Shown here: positions 1-64,000 of the stretch, piece after piece
How the letters are laid out: the number at the start of each line of letters is the position of its first letter
Numbering within the stretch: position 1 is the first letter of the stretch
Sequence record: MN850578.1
Direction: 5' to 3' (one strand)
DNA length: 64,000 nucleotides
Source of the DNA: Escherichia phage nomo
Notes under the pieces: generated by a model
The model's database searches: none
The model's input: only the letters and a program-made list of their open reading frames with translations
Told to the model about the DNA's origin: nothing
Made by a program: the position numbers and the translations under genes

Positions 1-2061
1 GAGAAGCCGAAAGGGTTCAAGAAAATCACCTGGAAGAACGCATTACGCCGAGGCATGCTGCAGCACTTCCTGATGGAGCTGCAGGCCCGTCAGGGTGTGT
101 ATTTCGACATAGATGGGGCTATTGCTTTACGTGACCGTTGCGATGCGTGGATGAAAGAGATCGCTGATCGTGTTGAACCTCAACTTCCTTTAAAAGAGTT
201 GTCAATGTCTCAGCGGCCCAAGTTCCCTGAAAAGCCGTTTAACCAAGATGGGACAATCTCCAATAATGGTTGGAAATGGTTAAAAGATAAGCTTGGCTAT
301 CCTGTAGACATGAGCGCTTTAGAATTCAAAGCCCCGCCTAAGCGAGCATTTACCTCCACAGGAGATGTCAGCAAGATGGGGATAAAATGGTGCGAAGAGA
401 TGGGCTGCAAAGACCCCGACAAGATGGCTGATTTCTTGAGAGGTTATATTAAGGGCACCTCCACACCACAACCTTTACCTAAAGAGCTGATGGATCAGGC
501 AATAAGTGATCTGCAGCAGAAGCGAATGCCTGACTGCAAGATACCTATGAAAATCAGCAATCAGGACGACATTAAGCGATACCTGATCAGTGCTGGTTGG
601 CTTCCGACAATGTGGAGAACTAAGGATGTAACTAAGGACAGCAAGAAGAAAGCTCTACCTGATGCAGATGTTGATGCACGAGTATATGCATACATGGACG
701 AGCTTTTAGAGTCAGAGTATTGTGACCTAATTATCAACTTCTGGAACAAAACTGATGCTAAGTTTCAGACAACAGTGCACAAGTTCCGAAGCTTTCCTAA
801 CTCCGAAAGGATTAAAAAGGAAGTGTTCGGGAAAATACGCAGAAAAGCCAGGGCACTTATTACTTCTCCGCAACTGAAAGATACGTTTGGACACCTATGT
901 CCGAATCTTGAAAAATTGAACGGAGAGATGGCTAAAGATATCGTCTTGTGGTTATCATTGCGAAACCGCAGATCGGTCCTTGATCCAATCAAGGAGGATA
1001 AGGTTGATACTGGTCTTCTTAATCACCCACGTTTGAAGATTGACCATAAGCTTCCTGCTAAAAGCTCTGGATTAACAAACACTTCCCGACAGAAACACAG
1101 TATTTGTGCAAACATGCCTAAACCATCTCCTAAAGTGGTTATGGGTAAAGAGATGCGTAGCTTGTGGGGTGTTCCTCCTGGATACTTTGAGATCGGTATT
1201 GACGGGTCCAACTTAGAGCAGCTTATCGGGGCTTGGGGTGCCTTTGAGTTCGACAACGGCTTGTACTATGATGTTGTAAGTAACGGGGACGCACACCAAA
1301 ACAATGCTGAGGCATATACAAAAGTAGCAGGCAGAGAGGTGTCTCGTAACGACGGTAAACCTATCACGTATGGGGTTATGTACGGGGCACAAAAAGATAA
1401 AGTTGCAGATATGCTGGATATCTCCCCAGAGTTAGGGCAAAGAGTGATCGATGCACTTTGGGATGCCAACCCCGGTCTTAAGGGGCGCAAAGAGGATCTG
1501 GAGAAATTCTGGGAAGCAACAGGTAAGAAGTTTATCTACTCTTTTGATGGTCATGCTATCTGGACCCGATCTAAACACTCTTTACTTAATGCATACCAAC
1601 AAAATGGTGGTGCATCGCTGTGTGACTTAGTTGGGATACTCATGCACCACCAAATGGTGAAGCGTGGGTGGTACGATGAAGGTGTCCGTCGTATTATCTA
1701 TTACCATGACGAATATCAGCTTCAAGTGCCTGACACACCGAAGTATAAGACTGTGTACACCTTCGACACAATTGAAGAACTGGAAGCATTTAAGGCAGAG
1801 CAGGAAGCCAAACTTCATGTGTTCGACGGTCATAAGTACAAAAAGGCACGCAAGGATGAGGACGGAAACGAAGTGGTTGACAGAGACGGAAACACGGTGT
1901 ACGATCCTATCCTGAACGATGACGGAAAGCTTGAACTTATCTGGAGCCCTGTGGGTGAAATGGTGGTGCATTGCTTCTGGCAAGCTTCTAAAATGATGGG
2001 AGTCCCGTTCCAGATCACAGGTGAATACTTGTGTGGTCGTAACTGGGGTGATTGTCACTAA
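1..2061 (+). CDS. DNA polymerase, family A (PolA-like), C-terminal portion; 5' end lies outside the window
   Basis: Reading frame open from position 1; translation has motif B-like RNDGKPITYGVMYGAQ and motif C-like YYHDEYQ typical of family A polymerases. Confidence 0.85.
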   Translation, partial: EKPKGFKKITWKNALRRGMLQHFLMELQARQGVYFDIDGAIALRDRCDAWMKEIADRVEPQLPLKELSMSQRPKFPEKPFNQDGTISNNGWKWLKDKLGYPVDMSALEFKAPPKRAFTSTGDVSKMGIKWCEEMGCKDPDKMADFLRGYIKGTSTPQPLPKELMDQAISDLQQKRMPDCKIPMKISNQDDIKRYLISAGWLPTMWRTKDVTKDSKKKALPDADVDARVYAYMDELLESEYCDLIINFWNKTDAKFQTTVHKFRSFPNSERIKKEVFGKIRRKARALITSPQLKDTFGHLCPNLEKLNGEMAKDIVLWLSLRNRRSVLDPIKEDKVDTGLLNHPRLKIDHKLPAKSSGLTNTSRQKHSICANMPKPSPKVVMGKEMRSLWGVPPGYFEIGIDGSNLEQLIGAWGAFEFDNGLYYDVVSNGDAHQNNAEAYTKVAGREVSRNDGKPITYGVMYGAQKDKVADMLDISPELGQRVIDALWDANPGLKGRKEDLEKFWEATGKKFIYSFDGHAIWTRSKHSLLNAYQQNGGASLCDLVGILMHHQMVKRGWYDEGVRRIIYYHDEYQLQVPDTPKYKTVYTFDTIEELEAFKAEQEAKLHVFDGHKYKKARKDEDGNEVVDRDGNTVYDPILNDDGKLELIWSPVGEMVVHCFWQASKMMGVPFQITGEYLCGRNWGDCH

Positions 2062-2110
2062 TGTAAACTATCAGCACAGGGAGGTGCTGTTGAGCAAAGA
2101 GGAGACTTTT

Positions 2111-2395
2111 ATGGTAGTAGAGCCAACAAAAACATTTACATCCATGACCATTCCTGTTATTATGCAGGTGGAGTGTGTTCAGGTATCTCAAGTGTGGCCT
2201 GGCACCAAAATCCCAACAGGGCCTGATTTCTTTCAGGTTGGGAAAGTGTACAATGTCTGGAAGGCACCAGATTGTTACCCTTTCATTAAAGATGACCGTG
2301 GGATGCTGTGGTATCTTGGAAATGACTTGACACTGCACCTTGGGAATGCTATTATTGCAGTATTCAGACTTAACAAGAAGGAGACCGATCAATGA
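2111..2395 (+). CDS. hypothetical protein (94 aa)
   Basis: ORF with RBS agaggag 7 nt upstream of ATG; co-oriented tightly packed array. Confidence 0.4.
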   Translation: MVVEPTKTFTSMTIPVIMQVECVQVSQVWPGTKIPTGPDFFQVGKVYNVWKAPDCYPFIKDDRGMLWYLGNDLTLHLGNAIIAVFRLNKKETDQ

Positions 2396-2619
2396 CGACT
2401 TTGGTTAAAGCTACTTTTGTAGAAGAAAAGATGACAGACCTGTCATTCTTTAAAGAAGGAAAGACCTACGAGGTTTATTACGATAAAGCTCGTGCAAACA
2501 AAATGATTAAAGATGAGGAAGGGGTTGCCTGGTATATCTCTCACCTGGCAAACGGTGAGTATCATATCTACGGAACCACTTTGCTTGCCAAGTTTGTAGT
2601 TGTTGAAGAGGACCTATGA
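2392..2619 (+). CDS. hypothetical protein (75 aa)
   Basis: ATGA start/stop overlap with upstream ORF; RBS aaggag. Confidence 0.45.
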   Translation: MTTLVKATFVEEKMTDLSFFKEGKTYEVYYDKARANKMIKDEEGVAWYISHLANGEYHIYGTTLLAKFVVVEEDL

Positions 2620-2810
2620 AAGTAAAGTATCTTGCTGAAGGTATGAATAGGTATTTTACCCTTGGGGAAGAATATTGGCCCTTTACAAACAACGGTGATG
2701 TCTACGTGAAAGATAATTTCGGCACGCCGTGGTTTCTGCACTCTAATGGGCTGGGATACTCCATTTACTGCGGTGCAGTGAACAACACAACTCTTGCAGA
2801 GTTCGTTTAG
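2616..2810 (+). CDS. hypothetical protein (64 aa)
   Basis: ATGA overlap with upstream ORF (translational coupling). Confidence 0.4.
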   Translation: MKVKYLAEGMNRYFTLGEEYWPFTNNGDVYVKDNFGTPWFLHSNGLGYSIYCGAVNNTTLAEFV

Positions 2811-2820
2811 AGGAGGTAGG

Positions 2821-3192
2821 ATGTTAGTAAAAGGTACCCACACAGTCAAACAACGTATTGAAGTTGAGATTGATGATTGTGAGCTGAAGCATATTTTACG
2901 GTCATGCTCCAACGTTTTGCTCCTTAGTATTCTTCAGGAGCGAGCGGAGAACGAGTTCTTAAATGCATTGGCAGGCCGTCCCGGTGACTTCTGTGTGCGT
3001 AAGCGTGGTGACAACAAGTCATGGTTGTGGGAAATCGATGCCGACTGGGATTACCACAAAAATGAGGGTATAGATGAGCCTATTCGTGAACTGACTGACA
3101 AAGAGATTCAGATGTACAATGAAGTTTGTCATTGGGCAACACGCCAACAAATTTACCTAGACCCTGTGTGGCTGATTGAAAATAGCCATTGA
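2821..3192 (+). CDS. hypothetical protein (123 aa)
   Basis: ORF with strong RBS agaggagg directly upstream of ATG at 2821. Confidence 0.45.
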   Translation: MLVKGTHTVKQRIEVEIDDCELKHILRSCSNVLLLSILQERAENEFLNALAGRPGDFCVRKRGDNKSWLWEIDADWDYHKNEGIDEPIRELTDKEIQMYNEVCHWATRQQIYLDPVWLIENSH

Positions 3193-3268
3193 CAAGAAGT
3201 AAGATTAGATATAAGATGCTTCGCACAAACAGAGTGTTGATTTTTAAATAACTAAGGAGACTGCTAAG

Positions 3269-3523
3269 ATGAAAATTACTTTGAAGTCAGAATGCGTTGC
3301 AAATGACCGAGCTTTTAAAGATTGCACAGTCGGTGCAATTTATGAAGCAGAGTTTTGTGAGAACCCTCTGGTAAAAGCCCTCCTGGAAGAAGGGGCCCCT
3401 TTATCACAAGAAGAGATCGATGAGCTGGAAAACTCAGCACAGTGCCTTACCTTTAAAGATGATGAAGGAGACTCTGTATGGTGCACTGTTAATGAAGTAG
3501 TTTTTGTAAAACCTGAACATTAA
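3269..3523 (+). CDS. hypothetical small Cys-containing protein (84 aa), paralog of 3587-3847
   Basis: RBS taaggag; shares F(K/R)DCT...DDxGDxV(W/F)CT pattern with the next ORF. Confidence 0.5.
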   Translation: MKITLKSECVANDRAFKDCTVGAIYEAEFCENPLVKALLEEGAPLSQEEIDELENSAQCLTFKDDEGDSVWCTVNEVVFVKPEH

Positions 3524-3526
3524 TAC

Positions 3527-3555
3527 TTGACAACAGTGATGGGGCCTAATATAAT
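3527..3555 (+). promoter_or_regulatory. sigma70-type promoter (TTGACA-17-TATAAT)
   Basis: Perfect -35 ttgaca 3527-3532, 17-nt spacer, perfect -10 tataat 3550-3555, upstream of ORF 3587. Confidence 0.6.
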
Positions 3556-3586
3556 GGCCCTATCAAAACGAAAGGGGACCACAGCA

Positions 3587-3847
3587 ATGACCAAACAATA
3601 CCAACGAATTAAAGCCAAGGTTAAGCCAGACTATCTGGAGAAAGACTCTGCTTTTCGGGACTGCACAGCCGACAAAGTTTACACAGGGGCTGTCCTGTTG
3701 AACGATAAACTTGAAGTAGATGTGCTGGGTAAAGAGGCCGTTATCGAGGATGACAACGGTGACTGTGTTTTCTGCACCACACGGGAGCTAGAAGTCTTAG
3801 AATACTTCGGTGAAATCTTCAACTCTTTAGACGACGAGGAAGCGTGA
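3587..3847 (+). CDS. hypothetical small Cys-containing protein (86 aa), paralog of 3269-3523
   Basis: ATG downstream of consensus promoter; RBS aaagggga; sequence similarity to preceding ORF. Confidence 0.5.
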   Translation: MTKQYQRIKAKVKPDYLEKDSAFRDCTADKVYTGAVLLNDKLEVDVLGKEAVIEDDNGDCVFCTTRELEVLEYFGEIFNSLDDEEA

Positions 3848-4236
3848 TGAAAAATATTTGGGATATTGATATCTTTGAAGCCTCTAAGCTTGACGGTGCT
3901 GATGGAGTTATTATGGTGTCTGATGGCAAGGCAACACTAACTTCCGGAGATATCATCTATGCCTTGGACGAGCTGGCGCTTCTGAAATCTACCGGTAACA
4001 CTTTAGAGGAGCGTCTTCAAGGCTTCGCCTTCAAAGAAGGCACAAATACCGCCATGATGTGCACCACACGGACAGTTCAGGTTGGTAACGGTGTCTATAT
4101 GATCATTGCGGTGTGTCCTAAATTCAGCAACGTCAATAAAGATGATGCTGACGCTGTCAACGATGTGGTTGTTCTCTTCGTAGGTGACGCTATGGCAGAC
4201 CTGATGAATGCAGGAGAAGCGGCAAATGAAGACTGA
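3844..4236 (+). CDS. hypothetical protein (130 aa)
   Basis: ORF overlapping stop of upstream gene (GTGATGA). Confidence 0.45.
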   Translation: MMKNIWDIDIFEASKLDGADGVIMVSDGKATLTSGDIIYALDELALLKSTGNTLEERLQGFAFKEGTNTAMMCTTRTVQVGNGVYMIIAVCPKFSNVNKDDADAVNDVVVLFVGDAMADLMNAGEAANED

Positions 4237-4528
4237 AAACATTACCCCAGCAGGGTTCTTAAAAGTATACCGTGAACTGCTATATACTACAGAGGACAGT
4301 GTTCTAGAGTATCCAGAATATCTTTTGCTGTATAAGTATCTGCAGGAGGCTGGTGAAAATCTGCCAGTTAGTGCAGAAGGTGGTCCGAACTGGATATACA
4401 GCGCATGGAGAAAGGTTGACATTCTCCCAGATCCAGGTAAAGATATGGTAGTTTGGCAGCTTATCAACAACATTGGGATTCCAATCTTTGATGAAGCTGT
4501 TAAAATCTATTTTGAACTTGACGATTAA
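4226..4528 (+). CDS. hypothetical protein (100 aa)
   Basis: ORF with RBS aggag upstream of ATG 4226. Confidence 0.4.
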   Translation: MKTENITPAGFLKVYRELLYTTEDSVLEYPEYLLLYKYLQEAGENLPVSAEGGPNWIYSAWRKVDILPDPGKDMVVWQLINNIGIPIFDEAVKIYFELDD

Positions 4529-4545
4529 TATCAGGAGACCTTAAG

Positions 4546-4791
4546 ATGACTGAAGTAGTTGCTCGCGCAGGACAGAAAGTACGTTGTGTTGAAGTAGGTT
4601 TTGGTGGCAAAGGGTGTCAAAACTTGACTCAAGGTAAGGAATATGCTGTTATTTCTGGTGGTGGCGACGAAAGTATTGTGTTCGAGGGCCACATCCTGGA
4701 TGCTGAAAACTTTGAAATCTTTGACGACGATGGGGATCCAATCACCTGCCTGCTGGACGGGAATTGGGGAACTTTCGAAGTGATTGGCTAA
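4546..4791 (+). CDS. hypothetical protein (81 aa)
   Basis: ORF with RBS caggag upstream. Confidence 0.45.
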   Translation: MTEVVARAGQKVRCVEVGFGGKGCQNLTQGKEYAVISGGGDESIVFEGHILDAENFEIFDDDGDPITCLLDGNWGTFEVIG

Positions 4792-4874
4792 CAAATACCT
4801 ATTGTAATTTGCAGAAGGGGATGCTAAAATAGTGTCTCCTTCTATGTTGTTCAAATAAAATCGGAGATTCCATA

Positions 4875-5240
4875 ATGGAACAAATGAACGATCAAGCGTC
4901 GGTTGCGATGAACGAGCAAGAACAACCTCAAGAATTTTTCTTAGGGTTAAGTAAAGATCAAGTGTCTCTTCTGCTAGTGCTTTCTTCTTTCATGGGAAGA
5001 CTTCAGGAGCTCACACAACAACCAGAGGCTGAACAATTATTTCAAGCTCTGCGTGAAGAAGAAAAATATCGTCGTTTGGACTATGCCTTAGGTTGGGTAG
5101 CTCAACAACGAGATATGCTGATGGCCCTCTCTGGGACCACAAGTTTTGCAATGGGGCTGTTGGCTCAAGTTCAGGACAAATTAATTCAAGCAGGGTTTGC
5201 ACACACGGCAAACACTAACGAAGAACAAGGAGACAAATAA
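4875..5240 (+). CDS. hypothetical protein (121 aa)
   Basis: ORF with RBS ggag upstream; stop overlaps start of next gene (TAATG). Confidence 0.45.
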   Translation: MEQMNDQASVAMNEQEQPQEFFLGLSKDQVSLLLVLSSFMGRLQELTQQPEAEQLFQALREEEKYRRLDYALGWVAQQRDMLMALSGTTSFAMGLLAQVQDKLIQAGFAHTANTNEEQGDK

Positions 5241-6466
5241 TGAGCGTTATTCAACAATTCGCTAACCCGATGAATCCGCGTGAAACTGTTTTACTGGCTC
5301 ACGGCATGATTAAACGTGTCAGCATCAAGCCTATCAAAGGTGCTGATCCTACAACAGGTATTAAAACCACTGTGTGGCAAGGTAAGAAAATTGAATCCAG
5401 CCACACCATCTCTTTACTGATTTCTGAACTGGATTCCTCTGATAACCTGCTTCAAGGTGGTGAAGAAGTTTGGATCAGCATGGGTGATAAGCTGCTTAAA
5501 CCTGGTCATCAAGACTCTGTCTCTGTTAAAATTGATGACAAGTGGGAAACCGTAACGCCGGGATGGATCGTAAATATTCCTTTGAAGGCAAACGAGCATA
5601 ACGGTAAGACCTATTACAAAGGCTCACTGGCTAAGATGGTCAAGCTGGGTGCAGGAGAGGCTCCAGCAGCGACTCAGCAGCAAAAACAGCAACAAGGTGC
5701 ACAATCACAAGGCCAGAAGCAGAAACCTCAGCAGAATGCCAATCAGGACGTTTTACGCATCTATGGCGATGTGACTCAGATTGTTGGCAACGTGGTTACT
5801 GTTAATGACCACAAGATTGGCGAAGGTGCTATGGTTGTAACTGATGAGCAGCTTAAAGACCTGGTGGTAGGTGGTCGTGTTGCAGCCATTGTTGACAAAG
5901 ACACCGGAAACATTATCAGTGGTTTCAAAGCCTATCCCCCTAAGGCAGAGAACGGCACTCAAGGCTCCGGTGGCAAGCGTAAATCCTCTTACGACCCTAT
6001 CGGTGTGGAAACGGGGCATAGCATCAATGCGTTGCAGATCATCCTGGATCGCGGGTTTAAGGTAGACGACCCACTGGGCGTGGCTAAAACACTGCACGTA
6101 GTCACCATTGAGCTTAAGAAAGAGTATGCTCAAGCCACCAACCGAACTGAAGATGAAGTAGGTGCCAGTGTCGGTAATGCGGTGTTGAACGCTTGTCGCC
6201 GTATTGACAAGAAAACGAAAGTTGATGATTTTGCAGCGGCAATTACTGCAGAAGCAAAAGATGTCTTGACTAATCTGGCTGAACCGTTGTACGATTGGAT
6301 CAAGAACGGTGCTGGGTCAACTGACTATCAAGAACCCCAGGCTGCCAAACAGGAAGCAGCTCCACAGCAAAACACTGTAGACGCTCCTCCTGTAAATGAT
6401 GAGGAAGATGACCCAATGGATCAGAATCCAGCACAGTATACCTTTGATGATGACATCCCTTTTTAA
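5240..6466 (+). CDS. putative single-stranded DNA-binding protein with Gln-rich linker and acidic C-terminal tip DDDIPF
   Basis: Translation ends ...YTFDDDIPF, identical to the conserved C-terminal tip of bacterial SSB; central QQQKQQQGAQSQGQKQKPQQ low-complexity linker. Confidence 0.55.
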   Translation: MSVIQQFANPMNPRETVLLAHGMIKRVSIKPIKGADPTTGIKTTVWQGKKIESSHTISLLISELDSSDNLLQGGEEVWISMGDKLLKPGHQDSVSVKIDDKWETVTPGWIVNIPLKANEHNGKTYYKGSLAKMVKLGAGEAPAATQQQKQQQGAQSQGQKQKPQQNANQDVLRIYGDVTQIVGNVVTVNDHKIGEGAMVVTDEQLKDLVVGGRVAAIVDKDTGNIISGFKAYPPKAENGTQGSGGKRKSSYDPIGVETGHSINALQIILDRGFKVDDPLGVAKTLHVVTIELKKEYAQATNRTEDEVGASVGNAVLNACRRIDKKTKVDDFAAAITAEAKDVLTNLAEPLYDWIKNGAGSTDYQEPQAAKQEAAPQQNTVDAPPVNDEEDDPMDQNPAQYTFDDDIPF

Positions 6467-6481
6467 CATCTAGTTAACATA

Positions 6482-6509
6482 GCCCTGCCCGAAAGGGTGG
6501 GGCATTTTT
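6482..6509 (+). terminator. rho-independent terminator candidate
   Basis: GC stem with GAAA loop (gccctgcccgaaagggtggggc) followed by atttttg, just after SSB-like gene stop. Confidence 0.5.
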
Positions 6510-6528
6510 GTATAAGGAGATCTGAAAA

Positions 6529-6945
6529 ATGACATTAGAAGATATCATTGTTAAGCCTGAGAACTATGACCAATACAACCTGTCAACTCAATCTGTAGAC
6601 CTTGGATGCGCCACGGTCAGTGCGTGGCTGGTTAACGGAAAAGAGCTGGATAAATGCTTAGAAGCTCACATGTCTATTAACAAGTTTCTGGATGAAAATA
6701 CTCACTGGCTTGAGGGTGCAGGCGTATATGCTTCATGGTTGGATAGTATGGGATTCGACTACCAATCTGAAGAGGGGTGGTGGAGCTATTTAGCTATCTG
6801 TCCAGAGACGCTACAATGCTTCATGAAATATTCTGAAGATTTGGAGTACCGGGCGGTGGTTGATAGTGCTATTGCCCGTTATAGCCGTAAACCTTTTTCC
6901 CACGACATTAAAACTGTGGAAGAATTTGTTGAAGTTTTCTGTTGA
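6529..6945 (+). CDS. hypothetical protein (138 aa)
   Basis: ORF with RBS taaggag upstream. Confidence 0.5.
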   Translation: MTLEDIIVKPENYDQYNLSTQSVDLGCATVSAWLVNGKELDKCLEAHMSINKFLDENTHWLEGAGVYASWLDSMGFDYQSEEGWWSYLAICPETLQCFMKYSEDLEYRAVVDSAIARYSRKPFSHDIKTVEEFVEVFC

Positions 6946-7041
6946 CACAGATTGAAAGGTGTGCAATTATAACTTCATAGAACGGGAGGACGTGATGAAC
7001 GAAGAAAACTGGGATGTATAACTAACAGGAGGCCACTGCCC

Positions 7042-7239
7042 ATGATTTATCGAATCCGTGTAAGAGAAGATGCACCAGGCTGTTACTTTGACTGGCGTGG
7101 GTGGTGGTTTATCCACCCAATGGATGGACTCACAGATAGAATGCTGGATGCTGCCCTTTACACAGATACCGACATAGAATATAATCTCTATCTGAAGGAC
7201 GGTATAGATAACGGCCTGTTTGAAGCAATTCCTGTGTAA
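7042..7239 (+). CDS. hypothetical protein (65 aa)
   Basis: ORF with RBS caggagg upstream. Confidence 0.4.
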   Translation: MIYRIRVREDAPGCYFDWRGWWFIHPMDGLTDRMLDAALYTDTDIEYNLYLKDGIDNGLFEAIPV

Positions 7240-7307
7240 GAGACTGTGATAGCTATGTTTTATGATCTTCCTGTAGCGCCACCACCTGTTGAACCAGGAG
7301 AACTAAG

Positions 7308-7733
7308 ATGATCTATGAAATGCCAAAACTGATTCGTGACGATGCCCAAAACGCTCACACCATTATTATGGGCAAACGCATGGATATTATTTGTCATAAA
7401 GATTTCTGGGAAGGAAGTTACTTCACAGAGTATTTTGGTAAACTGGACAATGGTCTGCTGATCCAGTTCTACACCGATGCGGAAAACAACATTCCCTGGG
7501 AGTTCGAAACTGAAGATGTCCATAAACTTTTCACCTTCCTCGGTATTAAGGTTAAGGCCAAGTTTGAAGAAGGTGAGTGCGACGATTGTGGATTTTATGA
7601 GGTAACAGATTTCTACCTTCCTAGCGGTAAGAACCTTTACTATGAAAGCCACTTCGGTAACTCCAATATGCCACAGTGCTGGACTGAGTTTTTTGAAATT
7701 GCGGAAGAGGAGCTGGCTTACCGTGATTATTGA
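7308..7733 (+). CDS. hypothetical protein (141 aa)
   Basis: ORF with RBS caggag upstream. Confidence 0.5.
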   Translation: MIYEMPKLIRDDAQNAHTIIMGKRMDIICHKDFWEGSYFTEYFGKLDNGLLIQFYTDAENNIPWEFETEDVHKLFTFLGIKVKAKFEEGECDDCGFYEVTDFYLPSGKNLYYESHFGNSNMPQCWTEFFEIAEEELAYRDY

Positions 7734-8181
7734 TACTGTAGAGGGGGATTTAATCTCCCTTTTTAAGAGCGGTGCTGGTCACCTGATCCACGGTTGTAAC
7801 TGCTTCCACACAATGGGCAAGGGTATAGCAAAACAGATTGCCCGTGAGTTTCCTCAAGCACTGTCAGCCGACAAAGAGACTAGATACGGTTGCCTAAGTA
7901 AACTGGGTGCGTTCTCCCGATGGGAGCACTTATCTCCGATAGGTATTGTCTACGGAATCAATCTATATACCCAGTTCTACCCAGGACCTAATGCTGAGTA
8001 TTTCTCAATCCTGAAAGGCTTTGAGCTAGTCAATGAAGTATTCAGCGGATCGACTTTACCATTCTACATCCCTAAGATCGGGTGCGGCATAGGCGGTTTG
8101 AAGTGGGAACACGTAGAGGACGTTATTAACCTTGCCACTTTCGACATAGATATTGTCGTGGTGGAGTACAAAAAGTGTTGA
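7723..8181 (+). CDS. macro-domain protein (ADP-ribose binding / processing); start codon uncertain (GTG 7723, or ATG 7642 with 92-nt overlap)
   Basis: Translation contains GHLIHGCNCFHTMGKGIAKQI, matching the conserved macro-domain core; RBS gaagaggag precedes GTG. Confidence 0.6.
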   Translation: MIIDTVEGDLISLFKSGAGHLIHGCNCFHTMGKGIAKQIAREFPQALSADKETRYGCLSKLGAFSRWEHLSPIGIVYGINLYTQFYPGPNAEYFSILKGFELVNEVFSGSTLPFYIPKIGCGIGGLKWEHVEDVINLATFDIDIVVVEYKKC

Positions 8182-8432
8182 CGACCATCTTCTGAGGTGA
8201 TATAGTTTCCACGACAACTAAGAGAGGAGAGCACTGTGGAGACTAAAATCTTAATTCTTGCTGTGGTAGATACAACCGAAGGAGCTATATTCGAATCTGC
8301 AGGAGGGTATTTCTACCTACCATACGGAAAAAGAACTTCCGAGCCAAGTAAAGATTCAATCATCAAAGTGTTCCCGTGTGCTTTCTGGCTGGAGATTTTG
8401 GTATAAGATTGCAGAGGATTTGGGAGAGAATT

Positions 8433-8627
8433 ATGAGAAACAAGAAAGAACTTTACTCCGGTGAGTGGATCAACGATCAACAGGTGGGAGAGGTAACCTG
8501 CTTCCGATGTTTTACCAGGTACAATCTTAAAACTGCACCAAAAAGTGTTCCAAAGACTGACGGTTACTACATAAAAGAACCTCATTGCCCAAAATGTAAA
8601 TGCCGATTGTACTGGAGCAATCTGTAA
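8433..8627 (+). CDS. small zinc-ribbon protein (64 aa)
   Basis: ORF with CxxC...CxxC pattern (CFRC ... CPKCKC). Confidence 0.4.
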   Translation: MRNKKELYSGEWINDQQVGEVTCFRCFTRYNLKTAPKSVPKTDGYYIKEPHCPKCKCRLYWSNL

Positions 8628-8631
8628 GAGG

Positions 8632-8659
8632 TTGACATCTGAAAACTGCAGTGTATAAT
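8632..8659 (+). promoter_or_regulatory. sigma70-type promoter (TTGACA-16-TATAAT)
   Basis: ttgaca 8632-8637 and tataat 8654-8659, upstream of ORF 8691. Confidence 0.6.
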
Positions 8660-8690
8660 ATACGCATAAACTAACAGAGGGTGATGTATT

Positions 8691-8882
8691 ATGGTAATTT
8701 TTAACCGGGATGGTATCATAGTTAGACAGCACCCGTTCCTTGAATACTATCAAATTGAGCAATGGTGCTACGGGGATTGCAGTCACTCCTATGGGCAAAG
8801 TTGGGGATATCGTACAGTTTTTGAATCCACAGACCTTGACAAAGTAAAACAGAAAGTTTTAGAACTTCTTAACAACAAGTGA
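8691..8882 (+). CDS. hypothetical protein (63 aa)
   Basis: ORF downstream of consensus promoter; RBS agagggtg. Confidence 0.45.
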   Translation: MVIFNRDGIIVRQHPFLEYYQIEQWCYGDCSHSYGQSWGYRTVFESTDLDKVKQKVLELLNNK

Positions 8883-8892
8883 GTATCGTGCC

Positions 8893-9225
8893 ATGGTAAC
8901 ATTGGAAAGACGTAAAGCTATTGCCGCCACACTGGCAGACATCTTTTGGGATTGTAATTTAAAATCTACCCGAAATTGTGGTGCATCTGTAGATGTATTA
9001 TTCCCACGGCCTACTATTGTTGCAATGGGCAACCTGCTCGATGTGGTATATGGAGCATGGGACAAGGAAGGTGGATTCTATATCTGGCAACCTGACTACG
9101 GGACTTGGAAAGAGGTTAGTGGTTCTTCGGACTTCACTCCTGCAGTGGCTAAAATGGATGGCTGGAAAATCTATGTCGGTAACGACATGGAACTGAAAGG
9201 CGAAATTGTTTACTGGTTACCTTAA
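8893..9225 (+). CDS. hypothetical protein (110 aa)
   Basis: ORF in co-oriented array. Confidence 0.45.
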   Translation: MVTLERRKAIAATLADIFWDCNLKSTRNCGASVDVLFPRPTIVAMGNLLDVVYGAWDKEGGFYIWQPDYGTWKEVSGSSDFTPAVAKMDGWKIYVGNDMELKGEIVYWLP

Positions 9226-9246
9226 GAAAGTCCAGGAGATAAAGTT

Positions 9247-9492
9247 ATGAACAAAGGGTGGACATTTGTAGACGGCGTTAAAAACATGCCTCTAGGAAAG
9301 TATATTGTAGCCATGGCAGATGAGAATGGCAAGGTTGATTTCGGAGTTTGCGAGGTTGTTCTTGCAGGATCTGGTGACTATGCTCACAAAACTGGGATAA
9401 TTAACGGTCATTTCTACTTTGATTACAACCCTGTTGTGGCGTATATGGCTATGCCAGAGTTCGAGCTCCCAAAGGAAGGTGCAGATGTTTAA
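9247..9492 (+). CDS. hypothetical protein (81 aa)
   Basis: ORF with RBS caggag upstream. Confidence 0.45.
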   Translation: MNKGWTFVDGVKNMPLGKYIVAMADENGKVDFGVCEVVLAGSGDYAHKTGIINGHFYFDYNPVVAYMAMPEFELPKEGADV

Positions 9493-9682
9493 GCTTAAAT
9501 CTGCATGGAACATCGCTGTGGGGGACGAGATCCGTATCCCAGGTGGAAAGACCATTATGAAAATATCTCGTATCGAGTACGAAGGTGATCGTGTATTTCA
9601 TATCTTTGCAGAAGATGGTCGAGAAATTTATATACAGGCAGGCTCTCACATCTATATTCGTAAGAAAGGGGAGGACAAATGA
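9485..9682 (+). CDS. hypothetical protein (65 aa)
   Basis: ATG 9485 with RBS ggaaggtg; overlaps neighbours by a few nt. Confidence 0.4.
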   Translation: MFKLKSAWNIAVGDEIRIPGGKTIMKISRIEYEGDRVFHIFAEDGREIYIQAGSHIYIRKKGEDK

Positions 9683-10008
9683 CAGAGATCATCATTTCAA
9701 CTGCAGGGTATGTATTCCTGACAATCATTGCGCTGGCTATTCTGGTGGCGGTGTATGGATTTGTTATCCTTCCTATCCTTGAGACATTTAGTTTGTGTCG
9801 GTGTTGGAGAAAAGCTTACGGTCCACAACCATGGAAGGACTGGCCCCACCTGGTGCGCTTAGCGTTCTCTTATGCTTACGATCACTCCAGTAGTGCATGC
9901 ATAACCGGATACCACGCCAACAACTGGAGCTGGGAAGGGTTGAGGAAATGGAATGTTACAAAGACCATACCTCTGCGCATGTACAAACCTAAAAACAAAG
10001 ACAACTGA
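9679..10008 (+). CDS. hypothetical membrane protein (109 aa, N-terminal TM helix)
   Basis: RBS aaaggggagg; hydrophobic segment VFLTIIALAILVAVYGFVILPIL. Confidence 0.45.
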   Translation: MTEIIISTAGYVFLTIIALAILVAVYGFVILPILETFSLCRCWRKAYGPQPWKDWPHLVRLAFSYAYDHSSSACITGYHANNWSWEGLRKWNVTKTIPLRMYKPKNKDN

Positions 10009-10039
10009 TACTTGAAAATTCCTGGCATATCAAGTATAA

Positions 10040-10500
10040 GGGGGATTTCTAAAATGGATTTCCTCCTTTTGATATTTCACCGGGCTGGATATTTTAAAAT
10101 TCTTAGAAAATCAGAAAATGGATCGAAAACTAAAATGGATTTTTCAGAGTAGGCGCGACAAGCTGAATAACTCATCCTATCGTTTGCACCATATTCCAGG
10201 CCACCATTATAGATTTCCCACACATGCTAACCTCCCTCTACTAGAACTTCCTCCACTTACCCTTGACCTTCTATGGTAACAATCTAACCGCTATCTTGAA
10301 GTTGCGGTGCAGCTTTCCAGGTACTCGATCTACTTTTCATTTCAGGGCTTGGATTTTCTGAAAATTTTTCTCGATAAATTTCTCAGTACTCGATCTGTTT
10401 TTCGTCTTCTGAATCGGATTTTCTGGAAATCGTTCCGGCTCTCAACCTGAAATTTTTGGGGACGAAATCGATTTTTCGTTTTCAGAAATGGATTTTTAAA
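10040..10500. repeat. iteron-like direct repeat region (AAATGGATTT x4; ~50-bp units GTACTCGATCT...GGATTTTCTGRAAAT x2-3)
   Basis: Direct repeats read at 10051, 10117, 10133, 10487 and tandem units 10317-10367 / 10382-10432; no ORF. Confidence 0.6.
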
Positions 10501-10610
10501 ATTTCTATATGGGAATATTTTAGTGGATACTATTTTATAGTAAATTGTTACGGAGGGTAATTAGCGTGCTAATTAAATTTATTAAATGCGAGGAGTTCTC
10601 ATTTAGAATC

Positions 10611-10629
10611 TTGAATGATAATCATTCTC
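10611..10629 (+). promoter_or_regulatory. Fur-box-like operator 1
   Basis: ttgaatgataatcattctc: 15 of 16 core positions match Fur consensus AATGATAATCATTATC. Confidence 0.55.
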
Positions 10630-10642
10630 GTTTGCAGAATAA

Positions 10643-10682
10643 CGGGCAGGCCCGGTGATTGTCTCCCGGCCCCTGTTGCCCC
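10643..10682 (+). repeat. conserved GC-rich element copy 1 (GGCAGGCCYGGTGATTGTCTCCC...CCTGTTGCCC)
   Basis: Near-identical copy in reverse orientation at 20262-20300 and diverged copy at 10787-10810. Confidence 0.5.
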
Positions 10683-10746
10683 GGCTTGTTATTATAGTAT
10701 CACACAGGACAAAGAAAGCAAGGATTTTTTTTTGCATAAATTTTTA

Positions 10747-10765
10747 AATGATAATGATAACCGTT
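10747..10765 (+). promoter_or_regulatory. Fur-box-like operator 2
   Basis: aatgataatgataaccgtt: 11 of 12 match to GATAATGATAAT half of Fur consensus. Confidence 0.5.
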
Positions 10766-11024
10766 CTCATTTTATGCAGCGCTCATCCCTGGTGGTTGTC
10801 TCCCCCGTCACCGGTGCCTGCCGTCCTTTCGATAGGTATATTGTGCCACCTGTCGGGGCCGCTGTCAACACTTTTCAAAAAATTTTTCTAACCTGATGCG
10901 CTAACCGCTGCAACCTGGCGGGGCCAGCCTGGCAGGACCTAACTGACCAGGTGGGAGAGGGTGAAATCTTGCAAACCTGGTAGGCCCATGCTGTAGGGTA
11001 AACAATTGAAGAGGAGGTACAAAA

Positions 11025-11150
11025 ATGAAAGGTAATGCTACTCACCTGGGAAATGTAGTGATTAATGATACAGAAGCGCGGGAACATAAAGAAGAGTACG
11101 AAAAAATGGTGGTTAACCTGGCGGGGGGCGGCAGGTGGATTCTATCATAA
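11025..11150 (+). CDS. hypothetical micro-protein (41 aa)
   Basis: Strong RBS gaggagg 6 nt upstream of ATG; below ORF-track size cutoff. Confidence 0.3.
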   Translation: MKGNATHLGNVVINDTEAREHKEEYEKMVVNLAGGGRWILS

Positions 11151-11247
11151 AAATAATTTAAAATAATCGTTGACAACAAGGTTAATCATGGTATTATTAC
11201 CCTACAAGGTGAACAACACCGCACTAACCAGTAAAGAGGATAAATTT

Positions 11248-11445
11248 ATGAACGCATACGGGATCAAAGTACGTCGCAACACTCGCCAGGTGGTCACCGA
11301 TCAAATGGTTTGCCAGGTGGACGTAACCATCAACAACGGGCAAGGCCTTTATAAATTCCGTCGCGGTCAGAGCTATACCCGGCAACAGCTTAATCGTTGC
11401 GCCCTGACAAAAGGACAGATCAACCACTGGTTTAATAAAAAATAA
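11248..11445 (+). CDS. hypothetical protein (65 aa)
   Basis: Promoter ttgaca at 11171; RBS aagagga upstream of ATG 11248. Confidence 0.45.
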   Translation: MNAYGIKVRRNTRQVVTDQMVCQVDVTINNGQGLYKFRRGQSYTRQQLNRCALTKGQINHWFNKK

Positions 11446-11509
11446 GTATTGACATATAGTCCGACACCAAATACACTAAAAGCACAAAAGACACTAAGAG
11501 GATAAAATC

Positions 11510-11908
11510 ATGAAAACCACTACCTTTAATTTTGATAATGCGGACTTTTCTTTTTCTGATGTCAAGAACTACCGCCGTGATCGTGGATTTTACAAGGCTT
11601 ATAATCTGGTGGGCCTGGACGATGACAATAATTTGCACGAAGTAGCTGAGATCCGGTATTATGCCGCCGCCAGCGGGAACACTCACTACTGCGTGTTTTG
11701 GATTCACGACAACAAGAACAATAAGTACGGTTATACTGGCGGCAAGGCGAGCGGTCACGGTTACGATAAAGCTAACGCAGCACTTGAGAGCGCATTAAAT
11801 GCTATGGGGATCACTGCCGACGGCTGGATCTACGAAGAAGAGTTTTTGTCGGCACTTGCTGACCACCTGGGCTATAAAAAACACATTGTAACATGCGCCC
11901 ACGAATAA
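11510..11908 (+). CDS. hypothetical protein (132 aa)
   Basis: Promoter ttgaca at 11450; RBS taagagga. Confidence 0.5.
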   Translation: MKTTTFNFDNADFSFSDVKNYRRDRGFYKAYNLVGLDDDNNLHEVAEIRYYAAASGNTHYCVFWIHDNKNNKYGYTGGKASGHGYDKANAALESALNAMGITADGWIYEEEFLSALADHLGYKKHIVTCAHE

Positions 11909-11990
11909 AAATCATTGACACGCTGCAAAATTTAAGTAAACTAGACACAAAAGGCGGGAATGTTTCCCGCCAGCACAAAGGAAAAAGATC

Positions 11991-12386
11991 ATGAATAAGA
12001 ACGTACGCCGCATCATGAACGAACTGGCAAACGATGAAAAAATTATTGATATGCATTTGGTCAACATTTGCCGCCGTTGTGTAACATATAACAACCGCGC
12101 CGCAAAAGCGTGTGAGATGAACGCAAAAGGCACCTTAAAGCCCTTTCAGGTGGTTGTAAAATCTATAACTAGCGCAGCAGGCCAGGCGCAGGACCACAAC
12201 AACGAGAGCGCTAATATTGATCCGTCTTACGTAATGAAACGGATCCGGACTTGCAAGAATAAAGAGCAGGTATATAACGTCATAGATTGGCTGGACTCCC
12301 TGGGCGATGTGGTTTACAATAGGTTTTCTGCAGCTATCGAGATCCAGCTTGACAGATTGGACGGGAAAGTACTAAAAACTTATTGA
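11991..12386 (+). CDS. hypothetical protein (131 aa)
   Basis: Promoter ttgaca 11915; 5' stem-loop ggcgggaatgtttcccgcc; RBS aaaggaaaaag. Confidence 0.5.
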   Translation: MNKNVRRIMNELANDEKIIDMHLVNICRRCVTYNNRAAKACEMNAKGTLKPFQVVVKSITSAAGQAQDHNNESANIDPSYVMKRIRTCKNKEQVYNVIDWLDSLGDVVYNRFSAAIEIQLDRLDGKVLKTY

Positions 12387-12387
12387 G

Positions 12388-12434
12388 TTTATTTTTAGAT
12401 GGCCTTGACACCAGGGCCATCAATAAAGTAAACT
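12388..12434 (+). promoter_or_regulatory. repeated ~47-bp promoter/palindrome element, copy 1
   Basis: tttatttttagatggccTTGACAccagggccatcaataaagtaaac; inverted repeat gatggcc/ggccatc flanks -35. Confidence 0.5.
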
Positions 12435-12466
12435 AACCACAGTTGAGCGGAAAAGGAGGCTTAAAG

Positions 12467-12586
12467 ATGAGCACTACACGCCAGCACACAAAGGTAACCA
12501 TCATCGTTTGCATCATTGGGTACATCCTGGCGCAAATGTTGATGGGTAGCGCCAACGGTGTCGCAAAATTTTTCTTAAACTTTTAA
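12467..12586 (+). CDS. small hydrophobic peptide (39 aa, one predicted TM helix)
   Basis: RBS aaaaggagg; translation MSTTRQHTKVTIIVCIIGYILAQMLMGSANGVAKFFLNF. Confidence 0.3.
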   Translation: MSTTRQHTKVTIIVCIIGYILAQMLMGSANGVAKFFLNF

Positions 12587-12665
12587 TTGACAAGCTAACT
12601 TAAATCGATATAATAAGCACATAAACGGGAAAACTTCCCAGAACACACAAAAGGAGAAAAACACC

Positions 12666-13007
12666 ATGACTACTATGACCGCCTCAGAAAAAGCTATGCA
12701 GATCGCTGAACTGAAAAAACAGATCGCAGACCTTGAGAATAAGATCGATAACTTTGAAATCGACGAGGACAAGTACGACGAAAACTATGATGAATGGTTA
12801 GACGAGATCTACGGAGAAATTATGATCGGAAACATTTCTTTTCTTCCGTCGCGTATCCTCAAGGAGCTAGATCCTATCGCTTACCGCTGCGGATTTAGCG
12901 ACTACATCGACAGCCTGGATATTGAGGACGATGAAGAATACCAGGAATTACAGACAGAGTTAGAAGAAGCAAAAGAAGAGCTTGCGGAGCTGGAAGAAAA
13001 CGAGTAA
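12666..13007 (+). CDS. hypothetical acidic protein (113 aa)
   Basis: Promoter ttgaca 12587 with tataat; RBS aaaggag; highly acidic, coiled-coil-like. Confidence 0.5.
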   Translation: MTTMTASEKAMQIAELKKQIADLENKIDNFEIDEDKYDENYDEWLDEIYGEIMIGNISFLPSRILKELDPIAYRCGFSDYIDSLDIEDDEEYQELQTELEEAKEELAELEENE

Positions 13008-13009
13008 GC

Positions 13010-13054
13010 TTATTTTTAGATGGCCTTGACACCAGGGCCATCAATAAAGTAAAC
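13010..13054 (+). promoter_or_regulatory. repeated ~47-bp promoter/palindrome element, copy 2
   Basis: Identical to 12388-12434 over about 45 nt. Confidence 0.5.
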
Positions 13055-13096
13055 TTTATACTGTTAACACTGAACTAATGCATAGGAGTTAAAACC

Positions 13097-13342
13097 ATGG
13101 CAGCACTAATCACCAAATATTATGCCCCTACCAACACCAAAAGCGCCCGTATCATGGTAAAAGGCTTCGGACGTAAAAAGGTGTACACCTGGGATTATGC
13201 CTTAGACACGGAAGACAACTACACCAACGCAATGACCGATTTTATTAATGAACTAAATAAGCAGATCTTGACAAGTTATAAAGTGACTGATATTGCTTAT
13301 ATAGGTGAAGGCGGGATCTGTTTTGTAGGCATTGTGAAATAG
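13097..13342 (+). CDS. hypothetical protein (81 aa)
   Basis: ORF downstream of repeated promoter element; RBS ataggag. Confidence 0.5.
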   Translation: MAALITKYYAPTNTKSARIMVKGFGRKKVYTWDYALDTEDNYTNAMTDFINELNKQILTSYKVTDIAYIGEGGICFVGIVK

Positions 13343-13416
13343 TTATTTTTTCGGTGGTCCTGGCTGCAGGGCCATCTATAAAGATAATTTATCAACACCA
13401 TGAAAGGAGAAAGTAC

Positions 13417-13770
13417 ATGATCAGCGGGGCTAGTTTTATTATTGGCGCTATTGCTACGGCTTTAATTGTAAACAAGATCCAATCTAAAAACGAAAAAGAT
13501 AGCAACGCGCTCACAGAATACCCATTTTGGGTATTCAACGACAACGAAGACTACATAATCAAGTACAAAGATGAGAGAGGCGACCAGGTAACACCGCGAC
13601 CGATCCCAGCTTACAAGATGCAGGAAACACTATACCGCCTAAAGGCCGGAGGCGCAAAGATCGTAGACTTTTGGGGATATGATTGCAAGGATCAGGAGGT
13701 CATAAAACGTCGTATCCGGGCGATTCAGGCAAATATTGAAATTAGTAAAGGGGAAATTTATGAAAATTAA
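13417..13770 (+). CDS. hypothetical membrane-anchored protein (117 aa)
   Basis: RBS aaaggag upstream of ATG 13417; N-terminal hydrophobic helix. Confidence 0.45.
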   Translation: MISGASFIIGAIATALIVNKIQSKNEKDSNALTEYPFWVFNDNEDYIIKYKDERGDQVTPRPIPAYKMQETLYRLKAGGAKIVDFWGYDCKDQEVIKRRIRAIQANIEISKGEIYEN

Positions 13771-13957
13771 TTTCGAAAAAATTGTAAAGCGCCCCCACGA
13801 TTCCGAAGAGCTGCCGGAACGCCGCCAGCGTAACAATAAACTGAATAAACCGAAAAGGTTCGGGAAGATCTGGAGGAATCACTATGATCGCAAATTACCG
13901 GGCCTGCTTTTGGAACGTGAACGACAGGCGGAACGATACCGCCACAAAGGCAAATAA
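13760..13957 (+). CDS. hypothetical basic protein (65 aa)
   Basis: RBS aaagggga; Arg/Lys-rich translation. Confidence 0.35.
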   Translation: MKINFEKIVKRPHDSEELPERRQRNNKLNKPKRFGKIWRNHYDRKLPGLLLERERQAERYRHKGK

Positions 13958-13963
13958 CAACCA

Positions 13964-13994
13964 ACGCCCCGCCATTGTGCGGGGCTTTTTATTT
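13964..13994 (+). terminator. rho-independent terminator
   Basis: Hairpin gccccgccattgtgcggggc followed by tttttattt. Confidence 0.6.
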
Positions 13995-14127
13995 CTATCC
14001 TACGAATAGCGCCCCTGGTTGGCACCACAAACGCCACAAAAGCCCCTACCTATGCAATCCCCTTTCTTAGCCTGAAAACATCACCCAGGACCGTTTTATG
14101 GTGTTAAAAATATCTTTTATTTAAAGC

Positions 14128-14156
14128 TTGACACCTTGGAATCGCCTGGATATACT
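14128..14156 (+). promoter_or_regulatory. sigma70-type promoter (TTGACA-17-TATACT)
   Basis: ttgaca 14128-14133, tatact 14151-14156, upstream of ORF 14192. Confidence 0.55.
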
Positions 14157-14191
14157 AACCACATCAAAGCAAGAAGAAAGGAGTAAACGCC

Positions 14192-14452
14192 ATGCGTAAA
14201 TTAAAAAATTTTGATAAAGTCGATGTTGTCCTGAATAATTTTTACTACTGCAATAATAAGGCCGTTTGGTGGCGTGATAGTTCCACCGATAAAGTTAAAG
14301 CGCGCTTTCTCCAGGGGCACTGGCAAGGCCGCCCAGTGATTAAGATCCGGGGGCAATTGGTAGCGTTTAAAAATTGCCGCCGTGTTGATGACGTTGAAGA
14401 GATTCTAAACATTTTACGCCACAATAATTTAAAAAATAGTGTTGACAAGTAA
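14192..14452 (+). CDS. hypothetical protein (86 aa)
   Basis: RBS aaaggag upstream. Confidence 0.5.
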   Translation: MRKLKNFDKVDVVLNNFYYCNNKAVWWRDSSTDKVKARFLQGHWQGRPVIKIRGQLVAFKNCRRVDDVEEILNILRHNNLKNSVDK

Positions 14453-14526
14453 GCCTCAATAAGTATACTTAAACACACAGGCGGGAAAACTTCCCGCCAC
14501 TAACAAAGAAAATAGGAGAAAATATC

Positions 14527-15150
14527 ATGACCACCGTTAACATTACCGCAGGTTACAATTTATCTTTCGACGTGCTGACCGACGAACAAAAAGAAAAAGC
14601 CGTTGAAATGGTCCGCGAAAGAGAAGAACACAGCGGGGATAACTTTTTTGCAGAAAGTGTAATTGAATACTATAAAGAATATGTTTTTCCAGAGTATGGC
14701 CTTGAAGATACCGAAGTACATTGGTCAGGCTTTTGGTGCCAGGGTGACGGCGCGTCAATCAGTGCTGAAAACGTGGATTTAGAAAAATTTTTGCGTAAAG
14801 TAAAGGCCCTGACCAAGTTCCGATCAATTCGTCACTTGTTCGGCACAATGCACGATGGCGAGTTATCAGCCAGTGTTGAGCGTGATCCATATAGCCGCTA
14901 TAGTCACGAAAACACTGTAAGCGGATACATTGATACCACCTGGCTAGATCTGACCGCCAAACAAGAAAACAAAGTGGAAGACTTGGAAGAGCTGATCACC
15001 GAGACGGTACGGGAGCTATCCCGCAAGGTTTACGTAGACCTGGAGGAGGCCTATCTTGAACAGTTTACTACCGAAAACCTGATCGGCCTTATTGAGGCCA
15101 ATGATTGGCGGTTTGATGTGGATGAATATGGCGAGATGACTTTTTCATAA
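14527..15150 (+). CDS. hypothetical protein (207 aa)
   Basis: Promoter ttgaca 14442; 5' stem-loop ggcgggaaaacttcccgcc; RBS aataggag. Confidence 0.5.
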   Translation: MTTVNITAGYNLSFDVLTDEQKEKAVEMVREREEHSGDNFFAESVIEYYKEYVFPEYGLEDTEVHWSGFWCQGDGASISAENVDLEKFLRKVKALTKFRSIRHLFGTMHDGELSASVERDPYSRYSHENTVSGYIDTTWLDLTAKQENKVEDLEELITETVRELSRKVYVDLEEAYLEQFTTENLIGLIEANDWRFDVDEYGEMTFS

Positions 15151-15239
15151 ATAAAGTGTTGCAATAACCTAAAAACCTGCTATATTAAAACTCAAGGGGG
15201 CAAGACGTTTGCCCCACACAAAACAAAGAGGAAAACATT

Positions 15240-15620
15240 ATGAAAAACACTACCAAGGCTATTGACACCGTTATGTTTAACCTGGTTACATTCCGTGAAG
15301 ATATGAAAGATCTTCCACGTGAAACAGTGTGCGATCACATTGAAAACTATCGCAAACTAATCAAAGAGTTGCCCCTAAAACGTGACCAGTATGCGGCTAA
15401 CGCTATGCTCAACGCCATGATCAAAAAGATGATCCAGTGTGATTTAACCCTGGCCTATGACTATGCGGGTGGTCGTTTTGCAGTATACAATCAGCCCGTG
15501 CCCGGTATGGGCACCACCGAAGAATTGCACGCGCTCAATCTAAAACAAGACGTATGGGATAACATGCCCCGCGTGGTGGTGTGGGCAGAAAGCGGAAAGA
15601 TTTACGGCGATAATTTTTAA
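15240..15620 (+). CDS. hypothetical protein (126 aa)
   Basis: 5' stem-loop ggggcaagacgtttgcccc; RBS aaagagga. Confidence 0.5.
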   Translation: MKNTTKAIDTVMFNLVTFREDMKDLPRETVCDHIENYRKLIKELPLKRDQYAANAMLNAMIKKMIQCDLTLAYDYAGGRFAVYNQPVPGMGTTEELHALNLKQDVWDNMPRVVVWAESGKIYGDNF

Positions 15621-15684
15621 TCAGGTAACAGGCGGCATATTTGCCGCCTTATTGTTAAACAGAACTGCAAAAGAGGTACATAGA

Positions 15685-16056
15685 ATGGAATTTATTATTT
15701 TGGCTGTAGTAGTTGCCTTGTTCAACGCCTGGATCGCTGGCAAGATGGGTAGATCCGCCTTTTTATGGTTTATTATATCTATTTTCCTGGGGGTGGTTGC
15801 AACTATTGTACTTGTTATCCTTGCAATTGTTGACAAGGGGAATAATAGAAAGGGTAAAGTATTTTCAGACCTGTACGACGCTCAAACGTTTGTCAACGCC
15901 TATTATAGTGATCTTCCAGTCTCCCTACGCTGCAGCCTGGCACAACAAGTTTTCGATGAGGCTAAAACCAGAGATCAAGCCCATGAGATATGTTTAACTG
16001 AGGCGGATCGCCTATTTGAGAGGAATAGAAAATATGTGGGCCAACCGTTTAAATAA
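15685..16056 (+). CDS. hypothetical membrane protein (123 aa, two predicted TM helices)
   Basis: RBS aaagagg upstream of ATG 15685; hydrophobic helices. Confidence 0.45.
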   Translation: MEFIILAVVVALFNAWIAGKMGRSAFLWFIISIFLGVVATIVLVILAIVDKGNNRKGKVFSDLYDAQTFVNAYYSDLPVSLRCSLAQQVFDEAKTRDQAHEICLTEADRLFERNRKYVGQPFK

Positions 16057-16541
16057 TGCCACGTTAATTAATCCCTTTAGTGAAGATTTGAAGCCAGCCG
16101 CCTGGCGTGATGGATTCAATAACGAACGCTTTATTTTCAAGCCTGATCTTGAGGAATTTTATAACAATGGATCGAACAACGACAGAGATAATTTTTCTTG
16201 TGGTGTGCGTAGTGATGGTACTCCTGGGGGCCATTGTAAACCACGTCGCTACTAACAGGGGGAAAGGGGGAGACGATGACACCCAAGGATAAGCCCCGCA
16301 CCGATAAGGCGCGCCGTGTTATGGTATGGCTTGAGATCATCGCCCTTGAAATATTGTTAGGGGTAGGGATGTACTTTATCGCTGTAAGTAACTAAGAACG
16401 GCCCCCCGATCATGGGGGCCTATCTTTAAAAAAAAAAAAAATTCTTCCGGGGTGTTGCAATCCGGTCCGGAATGTGGATAATAACAATCAACGGGGAGAC
16501 ACTCCCCACCGCATAGACAAAGTTCCAAAAGGAGAAACAAA

Positions 16542-16742
16542 ATGAGCAACAATATCCGCGTTATTAACTTCAAAAAAGAAGAAAAAATTGCCGTGCTGAT
16601 TGACGGTCAAGAAATCTTTAAAGGTGATTATGAAGATCATCAAACGGCGATTAGTATCACTCGCGTGATTGGTTACCATAATTTTTACCCTCAAGGCGCT
16701 GAGGCAGCAGTAAAACGAATTAAAGAGATTGTAGGCCTGTAA
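16542..16742 (+). CDS. hypothetical protein (66 aa)
   Basis: Promoter ttgcaa-17-taataa; RBS aaaaggag. Confidence 0.5.
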   Translation: MSNNIRVINFKKEEKIAVLIDGQEIFKGDYEDHQTAISITRVIGYHNFYPQGAEAAVKRIKEIVGL

Positions 16743-16743
16743 A

Positions 16744-16790
16744 ATTTATTTTTAGATGGCCTTGACTCCAGGGCCATCAATAAAGTAAAT
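16744..16790 (+). promoter_or_regulatory. repeated ~47-bp promoter/palindrome element, copy 3
   Basis: tttatttttagatggccttgactccagggccatcaataaagtaaat; one mismatch in -35. Confidence 0.5.
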
Positions 16791-16833
16791 TTAAACCCTG
16801 TTAAAATAATCAGTGCAAAAAGGAGTAATGATC

Positions 16834-17133
16834 ATGTTTATCCAGGCTAATAATCTTTATTTCTTTGATGGTCAGATCGTAGACGGCGTGGAGGTGGAAA
16901 TCACCGGGTGCCCTGGCGGTCAGGTTATGACTTTTCGGAATAATGCCTTTGATGATTCTCATATCGTTATGAGAATGGAAGTTAGTAAGCTGGATGACAA
17001 GAAAACACTTATCGACTATTCCGTCAAAGATCATCCAGACTACCACATGATCTATGGTGATTTGTGCATTGTTGACCGTGACAAGGTGGGCGGCATTGTG
17101 ATCGCTATTGTGAACGATGTTTTCTCAAACTAA
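16834..17133 (+). CDS. hypothetical protein (99 aa)
   Basis: RBS aaaaaggag about 8 nt upstream of ATG 16834. Confidence 0.45.
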   Translation: MFIQANNLYFFDGQIVDGVEVEITGCPGGQVMTFRNNAFDDSHIVMRMEVSKLDDKKTLIDYSVKDHPDYHMIYGDLCIVDRDKVGGIVIAIVNDVFSN

Positions 17134-17150
17134 TTTCAGCAGGTGATTTT

Positions 17151-17501
17151 ATGAAAGTAAAACTATATTACCTTAATGAGCTTAACCCCCTTGCCCAGGT
17201 CCGCGCCCTGGCTAATACCTTGATTTGTGAGAAATCTGTATATTGTGTTGAGCTTAACGCCATGCGTGAACGTCTCAAAGGTGGTTACTTTGACATCCAT
17301 GCTGCAATCAACGGCCTGAATATAGAATTTATCCGCTTACGTAACAGCCGCCAGAATCTGGCAAGAATGGAACAAGATCCGGCCCACCTTCGTAAGCTGG
17401 TTATTGAAAATCATCTGATGTTTAATGCCGATGGTGATTATTACCATTTTCACCGTAAACGCTGGTACCGTGGCGGCAATACAGGCAAGAATGCAAAATA
17501 A
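17151..17501 (+). CDS. hypothetical protein (116 aa)
   Basis: ORF with RBS caggtg upstream; hairpins follow the stop. Confidence 0.5.
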   Translation: MKVKLYYLNELNPLAQVRALANTLICEKSVYCVELNAMRERLKGGYFDIHAAINGLNIEFIRLRNSRQNLARMEQDPAHLRKLVIENHLMFNADGDYYHFHRKRWYRGGNTGKNAK

Positions 17502-17702
17502 GGCCCCAGGCAGGGCCTGCAGCGATATAATCACATAAAGGCTATGCGGTTGCATGGCCTTTATTATTTTAGCGTTACAGCGGCCCCAAGGCGCTTAAAA
17601 AATTTTTAAAGAAGTACTTGCATCAAGTCCTACAATATGGATAATAGGACGTGTCAGGGGGGCGGCCCCCAATCATTAACCGGATAGATAGGAGTTAAAA
17701 TC

Positions 17703-17987
17703 ATGGCTATTGTCACCGTTGGCGATGTAGTGGAAATGGAAGCAAAATACTTAAAAGCGGGTATGCATATCCTACGGAATGATCAAGAATTGTTATTAAC
17801 GATGGTAGACTATAATCCCGGCCAGGATTATCCAAGCATCGACTACTTTTTTGAGTATGTTGATGAAGAATTGAAAGAGGATGAGGCTTATCAGGGTGAA
17901 TTCTGCAATTTCTTTTGCCCTGATGAGGTTGTAAAAGTTATCTATCAACCTGGAGTACCTTTCCCGCTGCACGCTATCAATAAATAA
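17703..17987 (+). CDS. hypothetical protein (94 aa)
   Basis: Promoter ttgcat 17615; 5' hairpin gggggcggccccc; RBS taggagt. Confidence 0.5.
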   Translation: MAIVTVGDVVEMEAKYLKAGMHILRNDQELLLTMVDYNPGQDYPSIDYFFEYVDEELKEDEAYQGEFCNFFCPDEVVKVIYQPGVPFPLHAINK

Positions 17988-18041
17988 ACCTGGCGGGGCC
18001 GAAAAGGCCCCAATTATGAAAATAAAGAGAGGTAAATCATC

Positions 18042-18275
18042 ATGATGGAACAAATTAAACGCGCTGAGGCTATTAATGGCAATGTGATCTATTTTGTCAG
18101 CAAAAACGAAAAAGGCGTACCATATGCGGCGGTAATAGTACAACCTGACGGCGATTATTGGTTTACTGTATACGGATCTTATTCTTTCGGGCGTCCGGTT
18201 CATGATAGAATTTTGAAAGTAGCAAATCCGACCGGGAAAAATATCACAGCAGAAAAATTTTTTGAAAATAGTTGA
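18042..18275 (+). CDS. hypothetical protein (77 aa)
   Basis: 5' hairpin ggggccgaaaaggcccc; RBS agagagg. Confidence 0.5.
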   Translation: MMEQIKRAEAINGNVIYFVSKNEKGVPYAAVIVQPDGDYWFTVYGSYSFGRPVHDRILKVANPTGKNITAEKFFENS

Positions 18276-18351
18276 CATGACCATATAAGACTGTAATATA
18301 TAAATCAAAGGGGGGCAACAAGCCCCACCAACCACAAAGAGGATAAAAATC

Positions 18352-18531
18352 ATGGCTATTATTGCAAAGACTGAGATCGTAGGCTTAGATTCTATTCTCC
18401 TCGCATATGAGGAAGCTATAGAAATGTATGTGGTTTCCTATGGTGAATATATCCGTGAATATAAATCTATTGATCTAGCTTTTGAATGTTATATTCGCCA
18501 GGTCAATAAAGCATATGATGATTATCGTTAA
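18352..18531 (+). CDS. hypothetical protein (59 aa)
   Basis: Promoter ttgaca 18272; 5' hairpin; RBS aaagagga; below ORF-track cutoff. Confidence 0.4.
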   Translation: MAIIAKTEIVGLDSILLAYEEAIEMYVVSYGEYIREYKSIDLAFECYIRQVNKAYDDYR

Positions 18532-18613
18532 AATAGTTTGACAACAGTCAACAATCTGGTAAAGTGTACTACATAGCGCGGGAATACTTCCCGCCATTAA
18601 TGAGGGTAATTTA

Positions 18614-18751
18614 ATGAAAACTTTCAACGCAACAGCCTCGACAATTGGTTATATTATTACAGTACAAGCCGTGGATCTGGTAGCAGCAGCAAACAAGATT
18701 AAAAAGATGATTCCGCCAGGTAGTGAATTTTCCGTTTGGGAAGTAAAATAA
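18614..18751 (+). CDS. hypothetical micro-protein (45 aa)
   Basis: Promoter ttgaca 18538; 5' hairpin gcgggaatacttcccgc; RBS tgagggt. Confidence 0.3.
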   Translation: MKTFNATASTIGYIITVQAVDLVAAANKIKKMIPPGSEFSVWEVK

Positions 18752-18940
18752 ATCTTGACAATAATTTATTACTTGATAGACTGTATTTCGTAGTGCGGGG
18801 CAATAAGGCAACGCCCATTAATGAGGGTAGAATCATGTTAGAGAAAATTTTCACGGTTGTAGTAGTTGGCCTGGCATTATCGGTTGGATGGGTTGCAACT
18901 ATGGCTAACATGATCCTATCTTCCCACGGTATCGGTTAAA

Positions 18941-19165
18941 GTGAATCAAATGATCACGAATAAAACAGGTAAAACGGAATTCTTGCGCGGCTTGCAGGTC
19001 GGCAAGCCTGAGATCTGGCATTGCACTAAAACACCACGTGACGAAATGAAAGACTTCACCGCCACGCTGCAACGGGTAAAGATATCCATCACGCAGAAAA
19101 AGGCCTTGATAGTGGTGGAAGGTGAGATCCCTCAAACCGTTGTTATAGTTGAGCGTACAGCATAG
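18941..19165 (+). CDS. hypothetical protein (74 aa); start may be ATG 18950
   Basis: ORF in array; start codon ambiguous. Confidence 0.4.
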   Translation: MNQMITNKTGKTEFLRGLQVGKPEIWHCTKTPRDEMKDFTATLQRVKISITQKKALIVVEGEIPQTVVIVERTA

Positions 19166-19256
19166 TTTAATTTATACCGATACCCGAAAATTAACCAACA
19201 AAGCATAAACAGGCGGTTACCGCCGCCTTAAACGTAGCAGAAAGAGGATAGACACA

Positions 19257-19541
19257 ATGAAAAAGATGATCGCAGTGGTTGCCCTGGTTGTTGGACTTAA
19301 TGCGCCTGTAATGGCTAAAGAGCTGGCAAAAGAGGTTAATCTAACGGATATCCATGCCGTCAATCAAATCGGGGTTACTTATCGCTTATGCCTTGCCGCT
19401 AAAACTTTTAATGACGGTACAACAGAGTACTACGGATTCGAGGGTATCCGGTGCGGTGAGCTTGCTCGCGACCTTAAGGAAGATCCAGACCTGGAGGATC
19501 TACCCATAACCGTGAACGGTAAAGCTTACTTTAACCGTTAA
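19257..19541 (+). CDS. hypothetical secreted/periplasmic protein (94 aa) with N-terminal signal peptide
   Basis: RBS aagagga; translation starts MKKMIAVVALVVGLNAPVMA (signal-peptide-like, AxA cleavage motif). Confidence 0.5.
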   Translation: MKKMIAVVALVVGLNAPVMAKELAKEVNLTDIHAVNQIGVTYRLCLAAKTFNDGTTEYYGFEGIRCGELARDLKEDPDLEDLPITVNGKAYFNR

Positions 19542-19690
19542 CCGTGAAAAAGATAATCATTACCTTGGGGATTGTGGCGGGATCGCTGGCGCTCTTTCCC
19601 CTTATGGTTAGATATGTGCTGATCAGTATTGTCCTGGTGGTCAGTGATCTACTAGAAACGGTTGGCACCTTGTTTTAAAGAGCGATAAAA

Positions 19691-19882
19691 ATGAATGTTG
19701 AACAAGTTAGAAAGGTATTGGCGGTACTGCGTTATCATAATCATTGCAAGGTGAAGAATGATCCTGATTATCTTGATTCATCCCTTGAAGAGGATACACT
19801 ACAAGCCATAAGCAACATGCAAGAATTGCTTAAGCGTATGACAGAGAAAAACCGACCGGACTACATAGGGGGTAAAATATGA
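19691..19882 (+). CDS. hypothetical protein (63 aa)
   Basis: ORF in array. Confidence 0.4.
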   Translation: MNVEQVRKVLAVLRYHNHCKVKNDPDYLDSSLEEDTLQAISNMQELLKRMTEKNRPDYIGGKI

Positions 19883-20190
19883 TCGCTATTACGCCAACCG
19901 TTTTAGATTGGTATCGGCAACGCATAGCGCCTCCGCTGGCTATCTTCAAAGATGCGGAAGCAAAACAACGCCGGATCTCAATACATGAGATCATCAACCT
20001 TAACGCTGGAGGCACACCATACCGCCCAGGACCTGGCCGTGAGATGGACAATACGTTAGCGATCCTGAAGATACGCCGTAAACGGTCCTCCCTTACGCTG
20101 GACTCATTACACACAATGCAGCCTCCGTTCCAGGTGACCGGGAAACGGATCGCCAGGTCCTGGACAAAGGCCAATGATCGGACCGTATAA
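19879..20190 (+). CDS. hypothetical protein (103 aa)
   Basis: ATGA overlap with upstream ORF. Confidence 0.4.
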   Translation: MIAITPTVLDWYRQRIAPPLAIFKDAEAKQRRISIHEIINLNAGGTPYRPGPGREMDNTLAILKIRRKRSSLTLDSLHTMQPPFQVTGKRIARSWTKANDRTV

Positions 20191-20261
20191 ATAAAAGTGT
20201 TTTGGTACTGATTTTGGGGTTGACTTGTTCGGCCCCTTTTGCTATTCTTATTAAACGGGCG

Positions 20262-20300
20262 GCACTTGGGAACAGGGGGAGACAATCACCAGGCCTGCCT
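20262..20300 (-). repeat. conserved GC-rich element copy (reverse orientation) matching 10643-10682
   Basis: Reverse complement reads ggcaggcctggtgattgtctccccctgttccc. Confidence 0.5.
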
Positions 20301-20407
20301 GTCATATAAGAACTATAAAAACCGTTGACATCTGCCATGGGGTGAGGTAACATTTATCTTGAAGGGGCAAAAGTGCCCACACAACAACCAGAAGAGAGGA
20401 AAACATT

Positions 20408-20680
20408 ATGTCAAGCTGGATTAATCAAGAAGTCGAATCACGTTTTAATGCTATTTGGGATCTCATCGAAAAAGAGGACGGAACATCAAGCCCTTATCTC
20501 AATAATCTTGAATTCCATTTCGTGGAAGCGATGAACGCAGAACATGATCACGAAGGTGGTGCGGATGAGTTCGCTAAAGGGTATGGCTTCAACAATGCCA
20601 ACGAAATGATCGAGGCGGTTGTACTCCAGGCTGAGGAAGATTATCAATTAAAAACGCTTGAATTCTGCCGCCGTAAGTAA
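20408..20680 (+). CDS. hypothetical acidic protein (90 aa)
   Basis: Promoter ttgaca 20325 - 17 - taacat; 5' hairpin gggcaaaagtgccc; RBS agagagga. Confidence 0.5.
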   Translation: MSSWINQEVESRFNAIWDLIEKEDGTSSPYLNNLEFHFVEAMNAEHDHEGGADEFAKGYGFNNANEMIEAVVLQAEEDYQLKTLEFCRRK

Positions 20681-20742
20681 TAAGATAATGACACGGGCCA
20701 AAAGGCCCACTAAACAAAAACCACATAAAGAGGAAAAACATC

Positions 20743-21006
20743 ATGAAACGTCTTGACCAGCTCAAACTAGTTCAATATATGGCTTATCGTGTTCTGGAAG
20801 TCCAGAAAGGTAGCAAAAAAGAGGTTTGCGAGAAAGCTTATAAGATCTTTACCCGCAAAAAAGATGACTGGATGCTACGCCAGACCAAAAAGGCTGACAT
20901 CTTGGGGTACCTGGAAGAAGAGATCCGACTTGAAGAACAAGAAGAGATCCGCCGTAGTGAGGCAGATTATCAGGCAGCTTGGGAAAACTGGATGAGCAAC
21001 AAATAA
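20743..21006 (+). CDS. hypothetical protein (87 aa)
   Basis: 5' hairpin gggccaaaaggccc; RBS aaagagga. Confidence 0.5.
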   Translation: MKRLDQLKLVQYMAYRVLEVQKGSKKEVCEKAYKIFTRKKDDWMLRQTKKADILGYLEEEIRLEEQEEIRRSEADYQAAWENWMSNK

Positions 21007-21025
21007 TACAACAAGATGAACGGTC

Positions 21026-21050
21026 AGGGGCTTAAAGCCCCTTTCTTTTT
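21026..21050 (+). terminator. rho-independent terminator ending the + strand gene block
   Basis: Hairpin aggggcttaaagcccct followed by ttcttttt. Confidence 0.65.
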
Positions 21051-21059
21051 GTCTTCTCT

Positions 21060-23500
21060 TTTCCTACCATAAACGGCCCTACCTGGCAAGTGGAATAATT
21101 GACGAGCCATCAATCCCACACACTGTACAAATATACATGGAAAATAACTATTGCATAATTTTTCATTGTGTGGTAGCAAGGCCATTTTTACACGTTTTTC
21201 CTTCCAAAATTGCACGTAATGCAGCATTTGCACAAAATTTAACCTGATGCATATCTTCAATAGCTTGTCAACAACTAAAAATCTTTATAAGTCATACACT
21301 TACATAACTACAAAAACGTTTTCTACGTGAAAAATCGAGTATAACTATAGCCGCCAGATCTCAGAATTTACGTACGCTCGCCATTCTATAGCCTGCTAAG
21401 CATTTATTCCAACCATAGAATAACTGAATAGTCAATACCTGCATAAAATAATTATTCGTGTAAACTGCATAACATAAATCGGCCCAGGTGTCAACATTTT
21501 TCGTAAACAGTCTGGAATTGTCACGTTAGGTTACCATAAGTAGAGAAATCTTTAGTCGTCTAATGTTTACTGTACGTTACTATATTAACTGAAATCATTA
21601 GATGACTAATAGAAAGATAAGAAATAATTAACAATACAATTATTTTATCTGTAACAATAAGGCAACTATGCAAACGAATGGCATGGCGCGACGGAGTCGC
21701 GACATAATATAAAAGCAGTAACCATCACCCCCGTGATAGTTTGTCTGCAAACTATTAATCAGATCATAGTTGCCTTGTATTTAGTTAATCATGACATAAC
21801 AAGCAAGGCAACTATAGATCTGCTAATAGTTGCCCTGCTTTTATATTATGTCATGCTAATTATAATCAGTGCGATTATTGTCATGTATAATTATTGTCAT
21901 GCAAACGAATGGCATGGCTGATTATCGGTGTGTAAACAGTCAATCATGTAAATGGTTAGCATGTGAACAATCAGGAATGTAAACAATCCAGTGTGTAAAC
22001 TAATAGGTGTGTAAAAGTGTCATGTTGTGTCAGTTAGGTCACATTATGTCAGACAAGTTTTTCTCCTCTTTGTCAAGTGCTGCATGAAAAATTTACAAGC
22101 TTGTATGGTAGCATTTTTGCGGCCCTGTTTACATTCAGGAGTGTATGTATAATCCTTGTTGTGTGGGCGTTTAGACGTCTGGACGGTCAGAAGTCTGCAG
22201 GTCAATATCTAATCTATTGGCTGCTAACTATATCCCCCACAAATAATAAGAAATATAATTGTTATGTGCGTAAACAGTAACCCATGTTATCAATCCCTGT
22301 ATGTATCGCCAGTTGTGCGCATAATGGGTATTATGTTAAATTGCCCGTAATGATAACTATTCTCACAATGATAGGTATTCTCATTCACCCCCACAAGATA
22401 GGTTGCAAATGTTGTGCCACTGTGTGAACGGCCTCACCTATTAATTTGCCTCACTGCCTCGATATTTGAGAATTGTTATAAGAATGAGAAGTATTCCCAT
22501 TCCGTCCGCCTGGCAGCACTCCAGTCGCTACGGCTCCTGACAGGGCAGCACTCCTGTAGGTCAGGTCAAAATCGTGGTAGAACTGGACCTGTTCGGATAT
22601 TTCTGGCTGACTCTTCAGGTCTGTGTGGGAAAAGCCAACCCCTCCGGCGGGGCAGGGGATATCTGCAGGAAAATTGCAGGTCAATTAAAAATTTACGTGG
22701 TGTATGAAGCGCTCTTCAGGCAAGGCATGTATTAGAGGATGAAACCCTCTTCAGGCAATGATATTTGTGGGTGGGATATTTGCTGGAAAGCCAGATATGA
22801 CGGGACTCCCGGCGGGGCAGGGGTAGTACAGACAGGGAAAATATGAGGATGTAATTGGGGAAATTGATCAGACAGGTAGAGTATGGAATATGTTACAGGT
22901 ATGTTAAATATGGAGGTTGAATATCTGTAGGATTTGTGTGTAAAATCAAAGACTTAAGGGGTGTTGTGGTATTTTCTATAAATAATTCAAGTTTAATAGG
23001 CAATATTTGTCTCTATCCGCTTTGTGTGGTAAACAGATTCAGATGAAATTGGTTTACAAGTGTATACATAATATACAAATTAAAGATACAAGAAACCCCC
23101 CTCCCCCCTCGGCTACCATTCACCTTTTCCTCTGACTGGTACTTAAACACTTATTCAGACTCTTCAGGTTATCACCCATATATCATATGGCAGTGACTGG
23201 TGTCCTCCGGCCCCTCTTTCGTCACCCGTCCGCTTCGCCATGCTAATGCCATAGCCAATGGTTCGGTTGTTCACCCTGTTCACTCAGGTGTATCTCCATA
23301 CCCCTTCAAACCGAAGAGAACAGAAAACCCGAATTACTCGGTAAAAGAAAAGAGAAGAACTTAATTTTATCAGGATAGGCAAGAATGTCAAGGCATGACT
23401 GCTCACTAAACAAGCAAACAGTCATGTGTGGAAGGTAAGTGATTGTGGTGGTGGGAAATTTAGTTGAAAGATGTGTTATAGGTGCGCTTCCAGCACTTTA
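21060..23500. other. 2.5-kb non-coding convergence region with several repeat families
   Basis: No convincing ORF; repeats gcaaacgaatggcatggc (x2), tgtgtaaac-like array 21928-22016, ctcttcagg...ccggcggggcagggg units 22606-22840. Confidence 0.55.
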
Positions 23501-23520
23501 GCCTGGCAGCTAATTGTGTG

Positions 23521-23736
23521 TCAGTCCAGCGGTTCATCCTCTACTTCACTGAAATCAATGTTCATGGTCTCTTCCCAACCATCGATCTCAGCACAAGAGT
23601 GGAGTTCTTTAGGGTTTACTCCCAAAGCCTCAGCAACAGAGTCTATATTTAACACCTCTGGTAGGTATGATTCATCGAATTCAAGGTAAATCAGGCCACG
23701 AGTGTTGTCAGCCCCACCAAATATTTCTATCTTCAT
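23521..23736 (-). CDS. hypothetical small acidic protein (71 aa), MKIEI-type N-terminus
   Basis: ORF with RBS; first gene of leftward block. Confidence 0.4.
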   Translation of the reverse strand: MKIEIFGGADNTRGLIYLEFDESYLPEVLNIDSVAEALGVNPKELHSCAEIDGWEETMNIDFSEVEDEPLD

Positions 23737-23857
23737 GAAATCTCCTCTGGAAATGAGAGTGTGAACAGGGTTTTATACGTTCCAATGCACAAGAATTATA
23801 CACGTTTGCCTCTTCAGGCCATGCTTTAGCATGAGGAACCTGTGTGGGCTCGGTGCT

Positions 23858-24073
23858 TCATAGTCTACCACCTCTGAACTCTTCGTGCTCAGGCATAATA
23901 GAGAACCAGATATCTACGATGTCTCCCCACGTCAGGTCATCAGCCTCAGGATCTATCTGGGACGAAGATGAAGAGTCATCAGAATCTAAGTTTTCCTCTT
24001 TCACTGGCTCAGCCAATGGACAACATATGGTCACTCCTTCAGATGTCTCTTCAGATGCATGCGTGTTGATCAT
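23858..24073 (-). CDS. hypothetical acidic protein (71 aa); start uncertain
   Basis: ORF downstream of - strand consensus promoter (ttgaca...tagtat near 24215-24245). Confidence 0.3.
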   Translation of the reverse strand: MINTHASEETSEGVTICCPLAEPVKEENLDSDDSSSSSQIDPEADDLTWGDIVDIWFSIMPEHEEFRGGRL

Positions 24074-24433
24074 GTTCCACCCGTGAGTATTCCGGCAACA
24101 GCCGCTATGGACGTAATGATCATCAGGATCACCACTAAAACTTCGGACAATGTTCTCATTGTGTATCCCATATTCTCCAAACGATGTGTGGATACTATCA
24201 CTGGAACGGTAATGTGTCAACAGAAACGCCGCGAGGGTTTGGTTAAAATCCGAGCGTATGGTGATTTGGGTCAAAACGGACGTGCGTTCTCGCTACGCTC
24301 GAAAGAGAGATTTGTTTGTAGGAAGCTCTTAAACGCTCTGTAATGAGATTATCTGTCCAAGGTATGCAATCGTGCACCAGATAAAGAAAAGGACGCCACA
24401 GAGCGTCCTAGGTGTCTTAAATTTGATATTTTG

Positions 24434-24745
24434 TTATACCCATGAGGGTTTATCAAGGTTGGAGTAGCTGAAAGGTGTCAAAAGGTGATTGTCAAAATCT
24501 CTCAAACTATCCAGATCTTTCTCCTCGTCCTGACACCATCTGTGCCTACATTTATTGTTGTAGTGCATAGAATGCATAGCGTTCTGCAACTTAACAGGTA
24601 CAAGTGATTCAGGAGTAGATAGTATTGTTGGGTATGCCAGAACCACCTCAAACAGTGGAAACACATCGAAACTAAAGTCTACCTCTGCAGAGGTTGATGG
24701 CATATAGGAGTATTTAGCCGCCTTTGTAGACATAATCCACCTCAC
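24434..24745 (-). CDS. hypothetical protein (103 aa)
   Basis: ORF in co-oriented array; ATGA overlap with upstream gene. Confidence 0.4.
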   Translation of the reverse strand: MRWIMSTKAAKYSYMPSTSAEVDFSFDVFPLFEVVLAYPTILSTPESLVPVKLQNAMHSMHYNNKCRHRWCQDEEKDLDSLRDFDNHLLTPFSYSNLDKPSWV

Positions 24746-25074
24746 ACAGGTTTGATAATACCTTCACCGAATAGCTCTTCGTATCTAATCTTGTCCGGAT
24801 CCCACTCCTGGATAATTTCGAAGACAATATCCAACCCAGGAACAATCACTTCTCCAGTGTCAAGCTTAGCAAGAACAAAACCTGAAGGTTGAATGGTTTC
24901 CCAGTTACGGCGATCAGAATAAAATACTTCGAAAATATCACCAACCTCAATCCGTTTCTGTTGCTCAAGATGCTCAAGGTTCTCTTTCATACGGATGCAG
25001 CGTATTTTTCGTGCAGGCCATAGACCACCTGCATCACGTTCATTCAATTCTTTTACAGTGATCGGTATACCCAT
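24742..25074 (-). CDS. hypothetical protein (110 aa)
   Basis: ORF in co-oriented array. Confidence 0.45.
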   Translation of the reverse strand: MGIPITVKELNERDAGGLWPARKIRCIRMKENLEHLEQQKRIEVGDIFEVFYSDRRNWETIQPSGFVLAKLDTGEVIVPGLDIVFEIIQEWDPDKIRYEELFGEGIIKPV

Positions 25075-25129
25075 CTCAAATCTCCTTCATAGATAGTAAA
25101 AAGAGGGGCCCAAGCCCCTCTCTTTGTCA

Positions 25130-25435
25130 TTATTCTACAGAGCGTTTGAACAGAATGTCTGCCTCGGACATGTGCTCAACCTCTTCTTCGATTTTAGCTC
25201 GACGTTTTTCAGCCTCATAGCGAATATCGAACTCGGTAGCCACCAGAGATTTGATGAATTTAGGAGAATACAGGTGATCCTGCTTCTCAACGAGAATGAT
25301 ATCCTTAATGGCATCTTTCAGATCTTTAATCTGAAGTTGGAGTTCCACCAGTTCTTCGATTGTCTTGCGAAGGCGATCACGCTCTGCAGTGTCAGAAGGA
25401 AGAGAGGTGAACAGTTCAACTTTAGATTTAGCCAT
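25130..25435 (-). CDS. hypothetical protein (101 aa)
   Basis: ORF with RBS; charged, helical-looking translation. Confidence 0.45.
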   Translation of the reverse strand: MAKSKVELFTSLPSDTAERDRLRKTIEELVELQLQIKDLKDAIKDIILVEKQDHLYSPKFIKSLVATEFDIRYEAEKRRAKIEEEVEHMSEADILFKRSVE

Positions 25436-25463
25436 AGTAAGAGTCTCCTTATGTTGTTTTAAA

Positions 25464-25715
25464 TTAACGTTCTACAAAAATACCGTTCAGTTCAATAACC
25501 AGGAATTTCTGGTCTTCACTGTCGTCTCGTGCCAGCACCTCACAGACGTATCGGTCATCTCCATCATCATCGCAGTCAAATACAAGACTGAGGACTTTAT
25601 CATGATAAACCTTCGCCACTACCGCCTCGTAAGTATTGCCGATTGTGAATCCAAGATAATCTCCGATGCATTTGACAACAACATGGTCGCCAGCATTCAA
25701 GTCAATCTTCGTCAT
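25464..25715 (-). CDS. hypothetical protein (83 aa)
   Basis: RBS aaggag upstream of ATG at 25715. Confidence 0.45.
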   Translation of the reverse strand: MTKIDLNAGDHVVVKCIGDYLGFTIGNTYEAVVAKVYHDKVLSLVFDCDDDGDDRYVCEVLARDDSEDQKFLVIELNGIFVER

Positions 25716-25870
25716 TACTGCGCTCCTTGGGTAATAATACTGTATGTAAAACTTTAACCAGAGATGTGAATAACGCCCCAAAACACACCGATAGCGCTAA
25801 AACAGACAAGGCCATCATCAAAGCTTCAGTAAAATCAGTCATTCCTCACCTCTTGTTAGTCACTATACTA

Positions 25871-26134
25871 TCATTTATCCTTGCCGTCAAGAACTTTTTT
25901 AAATCTTTCAGGGATATCCCCCGTTCTTAGATAGTTCATGACCTCACAAGGTTCCCACTTGAATTTCTTACAGAGCAGGGCGGCTGAGATTGTTTCATTG
26001 CGAAAAGAAAGGATATTAATATCCCACTCTGAGAACCCCAACTTCCGAAGGGTAGCTACAGAAATCCTCACCGCAACCCAGCAGCAAAAACATGCAACAA
26101 ACGCCACTGCTACAACCCACATCAGGATGTTCAT
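25871..26134 (-). CDS. hypothetical membrane protein (87 aa)
   Basis: N-terminal hydrophobic helix MNILMWVVAVAFVACFCCWVAV. Confidence 0.4.
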   Translation of the reverse strand: MNILMWVVAVAFVACFCCWVAVRISVATLRKLGFSEWDINILSFRNETISAALLCKKFKWEPCEVMNYLRTGDIPERFKKVLDGKDK

Positions 26135-26223
26135 ATAAGCACCTTACTGAAATACAAGACACAGTGTTAAGGTTACTGACCAGCAAATAATTAACAGTGC
26201 CGTTGCAACCTTGGCAAGATTTA

Positions 26224-26511
26224 TCATAGTGCCTCTAAGATTTCATACCCTTCGGGTCGGAATACAAGCCACTCCGTGGCTCCGTTTGGTCGATACGCTT
26301 TATACAGAACAACCTGGTCTCGGCACATGCACATGGCTACATAGTTTTCATCCACACCTGCAGCCTGCATTGCATCTTCTTCTCCGGCAACTGCTTTGCT
26401 TACAACTTCCTTGGTAGGCAGGTGTGCGATCAGCTCGTCACCATCATTAATTCCAAAATGGCTGAGTTCGCCGTTGGTATCTTTAATCTTAATCTTAACC
26501 AGATCTTTCAT
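26224..26511 (-). CDS. hypothetical small acidic protein (95 aa)
   Basis: Translationally coupled array (TAATG/ATGA overlaps). Confidence 0.45.
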   Translation of the reverse strand: MKDLVKIKIKDTNGELSHFGINDGDELIAHLPTKEVVSKAVAGEEDAMQAAGVDENYVAMCMCRDQVVLYKAYRPNGATEWLVFRPEGYEILEAL

Positions 26512-26840
26512 TAGTCTTCCCCCAGGTTCAAAGGTCCTAAGATTTCATATGCCAGATTAGAAGTTACCAGAGGGTCTTCTGCATCTTTAGTATTGTACCA
26601 CCCGTGAATAACCAGAGTCCCACTTTGTTTCATATCCAACTGGAACTGTTCTGCAGTTTCCTCATCCATCTCTAAGATCTCCATGAGGTATTTGATGTTA
26701 GGAAGGTATGCAGCTGTTACAGTTCCCTCCACCAAACCTTCGGGCCAACCTACATCCGGATGACAAGTAGGAACCAGATTAGTCAGCTTAATAGTGTACG
26801 CTTTTTCTGCACGAGCCTTCAGTAACGGGTCAATCTTCAT
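26511..26840 (-). CDS. hypothetical protein (109 aa)
   Basis: TAATG overlap with neighbours. Confidence 0.45.
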   Translation of the reverse strand: MKIDPLLKARAEKAYTIKLTNLVPTCHPDVGWPEGLVEGTVTAAYLPNIKYLMEILEMDEETAEQFQLDMKQSGTLVIHGWYNTKDAEDPLVTSNLAYEILGPLNLGED

Positions 26841-27190
26841 TATTCGTCCTCCTCTTCGGTGCCTGCTTCCAGTAATAAGTTAAGAATATCTTCTGCACAA
26901 GGTTCATAGAACTCTTGGCCTTCATTATCGATGATTTTGTAGTCATCTCCACGAATAATCAGGGGATCACTCTCAAAATTATCGAGACCTTTAACAACTA
27001 CAACACGATCGATTGCCATCATCGTAAGAACTTTATCGACATCTTCCTCTGCTACACCATACTGCAGCAGAATGTCTTTGGTAGGAGGAACAGCATCCAC
27101 CACAACGCCGTTACCAAAACCTTCTGGAAGTTTAGCTAAAATATCTTCCGGAACCACATTCACATCAAAACCGGTAATTTCTACTTTCAT
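26840..27190 (-). CDS. hypothetical small acidic protein (116 aa), MKVEI-type
   Basis: Tightly packed array; N-terminal MKVEITG shared with other members. Confidence 0.45.
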   Translation of the reverse strand: MKVEITGFDVNVVPEDILAKLPEGFGNGVVVDAVPPTKDILLQYGVAEEDVDKVLTMMAIDRVVVVKGLDNFESDPLIIRGDDYKIIDNEGQEFYEPCAEDILNLLLEAGTEEEDE

Positions 27191-27451
27191 TTACAGCACC
27201 TCTTCGTCAACTACTTCATAAAAATGGCCTGGGATTGCAATAGCGTTCTCACCTTCACCTACAAACACAGTTCCGTCAAGAATCAACATCATAAGAATTT
27301 CTGTAATATCCTCTTCCGGAACGTTGCCAAAACCTTTAATCAGCTCGTAGGTTGGAATATTTACCTCTAAGATGTCACCATCTTTAGAACGGAAATCAAC
27401 ACCGTCCTGAATCTCTGCCTTTTCAAGGTTTTTCAATTTAATCTTCATCAA
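27191..27451 (-). CDS. small acidic protein, paralog family A (86 aa)
   Basis: N-terminal MMKIKL and C-terminal FYEVVDEE pattern shared with 28615, 30135, 30379, 34029. Confidence 0.45.
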   Translation of the reverse strand: MMKIKLKNLEKAEIQDGVDFRSKDGDILEVNIPTYELIKGFGNVPEEDITEILMMLILDGTVFVGEGENAIAIPGHFYEVVDEEVL

Positions 27452-27527
27452 TCGGTCTCCTGTCTTGTTAAGATGAAGGTATTATTTCACACAGGGTTGG
27501 CGTTGTCAACACCTGTGTGCAAGAAAA

Positions 27528-27923
27528 TTACTGAAACAGTGCGGATAAATTACCTTCTGGTGGGAACTTATCTGCCAAAAACGGTGTTAGCACAGTAGCC
27601 TTCTGAAGATCTGGGGTCCACTCGTTGTTCAGAACATCCCAGTAGTACGCAATGTTGCTGTGTGGGTGCCGCATTACGAACTTTTTCCCTTCGTAGTCAT
27701 CTGAAACCTCTACAGAAGAAATAACAACAGAATCTTCAAGGGTTTCTTCATAGAAAGATCCGCCTTCAAATTTCCAACGAGATGCAAGAGCCCCTGCCTT
27801 GAACGCTGCAGATAACGGACTGTCGGCAAGAACATACATTTCTTGCACTCTGTCGCTGCGATCTTTGCTTCTTACGTTGTATACAGTATCTGAGCTATAC
27901 TCAACACGGTATAGGCTTACCAT
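27528..27923 (-). CDS. hypothetical protein, paralog family B (131 aa)
   Basis: Shares HPxS...YW...WTP...AT.L motif with 29735-30133. Confidence 0.45.
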   Translation of the reverse strand: MVSLYRVEYSSDTVYNVRSKDRSDRVQEMYVLADSPLSAAFKAGALASRWKFEGGSFYEETLEDSVVISSVEVSDDYEGKKFVMRHPHSNIAYYWDVLNNEWTPDLQKATVLTPFLADKFPPEGNLSALFQ

Positions 27924-28255
27924 TACCGCACCTCCTCAATAACTTCCACATCTGAACCTACCACAAATGCAAAAGGACAGGTTTCATGAAAGACATCCGG
28001 ATCGCCGCCAAGCTTGCTAACAATCTCTCCACCACTAATAAACACAAGCTCACCGATATTCATCAGATTGCTGAAATAGTACCCATAATGATTAAAGAAT
28101 GCAGCAGGGTCAGGTAGATTAGTAGCCTCAAGCACTACATCGGTTGAGGTTACTTTCTTATCATAACCTCTCGCCTTTTGAGATGCAAGATCTGCAGAAT
28201 CCTCAGGCGACCGGAGATGCACAGGAATTGTTTCACCAATAAAGCGTACTTTCAT
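27923..28255 (-). CDS. small acidic protein, paralog family A (110 aa)
   Basis: Starts MKVRFIG, ends SDVEVIEEVR. Confidence 0.45.
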   Translation of the reverse strand: MKVRFIGETIPVHLRSPEDSADLASQKARGYDKKVTSTDVVLEATNLPDPAAFFNHYGYYFSNLMNIGELVFISGGEIVSKLGGDPDVFHETCPFAFVVGSDVEVIEEVR

Positions 28256-28259
28256 ATTA

Positions 28260-28523
28260 TCACCCAACAACCATAGCTTCAAAAGGAGTCATGAACGAAT
28301 AAACGGCATCATCATCTGCTTCAGGGAATGCTCCCAAAGACTTCATATCTGAGCCCTTGACAAATACAAGGTTTTGATCAAAGGCTTCTTGGGGGTCAAT
28401 CCGATACATATTTCGTAAAATATCGCTTACCTCCTCATCAAGAGGTGAGTATGCTGTGCACGTTTTTCCGATCAAGCTTTGAGAATCAGGGTATCCACCT
28501 GAAGTTTTAAAATAAACAATCAT
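28260..28523 (-). CDS. hypothetical protein (87 aa)
   Basis: ORF in array. Confidence 0.4.
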   Translation of the reverse strand: MIVYFKTSGGYPDSQSLIGKTCTAYSPLDEEVSDILRNMYRIDPQEAFDQNLVFVKGSDMKSLGAFPEADDDAVYSFMTPFEAMVVG

Positions 28524-28614
28524 ATAGTATCACCTCTGGTAAGAGATTGGGACTCCTTTCCCACAAATAATTACAAATCTTCCTTAGCGAGGAAGTATGC
28601 TAATCCAAGCAGGA

Positions 28615-28884
28615 TTATTCCTCTACAATCTCATACACATCAGGAGTTACAATCAACTCTTCTCCGTTACCCGGTGCAACAAACACCACCAAACCTTCAG
28701 GTGTGTGCTTTTTAGCCATCTCGATAACATCTTCTCGCAGAGCTGGCTCCATCAGATCAAAACCTTCACCTAGGGCATCACGAACCACCTTCATATAGTC
28801 CACTGGTTGTGCTTCAACAATCATGCCTTCAACCAGTCCACAGTTTTTGTCTGCCAGCTCAGTTTTGAATAATTTAATTTTCAT
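28615..28884 (-). CDS. small acidic protein, paralog family A (89 aa)
   Basis: Starts MKIKLFK, ends PDVYEIVEE. Confidence 0.45.
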   Translation of the reverse strand: MKIKLFKTELADKNCGLVEGMIVEAQPVDYMKVVRDALGEGFDLMEPALREDVIEMAKKHTPEGLVVFVAPGNGEELIVTPDVYEIVEE

Positions 28885-29021
28885 TTAGAGGTCTCCTCAA
28901 TTATTTGATATTAATAGCCGTAACCTAACACATTAACTACAACTGCGATTGCAAACATAATTTCAAAGCATGCAATCTCTACATTTGGGACTAATTTCTT
29001 AATCACACCCATTGTAGCACC

Positions 29022-29342
29022 TCATTCTCCAAAGTCAATCTTTACTTTGCCTTTCCCCTTACCTTTCTTTCCACCGCATTTAGCCAGCTGACGTGCTGCG
29101 ACATCTACCATACGGTCAGTTGCCTCGTAAGCATCACTGACTTTAGCCTTGGCAATAACTTCTTTTCCAGAATTGTCAAAAATGAACGCCATAACTTCCT
29201 GGTGATCATTTTCAACTTTTACACTCACACGTGCATAGTTAACAGAGGGATGTAAACGCTCCAGCTTGGACATTTTGCGGGAAATAAAAGATACCATACC
29301 TTCTGTGATTTCTACATTGTTGCCAGTGATTTCAATTTGCAT
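29022..29342 (-). CDS. ribosome hibernation factor homolog (RaiA/YfiA/HPF family)
   Basis: Translation begins MQIEITGNNVEITEG, nearly identical to the conserved N-terminus of bacterial RaiA/HPF (MQLNITGNNVEITEA), with further conserved positions. Confidence 0.75.
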   Translation of the reverse strand: MQIEITGNNVEITEGMVSFISRKMSKLERLHPSVNYARVSVKVENDHQEVMAFIFDNSGKEVIAKAKVSDAYEATDRMVDVAARQLAKCGGKKGKGKGKVKIDFGE

Positions 29343-29426
29343 AACGTGTTCCTTTTAAGGAAGAGGGAATAACTATCTCTCTTTGAAAACAATGATACTA
29401 AATCTGAAGCGTTGTGTCAACAGTTT

Positions 29427-29717
29427 TTACAGCTTGTTGTCGATAGTTTTTAAAATATCCACAGCAAGATCTGCCATTTTTCGAACATACTCTGCAAACT
29501 CAACAGGATCCTTGATCAAAGAATTCACAGGGTCGTACCCTAGAGCGTTTAAAATGGCTGCAGCATCTACAACCTTCTCATCATTTGCGAAGATCTCTCC
29601 GTCAAACTTGTAGGTCCATTTTGAGTCAACCTTAGCAGAGCAGGGTTTGTCCATGCTTGTTACACCATCGTCTTTAAACTCTCCTGCGTTATCAATATTT
29701 AGAATTAAATCCATCAT
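29427..29717 (-). CDS. hypothetical protein (96 aa)
   Basis: ORF in array. Confidence 0.45.
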   Translation of the reverse strand: MMDLILNIDNAGEFKDDGVTSMDKPCSAKVDSKWTYKFDGEIFANDEKVVDAAAILNALGYDPVNSLIKDPVEFAEYVRKMADLAVDILKTIDNKL

Positions 29718-29734
29718 GGTGACACCTCACTGTT

Positions 29735-30133
29735 TCAGTCTAGCTTTTCTTCAACAACCCCATAACTTGGGGCAGAGTCAAGAGCTTTCTGGTTTAAAAG
29801 TGGCGTAGCAGAATCTGCAAACGGTGTCCAAGTTTTTGTTCTGGCATTCCAGTAATGCTTCACTCTGGAATCTGGATGCACTATAACAAAAACTTTTTCA
29901 CTTGTCAACACATTAATTTCTTCTACACCCTTGCTGATAATTTCTCCGTCGTAGCCCCCAGTCTGGTATCCTTCGTACCAGGTTCTTGCATAGGCATAGC
30001 CAGCCTGCCAGCATGCAGCCTCCTCCGAGGTGGAGACTACGTAGAAGTCTTTCTCAAATTCCGGAATACGCCCTTGCTTTACGCTCCAAGCTCCGCGAAT
30101 TTTCATTGTTACTTTGAAAAGCTTGTTCTTCAT
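29735..30133 (-). CDS. hypothetical protein, paralog family B (132 aa)
   Basis: HPDSRVKHYWNARTKTWTP matches HPHSNIAYYWDVLNNEWTP of 27528-27923. Confidence 0.45.
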   Translation of the reverse strand: MKNKLFKVTMKIRGAWSVKQGRIPEFEKDFYVVSTSEEAACWQAGYAYARTWYEGYQTGGYDGEIISKGVEEINVLTSEKVFVIVHPDSRVKHYWNARTKTWTPFADSATPLLNQKALDSAPSYGVVEEKLD

Positions 30134-30134
30134 A

Positions 30135-30389
30135 CTACCGCTCTACAATCTCTACGTCTGTTCCTACACCGAAGGCATAGTAATGTTCTTCCCCAAAGTA
30201 ATACTTGGGGACACCCGCTTTGATCAGATCTAACCCGCGAATAAATACCACACCGTGTGATACAGTGGAATGCTTCTGACGCACAGGATCGTTGTCAGGC
30301 AACCATTCAAAGTACACCGCAGGTACAACCTTTCCCTTCAGGAAGGATTGTCCCAAGTAGACGTTAGAATCAAGAATTTTAACCTTCAT
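30135..30389 (-). CDS. small acidic protein, paralog family A (84 aa)
   Basis: Starts MKVKILDSNVYLGQ, ends TDVEIVER. Confidence 0.5.
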   Translation of the reverse strand: MKVKILDSNVYLGQSFLKGKVVPAVYFEWLPDNDPVRQKHSTVSHGVVFIRGLDLIKAGVPKYYFGEEHYYAFGVGTDVEIVER

Positions 30390-30606
30390 TCTCGTCCTCC
30401 ACTATCTCTACATCCTCACCAAGGGCAAAGTTGTAGGTCCACTGGCTGTCAAAGCAGTCCTGAGATGCACCAGCGGCAATAAGATCTGCACCTTTTATTT
30501 TTAAAAGGTCAGGATAATCTTCGTTAGGGATAGCGGTAAACACTTTCCCCACTAAGGGCTCCTGACCAATATAGAAGCTTGAATCTAAAACTTTAACTTT
30601 CATCAA
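30379..30606 (-). CDS. small acidic protein, paralog family A (75 aa)
   Basis: Starts MMKVKVLDSSFYIGQ, ends EDVEIVEDENEG. Confidence 0.5.
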   Translation of the reverse strand: MMKVKVLDSSFYIGQEPLVGKVFTAIPNEDYPDLLKIKGADLIAAGASQDCFDSQWTYNFALGEDVEIVEDENEG

Positions 30607-30890
30607 CGGTCTCCCTCAGGCGGTTGTGGGACGTAAACACTGTTACGAATATCGTCAGCAGTGTAGTAATAAGTGGTTCCAACCCTATCTCGGGCTGCAA
30701 TGTACTCTGCTATACCAACAAGTGCCATTGATTTGGTGGCGTATCTTCCCCACTCGTTAGCTCCCCAGTAGAATTTAGACCAGTAGGGAATAAGACCGAA
30801 CAAATATACCTTTTGACGAACTTCCCAGTAAGTGCCTTTTCCGACAAGTTTAAACTCTACTTCACTACTGTTAATCTTTTTCATTATCAA
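30603..30890 (-). CDS. hypothetical protein (95 aa)
   Basis: ATGA overlap with neighbours. Confidence 0.45.
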   Translation of the reverse strand: MIMKKINSSEVEFKLVGKGTYWEVRQKVYLFGLIPYWSKFYWGANEWGRYATKSMALVGIAEYIAARDRVGTTYYYTADDIRNSVYVPQPPEGDR

Positions 30891-31183
30891 TCTCCCTCTA
30901 CCGTGGTCGGATTGTCAGTAAGAAATTGAGCATTGGCTGGAGGCACGCCTGACATTTTCCACACAACCATAAGTTTATAACCAGGCACTCTATTAAGTGC
31001 AGATCGAGTAGAGTTTGTGCACGTATACTTTCGCTTTCCAAACCCGTTCTCCATCATAATCCAGTACCCAGTATCTTTGTCACCAGGTATCGGTAGACCA
31101 CCTTCATCAACCCACTGAATTGACCACGGCACGATGGCTACAGCTTTATATTTAAACTTTTTAAACCACTCAAAAAGTTTCAT
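30887..31183 (-). CDS. hypothetical protein (98 aa)
   Basis: ORF in array. Confidence 0.45.
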   Translation of the reverse strand: MKLFEWFKKFKYKAVAIVPWSIQWVDEGGLPIPGDKDTGYWIMMENGFGKRKYTCTNSTRSALNRVPGYKLMVVWKMSGVPPANAQFLTDNPTTVEGD

Positions 31184-31278
31184 AATTCAGCCCCGCATAG
31201 ACATAATCACTATAAACAGGCAAACAATGAATCCGAATGCCACGCCACCCATAAACGTTAATATTGATGCAATCATAG

Positions 31279-31464
31279 TCAATCAGCCTCGCCTGGCAAC
31301 TCTTCTACCTTAACATGCCGAAAAGTGTTACCGTAATGGTTGATCCATGACATCAGCTCACTTTCTTGCTCTTCCTCTGGGATGAACTCTCGAATACTGA
31401 CAAGTTTTAAGAAAACCCAATCACAATCTGCACCCATTCTACCAGACAGACAATAGTGCTTCAT
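31279..31464 (-). CDS. hypothetical protein (61 aa)
   Basis: Strong RBS gggaggg upstream of ATG at 31464. Confidence 0.4.
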   Translation of the reverse strand: MKHYCLSGRMGADCDWVFLKLVSIREFIPEEEQESELMSWINHYGNTFRHVKVEELPGEAD

Positions 31465-31483
31465 AAAAACCCTCCCGCCCGGT

Positions 31484-31678
31484 TTAGAATATTGCTTCTT
31501 CCATTGCGCCTGAGAGCAACAAAGAGGTGATCTGGCTAACATTCATCTCAGACTCTACTTCCTCCCCTTTGAAAGGTTCGCGGCAGAATAGGACTGTTTC
31601 AGGACTTTTACTTCGAACAATATAATACAAATCATTCAATGTGTTGTAGTAATAAGTGTTAAAACGTAAGTTTTTCAT
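31484..31678 (-). CDS. hypothetical protein (64 aa)
   Basis: ORF in array. Confidence 0.4.
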   Translation of the reverse strand: MKNLRFNTYYYNTLNDLYYIVRSKSPETVLFCREPFKGEEVESEMNVSQITSLLLSGAMEEAIF

Positions 31679-31962
31679 TTTCTAGTCCTCTTCTTAGATT
31701 TTTGGGGAGAAACGCTTTCTGCAATACGAGACAGACGTTCTTCTGAAGCCTTACCTACTCCAGGTTTTTTGAGTGGATTATCTTTATGACCACAATCCAA
31801 CTGGATATTGGATACCTCTCCAACTTTGTAAGTCAATTCTAGCAAAAGGTTGTCGTCCTTGTCAAATGTTTTTACGATAAATTTTTTATCGTTCTCCTGA
31901 ACTTCATATCTGGTACCTGCAGTATACAGCATGGTGCCATCAGCATAGGATATCCAGATCAT
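31675..31962 (-). CDS. hypothetical protein (95 aa)
   Basis: ATGA overlap with neighbours. Confidence 0.45.
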   Translation of the reverse strand: MIWISYADGTMLYTAGTRYEVQENDKKFIVKTFDKDDNLLLELTYKVGEVSNIQLDCGHKDNPLKKPGVGKASEERLSRIAESVSPQKSKKRTRK

Positions 31963-32306
31963 TGAGCCTCCTTTTGCTGCAACAGCATTAACTCTTTGTT
32001 AGAGATCTTTACTGCTGTTTTTATTGTTCCATCTTCACGAAACCACGACCAGAACTCTACAGTGTCACCACTATCAAGTAAAGCATGCCCATGGTAAAAA
32101 TCTTTGTCCTTAGACAGTTTCTCATCTATATCTGCATCAACACATTCGTGATCCAGAGCATTTTGCCTGAACGCATCGGTTATGCCAATGCACGCCTTGC
32201 TCTCAAGACTGGTATATCCGATATCTTTTAATTCAGTTTCCCAAGTCCAGTACCCTATAAAAGCTAAAACAGCTACCCACAGTAATAACGTTTTAATCTT
32301 TGGCAT
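31959..32306 (-). CDS. hypothetical exported or membrane protein (115 aa)
   Basis: N-terminal hydrophobic segment MPKIKTLLLWVAVLAFIGYWTW. Confidence 0.45.
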   Translation of the reverse strand: MPKIKTLLLWVAVLAFIGYWTWETELKDIGYTSLESKACIGITDAFRQNALDHECVDADIDEKLSKDKDFYHGHALLDSGDTVEFWSWFREDGTIKTAVKISNKELMLLQQKEAQ

Positions 32307-32368
32307 TCTCTCTACCTCTTTCTTAGTTTATTTCACTATGGCATATCCTTTGTGCCATATCTCAACTA

Positions 32369-32839
32369 CTACTTAAATAGTAGTTCAAAATAGTGCAAAA
32401 TTAACAGAAGTTGAACTACACCTAGTGCAACGGCGAGTATGTTAATCTTAGAATCGAAAAACTTCTTAACTTTTACTCTAAAAGGTTCCTTAATGTCCTT
32501 TACGATCCTATCTATAGATGACCTCATATCTCTGATTACCATCCTGAACATTAAAGACGGATGCTCCCCCATCTCTGTAACGGAATCGAAAACATACTCT
32601 CTTCGGTCATAAGGGCCGCCAGCTCTGCGTATTAACCTCTCCACAGAGACCTCGAACGTCACACCTGTAACGTAATCATCTATAACAAGTCGTGACGGGT
32701 CTTTACCTTTACTATCAAGAGGTATCAAAGTTATCTTTCCAGATTTTGTTAAAATTTCCCCTTTTTCAAGCAAGGTGTACCAATGCTCTCTGCCAAGACT
32801 GTTGAGGCACGTTTTTACATATTTAACAAACATCGTCAC
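32369..32839 (-). CDS. hypothetical protein with C-terminal TM helix (156 aa)
   Basis: C-terminal INILAVALGVVQLLLILHYF hydrophobic segment. Confidence 0.45.
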   Translation of the reverse strand: MTMFVKYVKTCLNSLGREHWYTLLEKGEILTKSGKITLIPLDSKGKDPSRLVIDDYVTGVTFEVSVERLIRRAGGPYDRREYVFDSVTEMGEHPSLMFRMVIRDMRSSIDRIVKDIKEPFRVKVKKFFDSKINILAVALGVVQLLLILHYFELLFK

Positions 32840-33039
32840 CCCTCATCGCACGTCTGATATAACCACTCTATAAAATCTTGATACCATTCGCCCTCTGAGC
32901 GCTCCGTAGGCCAATAATCTTCACCCTCTCGTGCATTAAAATCTGAGTATTCAACTTTCCACTCCTTTACCAGCTCGTGGAGAAGGTTTTCAGCCTGCTC
33001 TAAAGATTTATTTTTTACCATTACTGTCTCCTTTTTCAA
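32836..33039 (-). CDS. hypothetical protein (67 aa)
   Basis: ATGA overlap with downstream gene. Confidence 0.4.
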   Translation of the reverse strand: MKKETVMVKNKSLEQAENLLHELVKEWKVEYSDFNAREGEDYWPTERSEGEWYQDFIEWLYQTCDEG

Positions 33040-33240
33040 GATAGTTATACATCAGAACTGCACCACCTAAGATGGCTACCAGTAACAATATCCCAGATAG
33101 CATCTCAATAAACATGGCTTGAAACACTGGAAGGTCTCCCTAAATTAACGCACCATTTTAAATACATGCTCTTTTCCCATAAAGGTGCCTGGCTAAGATC
33201 TGCGTAGAACGCAATCTCTTTAAGAACAGTATAGATAGTT

Positions 33241-33468
33241 TTAGGTGCGGTCTCCATCCCTACTCTCCTTCCTGATATTCTTGTAGTAATCAACTAGGCA
33301 CATTATTACGATGAAGATAACAACAGGCCAAAAAGGTGCAGCAGTGATGATGGTGATAAAATCATCAAACTTCACCCTTCGTCTGGACACGATGCATACA
33401 CCTGTCAAGAATACCGCTGTTATAACGGACATTACCAGGTAACCTATTAGCACAACATTTATACTCAT
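33241..33468 (-). CDS. hypothetical membrane protein (75 aa, two TM helices)
   Basis: Two hydrophobic helices in translation. Confidence 0.45.
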   Translation of the reverse strand: MSINVVLIGYLVMSVITAVFLTGVCIVSRRRVKFDDFITIITAAPFWPVVIFIVIMCLVDYYKNIRKESRDGDRT

Positions 33469-33498
33469 TGGTCCTCCCTTTGTAGGTTAAATTGTATA

Positions 33499-34032
33499 CT
33501 ACAAATGGTCGCTGAGGGTGTCAAGAAAATTATCCCGTTCTTTCTCAGAGTTTTCATGTGTGTAGCTGAAAAACATATCGAGAATAACCTTATTGATATA
33601 TTCCAGCTCCTCTGTGTTCAGATGCTTAGCAGGATCTACAATGACATCCCAAATATCATACAGACCACACTCATGATACCCATAACGCCACTCAATTGTC
33701 AAGCTGAGCGGCAAATCTTTACCTTCACAAACAACCTTCCATCTACATATGTTGGTATCTGGTCGTACCTGTGCACGGTACACCTGCACAAAATCCAATT
33801 TGAATTTGAGGTACTCGTCATACAATTTAAGCACAAAGCTCTCGATTTGTGGAGACACTTTTGCAGCAAACTGTGCGTATTTGTACTTGCACTGGATGAT
33901 CTTTCTGCGTTTTGCAGTTAAATTTTTTGCCGCCAGTTGTTCTTCAGTGTATCTCCACCTACGATCAACAAACGCAACAGGGTCTTTGTCCCCATATAGG
34001 TCTTCCCAGTTAATCAGAAGCATACCTGTCAC
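33499..34032 (-). CDS. hypothetical protein (177 aa)
   Basis: ORF in array. Confidence 0.5.
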   Translation of the reverse strand: MTGMLLINWEDLYGDKDPVAFVDRRWRYTEEQLAAKNLTAKRRKIIQCKYKYAQFAAKVSPQIESFVLKLYDEYLKFKLDFVQVYRAQVRPDTNICRWKVVCEGKDLPLSLTIEWRYGYHECGLYDIWDVIVDPAKHLNTEELEYINKVILDMFFSYTHENSEKERDNFLDTLSDHL

Positions 34033-34262
34033 TCCTCCACAACTTCAAGGCCTTTACCGCCTCGCTCTGGCAGATTACTTAAAGATAGGTAATACATATA
34101 ATCAGGAGAGATCCTGCCAGACTCTGCACCTGCAGCTAGTAAATCCTTCCCTTTAACCAGGACAACATTCTCGTTTGCAGATAGCCGTTTTGCTTCCACA
34201 ATTTTACCAACACAGTCAACCAAGGAAGGGTACCCTAAATCTGTAAGAAATTTAACTTTCAT
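34029..34262 (-). CDS. small acidic protein, paralog family A (77 aa)
   Basis: Starts MKVKFLTDLGY, ends GLEVVEE. Confidence 0.45.
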   Translation of the reverse strand: MKVKFLTDLGYPSLVDCVGKIVEAKRLSANENVVLVKGKDLLAAGAESGRISPDYMYYLSLSNLPERGGKGLEVVEE

Positions 34263-34299
34263 GCTACCTCCTACCTACCGTCCCTGGTGAGATAAATTA

Positions 34300-34698
34300 T
34301 TACTGAACAGAGCGCGGTGCTGGGAAGGATAACTCTTCTAAAGAGAAGATTTCATTTCCTACCACCCAAGTTGCTGGGTCATCTGGATCAACAGGTTGGA
34401 TAATCATTACCTCATCCGCCTCGCACACACGTTTCCCACCCATAGTAGCGTCAGCCACTAACATACGCGGCTCTTCAGAAATGCACAGGTAGCCACCTCG
34501 GCCCACTGTTCCTTCCACGGGATCCTGCCCTTTGACCACAATGAATACCTTCTCTCCTGTGGCGATATTACTTTTCACACTAACAGTTTGACCAACTTTA
34601 GATGTACCGATCTTGGTGGCTTCAAACATTAAATCCCGAATTACTGTTGCATAGTTGCCGGACACTTTCTTACCTTCTTTAGTAATCTCAATCTTCAT
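34300..34698 (-). CDS. hypothetical protein (132 aa)
   Basis: ORF with RBS; MKIEIT N-terminus. Confidence 0.45.
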   Translation of the reverse strand: MKIEITKEGKKVSGNYATVIRDLMFEATKIGTSKVGQTVSVKSNIATGEKVFIVVKGQDPVEGTVGRGGYLCISEEPRMLVADATMGGKRVCEADEVMIIQPVDPDDPATWVVGNEIFSLEELSFPAPRSVQ

Positions 34699-34970
34699 AA
34701 TCTAGGCTCCTTAAATGAATCTATGTAATCAATTAAATCCCAAGCATCGCGATGGGCTGTCAGAGGGTATACTTCTCCGAGAGGGATCATAGCAATAAGT
34801 CTATCAAAAACCCAGTCTGGACGCAACATTTTATGGTGATATTCCCACTCACCTTCCACAGATTTTTTCTCAGTGATCAGGATCTCTGTGTAGTGTTTCG
34901 CCTGTCTTGAGTAGATTGAAAATGACTTGTACATAAATGACCCCCTCTTGTTGAAAACAACAATACACAA
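34695..34970 (-). CDS. hypothetical protein (91 aa)
   Basis: ATGA overlap. Confidence 0.45.
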   Translation of the reverse strand: MCIVVFNKRGSFMYKSFSIYSRQAKHYTEILITEKKSVEGEWEYHHKMLRPDWVFDRLIAMIPLGEVYPLTAHRDAWDLIDYIDSFKEPRL

Positions 34971-35285
34971 CTACCAGGTTACTGTCAAGTAGGCAACCGT
35001 ATTATTTTTCTCTGGGGAGATGCCAACAACATCTACCTGCAGACCTCCTGCCCTTAAATCTCCAACAATGTGCGGGAAGTAATCTGAGAGATGCGAGGGT
35101 AGATTTATCGAAAATCCGCACCCCAGAAAGCCTGCTAACGCTTTATTTTGTATCTCCCCTACAATCGCATCATAAATGGAGTTAAGCTCGTCAGGGAGCG
35201 TTACAGGACGTTTTAGCGCTAACTGGTGTAATTTGTCCTTAGCACTCATTTTCATTTCAGGTCTACCTCTGGTGGTGCCAACCAC
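34971..35285 (-). CDS. hypothetical protein (104 aa)
   Basis: ORF in array. Confidence 0.45.
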   Translation of the reverse strand: MVGTTRGRPEMKMSAKDKLHQLALKRPVTLPDELNSIYDAIVGEIQNKALAGFLGCGFSINLPSHLSDYFPHIVGDLRAGGLQVDVVGISPEKNNTVAYLTVTW

Positions 35286-35785
35286 ATAAATGGCGGCAAG
35301 CCTAAACGGTTTTTCTTATCCCACACAAAATATGCATATGCTTGCCCGTCAGTTCTGCCATTTGATTGAAAAGATGGACGCTTAGATATTGTGATCACAG
35401 TGGTAGGTGCATTATCAAGCCACCATTCAAATCTGGCTTTGCTTTCCAGAAAATTAAGACGCAAAAGCATAATAACTACGTCAGCATCTTTCAACGCCTT
35501 GTCTACAAACTCACGAGCCAAACTGTATGGTGGGTTGGTGATAATACAGTCAACATGGTTGTATTCTGTATTCAGATAGTCAACACCTTCTTGGATTTCT
35601 CCCCATGCAGATCCTAACGGCATACGGGAGTAGAACACACCTGAGGCACTATTCCTGCAAGGCTCTAAGTAGGTCCAGTCTTCTGGGAACGGAATAAGGT
35701 CATACAGCCCTTCTGCACACCACTCCGGTGTCACATACTCATCGTAGGCGTTACGTTGTTCATCAGGTTTTCGAGCACAAGTCAT
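35252..35785 (-). CDS. DNA N6-adenine methyltransferase, small phage Dam-like
   Basis: Translation contains IITNPPY (motif IV NPPY of amino-methyltransferases) in a ~177-aa protein. Confidence 0.6.
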   Translation of the reverse strand: MTCARKPDEQRNAYDEYVTPEWCAEGLYDLIPFPEDWTYLEPCRNSASGVFYSRMPLGSAWGEIQEGVDYLNTEYNHVDCIITNPPYSLAREFVDKALKDADVVIMLLRLNFLESKARFEWWLDNAPTTVITISKRPSFQSNGRTDGQAYAYFVWDKKNRLGLPPFMWLAPPEVDLK

Positions 35786-35836
35786 GCAAATCTCCAGATC
35801 ATAAAAGCCCTCCGAAGAGGGCTTTAGAATTAATGT

Positions 35837-36886
35837 TTAAGCTTCTTCGACAATCCCTGCACCCAGGATTTTTTCATTGAGCTCTTTTGCTGTTTTAATA
35901 ATATTGTCCACCAGACGCTTGCGAGTCTTATCTTTTACCTTAACCTCTTCACCGCCGTTCAGGGTTGTCTTCAATTGGGACAGAATGTCTTGAAGTTCAA
36001 CGACAGAGAATCGCTGCAGATCTTCTGAGGTAATCTCGCCTAAGGCAATCTTAACGGTCTCACCACTTTCCATCTGCAGGTTCAGGAACACAGTGTGAAC
36101 ATCACCTTTCGAACCACCCGCTTTTGCAGATTCAACAGCATGAACTAGCTCATCTAAAGAGGTGCACTGGTGAATCTCCGGAAGACCTGCTTCACCTAGC
36201 ACACCTTCTTCATCACCTTTTGCCAAAAGCTTTTTAGGTTTTTGTCCGTTCTGGATGCGTTGTATGTTGCCTTCATCCAGAATGATAGCTCCAGTTCGAG
36301 CTGCCAGCTCCTCTCCGTCCAACCACACTTCGCCACCAGCTGTGATGGATGCGATCTCATCTTCTGTCAGCACCCAACCGTAGTATTTTTCGATCAGGCG
36401 TTCGAAACGTTTTTTCCAGTAGCTGACCTGAGTATTCATGTTCACACCATTGCCATAAGTGCCGCCTTGATAGTAGTGGAACATAAACTCTGTGTCCGGA
36501 GCCACAGTGCGTTCTTTGCAACCCAGCCATAGGATTGTTCCAGCAGAGCAGCACATCCCTTCAGCATGTGCAACAACGCTTGCCTGAGACTCGCGGAATG
36601 CCTGTAGATAAGCCATTGCAATGTGCACGCAACCCCCAGGGCTATTGATGATCACACGAATGCTTTCTTCCGGCTGAGCCATACGGATCGTCTGCAGACG
36701 AGACATATGATCCTGCAGGTCCTCCAAATCGTCGATATAAAGAACGTGGTCAACAACAGGTGTTGGGTAGCTGTATGTTTCCATAATACCACCCGGCATA
36801 CCAAACATTTTATTACTCATAGGTTCGAAACCGTTCTGTTTTTCTTTCATGCCGTGTACCATGGTGCTGCGAGGTGTTAAATTCAT
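35837..36886 (-). CDS. ClpP-like serine peptidase (S14/S49 fold) with C-terminal extension
   Basis: INSPGG motif identical to the ClpP oxyanion-hole region; downstream GMCCSAGT resembles the catalytic Ser segment. Confidence 0.5.
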   Translation of the reverse strand: MNLTPRSTMVHGMKEKQNGFEPMSNKMFGMPGGIMETYSYPTPVVDHVLYIDDLEDLQDHMSRLQTIRMAQPEESIRVIINSPGGCVHIAMAYLQAFRESQASVVAHAEGMCCSAGTILWLGCKERTVAPDTEFMFHYYQGGTYGNGVNMNTQVSYWKKRFERLIEKYYGWVLTEDEIASITAGGEVWLDGEELAARTGAIILDEGNIQRIQNGQKPKKLLAKGDEEGVLGEAGLPEIHQCTSLDELVHAVESAKAGGSKGDVHTVFLNLQMESGETVKIALGEITSEDLQRFSVVELQDILSQLKTTLNGGEEVKVKDKTRKRLVDNIIKTAKELNEKILGAGIVEEA

Positions 36887-36946
36887 GAGAAATCCTTAAT
36901 ATTGGAAGTTGAAAGCTATTTATTTAAACCTGATTCACATTTACCT

Positions 36947-37258
36947 TTATTTAGCAATCACTATGGAATACTTACGATTGTCAGAAGCATCACAACTCAA
37001 TGATTGCCAGTCTACCACATACCACGTATCATTGTCAACAATTACTTTATCGCCTGTTCTGTAGCAGATGCTGCTTTCAATAATTCGAGACTCGATAAAG
37101 AATCTGTGTCGGCGCTCACGTAGCAACGCTAAGTTGATTATGTTACCACCGCTGTCCTTGATCCACACATTCTTGGATCCTTTATTTGCCAAAATTGTCT
37201 CGCCGTTATAGACAAACAGGCAGTATATTTTATTCAGTTTCTCTTGTATTGTAGCCAT
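36947..37258 (-). CDS. hypothetical protein (103 aa)
   Basis: ORF in array. Confidence 0.4.
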   Translation of the reverse strand: MATIQEKLNKIYCLFVYNGETILANKGSKNVWIKDSGGNIINLALLRERRHRFFIESRIIESSICYRTGDKVIVDNDTWYVVDWQSLSCDASDNRKYSIVIAK

Positions 37259-37359
37259 ACTGTCCTTCTCTCTGTTTTGTCCGATAATAATATCTAAAGT
37301 TTACCTATTTGTCAACAACTGTTTTAGATATTTAAGGGTGGAATAACCACCCTTCTGTA

Positions 37360-38148
37360 TTACTCGGAAACAGGGGTCCAAATATGATTTGCACGATCCT
37401 CAATAAGATTGAGTGCGATCTGACGACCCAACCCAGAACGAACGACATCGTCTGGACTATCAAAGCTGATCATTCCAACCTCAGGATCTGGATGACGAGT
37501 AAAGAAATCCGTCACCCATGCAAGGCCAGATTTACCAGGGATGTCACGTTGGCTATTATCACCCATAATTACAAGGGTGGCTTGATCAGAGATCCTTGTG
37601 ATAATTGACAACATTTCTTCAGGGTTAGTTTGCTGTGCCTCGTCAATCAGGACAAAGCATCGCTCATCGAAACTACGACCACGAATGCTTTCAACTTCAC
37701 AAATCTCGATACGGCTGTTCTGACCGTCTCCCAGCATTGCGGCAAAAGCACCTTTGCCAACACGACGACAAATCGTGTCCATCATGCTTCGAAGATAGGG
37801 CCACAGTTTCTGCATTGCATTTCCAGGTTTAAATCCTGAAGTCTTTCCTGTCTGAACGTAAGGACGTGCAACAATAATCTTATCAATCTCGTTCTTACGC
37901 AGAAGATCACCTGCATATGCAGATGCCATGAATGTCTTACCGGATCCAAACACACCGTTTACAATAATAATCTTACGTGACCCTAGATAATCAAGATACT
38001 TTTGCTGCTTCTTATTCATTGGTCGGAGAGCTGGAGCGGTGTGCTCTCTTTCGTCAGCAAATTTCTCAGCAGCCTTACGCAGGCGATCAGATTTGCGAGC
38101 CTCTCTAGCTTCATCACGCATGCGTTTTGTTTCTTTAGCTCGACCCAT
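37360..38148 (-). CDS. phoH: PhoH-like ATPase
   Basis: Walker A GVFGSGKT, DEAQ and GD..Q.D motifs in arrangement typical of PhoH family. Confidence 0.75.
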   Translation of the reverse strand: MGRAKETKRMRDEAREARKSDRLRKAAEKFADEREHTAPALRPMNKKQQKYLDYLGSRKIIIVNGVFGSGKTFMASAYAGDLLRKNEIDKIIVARPYVQTGKTSGFKPGNAMQKLWPYLRSMMDTICRRVGKGAFAAMLGDGQNSRIEICEVESIRGRSFDERCFVLIDEAQQTNPEEMLSIITRISDQATLVIMGDNSQRDIPGKSGLAWVTDFFTRHPDPEVGMISFDSPDDVVRSGLGRQIALNLIEDRANHIWTPVSE

Positions 38149-38186
38149 GTTGGGACTCCTTTCAGATTGAGATGTGCCAAGTACTT

Positions 38187-38537
38187 TTACTGCAACAGTT
38201 TTTCAATAGCCGCTTCCATGCTGCTTGCAACAGCCTGAACTCGGATATTCATCTCTTCTTGGTGGATCAGCTCCTTAAGCTCTTTAATGGTAAATTCTTT
38301 AGAGAAACCTTCCACCATAATCTTGTGCAAGGCTTCTTGCGTGTCTACTTGCAAGAACTTTTCCAGTTTGTTGGCAGAGGCTTCTAAATCAGCCCGAATA
38401 CGAGGGTCATCTGTGCGATTCAGCATTAGGCGTAAGCCATCAAGATTAGTAGAAATAGCATCTGCATGTTGAGTAACTAACCGTGGCAAAATGAGGTCTA
38501 CAAACTTATTAGCCAAATCGATACGTTCTTGTGTCAC
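38187..38537 (-). CDS. hypothetical protein (116 aa)
   Basis: ORF in array. Confidence 0.45.
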   Translation of the reverse strand: MTQERIDLANKFVDLILPRLVTQHADAISTNLDGLRLMLNRTDDPRIRADLEASANKLEKFLQVDTQEALHKIMVEGFSKEFTIKELKELIHQEEMNIRVQAVASSMEAAIEKLLQ

Positions 38538-38709
38538 TGTTGCACCCCCTCTTCATCTTCATGATGTTTCTTTTCACGCTTGTGTTTTTTCTTAAGCTCA
38601 AGCGCAATCTCTTTCTTGTACGCCTTCTTCAAGGCTTTTTTAGCCATTTGGCACCTCCTCTGCTTTCATTACGGCAATTATAACCAACTCAACAAAGCTT
38701 TGTCAACAA

Positions 38710-39183
38710 CTAGTCTACCTGAACCCAACCGCCTGATACTTTTTTAAACATTCTTTGGTTATCACTGCCTCGGAACGGTTTCTTGGTTGGTAAATCTTTT
38801 ACATACTTACCGTCAATGATGATATCAGCCAGTTTAAGAACATCACTAGAGATATGGTCAAATGTGAACCCAGTATATACAAGAATAGTTTTCTTGTCAC
38901 CAAATTTTTCCTTAATTTTCTCCATCAGGCTAATAATATCTGGCTCATTATAGTATGCTAAGGGTTCTCCACCCAGTAGAGAGATACCGCACACAGACGG
39001 GTTATCTAAATCTGACAAGATTTTTTGCAAGTCTTCTTCAGTGAACTTCCTCCCCTTATCTTTTGACCAAAATGCCTGATTAAAGCAACCAGGGCAAGCG
39101 TGTGGGCACCCAGATACCCACAAGGCAGTTCTAATACCTGGTCCTTCGGTGTAAGATATTTCTGTGTATCCAGCAATGTTCAT
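38710..39183 (-). CDS. nrdG: anaerobic ribonucleotide reductase activating protein (radical SAM)
   Basis: N-terminal GPGIRTALWVSGCPHACPGCFN cysteine cluster; adjacent to nrdD. Confidence 0.7.
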   Translation of the reverse strand: MNIAGYTEISYTEGPGIRTALWVSGCPHACPGCFNQAFWSKDKGRKFTEEDLQKILSDLDNPSVCGISLLGGEPLAYYNEPDIISLMEKIKEKFGDKKTILVYTGFTFDHISSDVLKLADIIIDGKYVKDLPTKKPFRGSDNQRMFKKVSGGWVQVD

Positions 39184-39296
39184 AGATACTCCGCATCACA
39201 TTTAGGGCAATGCCAAATAAAATCGTCTAGTGCCTTGCACCAACGAAGATTACAACTACAGCCGCACTTGCAAATTTTATAAATACCTGATGACAT
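39180..39296 (-). CDS. zinc-ribbon micro-protein (38 aa) between nrdD and nrdG
   Basis: Strong RBS aggagg; translation MSSGIYKICKCGCSCNLRWCKALDDFIWHCPKCDAEYL; stop overlaps nrdG start (ATGA). Confidence 0.4.
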   Translation of the reverse strand: MSSGIYKICKCGCSCNLRWCKALDDFIWHCPKCDAEYL

Positions 39297-39359
39297 ACTG
39301 CACCTCCTAGCTCACTGTGTGTCAATAATATGCCACATCCTTGTGGCTTTTGTCAAGAA

Positions 39360-40568
39360 TCAGCAACCACAACTTCCGTAGTGCTTAACTCGCTCGATAA
39401 CTTCCGCTTGCTTACCTTTATTGTAAGGACGGGAGTTAGGACTGGAAAGGTATCCAGACACACGTCGAATTACACTGATCGTTCCCTCTTCATGGTTTCC
39501 ACACTCTGGGCATACAAAGCCTTTAGCTGTTGCACTGAACTCACCAGAGAAACCACACTTGAGACATTTATCCACAGGTTGGTTAATACCAAAATACATA
39601 ATGTGTTTATACCCGAAGTCAACAAGAGCCTCTAAAGCATCCAGGTTGTTTTTCAGGTTAGGTGTTTCTACGTATCCGATGTTGCCACCAGAGGAGATCA
39701 TAGCAAAACCTTCCTCATACTCCCACTTATCAAAAGGAGAGCTATTTATCCATACTGGCTGATGGAAACTGTTGGTGAGATATTCATGCTCGTGCTTCAA
39801 CACTTCAGGATATTCACGATCCAGACAGGTTGCAGCTTTATAGCATAGACTCTCAGAAGGAGTGCCGTACAAGCTAAATGCTAGTCTACTTTCCTTCTTG
39901 TACCGCTCACAAGCATCTCTCATGTGCTGAAGGATTCCAAGAGCTAAAGCCTTGTCACCTTCTCTGCCCAAAATCTGACAGGTTTCATACACACCAATAT
40001 ACCCAATGCTGATGGAAGCGTACCCATCATAGAAGAGTTTATCAATACTTTCTTCAGGATCCAGGCGAGCAAGAGCGCCTTCACACCACATGATGGGGTT
40101 CTGCCCTGCCTTTGTTCCTTTTAGACGGTTAACCCTTACAAGGTGAGCCTCGTATGCAAGATCCAAGTATTCGTCAAGAACTGCAAAGAAATCAACACCT
40201 TCCGTCTTAGCTTTTGCCGCAATCATTGGCAGGTTAAGGCTAACAACGCCTAAGTTAAATCTGCCAAGGTATTTCTCCTCGCCTGTTTCCAAGTCATTGT
40301 ATTTGCTAAGAAAACTCCGGCAACCCATGCTCGTTACTTTGCCATCTGTCGAGCCTGTCACTTTCCTATTTAGTGGTACAGATACGAAGTCAGGATAGAT
40401 ACGTTCTGCACAGCATTCCAGAGCTAATCGTTTCAAATCATAGTTAGGATCTCCAGGGTTCATGTTGACACCCTCTTCTAGGAAGAACAGCACTTTAGGG
40501 AACACAGGTGTGATCCGTTCTTCACCAAGACCCATTTTGTGGACTTTCAAGTAATTTTTGGTAATCAT
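39360..40568 (-). CDS. nrdD: anaerobic ribonucleoside-triphosphate reductase, C-terminal part (glycyl-radical domain); true 5' boundary may lie upstream of the first ATG
   Basis: C-terminal RRVSGYL glycyl-radical motif and CxxC...C cluster; frame stays open upstream of annotated ATG. Confidence 0.7.
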   Translation of the reverse strand: MITKNYLKVHKMGLGEERITPVFPKVLFFLEEGVNMNPGDPNYDLKRLALECCAERIYPDFVSVPLNRKVTGSTDGKVTSMGCRSFLSKYNDLETGEEKYLGRFNLGVVSLNLPMIAAKAKTEGVDFFAVLDEYLDLAYEAHLVRVNRLKGTKAGQNPIMWCEGALARLDPEESIDKLFYDGYASISIGYIGVYETCQILGREGDKALALGILQHMRDACERYKKESRLAFSLYGTPSESLCYKAATCLDREYPEVLKHEHEYLTNSFHQPVWINSSPFDKWEYEEGFAMISSGGNIGYVETPNLKNNLDALEALVDFGYKHIMYFGINQPVDKCLKCGFSGEFSATAKGFVCPECGNHEEGTISVIRRVSGYLSSPNSRPYNKGKQAEVIERVKHYGSCGC

Positions 40569-41416
40569 TCTACCAAAGACCGAGGTATCCAGTCCTAAAC
40601 TTAATGTGATGAATGGAGTCTGCTGTCTCCTCCCTGTGTTTCCACAGGGCCAGACTATCTCTTACTCTACTTCAATAAGATAATAACCCTTTATTGTGAG
40701 ATGCTTACCTTCGGCATTTCCTTCAATAGCCCTATGAACGTTACCTACGTTCAAATTTAAGGCTTTTGCACAGGCATAGAGTGAAGGATATTCACCCACC
40801 AAGGTTTTCCCTTTGTATGCCTGCACTTTCCTATAGCACTTACCTGGACAAAGTCCTGTTCGGAAAGCATGTCTCTTATTATCTTCCGGCAAAACCCACT
40901 CTAGGTTAGACGGATGATCATTCAATGTATTGCCATCTTTATGATTCACTTCCCAGTTTTCAGGGTCTTCTGGGACATCCGGCAAACAATACAAGGCAAC
41001 AATCCTTGAGGTTTGGATTCGAATCTTTTTACCTTTGTGGTTGAAAGAGTACATATAACGGCGTTTAACATGCTTGTTACCTTTTCCATAACCTCCCCAC
41101 AATATTGGGTGTAGCATTCCACGTTTTCCGTATACGTTTCCAACCTCATCAATCACATAGTTTGATTCTTCACCATTAAGAATGATCTTTTTCATAGAGC
41201 CTCTCCATTTCGAAGTTAGTATTTCAACTAACCCCTACACTACTTGGTTCAGAAATGTTTGTCAAGCATTTCTGCCTTTCGTTAGTCGTTACAACCGTTC
41301 CAACTCCTGTAAGAACTAGTCACGGGATTGGCATAGCTTTCGCCTTAGCGTTCCCCGTTAGCCGGATTTACCGACCCCTCTTATGAGGTTAGGAGAGTTT
41401 TACAACGGCCAGTTTG
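40569..41416 (-). mobile_element. ~850-bp insertion splitting nrdD, carrying an HNH homing endonuclease gene; candidate group I intron
   Basis: Separates the N- and C-terminal nrdD reading frames; contains free-standing HNH ORF; flanking segments non-coding. Confidence 0.5.
40662..41195 (-). CDS. HNH homing endonuclease
   Basis: Translation contains EVNHKDGNTLNDHPSNLEWV (HNH motif); located inside nrdD. Confidence 0.65.
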   Translation of the reverse strand: MKKIILNGEESNYVIDEVGNVYGKRGMLHPILWGGYGKGNKHVKRRYMYSFNHKGKKIRIQTSRIVALYCLPDVPEDPENWEVNHKDGNTLNDHPSNLEWVLPEDNKRHAFRTGLCPGKCYRKVQAYKGKTLVGEYPSLYACAKALNLNVGNVHRAIEGNAEGKHLTIKGYYLIEVE

Positions 41417-42280
41417 TTAACCGTTGACAGAAGTTAATGTATTGATTTGATAGAGCAAAGTCTGCATGCTGTCAAATACGTCTTTATCTGTCATTTGCAT
41501 TGCAACAGTTTCAGCATCCGGCAACCAATGTTCCTGGCAAAATTTAAGGTTCTTCTCATAGGTTGCTTCAGCATACTGTGCCAGATAATGATCAATATGG
41601 CTCATAGTCTGACCACCATATTGAGCACTAGCTACCGCACTAGAGATTTGGCTAAGGATTGTTGTTGCAACCCCTATTGACTTCGGCTTACTGACATGGG
41701 CGTTACCAATGTTGAATCCGTTTTCCAACATATCTGGATAATTTACCAAACAACAGTTTGTTAACGGACTGATCAAGTAGTCAAGATCATGCACATGGAT
41801 GAATCCTTTATTGTGCTCTTCGGAGACACGGTCTGGCAGGATCTGTGTTGATGCAAGGTGTTTGCTAAGAATACCTGCAAGCAGGTCGCGATGAGTGTGT
41901 ACATGATTAGTAGGCTTATTTGCGTTTTCTTTTGTAAATTCATCACAAGTTCGATCCAAGAAGCCACTAATATCTGCAAGCAGTTTTCCACCTGCCTCTC
42001 TGTTATTATCTCTTGTCTGTCTATACTGGATGTATTCTCTGGCTGCACATTTTAAACCCATATCCATAAGAGCATCTTCAACAAGGATATGGATATTTTT
42101 TACAGAGATCGTGCACTGGTCGGTTGGTAGATTGTTAGCAACAACTTCATTAACCGCGCAGGCGATCCGGTAAGCTTCTTCTTCAGTATGTCCAGACTCA
42201 AGTAAGGCGGACTCTGCCGCCTTGATCACCTTAATTCCGTTATAGAACTCTTCTCTACCGTCCCGTTTTACAACTTTCAC
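41417..42280 (-). CDS. nrdD: anaerobic ribonucleoside-triphosphate reductase, N-terminal part (ATP-cone)
   Basis: Starts MKVVKRDGREEFYNGIKVIKA (ATP-cone-like); frame terminates at the insertion. Confidence 0.7.
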   Translation of the reverse strand: MKVVKRDGREEFYNGIKVIKAAESALLESGHTEEEAYRIACAVNEVVANNLPTDQCTISVKNIHILVEDALMDMGLKCAAREYIQYRQTRDNNREAGGKLLADISGFLDRTCDEFTKENANKPTNHVHTHRDLLAGILSKHLASTQILPDRVSEEHNKGFIHVHDLDYLISPLTNCCLVNYPDMLENGFNIGNAHVSKPKSIGVATTILSQISSAVASAQYGGQTMSHIDHYLAQYAEATYEKNLKFCQEHWLPDAETVAMQMTDKDVFDSMQTLLYQINTLTSVNG

Positions 42281-42555
42281 TTTTTCTCTCCAAAACCATT
42301 CTTAACAAAAGAGATGAAATCGTCGGCACCGCCTATATGGACACTGTCAAGATCGCTTTCTAAGAAGATCTGCGGCAACGTTCTGGGGACAATTGGACTG
42401 CACTTCTTAATAAGCTCTTCTTTTGTGTAGCCCTCGCCAAGTGTCTTATATACAAAAGGCAGACCTTTGCTGATTGCAAATTCTTTTGCTCTGACACAAT
42501 GTGGGCAGTTATCCTTACCGTAAATGATGATGAAAAAAGATTTTTCGCAGCTCAT
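42277..42555 (-). CDS. glutaredoxin/thioredoxin-like protein
   Basis: IIIYGKDNCPHCVRAK active-site CxxC in thioredoxin-fold context; adjacent to nrdB. Confidence 0.6.
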   Translation of the reverse strand: MSCEKSFFIIIYGKDNCPHCVRAKEFAISKGLPFVYKTLGEGYTKEELIKKCSPIVPRTLPQIFLESDLDSVHIGGADDFISFVKNGFGEKK

Positions 42556-42558
42556 ATA

Positions 42559-43647
42559 TTAAAACTCCCAAATTTCTTCTTCAGCGTCGTTAACAGTTGT
42601 GTTGACGCGGTAGTCAGTGTTCGACATTTCTTGGTTCGCCGTCTGTTGTAATGAAGGTTTCATCCACACCTGCATAAACGGTAGCGGGTCCTTTGTTGGC
42701 GGCACAAAGTCTTTGTCGATGTCGTAGTAATCATAAATCGGTGAGCAGTTATAGTCAACCCACTCTTTAAGCAACGGTGAGTTAAGACCTATAATCGCTC
42801 TTCCTTCGCTGAAAATATAGTCACTCCAACCGTACTCTTTGGTTCGTACTTCATCAAGAATCTCTTTTAACTCCCCTTTTATCTCCAGGAAGCTTTTCTC
42901 CCATGCGGGATCGTTAAGCAAGATATCAATGATGGCAAAATCACCTTTCGAATGTAGCATTTCGTCAAGCATGATTTTTTGAACAAGCTGCGCCACCTGA
43001 ACAAAAATACCCTGTTCAGCTACTGCGAAAGTGCATGCAAAACTTGCAATAAACTCAATACTTTCCAGGGCTAAAAGTGCAAAAAGCGCTCTAAGAATGC
43101 ATTTCCGCACAATATCTTCTTCAACACTAGAAGGATCCAGTCGGTATTTTGCACCAATAACCTCAAGCTCTTGCATGTATTTGACAATAACGCCAGATCT
43201 GCTCAGAACGTTTTGGTTTTCCTGAATCTCTTCTATAATCTCACGGGCATTGGGGAGGCATTGTCTAACAATCTCTGAGTAAGTTAGTGCGTGAAGAACT
43301 TCAATCTCTGACTGTTTCATCAATAGAGTGAAAAGCTCACTATTAGTGATGAATGGTGAAAAGAGGCAGATGATCGATCTTGCCGCAACGCTATCAGCCT
43401 CCCATTGCCACATCAAGGTCTGCACCATCACGTCATAAGTTGACTTTGAGCATGTTACAAAATCTGAAATAGATTGCGACAAATCCACTTCATCCTCTGC
43501 CCAATCTTGCTCTTTTTGTTTTTTGTATAGTTCAAACAGTTGTGGATATTTTTTGTTGATAGAGTCGTACATACCCATTTGCTGTCCCAGAAACAGCGGA
43601 TAGTCACCAGTTTTATGAGCGGTGTTCTCAGCATTAAATACAGCCAT
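42559..43647 (-). CDS. nrdB: ribonucleotide reductase class I small subunit
   Basis: Ferritin-like ExxH motif (EVLHALTYSEIV); RBS agagg upstream of ATG at 43647; downstream of nrdA. Confidence 0.75.
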   Translation of the reverse strand: MAVFNAENTAHKTGDYPLFLGQQMGMYDSINKKYPQLFELYKKQKEQDWAEDEVDLSQSISDFVTCSKSTYDVMVQTLMWQWEADSVAARSIICLFSPFITNSELFTLLMKQSEIEVLHALTYSEIVRQCLPNAREIIEEIQENQNVLSRSGVIVKYMQELEVIGAKYRLDPSSVEEDIVRKCILRALFALLALESIEFIASFACTFAVAEQGIFVQVAQLVQKIMLDEMLHSKGDFAIIDILLNDPAWEKSFLEIKGELKEILDEVRTKEYGWSDYIFSEGRAIIGLNSPLLKEWVDYNCSPIYDYYDIDKDFVPPTKDPLPFMQVWMKPSLQQTANQEMSNTDYRVNTTVNDAEEEIWEF

Positions 43648-43685
43648 TATTCTACCTCTAAAATGGGGCCGAAGCCCCTTTAAAA

Positions 43686-46001
43686 TTATAGTGCACAGCT
43701 TTCGCAATACGGATCTTCAACTGAACTATCTGCAATCAAAGGATAGTTCTTTCTGGTTTCATCTTCAGCCTGTTTCTTGGCATGGAGTTCCTCTGCCAAG
43801 GAGTCACCAGCACCAACCCTAGAGTTTAAATAATACCATGTCTTCATCCCGAATTTAGTGGCACGGATAAGGTACCCTAGCTGCTCCTTCATTGAAATTT
43901 TACCATCTTTCAACTTGGTGTAGTCTATGTATAAATCCGCGCTGATTGCCTGACCTGTGAATTTTTGAATCACAGCATACATATCGATCATGTCGTTAGT
44001 ATCAACGTCCCAAGCCGAAGTGTAATACTCTTTCAACTCATCGTATTCAGGAACGATAAACAGCACCTGCCCTTGTGGCGACTTTTTAAAGATAATGTGC
44101 TCACGGACAGGATAAACCCCGTTAGTGGTGTTTGTTGCCAGAGAAGAGCTTTCATTAGGCATATATGCTTCAAGAACGCTATTACGTAGCCCACCATTTT
44201 CAATGATTTCTTTACGTAACCCTTCCCAATCCTGTTTAAGAGAAGGATCTTTCACCACACTATCGACCTCTTTGTTATAAGTGTCGATTGGTAACCAACC
44301 TTCTGGATATTTTGTTTTATACATCCACTCGCAGACACCACGCTCTTTTGCCAACCGTAAACTTGCCTTATGCAAGCTGTAGCTGTGAAGTTCTGCAAGA
44401 TCGTGAACAAGCTGTTTACTTTCAGGAGATCCGTAAGTAACCTTGTGGCTGGCAATAAAATGTGCAACATTGGTAAGGCCAACCCCGATGGATCTGCGTT
44501 TTTTAACAGTACTCTCCATGTTTTCATACGGATATGTCATGATTTCCATAACATTGTCAATCATAAGCACCGTGTAGTATGCAACATCCTCATACTCCTC
44601 TGGGGTAACCCTTCCAGCTACAAGAGATGACAGGAAGCACAATGCAACCTCACCATCATCAACATCGTACTTGAAGATATTACGCATATCTGAATAGCCT
44701 TTTGTCGGGAGGGCTATTTCTGCACACAGGTTGCTTGAATAGATCACATCTTTAAAAGGTGTATGTCTATTCATCTCATCTGTCCAGTATACGTACAGCC
44801 TTCCCACCTCAGTACGCTGCGTGATCAGCTCAACAGCAAGATCTCTAGCCCGGATCCATGTCTTAGGAATACTGTCATCTTTAGCAATACGCTCAACCTC
44901 TGCATCGAACTCCTCCATAGACATGGTGAAGATACCCTCATGCAGTTGAGGAGCGTGCTTATAAGAAACAAGCATCCAATCTAAATTCTTAGCCACACGG
45001 TTGATAAACGACCTATTAATACCGATGGAGTAGTCCATGGTGTTGATTCTTTTTGAAGCAACAGTCATAGGGTTTCTCAAACGGATTAGCTCATCAATCT
45101 GCGGGTCCAGTGCAAGGAATGATACTGTTGCAGAACCGCCACGTGATTGTTGTCTGTTCTCCTTAACACCAGCATCAATACCTCGATAATATGGAATCTT
45201 ACCCATGTGTTTAATAGTGTTACCGCGAACACCATCACCTGCAGATCTTGATGATAAATAGTAGCCGATACCTGCTTGGTTAACCGTCATTGTGTACGCA
45301 ACTTCACGTGCCACACCAATAGATTTTGCTGTATCGTCAGCTTTTATTACACAACAAGATGCATACCCTGTCTTACCTGTGCGCAGCCCGTTTAAGTACG
45401 GTGTCGGGGCATTGATCTTTAAGTCGGACAGATAAGTGTATAATTTTACAACATCGTTGATACGACGTTCTTTCGGCATATTCTTCATGACAGCCATTGC
45501 TATCCCCATAAACATCATCTGGGGAGATTCAAACAAGGTGTCTTTAAGAGTATCCTTGATCCCGTATTTGTCGCGAAACTGTTTAAGGACTGCATAGCCA
45601 TAACCGAGATCTTTACTGTGGTCAATAACAGCGTCTAAAGTGTTTAGCTCGGTAAAGCTATATCCCATATCCTCCCAATACCCTTTCTCAACCATGTCGT
45701 TGTAAAATGATGGTAAGGAAGGGATCTTTGTAAACCCTCCAAAAGCCTCTTTATAAATCTGACCAATAAGAACACGACCAGCCATACGGGAATGTGCTTC
45801 GTCTTTACGGCTAACACAGGAGTCTATGATAGCTTGGTTAACTTCTTTGGTTGTACATCCATCATACAGTCGTTTGTATGCATCCAGTGCAATATGTGAC
45901 CAATTGCCGTTACCGTCGTCACCGAAAATAGCTGCCTTATTTAAACGTTCTGGATCGAATGCCACTTCACATCCGTTGCTTTTAATTACCTTGGTGATCA
46001 A
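43686..46001 (-). CDS. nrdA: ribonucleotide reductase class I large subunit
   Basis: 771-aa ORF with ATP-cone N-terminus and NLCAEIALP active-site segment. Confidence 0.85.
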   Translation of the reverse strand: MITKVIKSNGCEVAFDPERLNKAAIFGDDGNGNWSHIALDAYKRLYDGCTTKEVNQAIIDSCVSRKDEAHSRMAGRVLIGQIYKEAFGGFTKIPSLPSFYNDMVEKGYWEDMGYSFTELNTLDAVIDHSKDLGYGYAVLKQFRDKYGIKDTLKDTLFESPQMMFMGIAMAVMKNMPKERRINDVVKLYTYLSDLKINAPTPYLNGLRTGKTGYASCCVIKADDTAKSIGVAREVAYTMTVNQAGIGYYLSSRSAGDGVRGNTIKHMGKIPYYRGIDAGVKENRQQSRGGSATVSFLALDPQIDELIRLRNPMTVASKRINTMDYSIGINRSFINRVAKNLDWMLVSYKHAPQLHEGIFTMSMEEFDAEVERIAKDDSIPKTWIRARDLAVELITQRTEVGRLYVYWTDEMNRHTPFKDVIYSSNLCAEIALPTKGYSDMRNIFKYDVDDGEVALCFLSSLVAGRVTPEEYEDVAYYTVLMIDNVMEIMTYPYENMESTVKKRRSIGVGLTNVAHFIASHKVTYGSPESKQLVHDLAELHSYSLHKASLRLAKERGVCEWMYKTKYPEGWLPIDTYNKEVDSVVKDPSLKQDWEGLRKEIIENGGLRNSVLEAYMPNESSSLATNTTNGVYPVREHIIFKKSPQGQVLFIVPEYDELKEYYTSAWDVDTNDMIDMYAVIQKFTGQAISADLYIDYTKLKDGKISMKEQLGYLIRATKFGMKTWYYLNSRVGAGDSLAEELHAKKQAEDETRKNYPLIADSSVEDPYCESCAL

Positions 46002-46228
46002 TTTGCTTCCTCCACTTCATCAACGTATTTATCAAGGCAGGTATCAGTATCTTGCTGGATAAAGGTATCCTCTTCTACAGAGATATTTATAATTTTGCCT
46101 GTATACTCGTCATAATAAACATCATCATACATTTTAATATCGTTTGTCAGGCCGTTGAACCAAAGCCAACCAACATACTCTGACCGACTTGCAAAACCAA
46201 GATCCTTCCACTTGGAGTTATGACTCAT
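45998..46228 (-). CDS. hypothetical protein (76 aa)
   Basis: RBS aaggtgg upstream of ATG at 46228; ATGA overlap with nrdA. Confidence 0.4.
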   Translation of the reverse strand: MSHNSKWKDLGFASRSEYVGWLWFNGLTNDIKMYDDVYYDEYTGKIINISVEEDTFIQQDTDTCLDKYVDEVEEAN

Positions 46229-46238
46229 CTTCACCACC

Positions 46239-46739
46239 TTAGCTTTCAATACCGAATAATTTTTCCAGGCGATGCAGATCTTCAAAATTGAAAGGTTCAT
46301 CAACAATATGAATATCTTCAGCCTTTTCAGATTGTTTTGTATACTTTCTTACATTAACACGATCCTCTACAGGAATATCATACGGAAGATCTTGAACAAG
46401 CATTGCCTCACCAGGTGCTTTATCCACATCTAAAATATCTACACCGTTATACATTTGCGGGTATCTAAAGTCTGCACGCATGACACCAGCAAATACATCT
46501 GCCTTTCGATAATGTGTTGGCTTATTTTTGCATCGAACGTTTTTTCCACGAAGAACATCAATACTTTTTAAATCAAACCCTACGGCAAAGAGTGCAGCTC
46601 GGAGACCGTTTCGTGTGCGAACGTTAAACCCGGGAACGGTAGATAGGAAATCCAAAGTAACTGAAATAAATGTCTTTTTAGGAATCATAACATTACTCAT
46701 ATCTGTCTCCATTTCTGGCTCACCAACAAAGTGAGCCAT
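46239..46739 (-). CDS. hypothetical protein (166 aa)
   Basis: ORF in nucleotide-metabolism cluster. Confidence 0.45.
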   Translation of the reverse strand: MAHFVGEPEMETDMSNVMIPKKTFISVTLDFLSTVPGFNVRTRNGLRAALFAVGFDLKSIDVLRGKNVRCKNKPTHYRKADVFAGVMRADFRYPQMYNGVDILDVDKAPGEAMLVQDLPYDIPVEDRVNVRKYTKQSEKAEDIHIVDEPFNFEDLHRLEKLFGIES

Positions 46740-46798
46740 TATTATAGATTATCTAATACTATTAGTCAACACAAAAGTTACCTATCGCTGTGATAGGA

Positions 46799-47782
46799 TT
46801 AACCTTTCACGAAGTGGTTATTAAGCAGTTGTCTGTGCTGAACCCACCCACAAAAGTTGGCAGACCAGAATTTACCATCACGGTCTTGATGGGTTACACC
46901 TTCCTGCCAAGTACTGATGTCTTGTGTGATTTCACATGAAGACAGGTAGTAGTTTAAACGTTCCATTGCGTTATCGTGATCCATAGGTGTTGCCTGGTGC
47001 TCGTAAGGGCTTGCATGAATACGATCCCCACCAATCAATTTTTTAGCCACACTGTCTGCCTTTTCAAACGTGCTGTCAATATTTCGATAAGATACTTGTG
47101 CACAGCAACTAGCACTGATAGACAGAGCTTCTTTAGTATCGAGAATGCAGAGCTTTCCTTCTGTGTCACGTACAGCGTAGTTAAACTCCCCGTCCAAATA
47201 AACGTGCTCTACATATGGAGTGTGCCATTGACCCGGTTTAAGGATTTCAGGAGTGCTATTCACAAGAGCCTCCCACATACAATTAGCTAACATCTGAATC
47301 GTAGGATCCGCATCGTGCCAGCAACGGAGGTGGAAAAAATTATTCCACTCGGTGCTTGTTACAACTGTTTTCATGCGCTGAAAAGGCTCCACTAAGCGGT
47401 TACATACTTGCTTATGGTAACCAGCAAGGGCAAACTTCTCTGCATGCCAAGCGGCGTTTTTTGCAGCTTCTTTCCAAAACTCTTCCGGAGTTAGCTCCAT
47501 ATCAGTGTACTCTACACGGATCTTTTGATCGTGTTCCCCACCATCTTCCATTCCTCGCTTATTTACACCGAAGCGAACTGGCATTGCCGGATTCTCCACA
47601 ATCTGTTGCAGCATCTTTCCGACAGGCACTGCACGGGAAGACATGGCGTTTCGGCTGAACACTCGGTGCGTCATAAGCTCTGAGTGAATAATTCGAGGAT
47701 ACTCTAGCTCAAAAGTGGTGATGCGCTTACCTTTCTCGGAAATGCTGTCAGCAATGATCTTTGCAGTGCACAGTTTTAGCAT
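46799..47782 (-). CDS. thyX: flavin-dependent thymidylate synthase
   Basis: ThyX signature (R/T)HRx7S present as ELMTHRVFSRNAMSSRA. Confidence 0.7.
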   Translation of the reverse strand: MLKLCTAKIIADSISEKGKRITTFELEYPRIIHSELMTHRVFSRNAMSSRAVPVGKMLQQIVENPAMPVRFGVNKRGMEDGGEHDQKIRVEYTDMELTPEEFWKEAAKNAAWHAEKFALAGYHKQVCNRLVEPFQRMKTVVTSTEWNNFFHLRCWHDADPTIQMLANCMWEALVNSTPEILKPGQWHTPYVEHVYLDGEFNYAVRDTEGKLCILDTKEALSISASCCAQVSYRNIDSTFEKADSVAKKLIGGDRIHASPYEHQATPMDHDNAMERLNYYLSSCEITQDISTWQEGVTHQDRDGKFWSANFCGWVQHRQLLNNHFVKG

Positions 47783-47982
47783 TATTTAGCTCTCCTTGTT
47801 TTAATTTTGGAAATTTCGTCTGGGTTTATGTTGGCCTTAAATGCAAGGTATCTGTTGAACATATCGGAGCACATGTCTTGGGTGATCCTGGAGGCATACA
47901 CCAGCTTACCTCCCAGATCATACACCTCTAGCCAGTCACCGTATCTGACTACAGGATCGCCACCTTTAGAACATCTGCCCAT
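47782..47982 (-). CDS. hypothetical protein (66 aa)
   Basis: ORF abutting thyX. Confidence 0.4.
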   Translation of the reverse strand: MGRCSKGGDPVVRYGDWLEVYDLGGKLVYASRITQDMCSDMFNRYLAFKANINPDEISKIKTRRAK

Positions 47983-47983
47983 T

Positions 47984-48577
47984 TCAAATACCTTCTAAAA
48001 ACTTTCCTATTTTATACCAGCTATTAGCGGTATAGTCAACACTGACCTTTAACTCCTCAAATTGCTCATAAGGCGTATCTTTTAGGATTTTAATAACTTC
48101 AGGGCGTGAAGCGAATTGGTTCAGGTATTCATGCCTGTCGTCAATTATAACATCTACAGCCACATTTCCCTTGAAATGCGTGGCGTAGAAGCCGTGACCC
48201 TGGGTGTGATCGTCCAGATCCATAAAATCACTAGTCCAACGCTTTAAGAACCTTGATTTAGATGCAAGGTGACCTTTCTTGCATACCGAGATAAATGCAA
48301 GCTTGTGACCACGAGCCACCAAATCTTTCATAACCTCAATAGCCCCCTCTTCAGGCTTAAGAAAGTCGTAGAGGAACGGGTCACTCCAGAAATCAAAAGG
48401 TCCTATGATGTTTTCTTTGGGGCGATCAGGCCAATACTTTGACAGATCGTAATACATTAACCCATTAGAAGGTTTAGTGACTGTCTTACTGGCTGGACCA
48501 TATAAACGCTCCAACCACTCCCACCATGCTGTTCCTGAATCTACCAGTGTCAAATCTACATCAATACCGATTAACAT
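47984..48577 (-). CDS. HAD-superfamily hydrolase (putative nucleotidase/phosphatase)
   Basis: N-terminal IGIDVDLTLVD resembles HAD motif I (DxDxT). Confidence 0.45.
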   Translation of the reverse strand: MLIGIDVDLTLVDSGTAWWEWLERLYGPASKTVTKPSNGLMYYDLSKYWPDRPKENIIGPFDFWSDPFLYDFLKPEEGAIEVMKDLVARGHKLAFISVCKKGHLASKSRFLKRWTSDFMDLDDHTQGHGFYATHFKGNVAVDVIIDDRHEYLNQFASRPEVIKILKDTPYEQFEELKVSVDYTANSWYKIGKFLEGI

Positions 48578-49188
48578 TCTTCTTGGGCCTCTTTAGCATC
48601 AATATACTTGCACACAATCTCCGATGCACATTCCCAAGGTGCACCTTCAGGGTTTACAACATCTAACTCAATTCCTTTTATTCCGTTCTTTTCCAGACTT
48701 AGATAGGTTCTGGAATCATTTCCCCAGTCATATCCGACACGGTGAATACGGAACAACAACAGATCTCCACCTGTGCTGTACGCGTACTCGCTAAGGCATG
48801 CCAGCTCCTCTTTGAATCCACCATCGGAGTAAACAACAACCCCTTTACCTTTAGGGAAATCTTTCTTCAAAGATGCGACTGCGGCTTTACCGAAAGCATC
48901 TTCACCAAAGATAGGTTTAATCAGATTTTCACTACAATGGATCATCCATTCTCGCGGAGAAACATGCTTGCCGTCTATCATTAAGAAAGGGCAAGGCTCT
49001 TCTTTGTAGTGGCGGTCATAAAGTGCATTCCAGAGTTGAGGAGTTACACCAGCTGCCTTAATTGCCACACTGAAGAGCATCTCCTTAACCTCACGGTGGT
49101 GTGAGTTAGGAATAGCTTCCAACAAGAGATCTGCAATGTGATCCTTACCACTGCTGGGTGGGGCGTTAAGAACAATAATATCCATCAA
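48571..49188 (-). CDS. P-loop kinase, putative deoxynucleoside monophosphate kinase
   Basis: N-terminal IIVLNAPPSSGKDHIAD resembles the P-loop of phage dNMP kinases. Confidence 0.4.
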   Translation of the reverse strand: MMDIIVLNAPPSSGKDHIADLLLEAIPNSHHREVKEMLFSVAIKAAGVTPQLWNALYDRHYKEEPCPFLMIDGKHVSPREWMIHCSENLIKPIFGEDAFGKAAVASLKKDFPKGKGVVVYSDGGFKEELACLSEYAYSTGGDLLLFRIHRVGYDWGNDSRTYLSLEKNGIKGIELDVVNPEGAPWECASEIVCKYIDAKEAQEEC

Positions 49189-49388
49189 AAACCTCCGTGG
49201 TATTCTTCAACTGCATCAATAATACTTTTACACTTATCTACCAGCTCGTTAGCCACTACAGCATCGTCTTCCCAAACAGCTTCCTCGATCTGATCAAGCA
49301 ATGATCGCATCTTACCCATCATTTCTGGGATAAAGTCTTCTGAAAAGCTGTCTGGAATTGTTAACTTTAGTGTCATTGCGTTCTCCAA
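49185..49388 (-). CDS. hypothetical protein (67 aa)
   Basis: ATGA overlap with downstream gene. Confidence 0.4.
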   Translation of the reverse strand: MENAMTLKLTIPDSFSEDFIPEMMGKMRSLLDQIEEAVWEDDAVVANELVDKCKSIIDAVEEYHGGF

Positions 49389-49403
49389 TCATACTATGCG
49401 TTA

Positions 49404-49862
49404 TTAGAAGTTTGTTTTTACACGTCCCTTTTCATCAACCTCGTTGTTGGCTAGAAGCGTTACAAAGTCTGTGAAACGGACATGAAGAACTCTTTTCTTA
49501 TCAAGGTATCCTAAAGCCACCCCTGAGAAATTTAGCATCAAAGGGGCTAAAGAAGCTCTGGCACTGAAATGCTGTTGTTCTACCCTTCCAACACCCTTAG
49601 TGTAGGATGGGTTAAGATTGTAAGTTCTGAATCCCAGTTTTGTTGGAGCTTTAGAATTAAAAACAACTTTATAGCGTTTCTTACTCAACTTATGCTCCAG
49701 GATAAGCATTCCCTTATCACCCTTGATAAGTTGAAAATCTGTAAAGTGCTCTTTTAATACGAAAGGTAGTGCCAGTCCCATCGCCTGCCCCCTTTGTACC
49801 GCTGTCTCACCAAAAGCTTTTGCATCAGTAAGTTCTTTGGTCAAGTCTATGCTTTTGATCAT
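49404..49862 (-). CDS. hypothetical protein (152 aa)
   Basis: ORF in array. Confidence 0.45.
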   Translation of the reverse strand: MIKSIDLTKELTDAKAFGETAVQRGQAMGLALPFVLKEHFTDFQLIKGDKGMLILEHKLSKKRYKVVFNSKAPTKLGFRTYNLNPSYTKGVGRVEQQHFSARASLAPLMLNFSGVALGYLDKKRVLHVRFTDFVTLLANNEVDEKGRVKTNF

Positions 49863-50673
49863 ACCTAGTCTCCAAAATGTATTGTAGTTCTTTCTTACCT
49901 ATACTCTTCATTCCGGCAGTCTTACCTGCTTCTTCTTGAAAAGAAGAATAGCATTCAGCAAACACTCTGTCAACACCGTCAACTAAAGATTTTATGAAAT
50001 ATGTTGATTCTTCAGATTTTGGGTCATCCTCCCCCAATACTTTTCCAGCATTATACCCAACACGTCTTACACAGAAGTCGTAGTCATCTGGAGTGCTAAA
50101 AGAAAATAACTTATTCTCCCCAATCTCTACAGGATCCCTGTTGCACGCCTTTTTCTCCCAAATTTGGAAAACACACGGCACGTCATAAGGTTTGCCATTA
50201 AGTAGAAACGAGTTCTTAGGGCACCTTTCACTGTAGACAAGGTGCATCGACATGTCCAGTTTGTTTGCAAAAAATATTTTTTCAAATGTCCGTGGCAAGA
50301 TGAAGGCTATAGCCCCTCCAAGCTCTAGCAATGATGCACAATGGTTAAAGAATTTGCAAGCTAAAGATGAATTCTTGCCAAATGGTGGGTTACCTATGAA
50401 GACATCTGCCTTGGGATGCACCTCCAAGAAGTTTGCCTGAATGCACGGTGTTGGTCCTTCAAATTCAGGATCTGGTACTAGATCGTAAGACAGTATCTCT
50501 GAAAATAGTTTTGAAAAAGAACCCCTTCCAGCAGAAGGCTCAACGTATGCACAATTTCCATACTTATCTTTTACTTTACCAACAAGATATTCTGCATACT
50601 CAGGGTTTGTGTAATATTTGTCGTTGGACTCTTTCTTGCTCAAAGTGCCTCCAAAAGGAAAAGGGAGGCGCAA
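49825..50673 (-). CDS. DNA adenine methyltransferase (NPPF-type)
   Basis: VFIGNPPFG motif IV and N-terminal YYTNP segment. Confidence 0.55.
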   Translation of the reverse strand: MRLPFPFGGTLSKKESNDKYYTNPEYAEYLVGKVKDKYGNCAYVEPSAGRGSFSKLFSEILSYDLVPDPEFEGPTPCIQANFLEVHPKADVFIGNPPFGKNSSLACKFFNHCASLLELGGAIAFILPRTFEKIFFANKLDMSMHLVYSERCPKNSFLLNGKPYDVPCVFQIWEKKACNRDPVEIGENKLFSFSTPDDYDFCVRRVGYNAGKVLGEDDPKSEESTYFIKSLVDGVDRVFAECYSSFQEEAGKTAGMKSIGKKELQYILETRYDQKHRLDQRTY

Positions 50674-50689
50674 GCCTCCCTATACTTGA

Positions 50690-51679
50690 TTAGATTATCT
50701 GAATCAGGGTGTTTTTCATTTCTTCTCTGGTACGGATGTTGTTACGGTCACGAACAACAGATCCACAACCTTCGCAGCGATATGTTTTAAATGCACTCAG
50801 TTGAGTATACGCCAAAGCTTCTTCCTCGTGAAGGTGTTCTCCACCGCAGCGTGGGCAACGAACTTTTGGCTCCTCATCATGGTAGTACAATGACATGTTG
50901 GGGTGCTGCTTAGCAAACGGGCGTGCCAGCAAATACAGGCCTTCCAGAGATAGGATATCACCAACATTGTACTCCCGCATCTGTTTAAACGCCTCAAGAT
51001 CACCATGAACACACTTGATCCACATTTCAAATGTGTGGTCAATCAGTTTCTGTCGGGCAAGTTGGAAGTATTTGCATGCATACTCCAAAGTGTTTGCATT
51101 CAAACGGAATGCCTTCTTGATCATTTTAAGGGTGTCAACCTCTTTGTATGGGCTTGTTGGAGGCAACCCGTGAAATGCAAATCGTTGGTTTGCCCACCCA
51201 CAGTCAAAACCTGAATTGTGGGCTACTGCGACATCACATTTATCCAGATAATACCACAAGTCCTGAATCAATTCGAGGTCATTGTGAATATCCTCATCCC
51301 ACATTTTGTAATCGGGAAGAGCGCAGTCAACCACACTAGGACTGTCTAACCACTTACCTGCGAAAGTTAGCATATAGGGCATAATTTCAATACCGCAGGT
51401 TTGAATGTTGGTCTTATAGTGCCCAAAGAACCAGCCGTTTGTTGGTGATGTTTCTGTATCATACACCCAAACTTTAGCTCCTTTGTGTTCTTCAAGGAAG
51501 CGCTCCGTTGCTTCTCCTACAATCTCTGACATATTCTCTTGTGCACGTTTAAGCTGTAGTCGGATCCAACTCTCACGTGACTCACGGCCTAAAAATTCAC
51601 GAGCAATTTGTCTATTAGTGTATCCCTGCTGCTTTAGTGTTAAAATTTGCTCAAGAGTTAACTTTGTCATCATCGTCAA
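50690..51679 (-). CDS. DEDD-family 3'-5' exonuclease with N-terminal HTH and C-terminal zinc ribbon
   Basis: VWVYDTETS (Exo I), AHNSGFD (Exo II), C-terminal CPRCGG...CEGCG. Confidence 0.5.
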   Translation of the reverse strand: MTMMTKLTLEQILTLKQQGYTNRQIAREFLGRESRESWIRLQLKRAQENMSEIVGEATERFLEEHKGAKVWVYDTETSPTNGWFFGHYKTNIQTCGIEIMPYMLTFAGKWLDSPSVVDCALPDYKMWDEDIHNDLELIQDLWYYLDKCDVAVAHNSGFDCGWANQRFAFHGLPPTSPYKEVDTLKMIKKAFRLNANTLEYACKYFQLARQKLIDHTFEMWIKCVHGDLEAFKQMREYNVGDILSLEGLYLLARPFAKQHPNMSLYYHDEEPKVRCPRCGGEHLHEEEALAYTQLSAFKTYRCEGCGSVVRDRNNIRTREEMKNTLIQII

Positions 51680-51685
51680 AATTCC

Positions 51686-51907
51686 TTAGTAAAACTGAAG
51701 AATGTCTTTTAAAGCGAAGTCACGATATTCGCCCTTGTCTACATCAAAGGCATGCATCAACCACTGCTCTTCTTTATGATACTCTGTAGAGCCAAACCAT
51801 AAATTAGGCTCAGTAACGCAGCGATCTGCAACAACACCTTTCCAGTTACGGTATTTCATCCTGATCAGGACTGAGTCGCAAGGATTGAATACCTTTTTCA
51901 TCCCCAT
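51686..51907 (-). CDS. hypothetical protein (73 aa)
   Basis: ORF overlapping 3' end of upstream gene. Confidence 0.35.
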   Translation of the reverse strand: MGMKKVFNPCDSVLIRMKYRNWKGVVADRCVTEPNLWFGSTEYHKEEQWLMHAFDVDKGEYRDFALKDILQFY

Positions 51908-52451
51908 AGAAATCTCTCTCCTCAGTTTTCTTTATAAACTCCTGCATGTAGGACTCAATAGCCTCATGCTTGGTGCACTCTGGATTAATGACAAGATTGA
52001 GATCTGATTCTGCTCGTGCAATAATCGTAGCTTTAGAGCATCTCCTCAAGAACTTTGTCATATCATCTCTGTAGTTTTTGTGGAGCGGGAAGTCGCTGTA
52101 GTCTTTCTCCAGATAGTCAGCCATCCGGCGCAACGCCTCTGATAAACTGCAATCTGTATACTCGTTACAGTATTTCATCCAGTATTTAAGCACATACCCC
52201 TCAAAGGTATTAGTGCACTGAGACAAAACACCCCTGCAACGACCAGTCAGATGATCATGATCTAAACAAGGCTTACGGAGTGGCTCGCACAAGATCGGAT
52301 CAAGACCATCCTGCTCCTCTGACAATTCTTTTCGAAAGTTGGCTATGTCCTTAGAATCTTTTAGCCACCCGCTATGAACGGGGGCTTTGACAGCTTTCTT
52401 TCTTATTTTACGCTTTGCGATAACCCCTCCAGATGCGCCCTGCCTATCCAA
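51846..52451 (-). CDS. endonuclease VII-like (His-Me finger) junction-resolving nuclease
   Basis: CEPLRKPCLDHDHLTGRCRGVLSQCTN resembles T4 endonuclease VII Zn/HDH core. Confidence 0.55.
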   Translation of the reverse strand: MDRQGASGGVIAKRKIRKKAVKAPVHSGWLKDSKDIANFRKELSEEQDGLDPILCEPLRKPCLDHDHLTGRCRGVLSQCTNTFEGYVLKYWMKYCNEYTDCSLSEALRRMADYLEKDYSDFPLHKNYRDDMTKFLRRCSKATIIARAESDLNLVINPECTKHEAIESYMQEFIKKTEERDFYGDEKGIQSLRLSPDQDEIP

Positions 52452-53032
52452 TAAGCATCTGCGAGATCGGCCTTACCTTGTACCAAATTGATCCCATCTA
52501 GGAACCCTGGTTCAGATACTTCGCAGGCCTTAACCATCAACTTTTTATCCATCGTAACAGGTTTCTTCACAGTATGCTCTTTACCTGTCTTTTTGTCAAG
52601 CTTTTTCTTCTCCTCAAAAGCAAGTTCTTCAGGAAGATGACTACGAGCAAACTTTTTGGCAGTTGTTGGTGTCACTGTGTGAACCTTAAACAGGCCGTCA
52701 TTTTCACAATCAGCTAAAGCATCCCAAAGCATAACTTCGAGACCGTAAAACAACCCAGCCAGTTCACGTGTGGCATCCCCGCGAGATCCGAAGGAAAGTC
52801 CTTCCATAACCACGGTGTCAACTCCGTGCGTGTGGATATAATATCTGACCTGTTTGCAGATCCAGTCAATACGCTCAGCAGCTGTTGCAAAAGAAACCGT
52901 CCCTGGTTTCTTCTCTTTTGCAGATGAGCTTTGAGTTCGTAACACAACCTTATGAACAGGCTTTCCATCGTCCCATACAACGCAAGCTGTGTGTGTCAAC
53001 GACTGGTCTATGGATAATAGACGCTCTCTCAT
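52403..53032 (-). CDS. RuvC-like Holliday junction resolvase
   Basis: N-terminal LLSIDQSLTHTACVV, VVMEGLSF and DLADAYWIGR segments match RuvC catalytic D/E/D positions. Confidence 0.55.
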   Translation of the reverse strand: MRERLLSIDQSLTHTACVVWDDGKPVHKVVLRTQSSSAKEKKPGTVSFATAAERIDWICKQVRYYIHTHGVDTVVMEGLSFGSRGDATRELAGLFYGLEVMLWDALADCENDGLFKVHTVTPTTAKKFARSHLPEELAFEEKKKLDKKTGKEHTVKKPVTMDKKLMVKACEVSEPGFLDGINLVQGKADLADAYWIGRAHLEGLSQSVK

Positions 53033-53364
53033 ACTTCCTCATCCTCCTCTCCTTCATCAGGAGCATAAGCCTTATCTTTGAACAAGACGAGAGAGCAAAG
53101 CTTAACATCTGTTTCCACACTGGTGAACATGCATAACCGCTCGCCCTCAATCAGTTCACAATCCTCTTTTAAAACAGCAGACCATACACGGTCATCTGCG
53201 TAATCATCAGTGTACAGGATGTATGAAATGGTGTCATCTTCATACAACCGCCACATACCTGTGGCAACAACGAATGTATTTTTTGTTTTAAGTGTCCCTG
53301 TTGTATGATCATCCTCAAAAACAGCTTCCATAATTGCACTATCTACAGAATTTTTAGTCATCAA
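53029..53364 (-). CDS. hypothetical acidic protein (111 aa)
   Basis: ATGA overlaps on both sides. Confidence 0.45.
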   Translation of the reverse strand: MMTKNSVDSAIMEAVFEDDHTTGTLKTKNTFVVATGMWRLYEDDTISYILYTDDYADDRVWSAVLKEDCELIEGERLCMFTSVETDVKLCSLVLFKDKAYAPDEGEEDEEV

Positions 53365-54500
53365 ATTGCTCCAACATTTCTAAGAACGTTAACAAGTTTT
53401 GTTTGATCATTGAATGTTCGCTTCATATACAAACAGTCAAAAATTATACTCATCCACTGACCTACGGAAATTCTACGATCAACACCATTGAAGTCAGTAT
53501 ACTTAACAACACCTTTCGGGAACCACTTCTTGTACTGATCAATAATAGCCACCCACATCTCCTTTGGAGTGCTGCACTGAGACAGTAGGTAGAATGCTGA
53601 GGCATCCCCGAACTTACCCTTACCGATAAGTCCTTGATACGGCTTGATATTGTCGGCAGAGTCACCACACAGCATTTGGTATCCGAAGAACAGCATTCCG
53701 TAACCACCAACCTCTCCATTAGGCTTCATGAAGATGTTCCCCATACCGTTATCGATCAGCATAGGGGTTTCCCTTACAAAATCTCCCTTATCGTTTCGCA
53801 TGGGATCGAACACAAGCCCCGGCAGTGTTCTTTGGTCCTTATCAATAGAGATAATAAACTTGTTGAACTTACCTGTTTTTTGGTAGTGGTTCCAACCTTC
53901 AAATTGCTGGATAGCTAACCAGTCGTCAGCCTCGATACCGTTGATCACTTGAGCATTATACTGCTTTTGGAGATACTGTCTTGCATCTCCAAGCAGCAGT
54001 GGTCGAAGAGTATTGTTACGGTTGGCTTTATATCTTTCCGGCATGGGAAGATCTAGTCTGAAATTACCTGTGCCTCCAAGTACCCCCACGCACCGATCTT
54101 CCGGAATACCGAGATAATTAAGGACTGCATTCGCTTTACACTTAATTGTGTGCAAGCAGTTCTCTACAGGATCAGGGGTTTGGATATCCAAGACATCGAA
54201 ATCTTCTCGTGTCCACGGAATAAACTCCTTGCCAGCCTTTTTACATGCAGCTTCACGGTTGGTATTCTCAGCTTTTAACCAACCACCAACTGTGTTCTTC
54301 TGCCGCCCCCAGAACTCTGTTCGTGTTTTAAACATCTTCTTACGTCCGGAGGCTTTGTGTGTTACCTCAATTGTCCTTTTTTCACAACTTGCTGCAGCTT
54401 GATATGCAACCTGATCGAAGTCATAATAAACTATAGCGTCAGGTTCAAGAAGATCAGCCAGACAATCTATGGACTCAATAAGTGGATATTCTCTACTCAA
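53361..54500 (-). CDS. RNase H / flap endonuclease (5'-3' exonuclease family, T4 rnh-like)
   Basis: GIEADDWLA and MLCGDSADNIKPY resemble FEN-family acidic-cluster and H3TH motifs. Confidence 0.55.
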   Translation of the reverse strand: MSREYPLIESIDCLADLLEPDAIVYYDFDQVAYQAAASCEKRTIEVTHKASGRKKMFKTRTEFWGRQKNTVGGWLKAENTNREAACKKAGKEFIPWTREDFDVLDIQTPDPVENCLHTIKCKANAVLNYLGIPEDRCVGVLGGTGNFRLDLPMPERYKANRNNTLRPLLLGDARQYLQKQYNAQVINGIEADDWLAIQQFEGWNHYQKTGKFNKFIISIDKDQRTLPGLVFDPMRNDKGDFVRETPMLIDNGMGNIFMKPNGEVGGYGMLFFGYQMLCGDSADNIKPYQGLIGKGKFGDASAFYLLSQCSTPKEMWVAIIDQYKKWFPKGVVKYTDFNGVDRRISVGQWMSIIFDCLYMKRTFNDQTKLVNVLRNVGAI

Positions 54501-54801
54501 AGACCCTCCTGTTAGTTATTCTGCAAGATGGTTGGATGCTGTAATGGAATGCATCATCACTCTCTGCAATAAGTGACTCAACATCCCAATACTTTTCAAA
54601 AAGGAACGGATTAGACCCCCAGTGGTGGGTTATTTTCATCAAGGAGTCTGGTATCATATAACCACAGATCTTAATTACATCGCCAGGTTGAATTGTGTTT
54701 TCATGAAGGTTGCTTGCCTTCTTCAGAATCATACCTTTATGATTCTCGTTTGCATACAACTGGACAATATCTTTATCTTCAACAATAAAAATTTTAAGCA
54801 T
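54493..54801 (-). CDS. hypothetical protein (102 aa)
   Basis: ORF in array. Confidence 0.45.
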   Translation of the reverse strand: MLKIFIVEDKDIVQLYANENHKGMILKKASNLHENTIQPGDVIKICGYMIPDSLMKITHHWGSNPFLFEKYWDVESLIAESDDAFHYSIQPSCRITNRRVFE

Positions 54802-54860
54802 ATCTAGTTCTCCTAGTTTATAGATATCTGACCGATAATATCAGATTAATAACACTTTTG

Positions 54861-55154
54861 TCAAGACTTTTTAGTCTTTCTTGGAGAGCTTTTTGTTGAT
54901 CTTTTCCTTTTGTGGTAGATTCCAAGTGCAGCGTTTTCTTGGGCGCACGTTTTAACAGTTCTCAGAGAAGAACTTTCAGCTTTAGGCAGGTTTAACTCCC
55001 ACCAACCGAGCCAGTAAAGTTCTGATTCCGACAGCTGCTCAGATTCAGCCTTCCGATACAATGATTGCATACCTCTAATGATGTCGTCCAGAGGTGTATC
55101 GAATACAAAAGCTGTCTTATCGAATTTCTCTTTTACAGGTCTCTTAGCCATCAA
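54861..55154 (-). CDS. hypothetical basic protein (97 aa)
   Basis: ORF; Lys/Arg-rich C-terminus. Confidence 0.4.
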   Translation of the reverse strand: MMAKRPVKEKFDKTAFVFDTPLDDIIRGMQSLYRKAESEQLSESELYWLGWWELNLPKAESSSLRTVKTCAQENAALGIYHKRKRSTKSSPRKTKKS

Positions 55155-55590
55155 GGTAACCCTCTATCCACGAAAAGTCAGTCTTCCATTCTGGAACTTT
55201 ACTAAGCTCACGCCACTCTGCAAAGCAGTCTCGGTAATACGCCTCTGCCATACTCTTGGTGATCTTATTCACCTTAGCCAACTGATTAACTGCCTGAGCA
55301 TACTTTCCACGGATATTTGCTAACCCAGGATGCACCGATGTGTGACAATCCGGGCACAGTGCTATCAGTCCGACAAGCCGGATCACTCCCTCTTCGAAAG
55401 TGTAAAGTTCATGACACTCCACTGGGTGTTTGCTGCCTTTACCGCCGCACACCTCACAAGTGTAGTTGGCTTCTCTATAGCACTTCTTACGTATCTTATC
55501 CCACTCACTCTTCTTCACAGCGTTTCGGAGGTTATTATACCAAGCTGTTTCTGGGATCAGTTGCACAATAAGCCTGCGTTCAGACTTCAT
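55144..55590 (-). CDS. zinc-finger protein, possible HNH-type nuclease; start uncertain (55590 or 55659)
   Basis: CEVCGG...H...CPDCH pattern. Confidence 0.3.
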   Translation of the reverse strand: MKSERRLIVQLIPETAWYNNLRNAVKKSEWDKIRKKCYREANYTCEVCGGKGSKHPVECHELYTFEEGVIRLVGLIALCPDCHTSVHPGLANIRGKYAQAVNQLAKVNKITKSMAEAYYRDCFAEWRELSKVPEWKTDFSWIEGYLDG

Positions 55591-55618
55591 TAAACGTCCG
55601 TCTTCCACGTGTTCTCTC

Positions 55619-55825
55619 TCATTCAAAGAAATGGGTGCGAGGGCAGGAACCTGCCTCACCTTGTTTCACAAGCTCGTAGAGCTCACCTTGACTTGTCTCA
55701 TAAAGGCAAATACGTTTACCATTGTCCCGATATACATCGACAAGATACGCTGTTTCACCTGCAAACACGACACCACAGGACAGACATGCTACCATGAACA
55801 AAATTGCCAACAGAAAATCTTTCAT
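55619..55825 (-). CDS. small secreted protein or lipoprotein (68 aa) downstream of endolysin
   Basis: Signal peptide MKDFLLAILFMVACLSCGVVFAG with possible lipobox. Confidence 0.4.
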   Translation of the reverse strand: MKDFLLAILFMVACLSCGVVFAGETAYLVDVYRDNGKRICLYETSQGELYELVKQGEAGSCPRTHFFE

Positions 55826-55888
55826 GGTTAAGCCCTCCTAAACATTTTATGAGGTAACAATACCACGTCCGTGTGGTTATGTCAATGA

Positions 55889-56359
55889 TCAATCAAGGAC
55901 AACACCGCCTGCCTTTTTAAACACCTCGATCAACTTCTCGATCTTCTGTTCATGCTGACCATATCCAGCACCAGGTAACGAAGCCCAGCGGGAACGGCAT
56001 TTATGGATAGCCTCGTGGATACGCCCTTCGTCAATGTCGGCGAGAGCCTTGCACTCACGGATCAGTTGCAACGCAATCTTGTCCTGACTGGCGGGGCCAA
56101 AATCTGGCAATCCTAACTGTTCCATGTAGTGTTTAGCAAACTTCTCCAAAACCTGGTAACGACCAGCAGCGGAGGAGGTAAGTTTAGCATTTAGCTTAAC
56201 GTACACACCTGGATGCTTGCTGTAATCGCTAAACAGCTTGCCACCAACTATGACATCGTATCCCCGATCCTTAGTGGGTTGCCTACCATTATCTGTGCCT
56301 TCCGAATATGCGATCATGTCCAAGAAAGCTTTTCGTTGAACATTTTTATCAAGTTTCAT
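55889..56359 (-). CDS. endolysin, lambda R-type lytic transglycosylase
   Basis: QRKAFLDMIAYSEGTDNGRQ...GYDVIVGG...RWASLPGAGYGQ closely matches lambda R lysozyme. Confidence 0.9.
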   Translation of the reverse strand: MKLDKNVQRKAFLDMIAYSEGTDNGRQPTKDRGYDVIVGGKLFSDYSKHPGVYVKLNAKLTSSAAGRYQVLEKFAKHYMEQLGLPDFGPASQDKIALQLIRECKALADIDEGRIHEAIHKCRSRWASLPGAGYGQHEQKIEKLIEVFKKAGGVVLD

Positions 56360-56482
56360 TTTTCATACTCTCCAGTTTACTCATAACTAACACGATCAAC
56401 AACACTACACAGTGTGGTTATGTAGGTGCCGATTGAAAACCATCATTCAATTGGCTACCGTTACCTACTGAACCTTCCTACA

Positions 56483-57766
56483 TCATTCAAGCACCTCCCA
56501 AGTGTCTGGGTTAACATTTCGGACGCAGATACCGACAGGGAATTGGTAGTTGTTGTCTTCTGTCCTTGCTTGGTATTTGAAGGTGACAAACTTGCCGATC
56601 ATTTCCTGCATCCTGTCATAGCTACGCTCCTCGTGCGTGCCTTTCATCTTCATTTTAACAACAACACCTTCCTTGTCAACACAGATAAGAACACCTTCAT
56701 CATTCTTATCTTTCTCAACGTCAATAACTTTCACCTCTGCGTCGTTGAACTTTTTCCATTTCAATGCTTCAGATGTTCGCTGACCATACTCATATTTACC
56801 GCAGAAATTACGCATGATAGTACCTTCATATCCTTCGGACATGAATATACCAACAGATTCTTCGCAATGATCAACTGTGTACGCAAGCTCTGCGTCAACA
56901 ACCTTGATATGATCAAGCATCAGAGTGGTAACGGTATCCTCTGCATCCATAAGATCCTTGCAGCGTCCAGACTCTGTTTCTGGATCCCACCACACCTTGT
57001 CGCTAGGAATATCAAAAATGTGATACTCCAGATCGTAGCTACAGTATCCACCGTAACGCAAATCATCACGAACAGGCTCAACATCGACAGGAATATCTAC
57101 CTTGTTGAAGTTTTTGTATGTTGATAAGCCTGCCTTAATTGCTGCATGACGGCGTTTTTTATCTGCCTCATAGTCTTTATCGATCTCGGCCTGAATCTCT
57201 TCCTGTGTGCGCCACCGTTTAGCAAGAGACACTATTTTCTGCAAAGGAAGACCATGAATGTATAGTTCCCCATCAAGTTGTTTAATCCCAGTGGTAGAAT
57301 GGAAAGAACGAAGTTGCTCTAAAAGCTTTCCTTGAATAGGGTAGGACTTATTACCACGGGAAATAAATTTAGGCTCACCATTTTGGAAAACAACAAGCAG
57401 ACGAAGGCCATCTAACTTACGCAAGATCCAGCAAGGTAATTTAAGTGCCTTGCCACGCTTCAGGTAGTCATGCACCAGCATAGGTAAAAGATCAACACCC
57501 TGCTCGCAATCTTCCATGTTTTCAACATACCCCAGACGGACTTGTTTTTCCCACTTGCTGATAGCCTCAAGCTCGGCCTGTTGCTCAGCTGTAGTCTCGT
57601 TGGCACGACCTACGTTTTTAGGTGTACATACCGTCTCTTTGTACTGCAATTTACCGTCAAGCTTGCCAAACTCTACGATAACCTTTTCGCCATCAGTGAA
57701 TACTTTCCACTGTTGGTAGCTGCCATCTTTGTTCAGTGCGTACAGTGTTGTTTTGATTTGATGCAT
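56483..57766 (-). CDS. ATP-dependent DNA ligase
   Basis: Nucleotidyltransferase motif I KLDGLR, motif III DGELYIHG, motif IV EGTIMR, motif V LKWKK. Confidence 0.7.
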   Translation of the reverse strand: MHQIKTTLYALNKDGSYQQWKVFTDGEKVIVEFGKLDGKLQYKETVCTPKNVGRANETTAEQQAELEAISKWEKQVRLGYVENMEDCEQGVDLLPMLVHDYLKRGKALKLPCWILRKLDGLRLLVVFQNGEPKFISRGNKSYPIQGKLLEQLRSFHSTTGIKQLDGELYIHGLPLQKIVSLAKRWRTQEEIQAEIDKDYEADKKRRHAAIKAGLSTYKNFNKVDIPVDVEPVRDDLRYGGYCSYDLEYHIFDIPSDKVWWDPETESGRCKDLMDAEDTVTTLMLDHIKVVDAELAYTVDHCEESVGIFMSEGYEGTIMRNFCGKYEYGQRTSEALKWKKFNDAEVKVIDVEKDKNDEGVLICVDKEGVVVKMKMKGTHEERSYDRMQEMIGKFVTFKYQARTEDNNYQFPVGICVRNVNPDTWEVLE

Positions 57767-58035
57767 TACTCGGCCTCTTCCTTAAAAATTTTAAACATCT
57801 CTTCTTTACTCATTACCAACCAGTCTCCCATAAAGTCAACTAACCAATCTCCCTGGTACAAAACCAAGTTGCCAAACGGCTCAACAAGCTCACACATGCG
57901 ACGAATATCTCTGGTCCGAACAGGTGACGATGTAAACACACCTGTATCAATCCACCGTTGCAGATCAGATACTGATGAAGAGCTTCCATCAAACTGGTGT
58001 GCTTCTACAGGTTTAGCAAGATTAAATAACGGCAT
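57766..58035 (-). CDS. hypothetical protein (89 aa)
   Basis: ORF abutting ligase gene. Confidence 0.4.
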   Translation of the reverse strand: MPLFNLAKPVEAHQFDGSSSSVSDLQRWIDTGVFTSSPVRTRDIRRMCELVEPFGNLVLYQGDWLVDFMGDWLVMSKEEMFKIFKEEAE

Positions 58036-58330
58036 TGCAGTCCTCCTTCTGTAGTAGGTCTTTTATAGGATAAACAAGTAAGTGTGGATCGGAATAACGT
58101 ATAGTCCTATTCTGCCACACTATGAACTTTATTACAACCAAATTTACAATATCTTTATCACCATGTAGCCCAACACACACATTTGTCCATATTTTGTGGT
58201 TGAAGATCTTGCTATCGATGTAGATTTTAGTGTCAAACTTATCTTCCATTCTACCTATAAGTTTGATCAGCTCCTTCATCTGGTCGCCAAACACAGCATC
58301 TTTTTCAAGATCTCTGGAATGCTTGTACAT
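58022..58330 (-). CDS. hypothetical protein (102 aa)
   Basis: ORF in array. Confidence 0.4.
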   Translation of the reverse strand: MYKHSRDLEKDAVFGDQMKELIKLIGRMEDKFDTKIYIDSKIFNHKIWTNVCVGLHGDKDIVNLVVIKFIVWQNRTIRYSDPHLLVYPIKDLLQKEDCNAVI

Positions 58331-58392
58331 AACTAACTACCTCACTGCATACTTTCCATAATAAGTAAAGCCGGGTAATCCCGGCTATGTTG

Positions 58393-59106
58393 TTAAATAT
58401 ACTCTGTTACATCCTTGAAGCTCGAAGGCTTCATAATCTTACCTTTACTGTCAAGGAATATAATAACTTTATTACCGTTGTAGAACTCCTCTTTAGCAAC
58501 GAAACCTTCGTAGCGACCACCAAAACGACGCTCAAGATCTTCAATCTCTAACTCTATGAGCAATTCAGTAGACATATCTGCACTGGCACCGTGAGAATAT
58601 CGTAGATGGTTGATCCGTGCAAACTTGCTGTCATTAGATTTGAGAACCTTCCGCATCATCCCACACACATCGCCGCGAAGCTGGAACAGCAAAGCTGTTG
58701 ACAACTCCGCTAAGCGGTAAGCTGACGCTCTTTGCTTGGATGTGTTTTTCGCAGCGATCAGTGTATCATAGAACTCACCGATCTTGAACTTAAGACCTCG
58801 TGGATTATCAAACAGGTTTGACCACTTTTCGTGATTATCATTAACAAGATAAGCGGCATAACTTGTGACAACGTGAAGATCGCAGGCCTCTTTTAGCAGG
58901 TGATCTCCACCATCACCTTTCTCCAGCTCTTCCAAAACCTCATTGAACTCTTCCTCAATGAAGCTAAGCTGTAATTCGAATGGTGTGTATGATTTTTTCA
59001 CTTTAGCTGCCACACGGTTCCAGTTTTCCACCCAGTTGGCAGACCAAAGGTAGTTTTCAGGCTGAGACAGTTTTTCCAGGTTGTCGATCAGTTTAGTATT
59101 CAGCAT
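58393..59106 (-). CDS. MazG-like nucleotide pyrophosphohydrolase (putative)
   Basis: EEEFNEVLEELEKGD...EACDLHVV resembles MazG EExxE...D motif region. Confidence 0.4.
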   Translation of the reverse strand: MLNTKLIDNLEKLSQPENYLWSANWVENWNRVAAKVKKSYTPFELQLSFIEEEFNEVLEELEKGDGGDHLLKEACDLHVVTSYAAYLVNDNHEKWSNLFDNPRGLKFKIGEFYDTLIAAKNTSKQRASAYRLAELSTALLFQLRGDVCGMMRKVLKSNDSKFARINHLRYSHGASADMSTELLIELEIEDLERRFGGRYEGFVAKEEFYNGNKVIIFLDSKGKIMKPSSFKDVTEYI

Positions 59107-59119
59107 TAAAGGTCTCCTT

Positions 59120-59881
59120 TTAAAGTTCCATAAAGTTTTCTACGGTCTCAATGAATGTTTTATCAGAGAAAGCGTCAACCGCCCCGTTAAACCAAACCGG
59201 GATGCCGCGATCCTCGTACTGGTAAATATCACTACGTGAAATGCCATTCTCCTCTAGATGCTGTGAGTCGTATTTGTTAACGATCAGCAGTTTGGTGCCC
59301 TTATTGCAGGCAGGGAATAGCTCCCAGTTAAAATTGATAACTGTGTTGGAACACCCTACAAGGATAACCATATCATTGCTTGTAAGAGAAGTCAACAGGT
59401 CATACATGTCTGTATACTTCGGAGCTACTTCTCCGAAGAACACCACATTAGGTTTAACCCAGGTATACTTTCCTGCATCTACCTCAGAGTATCCAATGTC
59501 CTTAATGACGTCACTTCCTTCATCGTCCTCATAGACTATTTCTGGCAAATACCCGTGAACATGTAAAATATCTTCATGTTTTACACCAGCACGCTCCAGC
59601 AAATCATCTACATTGGTGGTAAGGTTGATCACACGACCAGACCAGCGGGAATACCACTCAGCGATCCGAAGATGTGCAAGGTTAGGCTCAACACCGCCTA
59701 GAGCTACACGACGTGCATTGTAAAAGTCATGCACCTTGTAGTAGTTCTTGGCAAAGGTGTGGATGTTGCACACCTCATCGATGCTGAAATTCTCCCACAT
59801 TGCAGTGCTACCAGATCGGAAAGTGGGAATACCAGATTCAGCGCTCAAACCAGCACCGGAGATAATAATCAGTCGTCGCAT
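59120..59881 (-). CDS. Sir2-like (sirtuin-fold) NAD-binding protein lacking the canonical zinc ribbon
   Basis: GAGLSAESGIPTFR matches sirtuin NAD-binding signature; no CxxC...CxxC module seen. Confidence 0.65.
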   Translation of the reverse strand: MRRLIIISGAGLSAESGIPTFRSGSTAMWENFSIDEVCNIHTFAKNYYKVHDFYNARRVALGGVEPNLAHLRIAEWYSRWSGRVINLTTNVDDLLERAGVKHEDILHVHGYLPEIVYEDDEGSDVIKDIGYSEVDAGKYTWVKPNVVFFGEVAPKYTDMYDLLTSLTSNDMVILVGCSNTVINFNWELFPACNKGTKLLIVNKYDSQHLEENGISRSDIYQYEDRGIPVWFNGAVDAFSDKTFIETVENFMEL

Positions 59882-59889
59882 AAGTGTCC

Positions 59890-60240
59890 TCAGTAGATGT
59901 TTTGTTTAATCTCTATTCCAAACTTTTTAAACGAGTCAGCTGCAAGCATGAATTTACGAGCCGCTGATGGGTTAGAAGTATGCACGAAAATCTTCACGTT
60001 GTCAACTACAGGGGGCTTACCAAATACAAATTTTTCCTCCAACATAGATAGGCAATCGTACCCTTCGAACAACTCTCCAAGGTCGTTGTCCATGTGCCAC
60101 TCAGAAACGCGTCTGTAGAGCTTTCCCCTATCGTTAATAAAATCTATAAACTCGGAGGAATTCTTTAGCCAAATAGCGTCGGGGAGCCCATAATTTGACG
60201 GATCTCTCAAGTCATCCAGCCACACAATCAACTTCTTCAT
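59890..60240 (-). CDS. hypothetical protein (116 aa)
   Basis: ORF between Sir2-like and ligase-like genes; ATGA overlap. Confidence 0.4.
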   Translation of the reverse strand: MKKLIVWLDDLRDPSNYGLPDAIWLKNSSEFIDFINDRGKLYRRVSEWHMDNDLGELFEGYDCLSMLEEKFVFGKPPVVDNVKIFVHTSNPSAARKFMLAADSFKKFGIEIKQNIY

Positions 60241-61172
60241 TGCATATAGTTCTCGTTGTGGAAATAGTAATCAAGTATCTCACGGCGTTCCTGCTCCAGG
60301 AGGCAGTTCCACACATCTTCTGTGTAATTGTTACGAATGAAGTTTACCATGCCGTAAAACTCTTCGTCAACACGTTTAAAGATATCATCATCCCAAATCT
60401 TCCAAGCTTTACCCCTCATTACGGCCTTCCGTGCCAGGTAGTATGGAGACTTGATCTTCAGCTGCAGGTCATAAGGGTAGTAAGGCTTACGGATCATATA
60501 CCCTTCGCCCCTTGTTTCTGCGGCTAATTCTTTTGCATAGCTGAACGGGATTTCACGCACAGTGTGAGGACGTTTTGCACCAAGGTATTTGGCAATCCCA
60601 TCTAAAGCTGCTTCTGGTAGCATTATTCCAGAATCATTATATCTGCAACCTATCAAATATGCGCCATGGTCTTCTTGAACAATATGCGGATCTGAAGGGT
60701 GACAAATTTCAAACATGAATGTCATGTTTTCATTGCCCATAACCTTCTTGATAAGATCTAAATTACCACATTGCTCTTGGATGGTTTCCTTTGCAAGGTT
60801 ACAATATGGAGAATCAAGAGACCCGGTTGTTGAGAACAATAGGTCACCTTTATGAGATGATACCACACCAAGGAATCCGTTCTTTTTCTCTACCGCAGTC
60901 ACAAGCTTATTGTCAGGCAGGTTGGTGGAGTTTTCTCCCAAGTTAAACACTTTTGTGAAGGGCCATGCCACAACATTTCCTTCATTACCTACAACAATGC
61001 CTCGGCACTCCAGTAAACGAGGGGACAAATGCCATAAATTGTTGTAAAATACTTTTCTAGCATATTTATAGATCTTTAACCCGAGATCTGGGTAATACCT
61101 ACTGGTTACAAGACCTTTGTCAACCAGGTCGTCTGCATTAAAATACTTCATTATACGTTCCTCATTTGTCAT
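60237..61172 (-). CDS. RNA-ligase-like nucleotidyltransferase (putative RNA repair ligase)
   Basis: Motif I-like EKKNG, motif IV-like EGYMIR, motif V-like LKIK; distinct from the DNA ligase at 56483. Confidence 0.5.
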   Translation of the reverse strand: MTNEERIMKYFNADDLVDKGLVTSRYYPDLGLKIYKYARKVFYNNLWHLSPRLLECRGIVVGNEGNVVAWPFTKVFNLGENSTNLPDNKLVTAVEKKNGFLGVVSSHKGDLLFSTTGSLDSPYCNLAKETIQEQCGNLDLIKKVMGNENMTFMFEICHPSDPHIVQEDHGAYLIGCRYNDSGIMLPEAALDGIAKYLGAKRPHTVREIPFSYAKELAAETRGEGYMIRKPYYPYDLQLKIKSPYYLARKAVMRGKAWKIWDDDIFKRVDEEFYGMVNFIRNNYTEDVWNCLLEQERREILDYYFHNENYMQ

Positions 61173-61272
61173 TTTGTCAGTCTATCCTGCCACACAAATA
61201 ACCTAGTGTCAACACTTGAAATTAACAAAACAGTTAGGTATACTACCGTTGAAATTAAAACGGAGGGTCACT

Positions 61273-61683
61273 ATGTCTAAAATGCTATATATCGTGCGTG
61301 GTCTACCAGGGTCTGGCAAATCAACACTGGCGAATGCGCTATCTTTAGAGGGTCTGTATCCACATTTTGAGAACGACATGTTCTGGTATGACGATGACGG
61401 CAATTACAACTGGGATGCAAGTAAAGTAACACTCGCAGCAAAATGGTGCAAAGATAACGTAGAAGATATGATGCGTATGGGATACGACCGTATCGTGGTA
61501 AGTAATACGTTTACAAAAGAAAAACATGTGCAGGAATATGTTGACATGGCAATCAGTCATGGGTATAGTTATACCGTGATCGTGGTTGAAAACCGCCACG
61601 GTAATAAAAGCATTCATGATGTTCCAGACAAGGTTGTGGATCGTATGGAACGCCAGCTTAAAAACTGCATTAAACTTAAATGA
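61273..61683 (+). CDS. P-loop kinase (polynucleotide kinase-like)
   Basis: Walker A GLPGSGKST near N-terminus; RBS ggaggg upstream of ATG 61273; small kinase-only protein. Confidence 0.55.
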   Translation: MSKMLYIVRGLPGSGKSTLANALSLEGLYPHFENDMFWYDDDGNYNWDASKVTLAAKWCKDNVEDMMRMGYDRIVVSNTFTKEKHVQEYVDMAISHGYSYTVIVVENRHGNKSIHDVPDKVVDRMERQLKNCIKLK

Positions 61684-61690
61684 GGAATGT

Positions 61691-62245
61691 ATGAAATACT
61701 TTGTAACAAGCGACACACACTTTCTCCACCAGCGGGTCATGGAGTTTGATTCATGTCAAAAACACAGATCTCAGTATGATCACAATCTTGACAGTATGAA
61801 TGCTGGAATCATCGCCGAGTGGAACTCTGTTGTGTCACCTGCAGACACTGTGTTCCACTTGGGAGATATTGCGTGCACTAATGATAAGAATATCAACAAC
61901 TTACTTCCAGATATTCTAAATATGTTGAACGGACATATTATTCTTGTTCGTGGCAACCATGACACAAGGACGACTGTCAGAATTATGAAAGAGTTCGGTC
62001 ATGAGGTTGTAGATTATTACGAGCTTCGCCACAACAAGAATTTGATCTGTATGAGCCATTACCAGTTTGCAAAGTGGAACAGAAAGCCTCACGGATCAGT
62101 CCAACTGTTCGGTCATGCTCACGGAACCACACAACAGTTGTTTGGCAGGCAGCTTGATGTCGGTTGGGATGTGTGGGGGAGACTCTTACCATTAGAAGAG
62201 GCATACCGTATTGCAATGAGTTTTGATATTGACAGCAGGGAGTAA
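61691..62245 (+). CDS. calcineurin-like metallophosphoesterase
   Basis: SDTHF, HLGDIA, RGNHD motifs of metallophosphoesterases; RBS gagga upstream of ATG 61691. Confidence 0.6.
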   Translation: MKYFVTSDTHFLHQRVMEFDSCQKHRSQYDHNLDSMNAGIIAEWNSVVSPADTVFHLGDIACTNDKNINNLLPDILNMLNGHIILVRGNHDTRTTVRIMKEFGHEVVDYYELRHNKNLICMSHYQFAKWNRKPHGSVQLFGHAHGTTQQLFGRQLDVGWDVWGRLLPLEEAYRIAMSFDIDSRE

Positions 62246-62292
62246 TCCCTGCTATTTTAAAGAAAATTGCCACACAAGGAGAATCAGGAGAT

Positions 62293-62643
62293 ATGAAAGA
62301 TGGGGATAAGCTGCTATATCTTAAAGTCCCCCTTGAAATACTATCTATGTCAAAAGTTTTGAATGACACAACTGGGGAGGTTGTTGTTCTTGACTTGTAT
62401 GACAAGATCGTATACTGCTACCTGCACAACTGGTATAAGCTTGGAGGAAATTCACGCTTCACACCAAGCACAAGGAAAATTGCAGCAGATGTTGGGATAA
62501 AGAAAACAAAAGCAGCAGCGTGCGTTAAAACTTTAGAATGTGCAGGAGTGGTTGAAACATCCACACAAGGGAGAGGTAAAAGATGCACATTTTCCAAAGT
62601 TTTGCCACCAGAAGAAGTTATTCGGATGTCAACAACTGGTTAG
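62293..62643 (+). CDS. putative winged-helix DNA-binding protein (116 aa)
   Basis: RBS aaggag; segment STRKIAADVGIKKTKAAACVKTLECAGVV resembles an HTH. Confidence 0.4.
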   Translation: MKDGDKLLYLKVPLEILSMSKVLNDTTGEVVVLDLYDKIVYCYLHNWYKLGGNSRFTPSTRKIAADVGIKKTKAAACVKTLECAGVVETSTQGRGKRCTFSKVLPPEEVIRMSTTG

Positions 62644-62699
62644 ACCAGTAAAAACTTAAATATCTGTACTATAAGGATTCGTATGTTTTATGTTCGCCA

Positions 62700-62890
62700 T
62701 GGAACGGATACTATTAACTGTCCGTCACGCGGACACATCTGCCCGTAATACGGACACTAACTGTCCGTGATACGGACACATAAAGAATATAACTAAAATA
62801 ACTAAATAATAAAAAATAAAAGATCTAGTACTTATGGTACTAAGTACATATACTTAACTTATGTAGAATATACTAGATCCTAAGTACCAT
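62700..62890. repeat. palindrome cluster: GTCCGT/ACGGAC dyads (e.g. tgtccgtgatacggaca), AT-rich spacer, and long dyad around agatctagtact...agtactagatc
   Basis: Inverted repeats read directly; intergenic. Confidence 0.55.
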
Positions 62891-63282
62891 GTTTTAAATT
62901 TATTACTTACTATGGGCAGTGTCGGCCCTTCATTGGCACTCGCCTACGAGGGGCGAGATGCCGGGCCTCCTTGGTGCACACAATAACAGAAGTTCATACA
63001 TGCAGGTCTGTTAACATGTGTGGGAGCGAAGCGATAGCGCAGGCCAAAGGCCGAGCACTGATGTGGACCACCGACGAAAGCTTGCCAGCGCCGTAAGGAG
63101 TCGGTTGAGAGTCTCCCGCGCGAGCTTGGATGAAGTTTATGTGTGGAAACTGACAAGAAGGCCCCTAAATCGCTCCACAGCTATATAAACTATACCAGGT
63201 AATGCAATCGCACCAGTTTGATAGAAAAGCTCGTTACAAAGCGATACAGTGAGTTTTTCTATAACTTGAAGAGGAGGCAGCT

Positions 63283-63861
63283 ATGGGTTCACGCAAAGAT
63301 GACCGTGAAAAGATTGCAAAACGTTATCAGAATGAAGAACAGATGGAGAAAACTTTCAAGTGGAAGCCCGGTTTCCAGCGTAATCATTCTAACGCTCGTG
63401 ATCGTAAGCATCCGGATAAGTGGCTAACACCGCCAAATGATGGCATGCAGGTTGGGGATGAGAAGGAGATGTCGCCTGGAAAAGATGGCAACTACATTCG
63501 CACTAAGGACGCTGGTCCAAAGGATGACAGCTATCTTGTAGATAAGGTTCTTGATGGTATCAATGTAGATGTTGACACTGCACGAAACCTTTTTCTTGGG
63601 TGGTATCGCACAGGTTTTTTCGACATCAAGGCTATTCGTCGTGTTTGTGATATTAAAAAGTCTGTATATGATGACGACTCGTTACATCGCACCCTGAGAC
63701 AATATTCAGAAAGATATGGTCATCCGGTTATCACTCTTGACGATGTTAACGAAGTGATGTATCATGCAGAGGTTGTTGCAGGAAGATTTGGTGATGCATA
63801 TCTTGATATCCTTTCTGCAAAGGATGAGGTAATGTTAAATAAGATTTACTATGAACGCTGA
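63283..63861 (+). CDS. hypothetical protein (192 aa)
   Basis: Strong RBS agaggagg upstream of ATG. Confidence 0.5.
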   Translation: MGSRKDDREKIAKRYQNEEQMEKTFKWKPGFQRNHSNARDRKHPDKWLTPPNDGMQVGDEKEMSPGKDGNYIRTKDAGPKDDSYLVDKVLDGINVDVDTARNLFLGWYRTGFFDIKAIRRVCDIKKSVYDDDSLHRTLRQYSERYGHPVITLDDVNEVMYHAEVVAGRFGDAYLDILSAKDEVMLNKIYYER

Positions 63862-63871
63862 GGAGCGCTTA

Positions 63872-64000
63872 ATGAACAACCCGGTAGCAAAGAACTGTAA
63901 TAAGTTCAACAAGTCTGCAATTCACACTGACAGGAAAAAGAGCTGGTCTCCTGACATTGACGAGGAGCTTGAGAGTTACTTTGAAGACCTGGTCACTAAT
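63872..64000 (+). CDS. hypothetical protein, 5' portion (continues beyond window)
   Basis: RBS gaggag upstream of ATG 63872; frame open to window end. Confidence 0.35.
   Translation, partial: MNNPVAKNCNKFNKSAIHTDRKKSWSPDIDEELESYFEDLVTN

What the first reader, a model, noticed from the sequence alone, without database searches (positions are those of the whole stretch)
7723..8181. Macro-domain protein in the early region
Macro domains bind or hydrolyse ADP-ribose derivatives. In phages they are plausible counter-measures against ADP-ribosylating toxins or defence systems, or partners of NAD-consuming enzymes; this genome also encodes a Sir2-like protein.
Basis: partly seen in the sequence, partly recalled or inferred. 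Interest (0 to 1): 0.5.

Follow-up and report, generated by a model that had tools for sequence, protein, structure and literature searches.

The report
Phage macrodomain, likely anti-DarT factor AdfM
This gene of an rV5-like E. coli phage encodes a small ADP-ribose-removing (macrodomain) enzyme related to phage T4's Tk.4/AdfM, which T4 needs to escape the bacterial DarTG2 defence that ADP-ribosylates DNA, so it is a real but ordinary member of a recently explained family.

Summary
Window 7723-8181 (+) is a 152-aa gene with a GTG start, a GAGGAG ribosome-binding site and a TGA stop. Identical coordinates are annotated "macro domain protein" or "phosphatase" in near-identical Vequintavirus (rV5-like) genomes.

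Pfam Macro passes its curated threshold. An AlphaFold2 model (pLDDT 94.7) matches the DarG, TARG1 and Poa1p macrodomains.

The protein belongs to a very large family of stand-alone phage macrodomains, found in 2,717 of 50,697 phage records. Its signature is HGCNC...MGxGIA...NxYTQ...PxIGxGxGG. A near-invariant Gln sits where DarG and TARG1 carry their catalytic Lys. That is the arrangement in Streptomyces SCO6735, which cleaves thymidine-linked ADP-ribose from DNA.

The family includes T4 Tk.4 (39% identity over the full length, E 3e-41). A 2025 preprint showed that T4 needs tk.4 only on DarTG2-carrying hosts and renamed it AdfM.

The best explanation is therefore an early-expressed orphan antitoxin-like hydrolase that strips DarT2-made ADP-ribose from phage DNA. 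This is inferred, not tested, for this phage.

A Sir2 gene exists at 59120-59881 (-). It lies 51 kb away in an RNA-repair cluster, and T5 has that Sir2 without any such macrodomain, so a partnership is unlikely.

Verdict: new member of a known kind, low to moderate interest.

The parts
7723..8181 (+). Macrodomain gene (152 aa plus stop), an orthologue-level relative of T4 tk.4/adfM
   Evidence: ORF and sequence. Pfam Macro 28 bits against cut-off 22. PHROG_335 2e-59. 39% identity and E 3e-41 to T4 Tk.4 over the full length. AF2 pLDDT 94.7. Foldseek matches to DarG, TARG1 and Poa1p.
7789..7830 (+). Codons for H23-G-C-N26-C-F-H-T-M31-G-K33-G34-I-A36: first ADP-ribose-binding loop, with the conserved Asn and His
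   Evidence: H23 222/227, N26 226/227, G34 226/227 and A36 224/227 conserved in the family. These align with SCO6735 H24, N27 and K34, and with the DarG Asn (N22 in T. aquaticus DarG numbering). Their roles in SCO6735 are described in PMC9411070.
7960..7974 (+). Codons for N80-L-Y82-T83-Q84: family-defining motif, with Gln84 at the position of the DarG K80 / TARG1 K84 catalytic lysine
   Evidence: Q84 is conserved in 225/227 sequences. It aligns with SCO6735 Q85 (NMIGQ) and with the Lys of FPTK in DarG and PhiKZ gp104 and of LITK in TARG1. SCO6735 Q85A and Q85E are inactive.
8071..8097 (+). Codons for P117-K-I-G120-C-G122-I-G-G125: second glycine-rich (phosphate-binding) loop
   Evidence: P117 225/227, G120 225/227, G122 224/227 and G125 221/227 conserved. 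G122 aligns with SCO6735 G128. TARG1 D125 is replaced by Gly, and the position of the Phe in Poa1p's GIFG loop also holds Gly.
7707..7712 (+). Shine-Dalgarno-like GAGGAG, 10 nt before the GTG start
   Evidence: Read from the sequence.
7308..7733 (+). Upstream 141-aa ORF (PHROG_8157, unknown function) overlapping the macrodomain start by 11 nt. Probably co-transcribed and translationally coupled, but not a conserved partner.
   Evidence: ORF. PHROG_8157 1.9e-82. Homologues occur only in vequintaviruses and some Krischvirus-type phages, 176 records. No similarity to T4 Vs.
7157..7185 (+). Sigma-70-like promoter candidate (TTTACA-17-TATAAT, 11/12), the nearest strong candidate upstream of the 7308-8181 gene pair
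   Evidence: Consensus scan only. Function is not shown.
6482..6503 (+). Intrinsic-terminator-like hairpin closing the preceding transcription unit
   Evidence: Scan. A terminator is annotated at the equivalent place in phage HdK5.

Best explanation
The gene encodes a stand-alone macrodomain ADP-ribosyl hydrolase of the phage Tk.4/AdfM family, an 'orphan antitoxin'. It is probably made early from host-type promoters. Its proposed job is to remove the ADP-ribose that the host DarT2 toxin (of the DarTG2 toxin-antitoxin defence) attaches to thymidines in single-stranded phage DNA, so that replication can continue. Catalysis would not use the lysine of DarG or TARG1. It would use the SCO6735-type arrangement instead: a buried Gln (Q84), held by Asn26, positions the distal ribose for water-mediated cleavage. 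Shown here: the gene, the fold, family membership, the conserved active-site pattern and homology to T4 Tk.4. Taken from the literature: T4 tk.4 is needed only on DarTG2 hosts; SCO6735 (Gln type) and PhiKZ AdfM (Lys type) hydrolyse DarT2-made dT-ADP-ribose. Inferred: that this vequintavirus protein has the same substrate and the same role.
For: Full-length homology to T4 Tk.4: 39% identity, E 3e-41. Both proteins fall in PHROG_335. They share the motifs HGCNCFHTMG, NLYTQ and PxIGxGIG, and they cluster together in an NJ tree, apart from DarG/PhiKZ gp104, TARG1, SCO6735/BT1257 and Poa1p. Tk.4 finds only this ORF in the window. In the HIDEN-SEQ preprint, tk.4 was the single significant hit on a DarTG2 host. 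A clean knockout sensitised T4, the gene was non-essential on K-12, and it was renamed adfM. T4 lacking adfA and adfN stays DarTG2-resistant, which implies a further factor (PMC11825919). DarG is the best NCBIfam match (2.4e-12), the only PADLOC match (2.9e-13) and the best match among solved-structure sequences (M. tuberculosis DarG macrodomain 5m3i; 4.6e-16 with the family profile). Q84, N26 and H23 are near-invariant and match SCO6735 Q85, N27 and H24. In SCO6735, Q85A and N27S abolish cleavage of dT-ADPr DNA (PMC9411070). Correlation: T5 has no homologue and is DarTG2-sensitive. The host is E. coli, the species in which the DarTG2 experiments were done. The promoter-rich early-type gene block fits the need to act before replication. 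Near-neutral to acidic pI (5.9) is the same as T4 Tk.4, so it is no argument against a DNA substrate.
Against: There is no experiment on any vequintavirus protein. The Bas54 (V5-like) transposon library was not challenged with DarTG2. The T4 result is genetic and comes from a preprint, and enzymatic removal of ADP-ribose by Tk.4 itself has not been shown. Identity to Tk.4 is only 39%, and macrodomain substrate range is hard to read from sequence (PMC9503650). K33, which aligns with the DNA-positioning K34 of SCO6735, is Ala, Ser or Gly in most family members, including T4. The SCO6735 DNA-binding details therefore do not transfer directly. SCO6735 also removes Glu-linked protein ADP-ribose, so protein or small-molecule substrates remain possible.
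Confidence: 0.65

Rival explanations
1. It is a housekeeping partner of the phage's own NAD-consuming RNA-repair pathway. In this reading it is a Poa1p-like ADP-ribose-1''-phosphate phosphatase, or an O-acetyl-ADP-ribose deacetylase, that clears by-products of the Sir2 / RNA ligase cluster.
For: A Sir2 gene with RNA ligase, kinase and metallophosphoesterase neighbours is present at 58393-62245. It has been proposed to act like KptA and generate ADPr>P (PMC9503650). The N-terminal motif HxCNC...GxGIA is nearly identical to Poa1p (HSCNCNGSWGGGIA), including the His and Ser/Thr that were mutated (H23A, S30A) in deposited Poa1p structures. RefSeq and PHROG label the family 'phosphatase'.
Against: The two loci are 51 kb apart, on opposite strands and in different transcription blocks. 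The published analysis states that this Sir2 clade is not coupled to an adjacent Macro gene. T5 has the Sir2 orthologue (57% identity) but no macrodomain of this family. The macrodomain is most abundant in T4-like phages, whereas the Sir2 is most abundant in T5-like phages. The position of the Phe in Poa1p's GIFG loop (F152 by the PDB entry titles) holds Gly here, and Poa1p has Ser where Q84 sits. The 'phosphatase' label is a historical A1pp-motif name, not a tested activity.
Confidence: 0.12
2. It reverses ADP-ribosylation of proteins or RNA (made by host defence ARTs or by phage ARTs), or it degrades or sequesters ADP-ribose-derived immune signals such as Thoeris His-ADPR or gcADPR, rather than acting on DNA.
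For: The TARG1/SCO6735 clade removes Glu/Asp-linked ADP-ribose from proteins. A comparative study argued that phage Macro domains mostly target soluble ADPr derivatives (PMC9503650). Macro domains bind His-ADPR in type II Thoeris.
Against: The only phenotype known for a family member is DarTG2-specific. The TARG1 Lys/Asp dyad is absent. No ART gene is linked to this locus. There is no direct evidence for any signal-molecule substrate.
Confidence: 0.13
3. It is a non-catalytic ADP-ribose reader or a stoichiometric DarT binder: it has lost the catalytic lysine and works only by binding.
For: The DarG/TARG1 lysine is replaced by Gln. Catalytically dead SCO6735 Q85A still inhibits DarT in vitro through interaction.
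Against: Gln at this position is near-invariant (225/227), along with N26 and H23. That points to selection for a specific active site. In SCO6735 the same Gln is required for catalysis, and the wild-type enzyme has high turnover.
Confidence: 0.07

Closest known systems
T4 Tk.4 = AdfM (anti-DarT factor Macrodomain), HIDEN-SEQ preprint 10.1101/2025.11.20.689424
   Same: Stand-alone ~150-aa phage macrodomain in an E. coli myovirus. 39% identity over the full length. Same PHROG_335. Same HGCNCFHTMG, NLYTQ and PxIGxGIG motifs, including Gln in place of the DarG lysine. Same pI (5.9)..
   Different: Different phage lineage and gene neighbourhood: T4 has vs-tk.4-tk.3, whereas here the gene sits among vequintavirus-specific small ORFs. 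K33 here is Ser in T4, and G125 here is Lys in T4. The anti-DarTG2 role is tested only for T4.
SCO6735 of Streptomyces coelicolor (PDB 5E3B) and BT1257 (2FG1/2AFC)
   Same: Orphan macrodomains of the TARG1/ALC1-like class, with Gln at the DarG-K80 position plus the His and Asn of the first loop. SCO6735 cleaves DarT-made dT-ADP-ribose from DNA and protects against DarT.
   Different: A separate clade (NMIGQ against NLYTQ, WGKG against MGxG, and a 5-6-residue insertion after the Gln). Profile E-value is only 8.8e-15 and identity about 22-26%. SCO6735 is basic (pI 9.7 against 5.9). It is cellular, not viral.
Chimallivirus AdfM (PhiKZ gp104), PMC13309987
   Same: A phage-encoded stand-alone macrodomain that counters DarTG2. 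It has been shown to remove DarT2 ADP-ribose from DNA, and it bears the same name 'AdfM'.
   Different: It is DarG-type (FPTK lysine, VNVVG first loop). It is only 20% identical to the window protein and groups with the DarG macrodomains in the tree. It is imported into the phage nucleus. It represents an independent acquisition.
DarG2 antitoxin macrodomain (T. aquaticus 5M31/5M3E, M. tuberculosis 5M3I)
   Same: Best match among solved structures, by sequence (5m3i) and by fold (5m31). Same conserved Asn and GxGG loop, and presumably the same substrate.
   Different: DarG has the catalytic Lys80, a C-terminal DarT-binding domain and an adjacent darT gene. None of these is present here. The NCBIfam DarG score is 46.8 against a cut-off of 250.
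Poa1p (yeast ADP-ribose-1''-phosphate phosphatase, 6LFQ) and human TARG1 (4J5S)
   Same: Same macrodomain class. The Poa1p first loop HSCNC...GGGIA is very similar. TM-scores are 0.68-0.79.
   Different: Poa1p has Ser at the Q84 position and a GIFG loop with Phe. TARG1 uses the K84/D125 dyad. Both are absent here.

Membership tests
Macro domain (Pfam PF01661) | Score at or above Pfam's gathering threshold | tested here: met
   28.0 bits against 22, E 2.2e-06. Only residues 22-52 are aligned by the generic model. T4 Tk.4 behaves similarly at 27.7 bits.
Macro domain (Pfam PF01661) | Three-layer alpha/beta/alpha macro fold with the two glycine-rich ADP-ribose-binding loops | tested here: met
   AF2 model pLDDT 94.7. 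Foldseek probability 1.0 to 136 PDB chains at E<=1e-3; the top-ranked hits are macrodomains. The loops MGKGIA and IGCGIGG align with those of DarG, TARG1 and SCO6735.
Tk.4 / AdfM(T4) family (Gln-type phage macrodomains, PHROG_335) | Full-length homology to T4 Tk.4 and the same profile family | tested here: met
   39% identity, E 3e-41, residues 1-150. PHROG_335 scores 2e-59 for the window protein and 1.3e-65 for T4. The two cluster together in the NJ tree.
Tk.4 / AdfM(T4) family (Gln-type phage macrodomains, PHROG_335) | Signature H-G-[CA]-N-C ... M-G-x-G-[IVL]-A ... N-x-Y-T-Q ... P-x-I-G-x-G | tested here: met
   All positions are present. Conservation is 95-99% across 227 family sequences and the signature is also present in T4 Tk.4.
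Tk.4 / AdfM(T4) family (Gln-type phage macrodomains, PHROG_335) | Required for phage growth on DarTG2-expressing hosts, dispensable otherwise | not testable with these tools
   Shown only for T4. The Bas54 library was not tested on DarTG2.
Tk.4 / AdfM(T4) family (Gln-type phage macrodomains, PHROG_335) | Hydrolysis of thymidine-linked ADP-ribose on ssDNA | not testable with these tools
   Biochemistry exists for SCO6735 and PhiKZ AdfM, but not for any Tk.4-type protein.
DarG2 antitoxin (NCBIfam NF048014) | Score at or above the curated cut-off (250 bits) | tested here: not met
   46.8 bits, covering only model positions 3-141 of 338.
DarG2 antitoxin (NCBIfam NF048014) | Catalytic lysine (T. 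aquaticus DarG K80, FPTK motif) | tested here: not met
   Gln84 occupies the position.
DarG2 antitoxin (NCBIfam NF048014) | C-terminal DarT-binding domain and an adjacent darT toxin gene | tested here: not met
   The protein is 152 aa and consists of the macrodomain only. The neighbours are small phage ORFs with no annotated ART or darT gene.
SCO6735-type macrodomain | Gln at the DarG-K80 position, stabilising Asn, neighbouring His, and no Lys/Asp dyad | tested here: met
   Q84, N26 and H23 align with Q85, N27 and H24. The functional data are in PMC9411070.
SCO6735-type macrodomain | Close sequence kinship (same clade as SCO6735/BT1257: NMIGQ motif, WGKG loop, insertion after the Gln) | tested here: not met
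   Separate clade in the tree. Single-sequence E 7.7e-5 and profile E 8.8e-15, no closer than to DarG or TARG1.
Poa1p-like ADP-ribose-1''-phosphate phosphatase | Poa1p residues mutated in the deposited structures (H23, S30, F152) | tested here: inconclusive
   H23 is conserved and S30 is Thr. The position of the Phe in Poa1p's GIFG loop (taken here to be F152 from the PDB entry titles, not counted independently) holds Gly. Phosphatase activity cannot be tested here.
TARG1 | Catalytic Lys84 / Asp125 dyad | tested here: not met
   Gln84 and Gly124 occupy the two positions.

The most novel reading that the evidence does not exclude
The Tk.4-type macrodomains form a distinct, lysine-free catalytic lineage with a Gln-centred, SCO6735-like mechanism. 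In Sir2-bearing phages such as this one, that lineage could be bifunctional: it would erase DarT2 marks on DNA and also process ADP-ribose-phosphate by-products of the phage's own sirtuin-based RNA repair, or other ADP-ribose immune signals. That would link two NAD-dependent modules of the genome.
Probability: 0.1. Interest if true: 0.55.

Novelty: new member of a known kind. Interest (0 to 1): 0.3.

Why it matters
If the inference holds, rV5-like phages, which are common phage-therapy candidates against E. coli, carry a built-in counter to DarTG2. The same family sits in about 5% of sequenced phage genomes (2,717 of 50,697 records). That would make thymidine ADP-ribosylation of DNA a widely countered defence. 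The family also offers a natural series for studying lysine-independent macrodomain catalysis. For this particular gene the finding is confirmatory, not surprising. The domain is already annotated in GenBank relatives, and the function was assigned to the T4 homologue in 2025.

Tried and rejected
1. Longer ORF from the ATG at 7642. Rejected: the extra 27 aa overlap the upstream gene, have no counterpart in any homologue, and the annotated GTG start has a good RBS.

2. Membership in DarG proper. Rejected on score, on the missing lysine, on the missing C-terminal domain and on the absence of darT.

3. Functional coupling with Sir2. Checked by location, by the published neighbourhood analysis, by the phage-wide distributions of both genes and by a whole-genome scan of T5 (Sir2 present, macrodomain absent). 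Judged unlikely.

4. Upstream ORF 7308-7733 as a conserved partner, or as a homologue of T4 Vs (which precedes tk.4). There is no similarity to Vs (E 34), and the ORF is confined to vequintaviruses and a few Krischvirus-type phages.

5. Cellular homologues next to a darT. Of the two contigs examined, one is a bacterial MAG in which the macrodomain is followed by an Exo_endo_phos protein. The other is a phage-like replication module. Neither has a DarT, so this was uninformative.

6. Literature search for direct data on Vequintavirinae and DarTG2. Nothing beyond the untested Bas54 library.

7. Searching the HIDEN-SEQ supplements for a Bas54 macrodomain entry. The Bas54 orthologue's locus tag was not identified, so no entry for it could be located.

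8. Low pI as an argument against a DNA substrate. Rejected, because T4 Tk.4 and PhiKZ AdfM are equally acidic.

Full report
**Source of the window**

The window comes from a Vequintavirus (rV5-like) myovirus of E. coli. The 3 kb around the finding is 99.9% identical to phages naswa, magaca and pangalan. It is at least 90% identical in all 119 matching phage records, 115 of which hold at least 80% of the stretch. The first 25 kb is 95-98% identical to the best-matching vequintavirus genomes, such as nimi and APECc02.

**The observation**

An ORF ends at 8181 on the + strand. The mechanical ORF list starts it at an ATG at 7642.
- It is preceded by GAGGAG at 7707-7712.
- It overlaps the stop of the upstream ORF (7308-7733) by 11 nt.
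- It is conserved, with the TGA stop, in six relatives.
- It gives the N-terminus MIIDTVEGD, which matches the family consensus and T4 Tk.4 (MIVKYIKGD).

GenBank relatives annotate exactly this 459-nt CDS as 'macro domain protein' (HdK5), 'phosphatase' (APECc02) or 'Macro domain, Poa1p_like family ... T4 GC 1557' (rV5_ev168).

**Is it a macrodomain?**

Yes.
- Pfam Macro scores 28.0 bits against a gathering threshold of 22, though the generic model aligns only residues 22-52.
- PHROG_335 covers the whole protein at 2e-59.
- The best or only matches in NCBIfam and PADLOC are to the DarG antitoxin macrodomain (2.4e-12 and 2.9e-13).
- Sequence search of the PDB finds the M. tuberculosis DarG macrodomain (5M3I), yeast Poa1p (6LF*), BT1257 (2FG1/2AFC), SCO6735 (5E3B) and human TARG1.
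- An AlphaFold2 model built on 38 homologues has mean pLDDT 94.7.
- Foldseek places the model next to T. aquaticus DarG, TARG1 and Poa1p (probability 1.0, TM 0.68-0.79).
- Among predicted viral structures the top hit is Tk.4 of the T4-like Acinetobacter phage 133.

**The family**

HMMER against 1.84 billion cluster representatives finds 4,381 relatives at E<=1e-3. Nearly all of the 150 best are stand-alone proteins of about 150 aa. tblastn finds a homologue in 2,717 of 50,697 phage records: T4-like phages (where it is tk.4, next to vs), phages of roughly 85-95 kb and roughly 155 kb infecting enterobacteria and Pseudomonas, and others.

Alignment of 227 members gives a sharp signature:
- H23-G-[CA]-N26-C
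- M31-G-x-G34-[IVL]-A36
- N80-x-Y82-T83-Q84
- P117-x-I-G120-x-G122-x-x-G125

**The active site**

The position that holds the catalytic lysine in DarG (K80, FPTK) and TARG1 (K84, LITK) holds a near-invariant glutamine here (225 of 227). TARG1's partner D125 is a glycine.

The same replacement defines Streptomyces coelicolor SCO6735. In that enzyme Q85 is essential and N27 locks it in place. The enzyme removes DarT-made ADP-ribose from thymidine in DNA, as well as Glu-linked ADP-ribose from protein, and it protects cells from DarT (PMC9411070).

H23, N26 and Q84 of the window protein align with SCO6735 H24, N27 and Q85. K33 aligns with K34 but is not conserved in the family.

In an NJ tree the phage family is nevertheless its own clade. 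It is separate from SCO6735/BT1257, from DarG plus PhiKZ gp104, from TARG1 and from Poa1p.

**What the family does**

The decisive lead is in the literature. A November 2025 preprint (10.1101/2025.11.20.689424) ran a T4 transposon library on a DarTG2-expressing host.
- tk.4 was the single significant hit.
- A clean knockout became DarTG2-sensitive.
- tk.4 is dispensable on plain K-12, with 45 of 46 TA sites hit.
- The authors named it adfM, anti-DarT factor Macrodomain.

This explains an earlier observation that T4 lacking adfA and adfN is still DarTG2-resistant (PMC11825919).

I fetched T4 tk.4 and compared it with the window protein.
- Identity is 39% over the full length, E 3e-41.
- Both fall in the same PHROG.
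- All signature motifs are shared, including NLYTQ.
- Tk.4 finds only this ORF in the window.

A second, independent 'AdfM' is PhiKZ gp104 of nucleus-forming phages. It was shown biochemically to strip DarT2 ADP-ribose from DNA (PMC13309987). It is a DarG-type, lysine-bearing macrodomain only 20% identical to the window protein.

**Most likely mechanism**

An early-made orphan hydrolase removes thymidine-linked ADP-ribose from phage ssDNA and so neutralises DarT2. It would use a Gln-centred, water-mediated mechanism like that of SCO6735. It may also inhibit DarT by binding, since the catalytically dead SCO6735 Q85A mutant still inhibits DarT in vitro.

The basis of each step:
- Shown here: gene, fold, family membership and active-site pattern.
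- Taken from papers: the T4 phenotype and the SCO6735 and PhiKZ biochemistry.
- Inferred: transfer of that role to this vequintavirus protein.

I put this at about 0.65.

**Expression context**

The gene lies in the + strand block that follows the DNA polymerase, among small ORFs of unknown function. A terminator-like hairpin at 6482-6503 closes the preceding unit. Sigma-70-like sites at 6942-6970 and 7157-7185 precede the 7308-8181 gene pair. The 4.5-13 kb region holds 31 such sites against 15.2 +/- 3.5 in shuffles, including perfect 12/12 matches. This fits host-polymerase early transcription but is only a consensus scan.

**The Sir2 idea**

The genome does encode a sirtuin at 59120-59881 (-), Pfam SIR2 5.5e-27. 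It is flanked by a T4-type RNA ligase, an AAA_33 kinase and a calcineurin-like phosphoesterase. A MazG-like pyrophosphohydrolase is annotated at the adjacent position in the relative APECc02. Iyer et al. describe this same neighbourhood for phage V5, propose that it is a KptA-like RNA-repair module, and note that it is not coupled to a Macro gene (PMC9503650).

Three points argue against a partnership with the macrodomain:
- The cluster is 51 kb from the macrodomain and on the other strand.
- Sir2 homologues occur in 1,006 phage records dominated by T5-like phages, whereas the macrodomain is most abundant in T4-like and other myoviruses.
- A scan of the complete T5 genome found the Sir2 orthologue (57% identity, E 2e-98) but no macrodomain of this family (tblastn E>3; family HMM no hit at E<=10).

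T5 is also the standard DarTG2-sensitive phage.

A Poa1p-like phosphatase or deacetylase role downstream of Sir2 cannot be excluded biochemically. The first loop resembles Poa1p closely. It is nevertheless the weaker reading.

**Other checks**

- The upstream overlapping ORF is not a conserved partner and is unrelated to T4 Vs.
- Two non-vequintavirus contigs carrying family members show no adjacent darT.
- No paper in the searched library tests a vequintavirus against DarTG2. A Bas54 library exists but was not run on that system.

**Verdict**

The gene is already annotated as a macrodomain in public records, and its family received a function in 2025. It is a new, untested member of a known kind, with modest added interest from the lysine-free active site shared with SCO6735.

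Noticed in passing
window 21010-23470: An ORF-poor stretch of about 2.4 kb lies between the + strand gene block and the - strand block. It carries iteron-like repeats: ATAGTTGCC in direct and inverted copies at 21652-21852, GTGTGTAAAC four times (21928, 21991, 22266, 22936), an exact 20-mer at 21668/21899 and an exact 15-mer at 22644/22809. It appears to correspond to the ~2 kb intergenic region of the V5-like phage Bas54 that tolerated no transposon insertions. It may be a replication origin or a regulatory region.
   Followed up: partly
window 58393-62245: Sir2 (59120-59881, -) sits with a T4-type RNA ligase (60237-61172, -), an AAA_33 kinase (61216-61683, +), a calcineurin-like phosphoesterase (61586-62245, +) and a MazG-like gene annotated in the relative APECc02 (58393-59106, -; no Pfam hit at E<=1e-3 here). 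This is the sirtuin-centred putative RNA-repair module described for phage V5. T5 has a 57% identical Sir2.
   Followed up: partly
public records matching window 1-25000 (e.g. MG065635.1, MG065647.1, MG065662.1): 16-25 GenBank records named 'Campylobacter phage', with host Campylobacter jejuni, are 94-96% identical to E. coli vequintaviruses across this region. They are probably mislabelled or contaminant assemblies.
   Followed up: no
window 8632-8659 and 12587-12614 (+): Perfect 12/12 sigma-70 consensus promoters (TTGACA-16-TATAAT), plus several 10-11/12 sites, all on the + strand in the small-gene block. The density is twice that of shuffled sequence.
   Followed up: no
window about 28500-29300 (-), by homology to APECc02 gp082/gp083: The close relative APECc02 annotates two small genes as 'sigma 54 modulation factor' and 'ribosome-associated translation inhibitor RaiA', that is, hibernation-factor-like proteins. 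This was not verified here.
   Followed up: no
residue 33 of the macrodomain (window 7819-7821): This phage has Lys at the MG-K-GIA position, as do DarG and SCO6735 (where K34 helps position DNA). Most family members, including 83%-identical vequintavirus relatives and T4 Tk.4, have Ala, Ser or Gly; only 10 of 227 have Lys.
   Followed up: no
locus L010 5001-6696 (Pseudomonadota MAG JBCAZO010000030.1): A cellular member of the family sits in a chromosomal context immediately upstream of a 406-aa Exo_endo_phos (EEP nuclease/phosphatase) gene, with no DarT nearby.
   Followed up: no

Follow-up and report, generated by a model that had tools for sequence, protein, structure and literature searches.

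A three-unit repeat array conserved across genera in the ORF-free gap of a Vequintavirus: a putative protein-binding element and candidate replication origin

In an ORF-free gap of a Vequintavirus (rV5-like coliphage) genome we found three consecutive repeat units in the same orientation, starting at positions 10321, 10386 and 10460 of the window, that is, of the whole 64-kb stretch of DNA that was analysed. Each unit is built on a 36-bp core of the form GTACTCGATC-N7-C-N~12-AnCGnATT, and sequence comparison supports strong purifying selection on the array in non-coding DNA. The array is very probably a cis-acting, sequence-specific protein-binding element on which a complex of fixed size forms; that protein binds the units we infer from their pattern of conservation. 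As to its role, we tentatively place first the possibility that it serves as an origin of replication, or as the part of one where proteins load, with origin function itself being speculative. We rank this just above the reading of the array as a control and boundary module of a nearby Fur-box promoter.

The window starts in the interior of the DNA polymerase gene and continues into a long block of small + strand ORFs that reaches to a strand switch near 22 kb. Over the 3 kb around the array it matched 123 phage records, nearly all of them Vequintavirus (rV5-like myoviruses, ~137 kb), and Escherichia phages nomine and vB_EcoM_HdK5 were the closest (99.7% identity). The gap spans 10009-11024 (~1 kb) between the + strand ORFs 9679-10008 and 11025-11150. 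Which short ORFs are drawn in the gap varies by GenBank annotator, and some annotate none. Upstream of the array, at a distance of 8-13 kb and on its strand, are the genes for DNA polymerase and primase-helicase; the phage also encodes adenine methyltransferases. We found no Pfam domains in the 10 flanking ORFs; a ~275-aa ORF that adjoins the array in three genera has no assigned function and is without counterpart in Vequintavirus. The coordinates of the features discussed below are collected in Table 1.

Table 1. Features in and around the repeat array, in window coordinates.
Feature	Position	Strand	Details
Inverted repeat after the stop codon of ORF 9679-10008	10007-10039	+	8-9 bp stem, 14-nt loop
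Distal motif block	10043-10147	+	AAATGGATTT-type motifs at 10052-10061, 10116-10124 and 10133-10142
Spacer	10148-10320	+	~170 bp; least conserved part (~0.80 identity), length maintained
Repeat unit 1	10321-10385	+	Box A GTACTCGATC, TTTTC, Box C TTGGATTTTCT, then GAAAATTTTT
TCGATAAATT inside unit 1	10371-10380		Exact
Repeat unit 2	10386-10459	+	Box A GTACTCGATC, TTTTC, Box C ATCGGATTTTCT, then GAAATTTTT
Unit-3 hairpin	10452-10489		16-bp, T-rich tail, 3 G-C pairs, -15.9 kcal/mol, z -2.2
Repeat unit 3	10460-10520	+	Degenerate in Vequintavirus: GGGACGAAATCGAT instead of Box A; Box C AATGGATTTTT retained
A+T-rich stretch	10487-10586	.	GC 0.23; ranks third for ease of melting among 100-bp stretches of the 64 kb
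Palindrome TAATTAGCGTGCTAATTA	10558-10575		18 bp, within the A+T-rich stretch; perfect in several relatives
Sigma70-like promoter TTGAAT-N18-CAGAAT	10611-10640	+	Conserved; Fur-box-like palindrome over the -35 hexamer and spacer

Our repeat search returned a 47-nt unit three times, at 10311, 10376 and 10450, with 68-72% identity and spacings of 65 and 74. The repeats are present where an earlier note on this DNA had placed them: GTACTCGATCT occurs without mismatch at 10321 and 10386 and GGATTTTCTGRAAAT at 10351 and 10416, and the third unit is degenerate. That note had also counted AAATGGATTT four times. This motif is the Vequintavirus form of the second box (Box C), which reads AnCGnATT in other genera, and we found three exact copies, two in the distal block (10052 and 10133) and one at 10486; the "fourth" is one of two near copies, either AAATCGATTT at 10465 or the GATC-containing variant AAATGGATC at 10116-10124. 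The tandem units that it had put at about 50 bp do exist, but their period is about 65/74 bp and the conserved part of each is ~45 bp. The distal block additionally carries GATATTT at 10071-10077 and 10088-10094.

Although the units were not called by Tandem Repeats Finder, shuffling confirmed that the repeats are real and above chance. In the best 47-nt direct repeat 34 positions match, whereas 300 dinucleotide shuffles of the gap gave a mean of 25.9 and a maximum of 30, and shuffles of the local AT-rich segment alone gave a maximum of 31. Allowing at most one mismatch, we found 19 matches to AWYGGATTTT on both strands of the window. Six of these, all on the + strand, fell within 444 bp, where ~0.13 would be expected (binomial p ~1e-9, our own arithmetic). 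The compound unit is single-copy, being found only at the array in the window and in the complete nomine genome (genome ~138 kb).

The array was retained in all 121 Vequintavirus-type records. Among vequintaviruses the repeat blocks have a mean pairwise identity of 0.95-0.99, which equals or exceeds that of coding DNA, as compared with ~0.80 for the spacer; the distal block reaches 0.91-0.99 (seven vequintaviruses). Across genera, blastn recognised only the promoter core. When the homologous gaps were searched for repeats, however, each of Salmonella phage PVP-SE1, Klebsiella phage Seu621, Pectobacterium phage DU_PP_IV and Pantoea phage F5M2A yielded three units starting with G(T/G)(A/T)CTCGATC, and a pattern scan of IMG/VR supplied additional lineages with the array. 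In total, 11 lineages (Vequinta-, Seuna-, Mydo- and Certrevirus and IMG/VR contigs) carry exactly three units per array. We also searched for an origin of the sequence in hosts or plasmids and rejected it, with no matches in 5,426 E. coli genomes and a sole "plasmid" match that is a phage genome.

The geometry of the array is conserved as well. The span from unit 1 to unit 3 is 138-143 bp in 11/11 lineages while the middle unit shifts in position, the spacing being about 65/73 here versus 74-78/63-67 in other genera and not in helical register. GATATTT repeats stand 236-320 bp upstream of unit 1 in every one of the 11 lineages, and the distance of the GATATTT block is 236-254 bp despite differing spacer sequence. 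With a fixed distance to the distal block and a variable distance to the promoter, the array behaves as a self-contained module. Upon ungapped alignment of 29 units, the invariant columns were G1, C4-C10 (CTCGATC), C18, G31, A33 and T35, which implies two boxes per unit, ~2.5 helical turns apart. Unit identity is 0.64 within a genome and 0.59-0.62 between genera. Since units of one genome are no closer to each other than to those of other genera, this suggests an old triplication rather than recent slippage, with the copies held by selection. We had expected units 1, 2 and 3 to be positional orthologues between genera, which the comparison did not support (0.62 versus 0.59).

Outside these lineages, two repeats resembling Box A precede the equivalent promoter in L110, a distant contig of Aeromonas type. 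Phapecoctavirus has kept the GATATTT block and the promoter and has a different A/T-rich 2 x 138-bp repeat between them. The distribution of the motif tracks phage phylogeny and not host, as it is absent from Phapecoctavirus of E. coli and present in Certrevirus of Pectobacterium.

The lack of coding capacity that the earlier note described was borne out. There is no conserved ORF in the gap, 1-nt indels separate close relatives, and six-frame tblastn against other genera matched the same DNA in all frames; frameshifting indels and matches in every frame rule out a coding reading. A tRNA search found none. Rfam gave no match at gathering threshold for the window and six related loci, and at E<=1 over 9900-11300 it gave nothing but a chance-level match outside the repeats. 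RNAalifold on the 29 units returned 0 consensus pairs, and the fold of the units has z ~0. Taken together, the absence of RNA pairs, of a folding signal and of an Rfam match indicates conservation at the level of primary sequence. Using consensus motifs, we found no DnaA box, IHF site or Fis site at a conserved position in the 11 lineages. Non-coding, without an RNA fold or an Rfam match and without sites for these host factors, the array is best read as a cis-acting protein-binding array.

We found no description of the array in the literature on Vequintavirus, rV5 or PVP-SE1; an earlier mention in the PVP-SE1 genome paper is possible. The paper on Certrevirus CB7 reports sigma70-like early promoters only and nothing on the array. 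In the rV5 genome paper, a skew search for the origin was unsuccessful, with the skew switching only where transcription switches. The same paper describes an ORF-free stretch at 104013-106618, which by coordinate arithmetic appears to be a different region, corresponding to ~20-24 kb of the window.

Downstream of the array, the Fur-box promoter is present in every lineage that bears Box A, 115-157 bp after unit 3 (11 lineages). The array is thus upstream of the Fur boxes, as the earlier note had it, with TTGAATGATAATCATTCTC at 10611-10629. Counted by eye, this palindrome agrees at 15 of 19 positions with the Fur consensus GATAATGATAATCATTATC. One to four Fur-like palindromes occupy the interval between array and promoter in 29-30-bp steps, matching the stepwise differences in distance. 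Some 80-120 nt downstream of the promoter lies an A+T-rich patch (10722-10765). A - strand promoter, from which transcription would run leftward, is predicted at 10868-10840. For a possible hairpin with a conserved loop after the promoter, the register of the stem differs between sequences and the structure was missing from the RNAalifold prediction. As a separate observation on iron, the phage carries iron-dependent ribonucleotide reductases.

In the reading that we favor, the three units and the distal block would form an array, present once per genome, on which a sequence-specific DNA-binding protein docks. This protein would recognise Box A, G(T/G)(A/T)CTCGATC, together with Box C, AnCGnATT (GGATTTT here), ~2.5 helical turns apart, and would assemble a complex of fixed size, ~140 bp, on the array. 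The A+T-rich stretch next to the complex would then open, and the early promoter 115-157 bp to the right of the array would supply transcriptional activation or a primer. Such a role is thought for the promoter of T4 oriE and has been shown for other lytic-phage origins. We place an origin first because the array is single-copy, deeply conserved and geometrically tied to the distal block rather than to the promoter, and because it combines GATC-plus-T-run boxes, a meltable flank and an early promoter with repeats that are replaced in the sister subfamily. In Box A the invariant GATC is followed by a T-run, and GATC within T-rich repeats is known from the oriC 13-mers and the P1 oriR 7-mers. 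The replacement of the repeats in Phapecoctavirus, where the promoter is retained, is the pattern expected if the repeats co-evolve with a phage-encoded binder.

Several observations weigh on the other side. The array has multiple same-orientation motif copies in non-coding DNA (three units and six Box C-type motifs, all on the + strand), as iteron origins do, but the short (12-22 bp), helically phased repeats of such origins were not found, and only the span from unit 1 to unit 3 is constant. No recognisable initiator or DNA-binding gene lies beside the array; the only initiator-labelled protein is 52 kb away with repeats of its own. The counterpart of the A+T-rich stretch is not notably A+T-rich in PVP-SE1, Seu621 and DU_PP_IV. 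Across the gap, from left to right, GC skew goes from 0.128 to 0.070 and AT skew from 0.073 to 0.139 (means of 1-kb windows, our own arithmetic). This step has the opposite sign to that of a leading strand to the right of a bidirectional origin, which argues against an origin here, although in rV5-like phages the skew follows transcription according to the rV5 paper. The earlier note's suggestion of an origin or regulator array thus holds for the conserved, same-orientation, non-coding repeats and their meltable neighbour. It is weakened by the long and irregular units, by the missing initiator and DnaA and IHF sites, by a skew step of the wrong sign and by a more textbook module elsewhere in the window.

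This second module, at 62.3-62.9 kb, appears from its layout to be a more canonical origin candidate than the array at 10 kb. It contains a winged-helix gene (62293-62643) whose 116-aa product matches HTH_36 and DUF6945 just under the Pfam cut-offs and falls in PHROG 12838, whose label is "replication initiation protein"; in GenBank the protein is called either that or "transcriptional regulator", depending on the annotator. About 70 bp downstream of the gene are three semi-palindromic repeats, TGTCCG-N5-CGGACA, with 21-22-bp spacing, which occur nowhere else in the window, and the most A+T-rich 100 bp of the window adjoins them. The presence of this classical module counts against an origin at 10 kb. 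The winged-helix protein was found only in Vequintavirus, whereas the 10-kb array is subfamily-wide, as are the replisome genes.

Among known systems, the closest in description is T4 oriE, an early-promoter-dependent origin with conserved direct repeats ("iterons") close to repEA/repEB, for which a link between iterons and origin activity was never shown (PMC3016281). Compared by description, both clusters of direct repeats belong to large virulent myoviruses with circularly permuted genomes, lie in the early region, are syntenic in relatives and stand beside an early-type promoter. They differ in that T4 has even 12-nt repeats, whereas here 36-bp cores recur at 63-78-bp spacing with a distal block 240 bp away. 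T4 oriE, with conserved iterons and no shown link to the origin, is therefore both a precedent and a warning for the array.

By analogy, the array would work most like an iteron array. With the iteron origins (lambda ori, P1 oriR, R6K/RK2 and RepA_N) it shares same-orientation repeats and, in this genus, a meltable neighbour and a palindrome beyond; in lambda ori, too, a palindrome lies beyond the easily melted stretch. Unlike these origins, it has no neighbouring initiator and no DnaA or IHF sites, and its units number only three, are much longer and are unevenly spaced; a better fit to the family is the module at 62.3-62.9 kb. RepA_N replicon iterons are described in PMC7145576. As the array lacks phased short repeats, an initiator and host-factor boxes, and as its A+T-rich feature is confined to this genus, we do not count it as a member of the iteron-origin family. 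Transcription-dependent origins (T4 oriF/oriG and the T7 primary origin) resemble it in having a non-coding early area, a host-type promoter, A+T-rich DNA and an untranslated transcript, and in requiring no dedicated initiator; the lactococcal phage c2/sk1 origins are of this type. In those origins, however, the unwinding element is downstream of the promoter, while here the repeats and the main A+T-rich stretch are upstream.

As an alternative to an origin, the array may be a transcription boundary combined with an upstream control module of the Fur-box promoter, which we rank second and hold to be nearly as likely as the origin. In its boundary part, read-through from the polymerase-side genes would be stopped by an untranslated C-rich Rho-loading stretch together with the unit-3 hairpin and its T-tail. 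In its control part, the units would bind a phage or host regulator that sets the activity or timing of the promoter, possibly by looping to the distal block. The constant presence of the promoter downstream in 11/11 lineages favors such a module, and so does L110, where the promoter accompanies Box A-like repeats. With Fur-like palindromes between array and promoter, the whole 300 bp resembles a continuous regulatory region. The composition of the + strand genes, which differs to the left and right of the gap, also speaks for a boundary, and the better origin candidate elsewhere in the window speaks for this alternative. The earlier note had set the gap between a middle-gene and an early cassette block; the shift in composition agrees with this, but strong sigma70-like + strand promoters flank the gap on both sides (1877-8632 on the left, 11170-18755 on the right), so that the gap is not simply the start of the early region. 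Against control of the promoter, its distance from the array is variable and that of the distal block is fixed, and the units are too far upstream for an UP-element or for class I/II activation. Moreover, a 36-bp core that is invariant across genera with differing hosts exceeds what termination needs.

The evidence for termination itself is mixed. Rho-dependent terminators have an untranslated C-rich, G-poor RNA, ~80 nt or longer, upstream of their release sites. At 33-35% C and 8-13% G, the spacer (10151-10300) is rich in C and poor in G, in the manner of a Rho-loading (rut) site on the + strand RNA. The excess of C over G per 50 nt is +12 to +17 in the Vequintavirus spacer and +6 to +13 in most genera. 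A weaker C-rich patch at a similar relative position is present in most other genera and absent in Seu621 and F5M2A; that the patch is weak or absent in Mydovirus and one Certrevirus counts against the boundary. Hairpins at the upstream stop codon and in unit 3 would fit a terminator. The former (10007-10039) has a predicted fold of -8.9 kcal/mol (z -0.8), and in phage EduardKellenberger the equivalent position is taken by another and stronger hairpin (-19.6, z -4.3). For the latter, we read the substitutions in relatives as maintaining its base pairs. A G+C-rich hairpin followed by a U-tract, as in intrinsic terminators, is weakly represented in unit 3 and was not seen in units 1 and 2 or in the units of other genera; the hairpins of the units are A-U-only and fold no better than shuffles.

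Upstream control regions such as rrnB P1 and ftnA offer a further comparison, since they too have protein sites and A/T tracts upstream of a promoter. Three Fis sites and an UP element act at rrnB P1, and ftnA is subject to Fur/H-NS interplay. The array differs in having no Fis consensus and no match to any host factor tested, and in placing its sites 115-300 bp upstream at a variable distance. In unit 1, TCGATAAATT is identical to the high-affinity motif of H-NS; with the AnTn tracts, this exact match suggests curved, H-NS-prone DNA, which would suit a control module.

The same features could instead point to an architectural element, A/T-tract-rich and probably curved DNA bound by H-NS/StpA, Fis, gyrase or SeqA (on methylated GATC), an explanation that we consider improbable. 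Here the binding would be non- or semi-specific, and the chromosome would be organised or marked with neither an origin nor a promoter operator being involved, which we regard as no less improbable. Outside Certrevirus, most units end in AnTn tracts of the GAAAAAATTTTT type, the H-NS-like motif is exact, and the constant ~141-bp span suggests wrapped DNA. The GATC of Box A is invariant, and a second GATC follows 20 bp downstream in 11 units (our own count from the alignment), but at this second position AATC or AAAC is often found. Certrevirus units lack the AnTn tracts and yet retain the 36-bp core, no Fis or IHF consensus stands at conserved positions, and the motif follows the phylogeny of the phages and not their hosts, all of which disfavor a nucleoid protein as the binder.

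A bolder proposal, which we rate as a long shot, is that the array, the Fur-like palindromes and the promoter are one machine of fixed geometry, an origin or early-expression switch, in which a phage-encoded binder of Boxes A and C and the Fur of the host would jointly gate the transcript. Equally far-fetched for now, the transcript would be the primer or activator, and the switch would be ancestral to Vequintavirinae and their Aeromonas-phage relatives. If true, the start of phage DNA replication would be coupled to the iron status of the cell.

An element acting as RNA (a structured ncRNA, antitoxin-like repeats or a short peptide gene) is very improbable. The region is probably transcribed from upstream + strand promoters, with no strong terminator before it, and the related phage phiTE, of the same subfamily, carries a non-coding RNA repeat locus, pseudo-ToxI (PMC3475682). 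Pseudo-ToxI, however, is a separate locus beside the tRNA genes and terminase and not in the array module. The near-identical 34-40-nt repeats of antitoxins contrast with our units of 65-78 nt, which are ~64% alike. We therefore rejected a type III antitoxin (ToxI) on locus, repeat length, identity and lack of an RNA structure signal. The absence of Rfam matches, consensus pairs and folding signal in the 29 units disfavors other structured RNAs, and a peptide gene is disfavored by the absence of a conserved ORF together with the matches in six frames.

Least probable of all is a packaging (pac) or recombination site, with the repeats as targets of a small terminase or of a recombinase. An array found once per genome, its three repeats sharing an invariant GATC, recalls the R sites of lambda cosB and the GATC hexamers of P1 pac, but the large terminase gene is ~58 kb away in nomine, rV5, PVP-SE1 and phiTE are reported to be circularly permuted, and record ends are scattered, with two of ~120 GenBank records breaking inside the gap at different points. 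The probability left after these five readings falls to something else.

The analysis delimits a subfamily-conserved, single-copy cis element down to its invariant nucleotides. Few coliphages are isolated as often as the rV5-like ones, which are also under wide consideration for use in therapy and typing; for their replication origin and early control circuits the array is a concrete candidate. An array of this kind would not surprise a specialist; it is of interest as a candidate origin or control hub in a much-used phage group. For genome engineers, it means that this seemingly "empty" DNA should not be chosen for deletion or insertion. If the binder is encoded by the phage, it would make a new protein/DNA recognition pair, and if the array acts as boundary or regulator, it would be one of the few cases in which a virulent phage has an upstream control region of such deep conservation.

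When the gap carrying the three-unit repeat array was compared with other subfamilies by blastn, the sole part matched was the Fur-box-like promoter together with about 35 nt 3' of it (…GAATAACGGGCAGG..CGGTGATTGTCTCCCGG). In phages of Aeromonas, Acinetobacter and Enterobacter, too, blastn matched nothing of the gap but this promoter segment (10611-10700); identities across all these matches are 72 to 87%. Across the related loci used for the comparison (L009-L014 and L107-L110), the Fur-like palindrome is present in one to four copies in steps of 29 to 30 bp. A hairpin may form at the promoter segment, with a GC stem that varies and a conserved GTGWTTGTCTC loop; RNAalifold run on the segment did not recover it. 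Many records annotate a 93-aa ORF (10615-10896), a "hypothetical protein", over the promoter/GC-rich module. Conservation of this module was seen in six of six reading frames, and the ORF is probably not a gene.

A conserved sigma70-like promoter on the minus strand (see the table) opposes the Fur-box promoter, which suggests convergent transcription across approximately 190 nt. At the equivalent place, Seunavirus, Mydovirus, Phapecoctavirus and PhAER-3 carry an annotated minus-strand ORF of about 60 aa, for which no counterpart was seen in the window. By-eye translation gave peptides that are alike in the Salmonella phage PVP-SE1 and the Klebsiella phage Seu621 (MEN.KV.TSETMVTL.TWE…).

Farther along the window, AACCTGGCGGGG is repeated exactly at 10912 and 11115 (window 10905-11000 and 11115-11126), and five CCWGG (Dcm) sites, counted by eye, cluster in about 80 nt. 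The Dcm-site segment is variably deleted among vequintaviruses, with an identity of 0.54 at 10929-10968. Strong conservation among Phapecoctavirus, Mydovirus, Seunavirus and Certrevirus was found in a segment roughly 100 to 250 nt 3' of the Fur-box promoter (L009-L012; …GCAAGCGTCTTTACAnnTCTTTACAAA…CTACCGGCGATCCACCTTCC…GCCCCGCCTTTTCGCCGTGGGGTGGCG…). This segment had no obvious counterpart in the window and no match in an Rfam search. Genes of the homing-endonuclease type (HNH; CapR/T5orf172) adjoin the conserved non-coding module on its 5' side in PVP-SE1, the Pectobacterium phage DU_PP_IV and PhAER-3, and lie two genes 5' of it in ESCO5; the loci showing such genes near the module are L009, L011, L012 and L014. 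In a Klebsiella phage, an annotated HNH gene overlies the promoter core.

Coordinates of additional features in the window
Feature	Position	Strand	Remarks
Conserved sigma70-like promoter, TTGACA-17-CACAAT with TG	10840-10868	-	Leftward, facing the Fur-box promoter
Direct repeat, exact, 20 nt	21668/21899		In the strand-switch region
Inverted repeat, perfect, 18 nt	21701/21835		In the strand-switch region
Three semi-palindromic repeats, TGTCCG-N5-CGGACA	62719-62778		21-22-bp spacing, after the winged-helix gene
100-bp stretch with the highest A+T content in the window	62779-62878		GC 0.19; directly after the TGTCCG-N5-CGGACA repeats

PLSDB lists CP057073.1 (L106) as a circular "plasmid" of E. 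coli RHB39-C03 (137,565 bp) to which no replicon type is assigned; the sequence is the genome of an rV5-like phage, 92.7% identical over the repeat region. This suggests a carrier state or pseudolysogeny, or else a contaminated bacterial assembly. In the regions searched, 16 to 18 GenBank records (MG0656xx) titled "Campylobacter phage", host C. jejuni, share 92 to 100% identity with this coliphage and are probably mislabeled or contaminant assemblies.

Elsewhere in the window, the strand-switch region at about 20300-23800 is ORF-poor and A+T-rich (GC 0.35 at 21-22 kb) and probably corresponds to the box marked "non-coding" in the rV5 genome paper. A second origin-like module lies at 62293-62878 and encodes a 116-aa winged-helix protein, whose matches to HTH_36 and DUF6945 fall slightly under the Pfam cut-offs. 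The protein belongs to PHROG 12838 ("replication initiation protein"), and record annotations call it an initiator in some cases and a transcriptional regulator in others. The TGTCCG-N5-CGGACA repeats that follow its gene have no other occurrence in the 64-kb window. The taxonomic range of the winged-helix protein is Vequintavirus only. This module has a Rep-iteron-DUE layout that is more textbook than the 10-kb array.

Follow-up and report, generated by a model that had tools for sequence, protein, structure and literature searches.

Putative Fur-type operator clusters and a conserved GC-rich element in a predicted leftward non-coding control region of rV5-like Escherichia coli phages

The window, a stretch of 64,000 nucleotides from Escherichia phage nomo (sequence record MN850578.1), comes from a Vequintavirus, an rV5-like phage of E. 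coli. Between positions 10280 and 11024 it contains a 745-bp segment without genes, which bears both clusters of Fur-like boxes and is located at the same syntenic position in every relative examined. The surrounding early region (4-24 kb) is mostly directed rightward, as judged by promoter scan. At the left end of the segment lie three direct repeats, spaced 65 and 74 bp, equivalents of which are present at the same position in other genera. They are followed by an AT-rich stretch containing a perfect 8-bp inverted repeat (TAATTAGC-gt-GCTAATTA, 10558-10575) and then by two units, each made up of a Fur-box cluster, a GC-rich element and a leftward promoter (Table 1). The GC-rich element is located just downstream of the leftward promoter, and is thus promoter-proximal on the strand predicted to be transcribed. 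A motif rich in CCWGG, also found in relatives L018 and L104, is repeated to the right of unit 2. The earlier note had described the region as gene-free. Some database records annotate a hypothetical open reading frame of 92-95 amino acids spanning both units (rV5 ORF198, phrog_14993), but the substitutions in this frame do not follow a coding pattern.

Table 1. Positions of the features in the window.
Feature	Position	Strand	Details
Three iteron-like direct repeats, about 47-57 nt	10311-10496		Core GTACTCGATCT...GGATTTTCTG; repeat families D1 and D2
AT-rich stretch, 24-28% GC	10450-10599		Between the repeats and Fur-box cluster 1
Fur-box cluster 1	10596-10641		10611-10629 (16.6 bits) and 10617-10635 (16.2 bits), 6 bp apart
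GC-rich element, unit 1	10632-10684	-	Predicted transcript start AAGCCGGGGCAACAGGGGCCGGGAGACAAUCACCGGGCCUGCCCGUUAUUC; invariant core GAGACAAUCACC
Unit 1 promoter (predicted)	10691-10734	-	-10 TATAAT (10696-10691); -35 TTGCTT (10721-10716); 19-bp spacer
Fur-box cluster 2	10744-10774		10750-10768 (21.0 bits), 10744-10762 (11.4 bits), 10756-10774 (13.0 bits)
GC-rich element, unit 2	10769-10833	-	Core GGGGGAGACAACCACCAGGG
Unit 2 promoter (predicted)	10840-10889	-	TTGACA (10868-10863); 17-bp spacer; TG; CACAAT (10845-10840)
CCWGG-rich motif, five copies	10844-11134		(A/C)CCTG(G/T)CGGGGCC; repeat families D3 and D13; right of unit 2
Terminator-like hairpin overlapping a promoter	20216-20248	+	Hairpin 20216-20236; promoter TTGACT-17-TG-TATTCT (20220-20248)
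GC-rich element, copy 3	20255-20305	+	Adjacent Fur box absent

The first box, ttgaatgataatcattctc, is located where the earlier note had placed it, at 10611-10629, and agrees with the 19-bp Fur consensus, GATAATGATAATCATTATC, in 15 of 19 positions. A second box had been framed at 10747-10765; it is present, but its best register, gataatgataaccgttctc (10750-10768, 16/19 to the consensus), lies 3 nt further to the right. Scoring with a weight matrix trained on 12 Fur-regulated promoter regions of E. coli K-12 bears out the resemblance, with 16.6 bits for box 1, 16.2 bits for the site overlapping it and 21.0 bits for box 2, which is in the range of real sites (13.8-22.3 bits for the training sites, with a leave-one-out median of 14.7 bits). 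Two sites with at most three mismatches to the consensus were seen, where 0.02 would be expected. With the K-12 matrix, sites of at least 16 bits number five in the whole window (0.285 expected) and three between 10280 and 11024 (0.0045 expected).

Cluster 1 contains an extra GATAAT-like hexamer, CAGAAT, at 10635-10640. The reverse complement of box 1, AAACGAGAATGATTAT, is identical to the box of the E. coli fhuA promoter over 16 consecutive bases, and the reverse complement of box 2, GAGAACGGTTATCATTATC, resembles the box of the fecI promoter, GAGAATGGTTATCATTACA. The matrix sites of cluster 2 follow each other in 6-bp steps (10744, 10750 and 10756). Overlapping sites 3 or 6 bp apart are a hallmark of Fur clusters (PMC2189734), and the 6-bp phasing is also found in relatives, at 734 and 740 in locus L126 and at 701 and 707 in locus L127. 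Judged from these sequence properties, the boxes are very probably real Fur-type operators. The hosts named in the phage records belong to the Enterobacterales, except where a record carries a Campylobacter label or, in one case, an Acinetobacter label; one Fur consensus is common to the Enterobacterales. Another Fur-like cluster, made up of 22346-22382 and 22480-22498, is located in a different non-coding region and has no GC-rich element beside it. A third consensus-like 19-mer (19546-19564, 19.1 bits) falls within the reading frame of a small membrane protein, a homologue of phAPEC8_0015, and was treated as a coding coincidence.

The GC-rich element, as the earlier note had it, follows each of the two boxes, beginning 19-21 nt past them. 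The sequence GGTGATTGTCTCCC is found exactly at 10654-10667 (+) and, in the reverse orientation already noted for a third copy, at 20277-20290 (-); it is found with one mismatch at 10791-10804 (+). An nhmmer search gave exactly three copies of the element in the 64 kb. Around copy 3, between 20200 and 20420, there is no matrix match of at least 11.3 bits. Since copy 3 is an element without a box and the cluster near 22.35 kb is a cluster without an element, the two are separable modules. Copy 3 is followed by a promoter match (20325-20353), as had been claimed, and by a gene for 90 amino acids (20408-20680). Another promoter match lies upstream of it, at 20220-20248, and from its position would drive copy 3; there the terminator and promoter form a composite that recurs in rV5 and phAPEC8. 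Conservation of the copy 3 element extends to Phapecoctavirus and to phages of Pectobacterium, Klebsiella and Serratia. Its cassette borders a mosaic breakpoint, and for many relatives the alignment begins only at the -10 hexamer.

The predicted promoters of the two units both point leftward. The unit 1 promoter has an A9 tract just upstream (10734-10726), which is the T9 run of the opposite strand, and was missed by the consensus scan because of its 19-bp spacer; its hexamers are kept in Vequintavirus relatives, and in L018, a relative with a single unit, its place is taken by TTGACA-16-TATTAT. The unit 2 promoter is a 10/12 match with a TG, preceded by AGAAAAATTTTTTGAAAAGTG, an A/T tract resembling an UP element. 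Matches of at least 10/12 between 4 and 24 kb number three on the minus strand, this promoter among them, and 19 on the plus strand. All promoters that the consensus scan called in the two units point leftward. At the homologous place in three other genera, represented by phiTE, a Mydovirus and a Seunavirus, the scan likewise called leftward promoters and none directed rightward. The CACC of the element core begins 31-45 nt past the -10 hexamer in 11 copies counted by hand, from several genera and one unrelated 46.8-kb contig, and 31-38 nt past it in all except unit 2. In other genera, CpxR-like GTAAA-N5-GTAAA boxes occur upstream of these promoters; the window contains no exact copy of them.

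Box, linker and element form one block of about 70 bp that is conserved in Mydovirus, Certrevirus, Seunavirus and Phapecoctavirus. When six genus-level representatives are compared, the box proximal to the element is nearly invariant and the flanks have diverged. The blastn identities in other genera are 72-88%; the whole genomes of rV5 and one of the phages hit, Salmonella phage PVP-SE1, are less than 50% identical (PMC3606486). Relatives carry 2-5 matrix sites of at least 12 bits beside the element, and anhysbys, L144 and L152 have tandem boxes, up to three or four, with 4-5 such sites each. A blastn search of the phage collection with the unrelated, element-bearing 46.8-kb contig gave no match. 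The stretch 10570-10740 has no BLAST match in 5,426 E. coli genomes; it is therefore not a captured host promoter. A search of the literature yielded no relevant paper on Fur boxes in virulent phages or on transcript maps of Vequintavirinae.

At the RNA level, the unit 1 element folds with a z-score of -2.1 on the minus strand, against -0.25 on the plus strand. In 17 of 23 element copies the sense strand gives a better fold than the antisense strand, with mean z-scores of -0.81 and -0.25, respectively, although single-sequence folds are mostly not significant. RNAalifold, run on 20 element copies, gave 0 pairs and no consensus structure. A hand-proposed 8-bp closing stem is marginal, with 66.7% of cells paired against 61.4% when shuffled and 30-57% when slid. 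Its covariation score is 0.24 against 0.19, and 11 of 500 shuffles scored as high. Thus, no conserved RNA structure was found. Rfam searches of the window and four related loci, at gathering and at relaxed thresholds, returned nothing credible. Two other readings of the element were also discarded: GGGAGACAAUC, read as a small open reading frame or a Shine-Dalgarno sequence, lacks a shared-frame start codon, and in GACAAT, considered as a -10-like sigma-dependent pause element, the T is not conserved, other genera having GACAAA or TACAAA. Most matches of an exact IMG/VR search with a 16-mer from the element fell in an unrelated prophage gene, and only about eight loci were relevant. A pseudo-ToxI reading was prompted by ToxI, a non-coding RNA of phiTE, which presumably begins AGGTGATTTGCTACC, loosely like the element core. 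The text of the phiTE paper (PMC3475682) contains nothing that places the ToxI locus here.

Taken together, these features are best explained by a conserved, leftward non-coding control region, in which Fur clusters would gate transcription or act as a sink for Fur. From the sequence, we put this reading at slightly less than even odds, with a probability of roughly 0.45. Two tandem sigma-70 promoters (10889-10840 and 10734-10691) would face left, and the first 50 nt or so of each predicted transcript would be the conserved G-rich element with its core GAGACAAYCACC. About 20 bp past the element, each transcript would meet phased sites of the host Fur type and, beyond the second cluster met, the stretch of 24-28% GC and then the three direct repeats. 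We infer that iron-loaded host Fur occupies the clusters. Since these are located downstream of the promoters and not over them, bound Fur may form a roadblock or gate that depends on iron and restricts how much leftward transcription enters the AT-rich repeat region, which is a candidate for a replication origin or a long non-coding RNA. After genome amplification, the same clusters may also serve as a Fur sink.

The position of the boxes is where this reading departs from ordinary Fur repression. In E. coli, 83% of Fur clusters overlap a promoter-like site (PMC2189734). The only promoter overlapped by the boxes described here is a weak rightward candidate, TTGAAT-18-CAGAAT, which matches the consensus in 8 of 12 positions, is under the scan threshold and is not conserved. 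Relative to the predicted leftward starts the boxes are located at about +55 to +90, from where Fur repression is expected to be weak.

The earlier note favoured Fur-repressed transcription of short non-coding RNAs or of the downstream early cassettes. In such an arrangement, each box would be the operator of a rightward promoter, either for a short, iron-repressed RNA that contains the GC-rich element and is laid out like RyhB, or for the downstream early genes. In unit 1 the box indeed lies between a possible -35 hexamer (TTGAAT, 10611-10616) and a possible -10 hexamer (CAGAAT, 10635-10640), the classical position for Fur repression (PMC2189734). The linker, GCAGAATAGCGGGCAGG, is highly conserved, and a T9 run (10726-10734) follows about 90 nt downstream. 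RyhB likewise ends in a long U-run. However, besides its poor score and 18-bp spacer, the candidate promoter has T, G or C at position -11 in Mydovirus, phiTE, L142 and L145, and lacks the T at -7 in L144 and L145; unit 2 has no usable -10 hexamer. No rightward promoter was called in the three other genera, the strong promoters of the region point leftward, and in copy 3 the element is not accompanied by a box. The first unit had been thought to end at the T9 run, but no hairpin or terminator was called before it and none abuts it. The length of the run differs among relatives (T9, T6, T5 and CT5), and it reads instead as the A-tract of the leftward promoter. Folds of the plus strand have z-scores of +0.2 and -0.3, no better than shuffles. 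A terminator, a conserved structure and an Rfam family, as would mark a RyhB-like small RNA, were all looked for here and not found. We consider the rightward arrangement unlikely. Of the Fur-regulated unit proposed earlier, the Fur-type operators are supported by matrix, phasing and conservation, whereas the layout with rightward short RNAs is not supported.

It is also conceivable, if improbable, that the clusters control no phage promoter at all and act purely as a sink: with several high-affinity sites per copy, amplified phage genomes would draw off host Fur in the manner of the multicopy plasmids of a Fur titration assay. Repression of host iron uptake would thereby be relieved, which would favour the phage ribonucleotide reductases. 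Ribonucleotide reductases are iron-dependent enzymes. Both an aerobic and an anaerobic one are encoded by rV5 (PMC3606486). High-scoring tandem boxes located off the strong promoters, and the further cluster between 22346 and 22498 in another non-coding region, fit such a role. A pure sink would, however, have no need for the fixed position and orientation of the proximal box with respect to element and promoter that is seen across genera. The window has only about two or three clusters per genome, and a full-text search of the literature found no such strategy in phages.

A third possibility is that the palindromes bind a phage-encoded protein, either an origin initiator or an early repressor, and that they resemble Fur boxes by coincidence. 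The region from 10.3 to 10.9 kb would then be a transcription-activated origin, comparable to that of T7, with its two promoters and AT-rich stretch, to oriF and oriG of T4, or to the iterons of lambda ori. An origin-like layout is present, since direct repeats and an AT-rich stretch have two or three leftward promoters directed into them, and it recurs in relatives. One to four palindromes of 19-21 bp, about 29-31 bp apart, lie beside the AT-rich stretch and direct repeats of 65-80 bp; tandem promoters fire towards them, and the syntenic position is maintained in all the relatives examined. Against this, coincidence would have to produce a perfect 13-bp Fur core, a 16-mer identical to that of fhuA and the 6-bp phasing. 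The same 18-mer, sometimes arrayed, is present in the unrelated-looking viral contigs L130, L139/L140, L149 and L151, which fits a shared host factor better (on a rough estimate, about three chance matches would be expected). The GC skew of the window has its turning points near 23-24 kb and near 61 kb and not at 10.6 kb, and there are no DnaA boxes between 10280 and 11024, so that neither lends the origin idea independent support; no initiator gene was identified either. A phage-encoded ligand is thus quite unlikely.

Finally, an ordinary protein gene, the frame of 93 amino acids at 10615-10896 (rV5 ORF198), or a decayed tRNA cluster is highly improbable, even though the frame is intact in close relatives, where the T-run indel is 3 nt, and matches phrog_14993, and even though OY978796 annotates tRNA-Met, tRNA-Ile and tRNA-Lys over the homologous stretch. 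The ATG at 10615 lies inside the Fur box and is not preceded by a Shine-Dalgarno sequence. Most of the differences from phiTE within the conserved block affect codon positions 1 and 2 (V>I, C>T, R>G, T>A, R>T, D>V, P>R and A>V in the reading frame), as do three of five placed changes among close relatives. The match to phrog_14993 shows just that annotators of relatives called the same frame. The tRNA cluster was rejected, as ARAGORN found no cloverleaf, with 0 tRNAs in the window and in eight related loci (L126 and seven others, OY978796 included); Rfam gave no match.

Extended beyond this window, the preferred reading becomes more tentative: virulent rV5-like phages of Enterobacterales may have kept high-affinity Fur clusters in a non-coding control region as they diverged, with which they would either gate a strong non-coding or origin-proximal transcript by iron or titrate Fur and so derepress host iron uptake during infection, together with an undescribed promoter-proximal element, GAGACAAYCACC. 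This wider statement covers Vequintavirinae, Stephanstirmvirinae and relatives, and the element also occurs in an unrelated phage lineage. If it is true, strictly lytic phages sense the iron status of the host or manipulate its iron response. It would also mean that the efficacy of rV5-like phages could vary with iron in the gut or in infected tissue. Phages of this type are in wide use for typing E. coli O157 and as components of therapy cocktails (PMC3606486). Independently of the Fur sites, the GC-rich promoter-proximal element offers another lead: several genera conserve it, an unrelated phage has it too, and it is absent from Rfam.

When compared with the Fur clusters of E. coli (fhuA, ryhB, fecI and fhuF), the phage sites belong to the same 19-bp motif family, have equal or better scores and share the overlaps 6 bp apart and the footprint-sized extent of 30-45 bp. 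The likeness is most direct for fhuA, through the 16-mer common to its box and the unit 1 box, and for fecI, whose box is close to that of unit 2. Unlike the E. coli clusters, the phage sites are carried by a strictly lytic phage, in tandem arrays that control no recognisable iron gene, and they lie downstream of promoters of the opposite strand rather than over strong -35 and -10 hexamers.

Transcription-activated phage origins include the T7 primary origin, oriF and oriG of T4, and lambda ori. With these the locus would share tandem promoters directed into an AT-rich stretch and repeats, and a G-rich initial transcript, but here no initiator, skew inflection or DnaA boxes were found. T4-type phages contain early cassettes consisting of a promoter plus a stem-loop (PeSL). 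Copy 3 and its counterparts in relatives are organised likewise, with the terminator hairpin of the upstream gene overlapping a sigma-70 early promoter. Unlike PeSL cassettes, copy 3 has an extra module downstream of the promoter, about 50 nt long and with the invariant core GAGACAAYCACC, and units 1 and 2 are without a following gene. We know of no counterpart of this module.

To our knowledge, sites for host metal regulators in phage DNA have been described just for accessory genes of temperate phages (stx1, sitABCD and tox). The stx1 promoter is repressed by Fur, and the tox gene of corynephages is controlled by DtxR. The sitABCD genes, carried on lambdoid coliphages, are Fur-regulated (PMC6969025). 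As in the region described here, operators for host metal repressors are in these cases located within phage DNA, so that, by this likeness, phage-borne transcription here would also follow the iron status of the host. In sitABCD, stx1 and tox, however, single operators are placed over the promoters of accessory protein genes in prophages, whereas in the rV5-like phages conserved clusters are located in non-coding DNA of virulent phages.

All sequences quoted in the earlier note are present where it placed them, and its two near-consensus Fur boxes (box 1 and box 2, one in each of two tandem units of box and GC-rich element) are borne out. Two sites within three mismatches of the 19-bp Fur consensus are observed, against 0.02 expected. 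A symmetrised matrix was made from the best 19-mer in each of 12 Fur-regulated promoter regions of E. coli K-12 (fepA-fes, fepD-entS, fepB-entC, fecA, fecI, fhuF, cirA, fhuA, feoA, ryhB, tonB and fiu), whose sites score 13.8–22.3 bits (leave-one-out median 14.7); both phage boxes score in the range of these real sites. The matrix matches are spaced by 6 bp, so each box is a small cluster of sites, and this spacing is the pattern of genuine Fur clusters (Chen et al., PMC2189734). Sites of at least 16 bits number five in the whole window and three in the 745-bp segment 10280–11024, versus 0.285 and 0.0045 expected from Markov resampling. The reverse complement of box 1, AAACGAGAATGATTAT, has 16 nt identical to the fhuA promoter box, while box 2 resembles the fecI box. 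Every applicable sequence test for a Fur cluster was positive for the predicted clusters, which lack the usual overlap with a promoter except for a weak (8/12) rightward candidate.

Coordinates of boxes, elements, promoters and repeats (in the window unless another locus is named)
Feature	Position	Strand	Remarks
Box 1	10611–10629		15/19 match to 19-bp Fur consensus
Box 2, best register	10750–10768		16/19 match to 19-bp Fur consensus
Fur matrix match	10611		16.6 bits
Fur matrix match	10617		16.2 bits
Fur matrix match	10744		11.4 bits
Fur matrix match	10750		21.0 bits
Fur matrix match	10756		13.0 bits
Element, unit 1	10654	+	GGTGATTGTCTCCC, exact
Element, unit 2	10791	+	one mismatch
Element, copy 3	20277	-	exact
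Unit-1 leftward promoter	TATAAT 10696..10691	-	perfect TATAAT; TTGCTT 19 bp upstream, A9 tract beyond
Unit-2 leftward promoter	10868..10840	-	TTGACA-17-TG-CACAAT; AGAAAAATTTTTTGAAAAGTG just upstream, resembling an UP element
Copy 3 promoter	upstream of inverted copy 3	+	TTGACT-17-TG-TATTCT, overlaps terminator hairpin of upstream gene
Direct repeats, 65–80 bp	10311–10496; L126 (OY978796.1) 520–640; L127 (phiTE) 450–640; related locus L128 450–650		CTCGATC ... GAAAAAATTTTT
GTAAA-N5-GTAAA	L127 ~812–835; L126 ~847–870; L128 ~814–838; related locus L135 ~4728–4752	L135: -

The 901 bp around the units are 99% identical in Escherichia phages nomine and CarlMeissner and 90–99% identical in about 100 other Vequintavirus (rV5-like) genomes. 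With blastn at relaxed sensitivity, unit 1 (about 10573–10731) and copy 3, an inverted element (about 20216–20299), match at 72–88% identity in the genera Phapecoctavirus, Mydovirus, Certrevirus (phiTE) and Seunavirus, and in assorted Klebsiella, Raoultella, Erwinia, Pectobacterium and Cronobacter phages; one matched phage, Salmonella phage PVP-SE1, has less than 50% whole-genome identity to rV5 (PMC3606486). When six genus-level representatives are aligned, the box TGAATGATAATCATTCTCATT is essentially invariant, followed by a conserved linker and a GGTG(T/A)TTGTCTC core, with diverged flanks. Relatives exceed the window in box number (three in phiTE, about four in anhysbys and the related loci L144 and L152), with matches of up to 21–24 bits, and in the longer related loci matches of at least 16 bits occur almost only at the box-and-element module. 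A host-derived repeat, raised in the earlier note, was searched for; E. coli genomes contain no homolog, and the module is therefore not a recently captured host promoter. Some 16–22 'Campylobacter phage' records (MG0656xx, host Campylobacter jejuni) are 93–98% identical to E. coli Vequintaviruses, and their host labels look doubtful.

A profile search finds exactly three element copies in the 64 kb, agreeing with those first noticed. The invariant part, GAGACAA(U/A/C)CACC, has a G-rich segment on its 5' side and a C-rich one on its 3' side, and the two can pair. Some copies fold well, among them rV5 copy 3 (z = -3.8), the related locus L116 (-3.0), unit 1 of the window (-2.1) and phiTE (-1.95), mean z being -0.81 for the sense versus -0.25 for the antisense strand. 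RNAalifold gave no consensus structure for the copies, and a closing stem drawn by hand exceeds its controls only by a small margin. Rfam contains no match, and no reading frame is common to the copies. It seems more probable that the element is recognised by its sequence, whether in DNA or in RNA, than by a conserved fold. A tRNA search ruled out the element as a tRNA. Element and Fur cluster are separable, the element being found without a Fur box at copy 3 and in an unrelated 46.8-kb contig (IMGVR_UViG_3300027123_000194, loci L077 and L078), for which blastn against 50,697 phage records gives no match. In this contig, TATAAT followed after 19–20 nt by GG(G/T)GGAGACAA(T/A)CAC(C/T)G occurs between genes at least five times, with a T-run following in four of the five; the contig has no Fur-like boxes, and the core is therefore a module of its own, shared across lineages.

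Rightward, Fur-repressed short RNAs had been proposed, the first ending at a T9 run. The small genes on both sides are rightward, as are almost all strong promoter matches between 4 and 24 kb. At the units this direction did not hold up: the unit-1 candidate (TTGAAT-18-CAGAAT) matches at only 8/12 positions, is not called by the scan and has a non-conserved -11, unit 2 has no rightward candidate, and no hairpin precedes the T9 run, where no terminator is called. The run varies among relatives (T9, T6, T5, CT5); given the TATAAT, TTGCTT and A9 upstream of unit 1, the simplest reading of it is as an A-tract that belongs to a promoter facing left. The same scan, applied to the homologous region in phiTE, a Mydovirus and a Seunavirus, yields two or three leftward promoters in each case and none facing right. 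We consider the rightward RNAs unlikely. The invariant CACC begins 31–45 nt past the -10 in 11 counted copies (at least five of them from the metagenomic contig lacking Fur boxes), and 31–38 nt in all but unit 2. From promoter positions and this spacing, the element is predicted to be the first ~50 nt of leftward transcripts, with the Fur clusters downstream; sequence analysis thus gives two tandem leftward units of promoter, element and Fur cluster.

Composites of terminator and promoter, located at 20216–20248 in the window, 572–612 in the rV5 locus (L122) and 1482–1511 in that of phAPEC8 (L124), resemble the promoter-stem-loop cassettes of T4-type phages. In early-cassette composites the -35 of the next promoter is inside the terminator hairpin, whose T-run leads into an extended -10; they coincide with mosaic breakpoints, since the alignment to many relatives starts only at the -10. 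In other genera, GTAAA-N5-GTAAA boxes (for example tttGTAAAgaaacGTAAAgacgcTTGCAA), which we take to match the CpxR recognition consensus, are situated just upstream of the -35 of leftward promoters; the window has no exact copy and 14 one-mismatch matches versus 5.8 expected.

Our tentative reading (probability about 0.45) is that iron-loaded host Fur would occupy the predicted clusters and, depending on iron, block or gate leftward transcription entering the AT-rich repeat region. This role is suggested by the position of the clusters, at about +55 to +90. A weakness is that Fur bound downstream of a promoter is expected to be a poor repressor (PMC2189734). Secondarily, the clusters would become a Fur sink after genome amplification. 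Aerobic and anaerobic ribonucleotide reductases need iron. Both forms are encoded by rV5 (PMC3606486), and their iron need is a rationale for a sink, not proof; that the clusters are purely a sink is about as improbable as the rightward RNAs.

Beyond both units come a stretch of 24–28% GC and three direct repeats with a 65–74 bp period, in the same order in other genera and with conserved repeat position. The repeats resemble iterons or the Dam-site clusters of replication origins, with five GATC sites in ~120 bp in the Klebsiella phage versus only two at this place in the window. The layout fits a putative origin; GC skew and DnaA boxes at the locus lend no support. The boxes, which score like K-12 Fur sites, could themselves be iterons for a phage protein and merely Fur-box-like, which we judge slightly less probable than a pure sink.

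The stretch 10280–11024 contains no convincing gene, though some records annotate an ORF of 92–95 aa across it (rV5 ORF198, phrog_14993). Its ATG is within box 1, without a ribosome-binding site, and substitutions between window and phiTE in the conserved block fall mainly at codon positions 1 and 2, for which reasons the stretch is treated as presumptively non-coding. In the record of Klebsiella phage vB_Kpn_K45PH128C2 (OY978796.1), tRNA-Met, tRNA-Ile and tRNA-Lys are annotated at 711–864 and 1331–1406, coinciding exactly with the homolog of Fur box and element; ARAGORN finds no tRNA there, and the annotation looks misplaced. A gene or decayed tRNA cluster is highly improbable. The interval that separates unit 2 from the following genes (10844–11134) has five copies of the CCWGG (Dcm)-rich motif (A/C)CCTG(G/T)CGGGGCC, one of them in the unit-2 promoter spacer; the motif recurs in two relatives (L018 and L104).

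A further Fur-like cluster, without GC-rich element, is located at 22346–22364 (16.9 bits), 22364–22382 (12.3 bits) and 22480–22498 (12.9 bits). It is 93–99% conserved in 119 Vequintavirus records, mostly unannotated there, and a few database genomes begin a few hundred bp away. The surrounding ~2.4 kb (21000–23400) are devoid of ORFs reaching 100 aa, probably correspond to the box labelled 'non-coding' in the rV5 paper, border a GC-skew turn at ~23–24 kb and include many GTAAA or TGTAAAC-type repeats (21930–22020). The 19-mer GAAAAAGATAATCATTACC (19546–19564, 19.1 bits) lies where a small hydrophobic ORF begins (GTG at 19545, VKKIIITLG...), a phAPEC8_0015 homolog; we regard it as a coding coincidence and not as an operator.

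A full-text literature search of incomplete coverage turned up no paper describing Fur sites in virulent coliphages, which is therefore weak evidence of novelty. The type of operator is known; we rate its context and arrangement as new, together with its coupling to a conserved element not described before. The known phage examples of host iron-repressor control are accessory genes of temperate phages, among them stx1 and tox. The same applies to sitABCD (PMC6969025). Unlike these accessory genes of temperate phages, the putative sites described here are in a non-coding stretch of a virulent phage.
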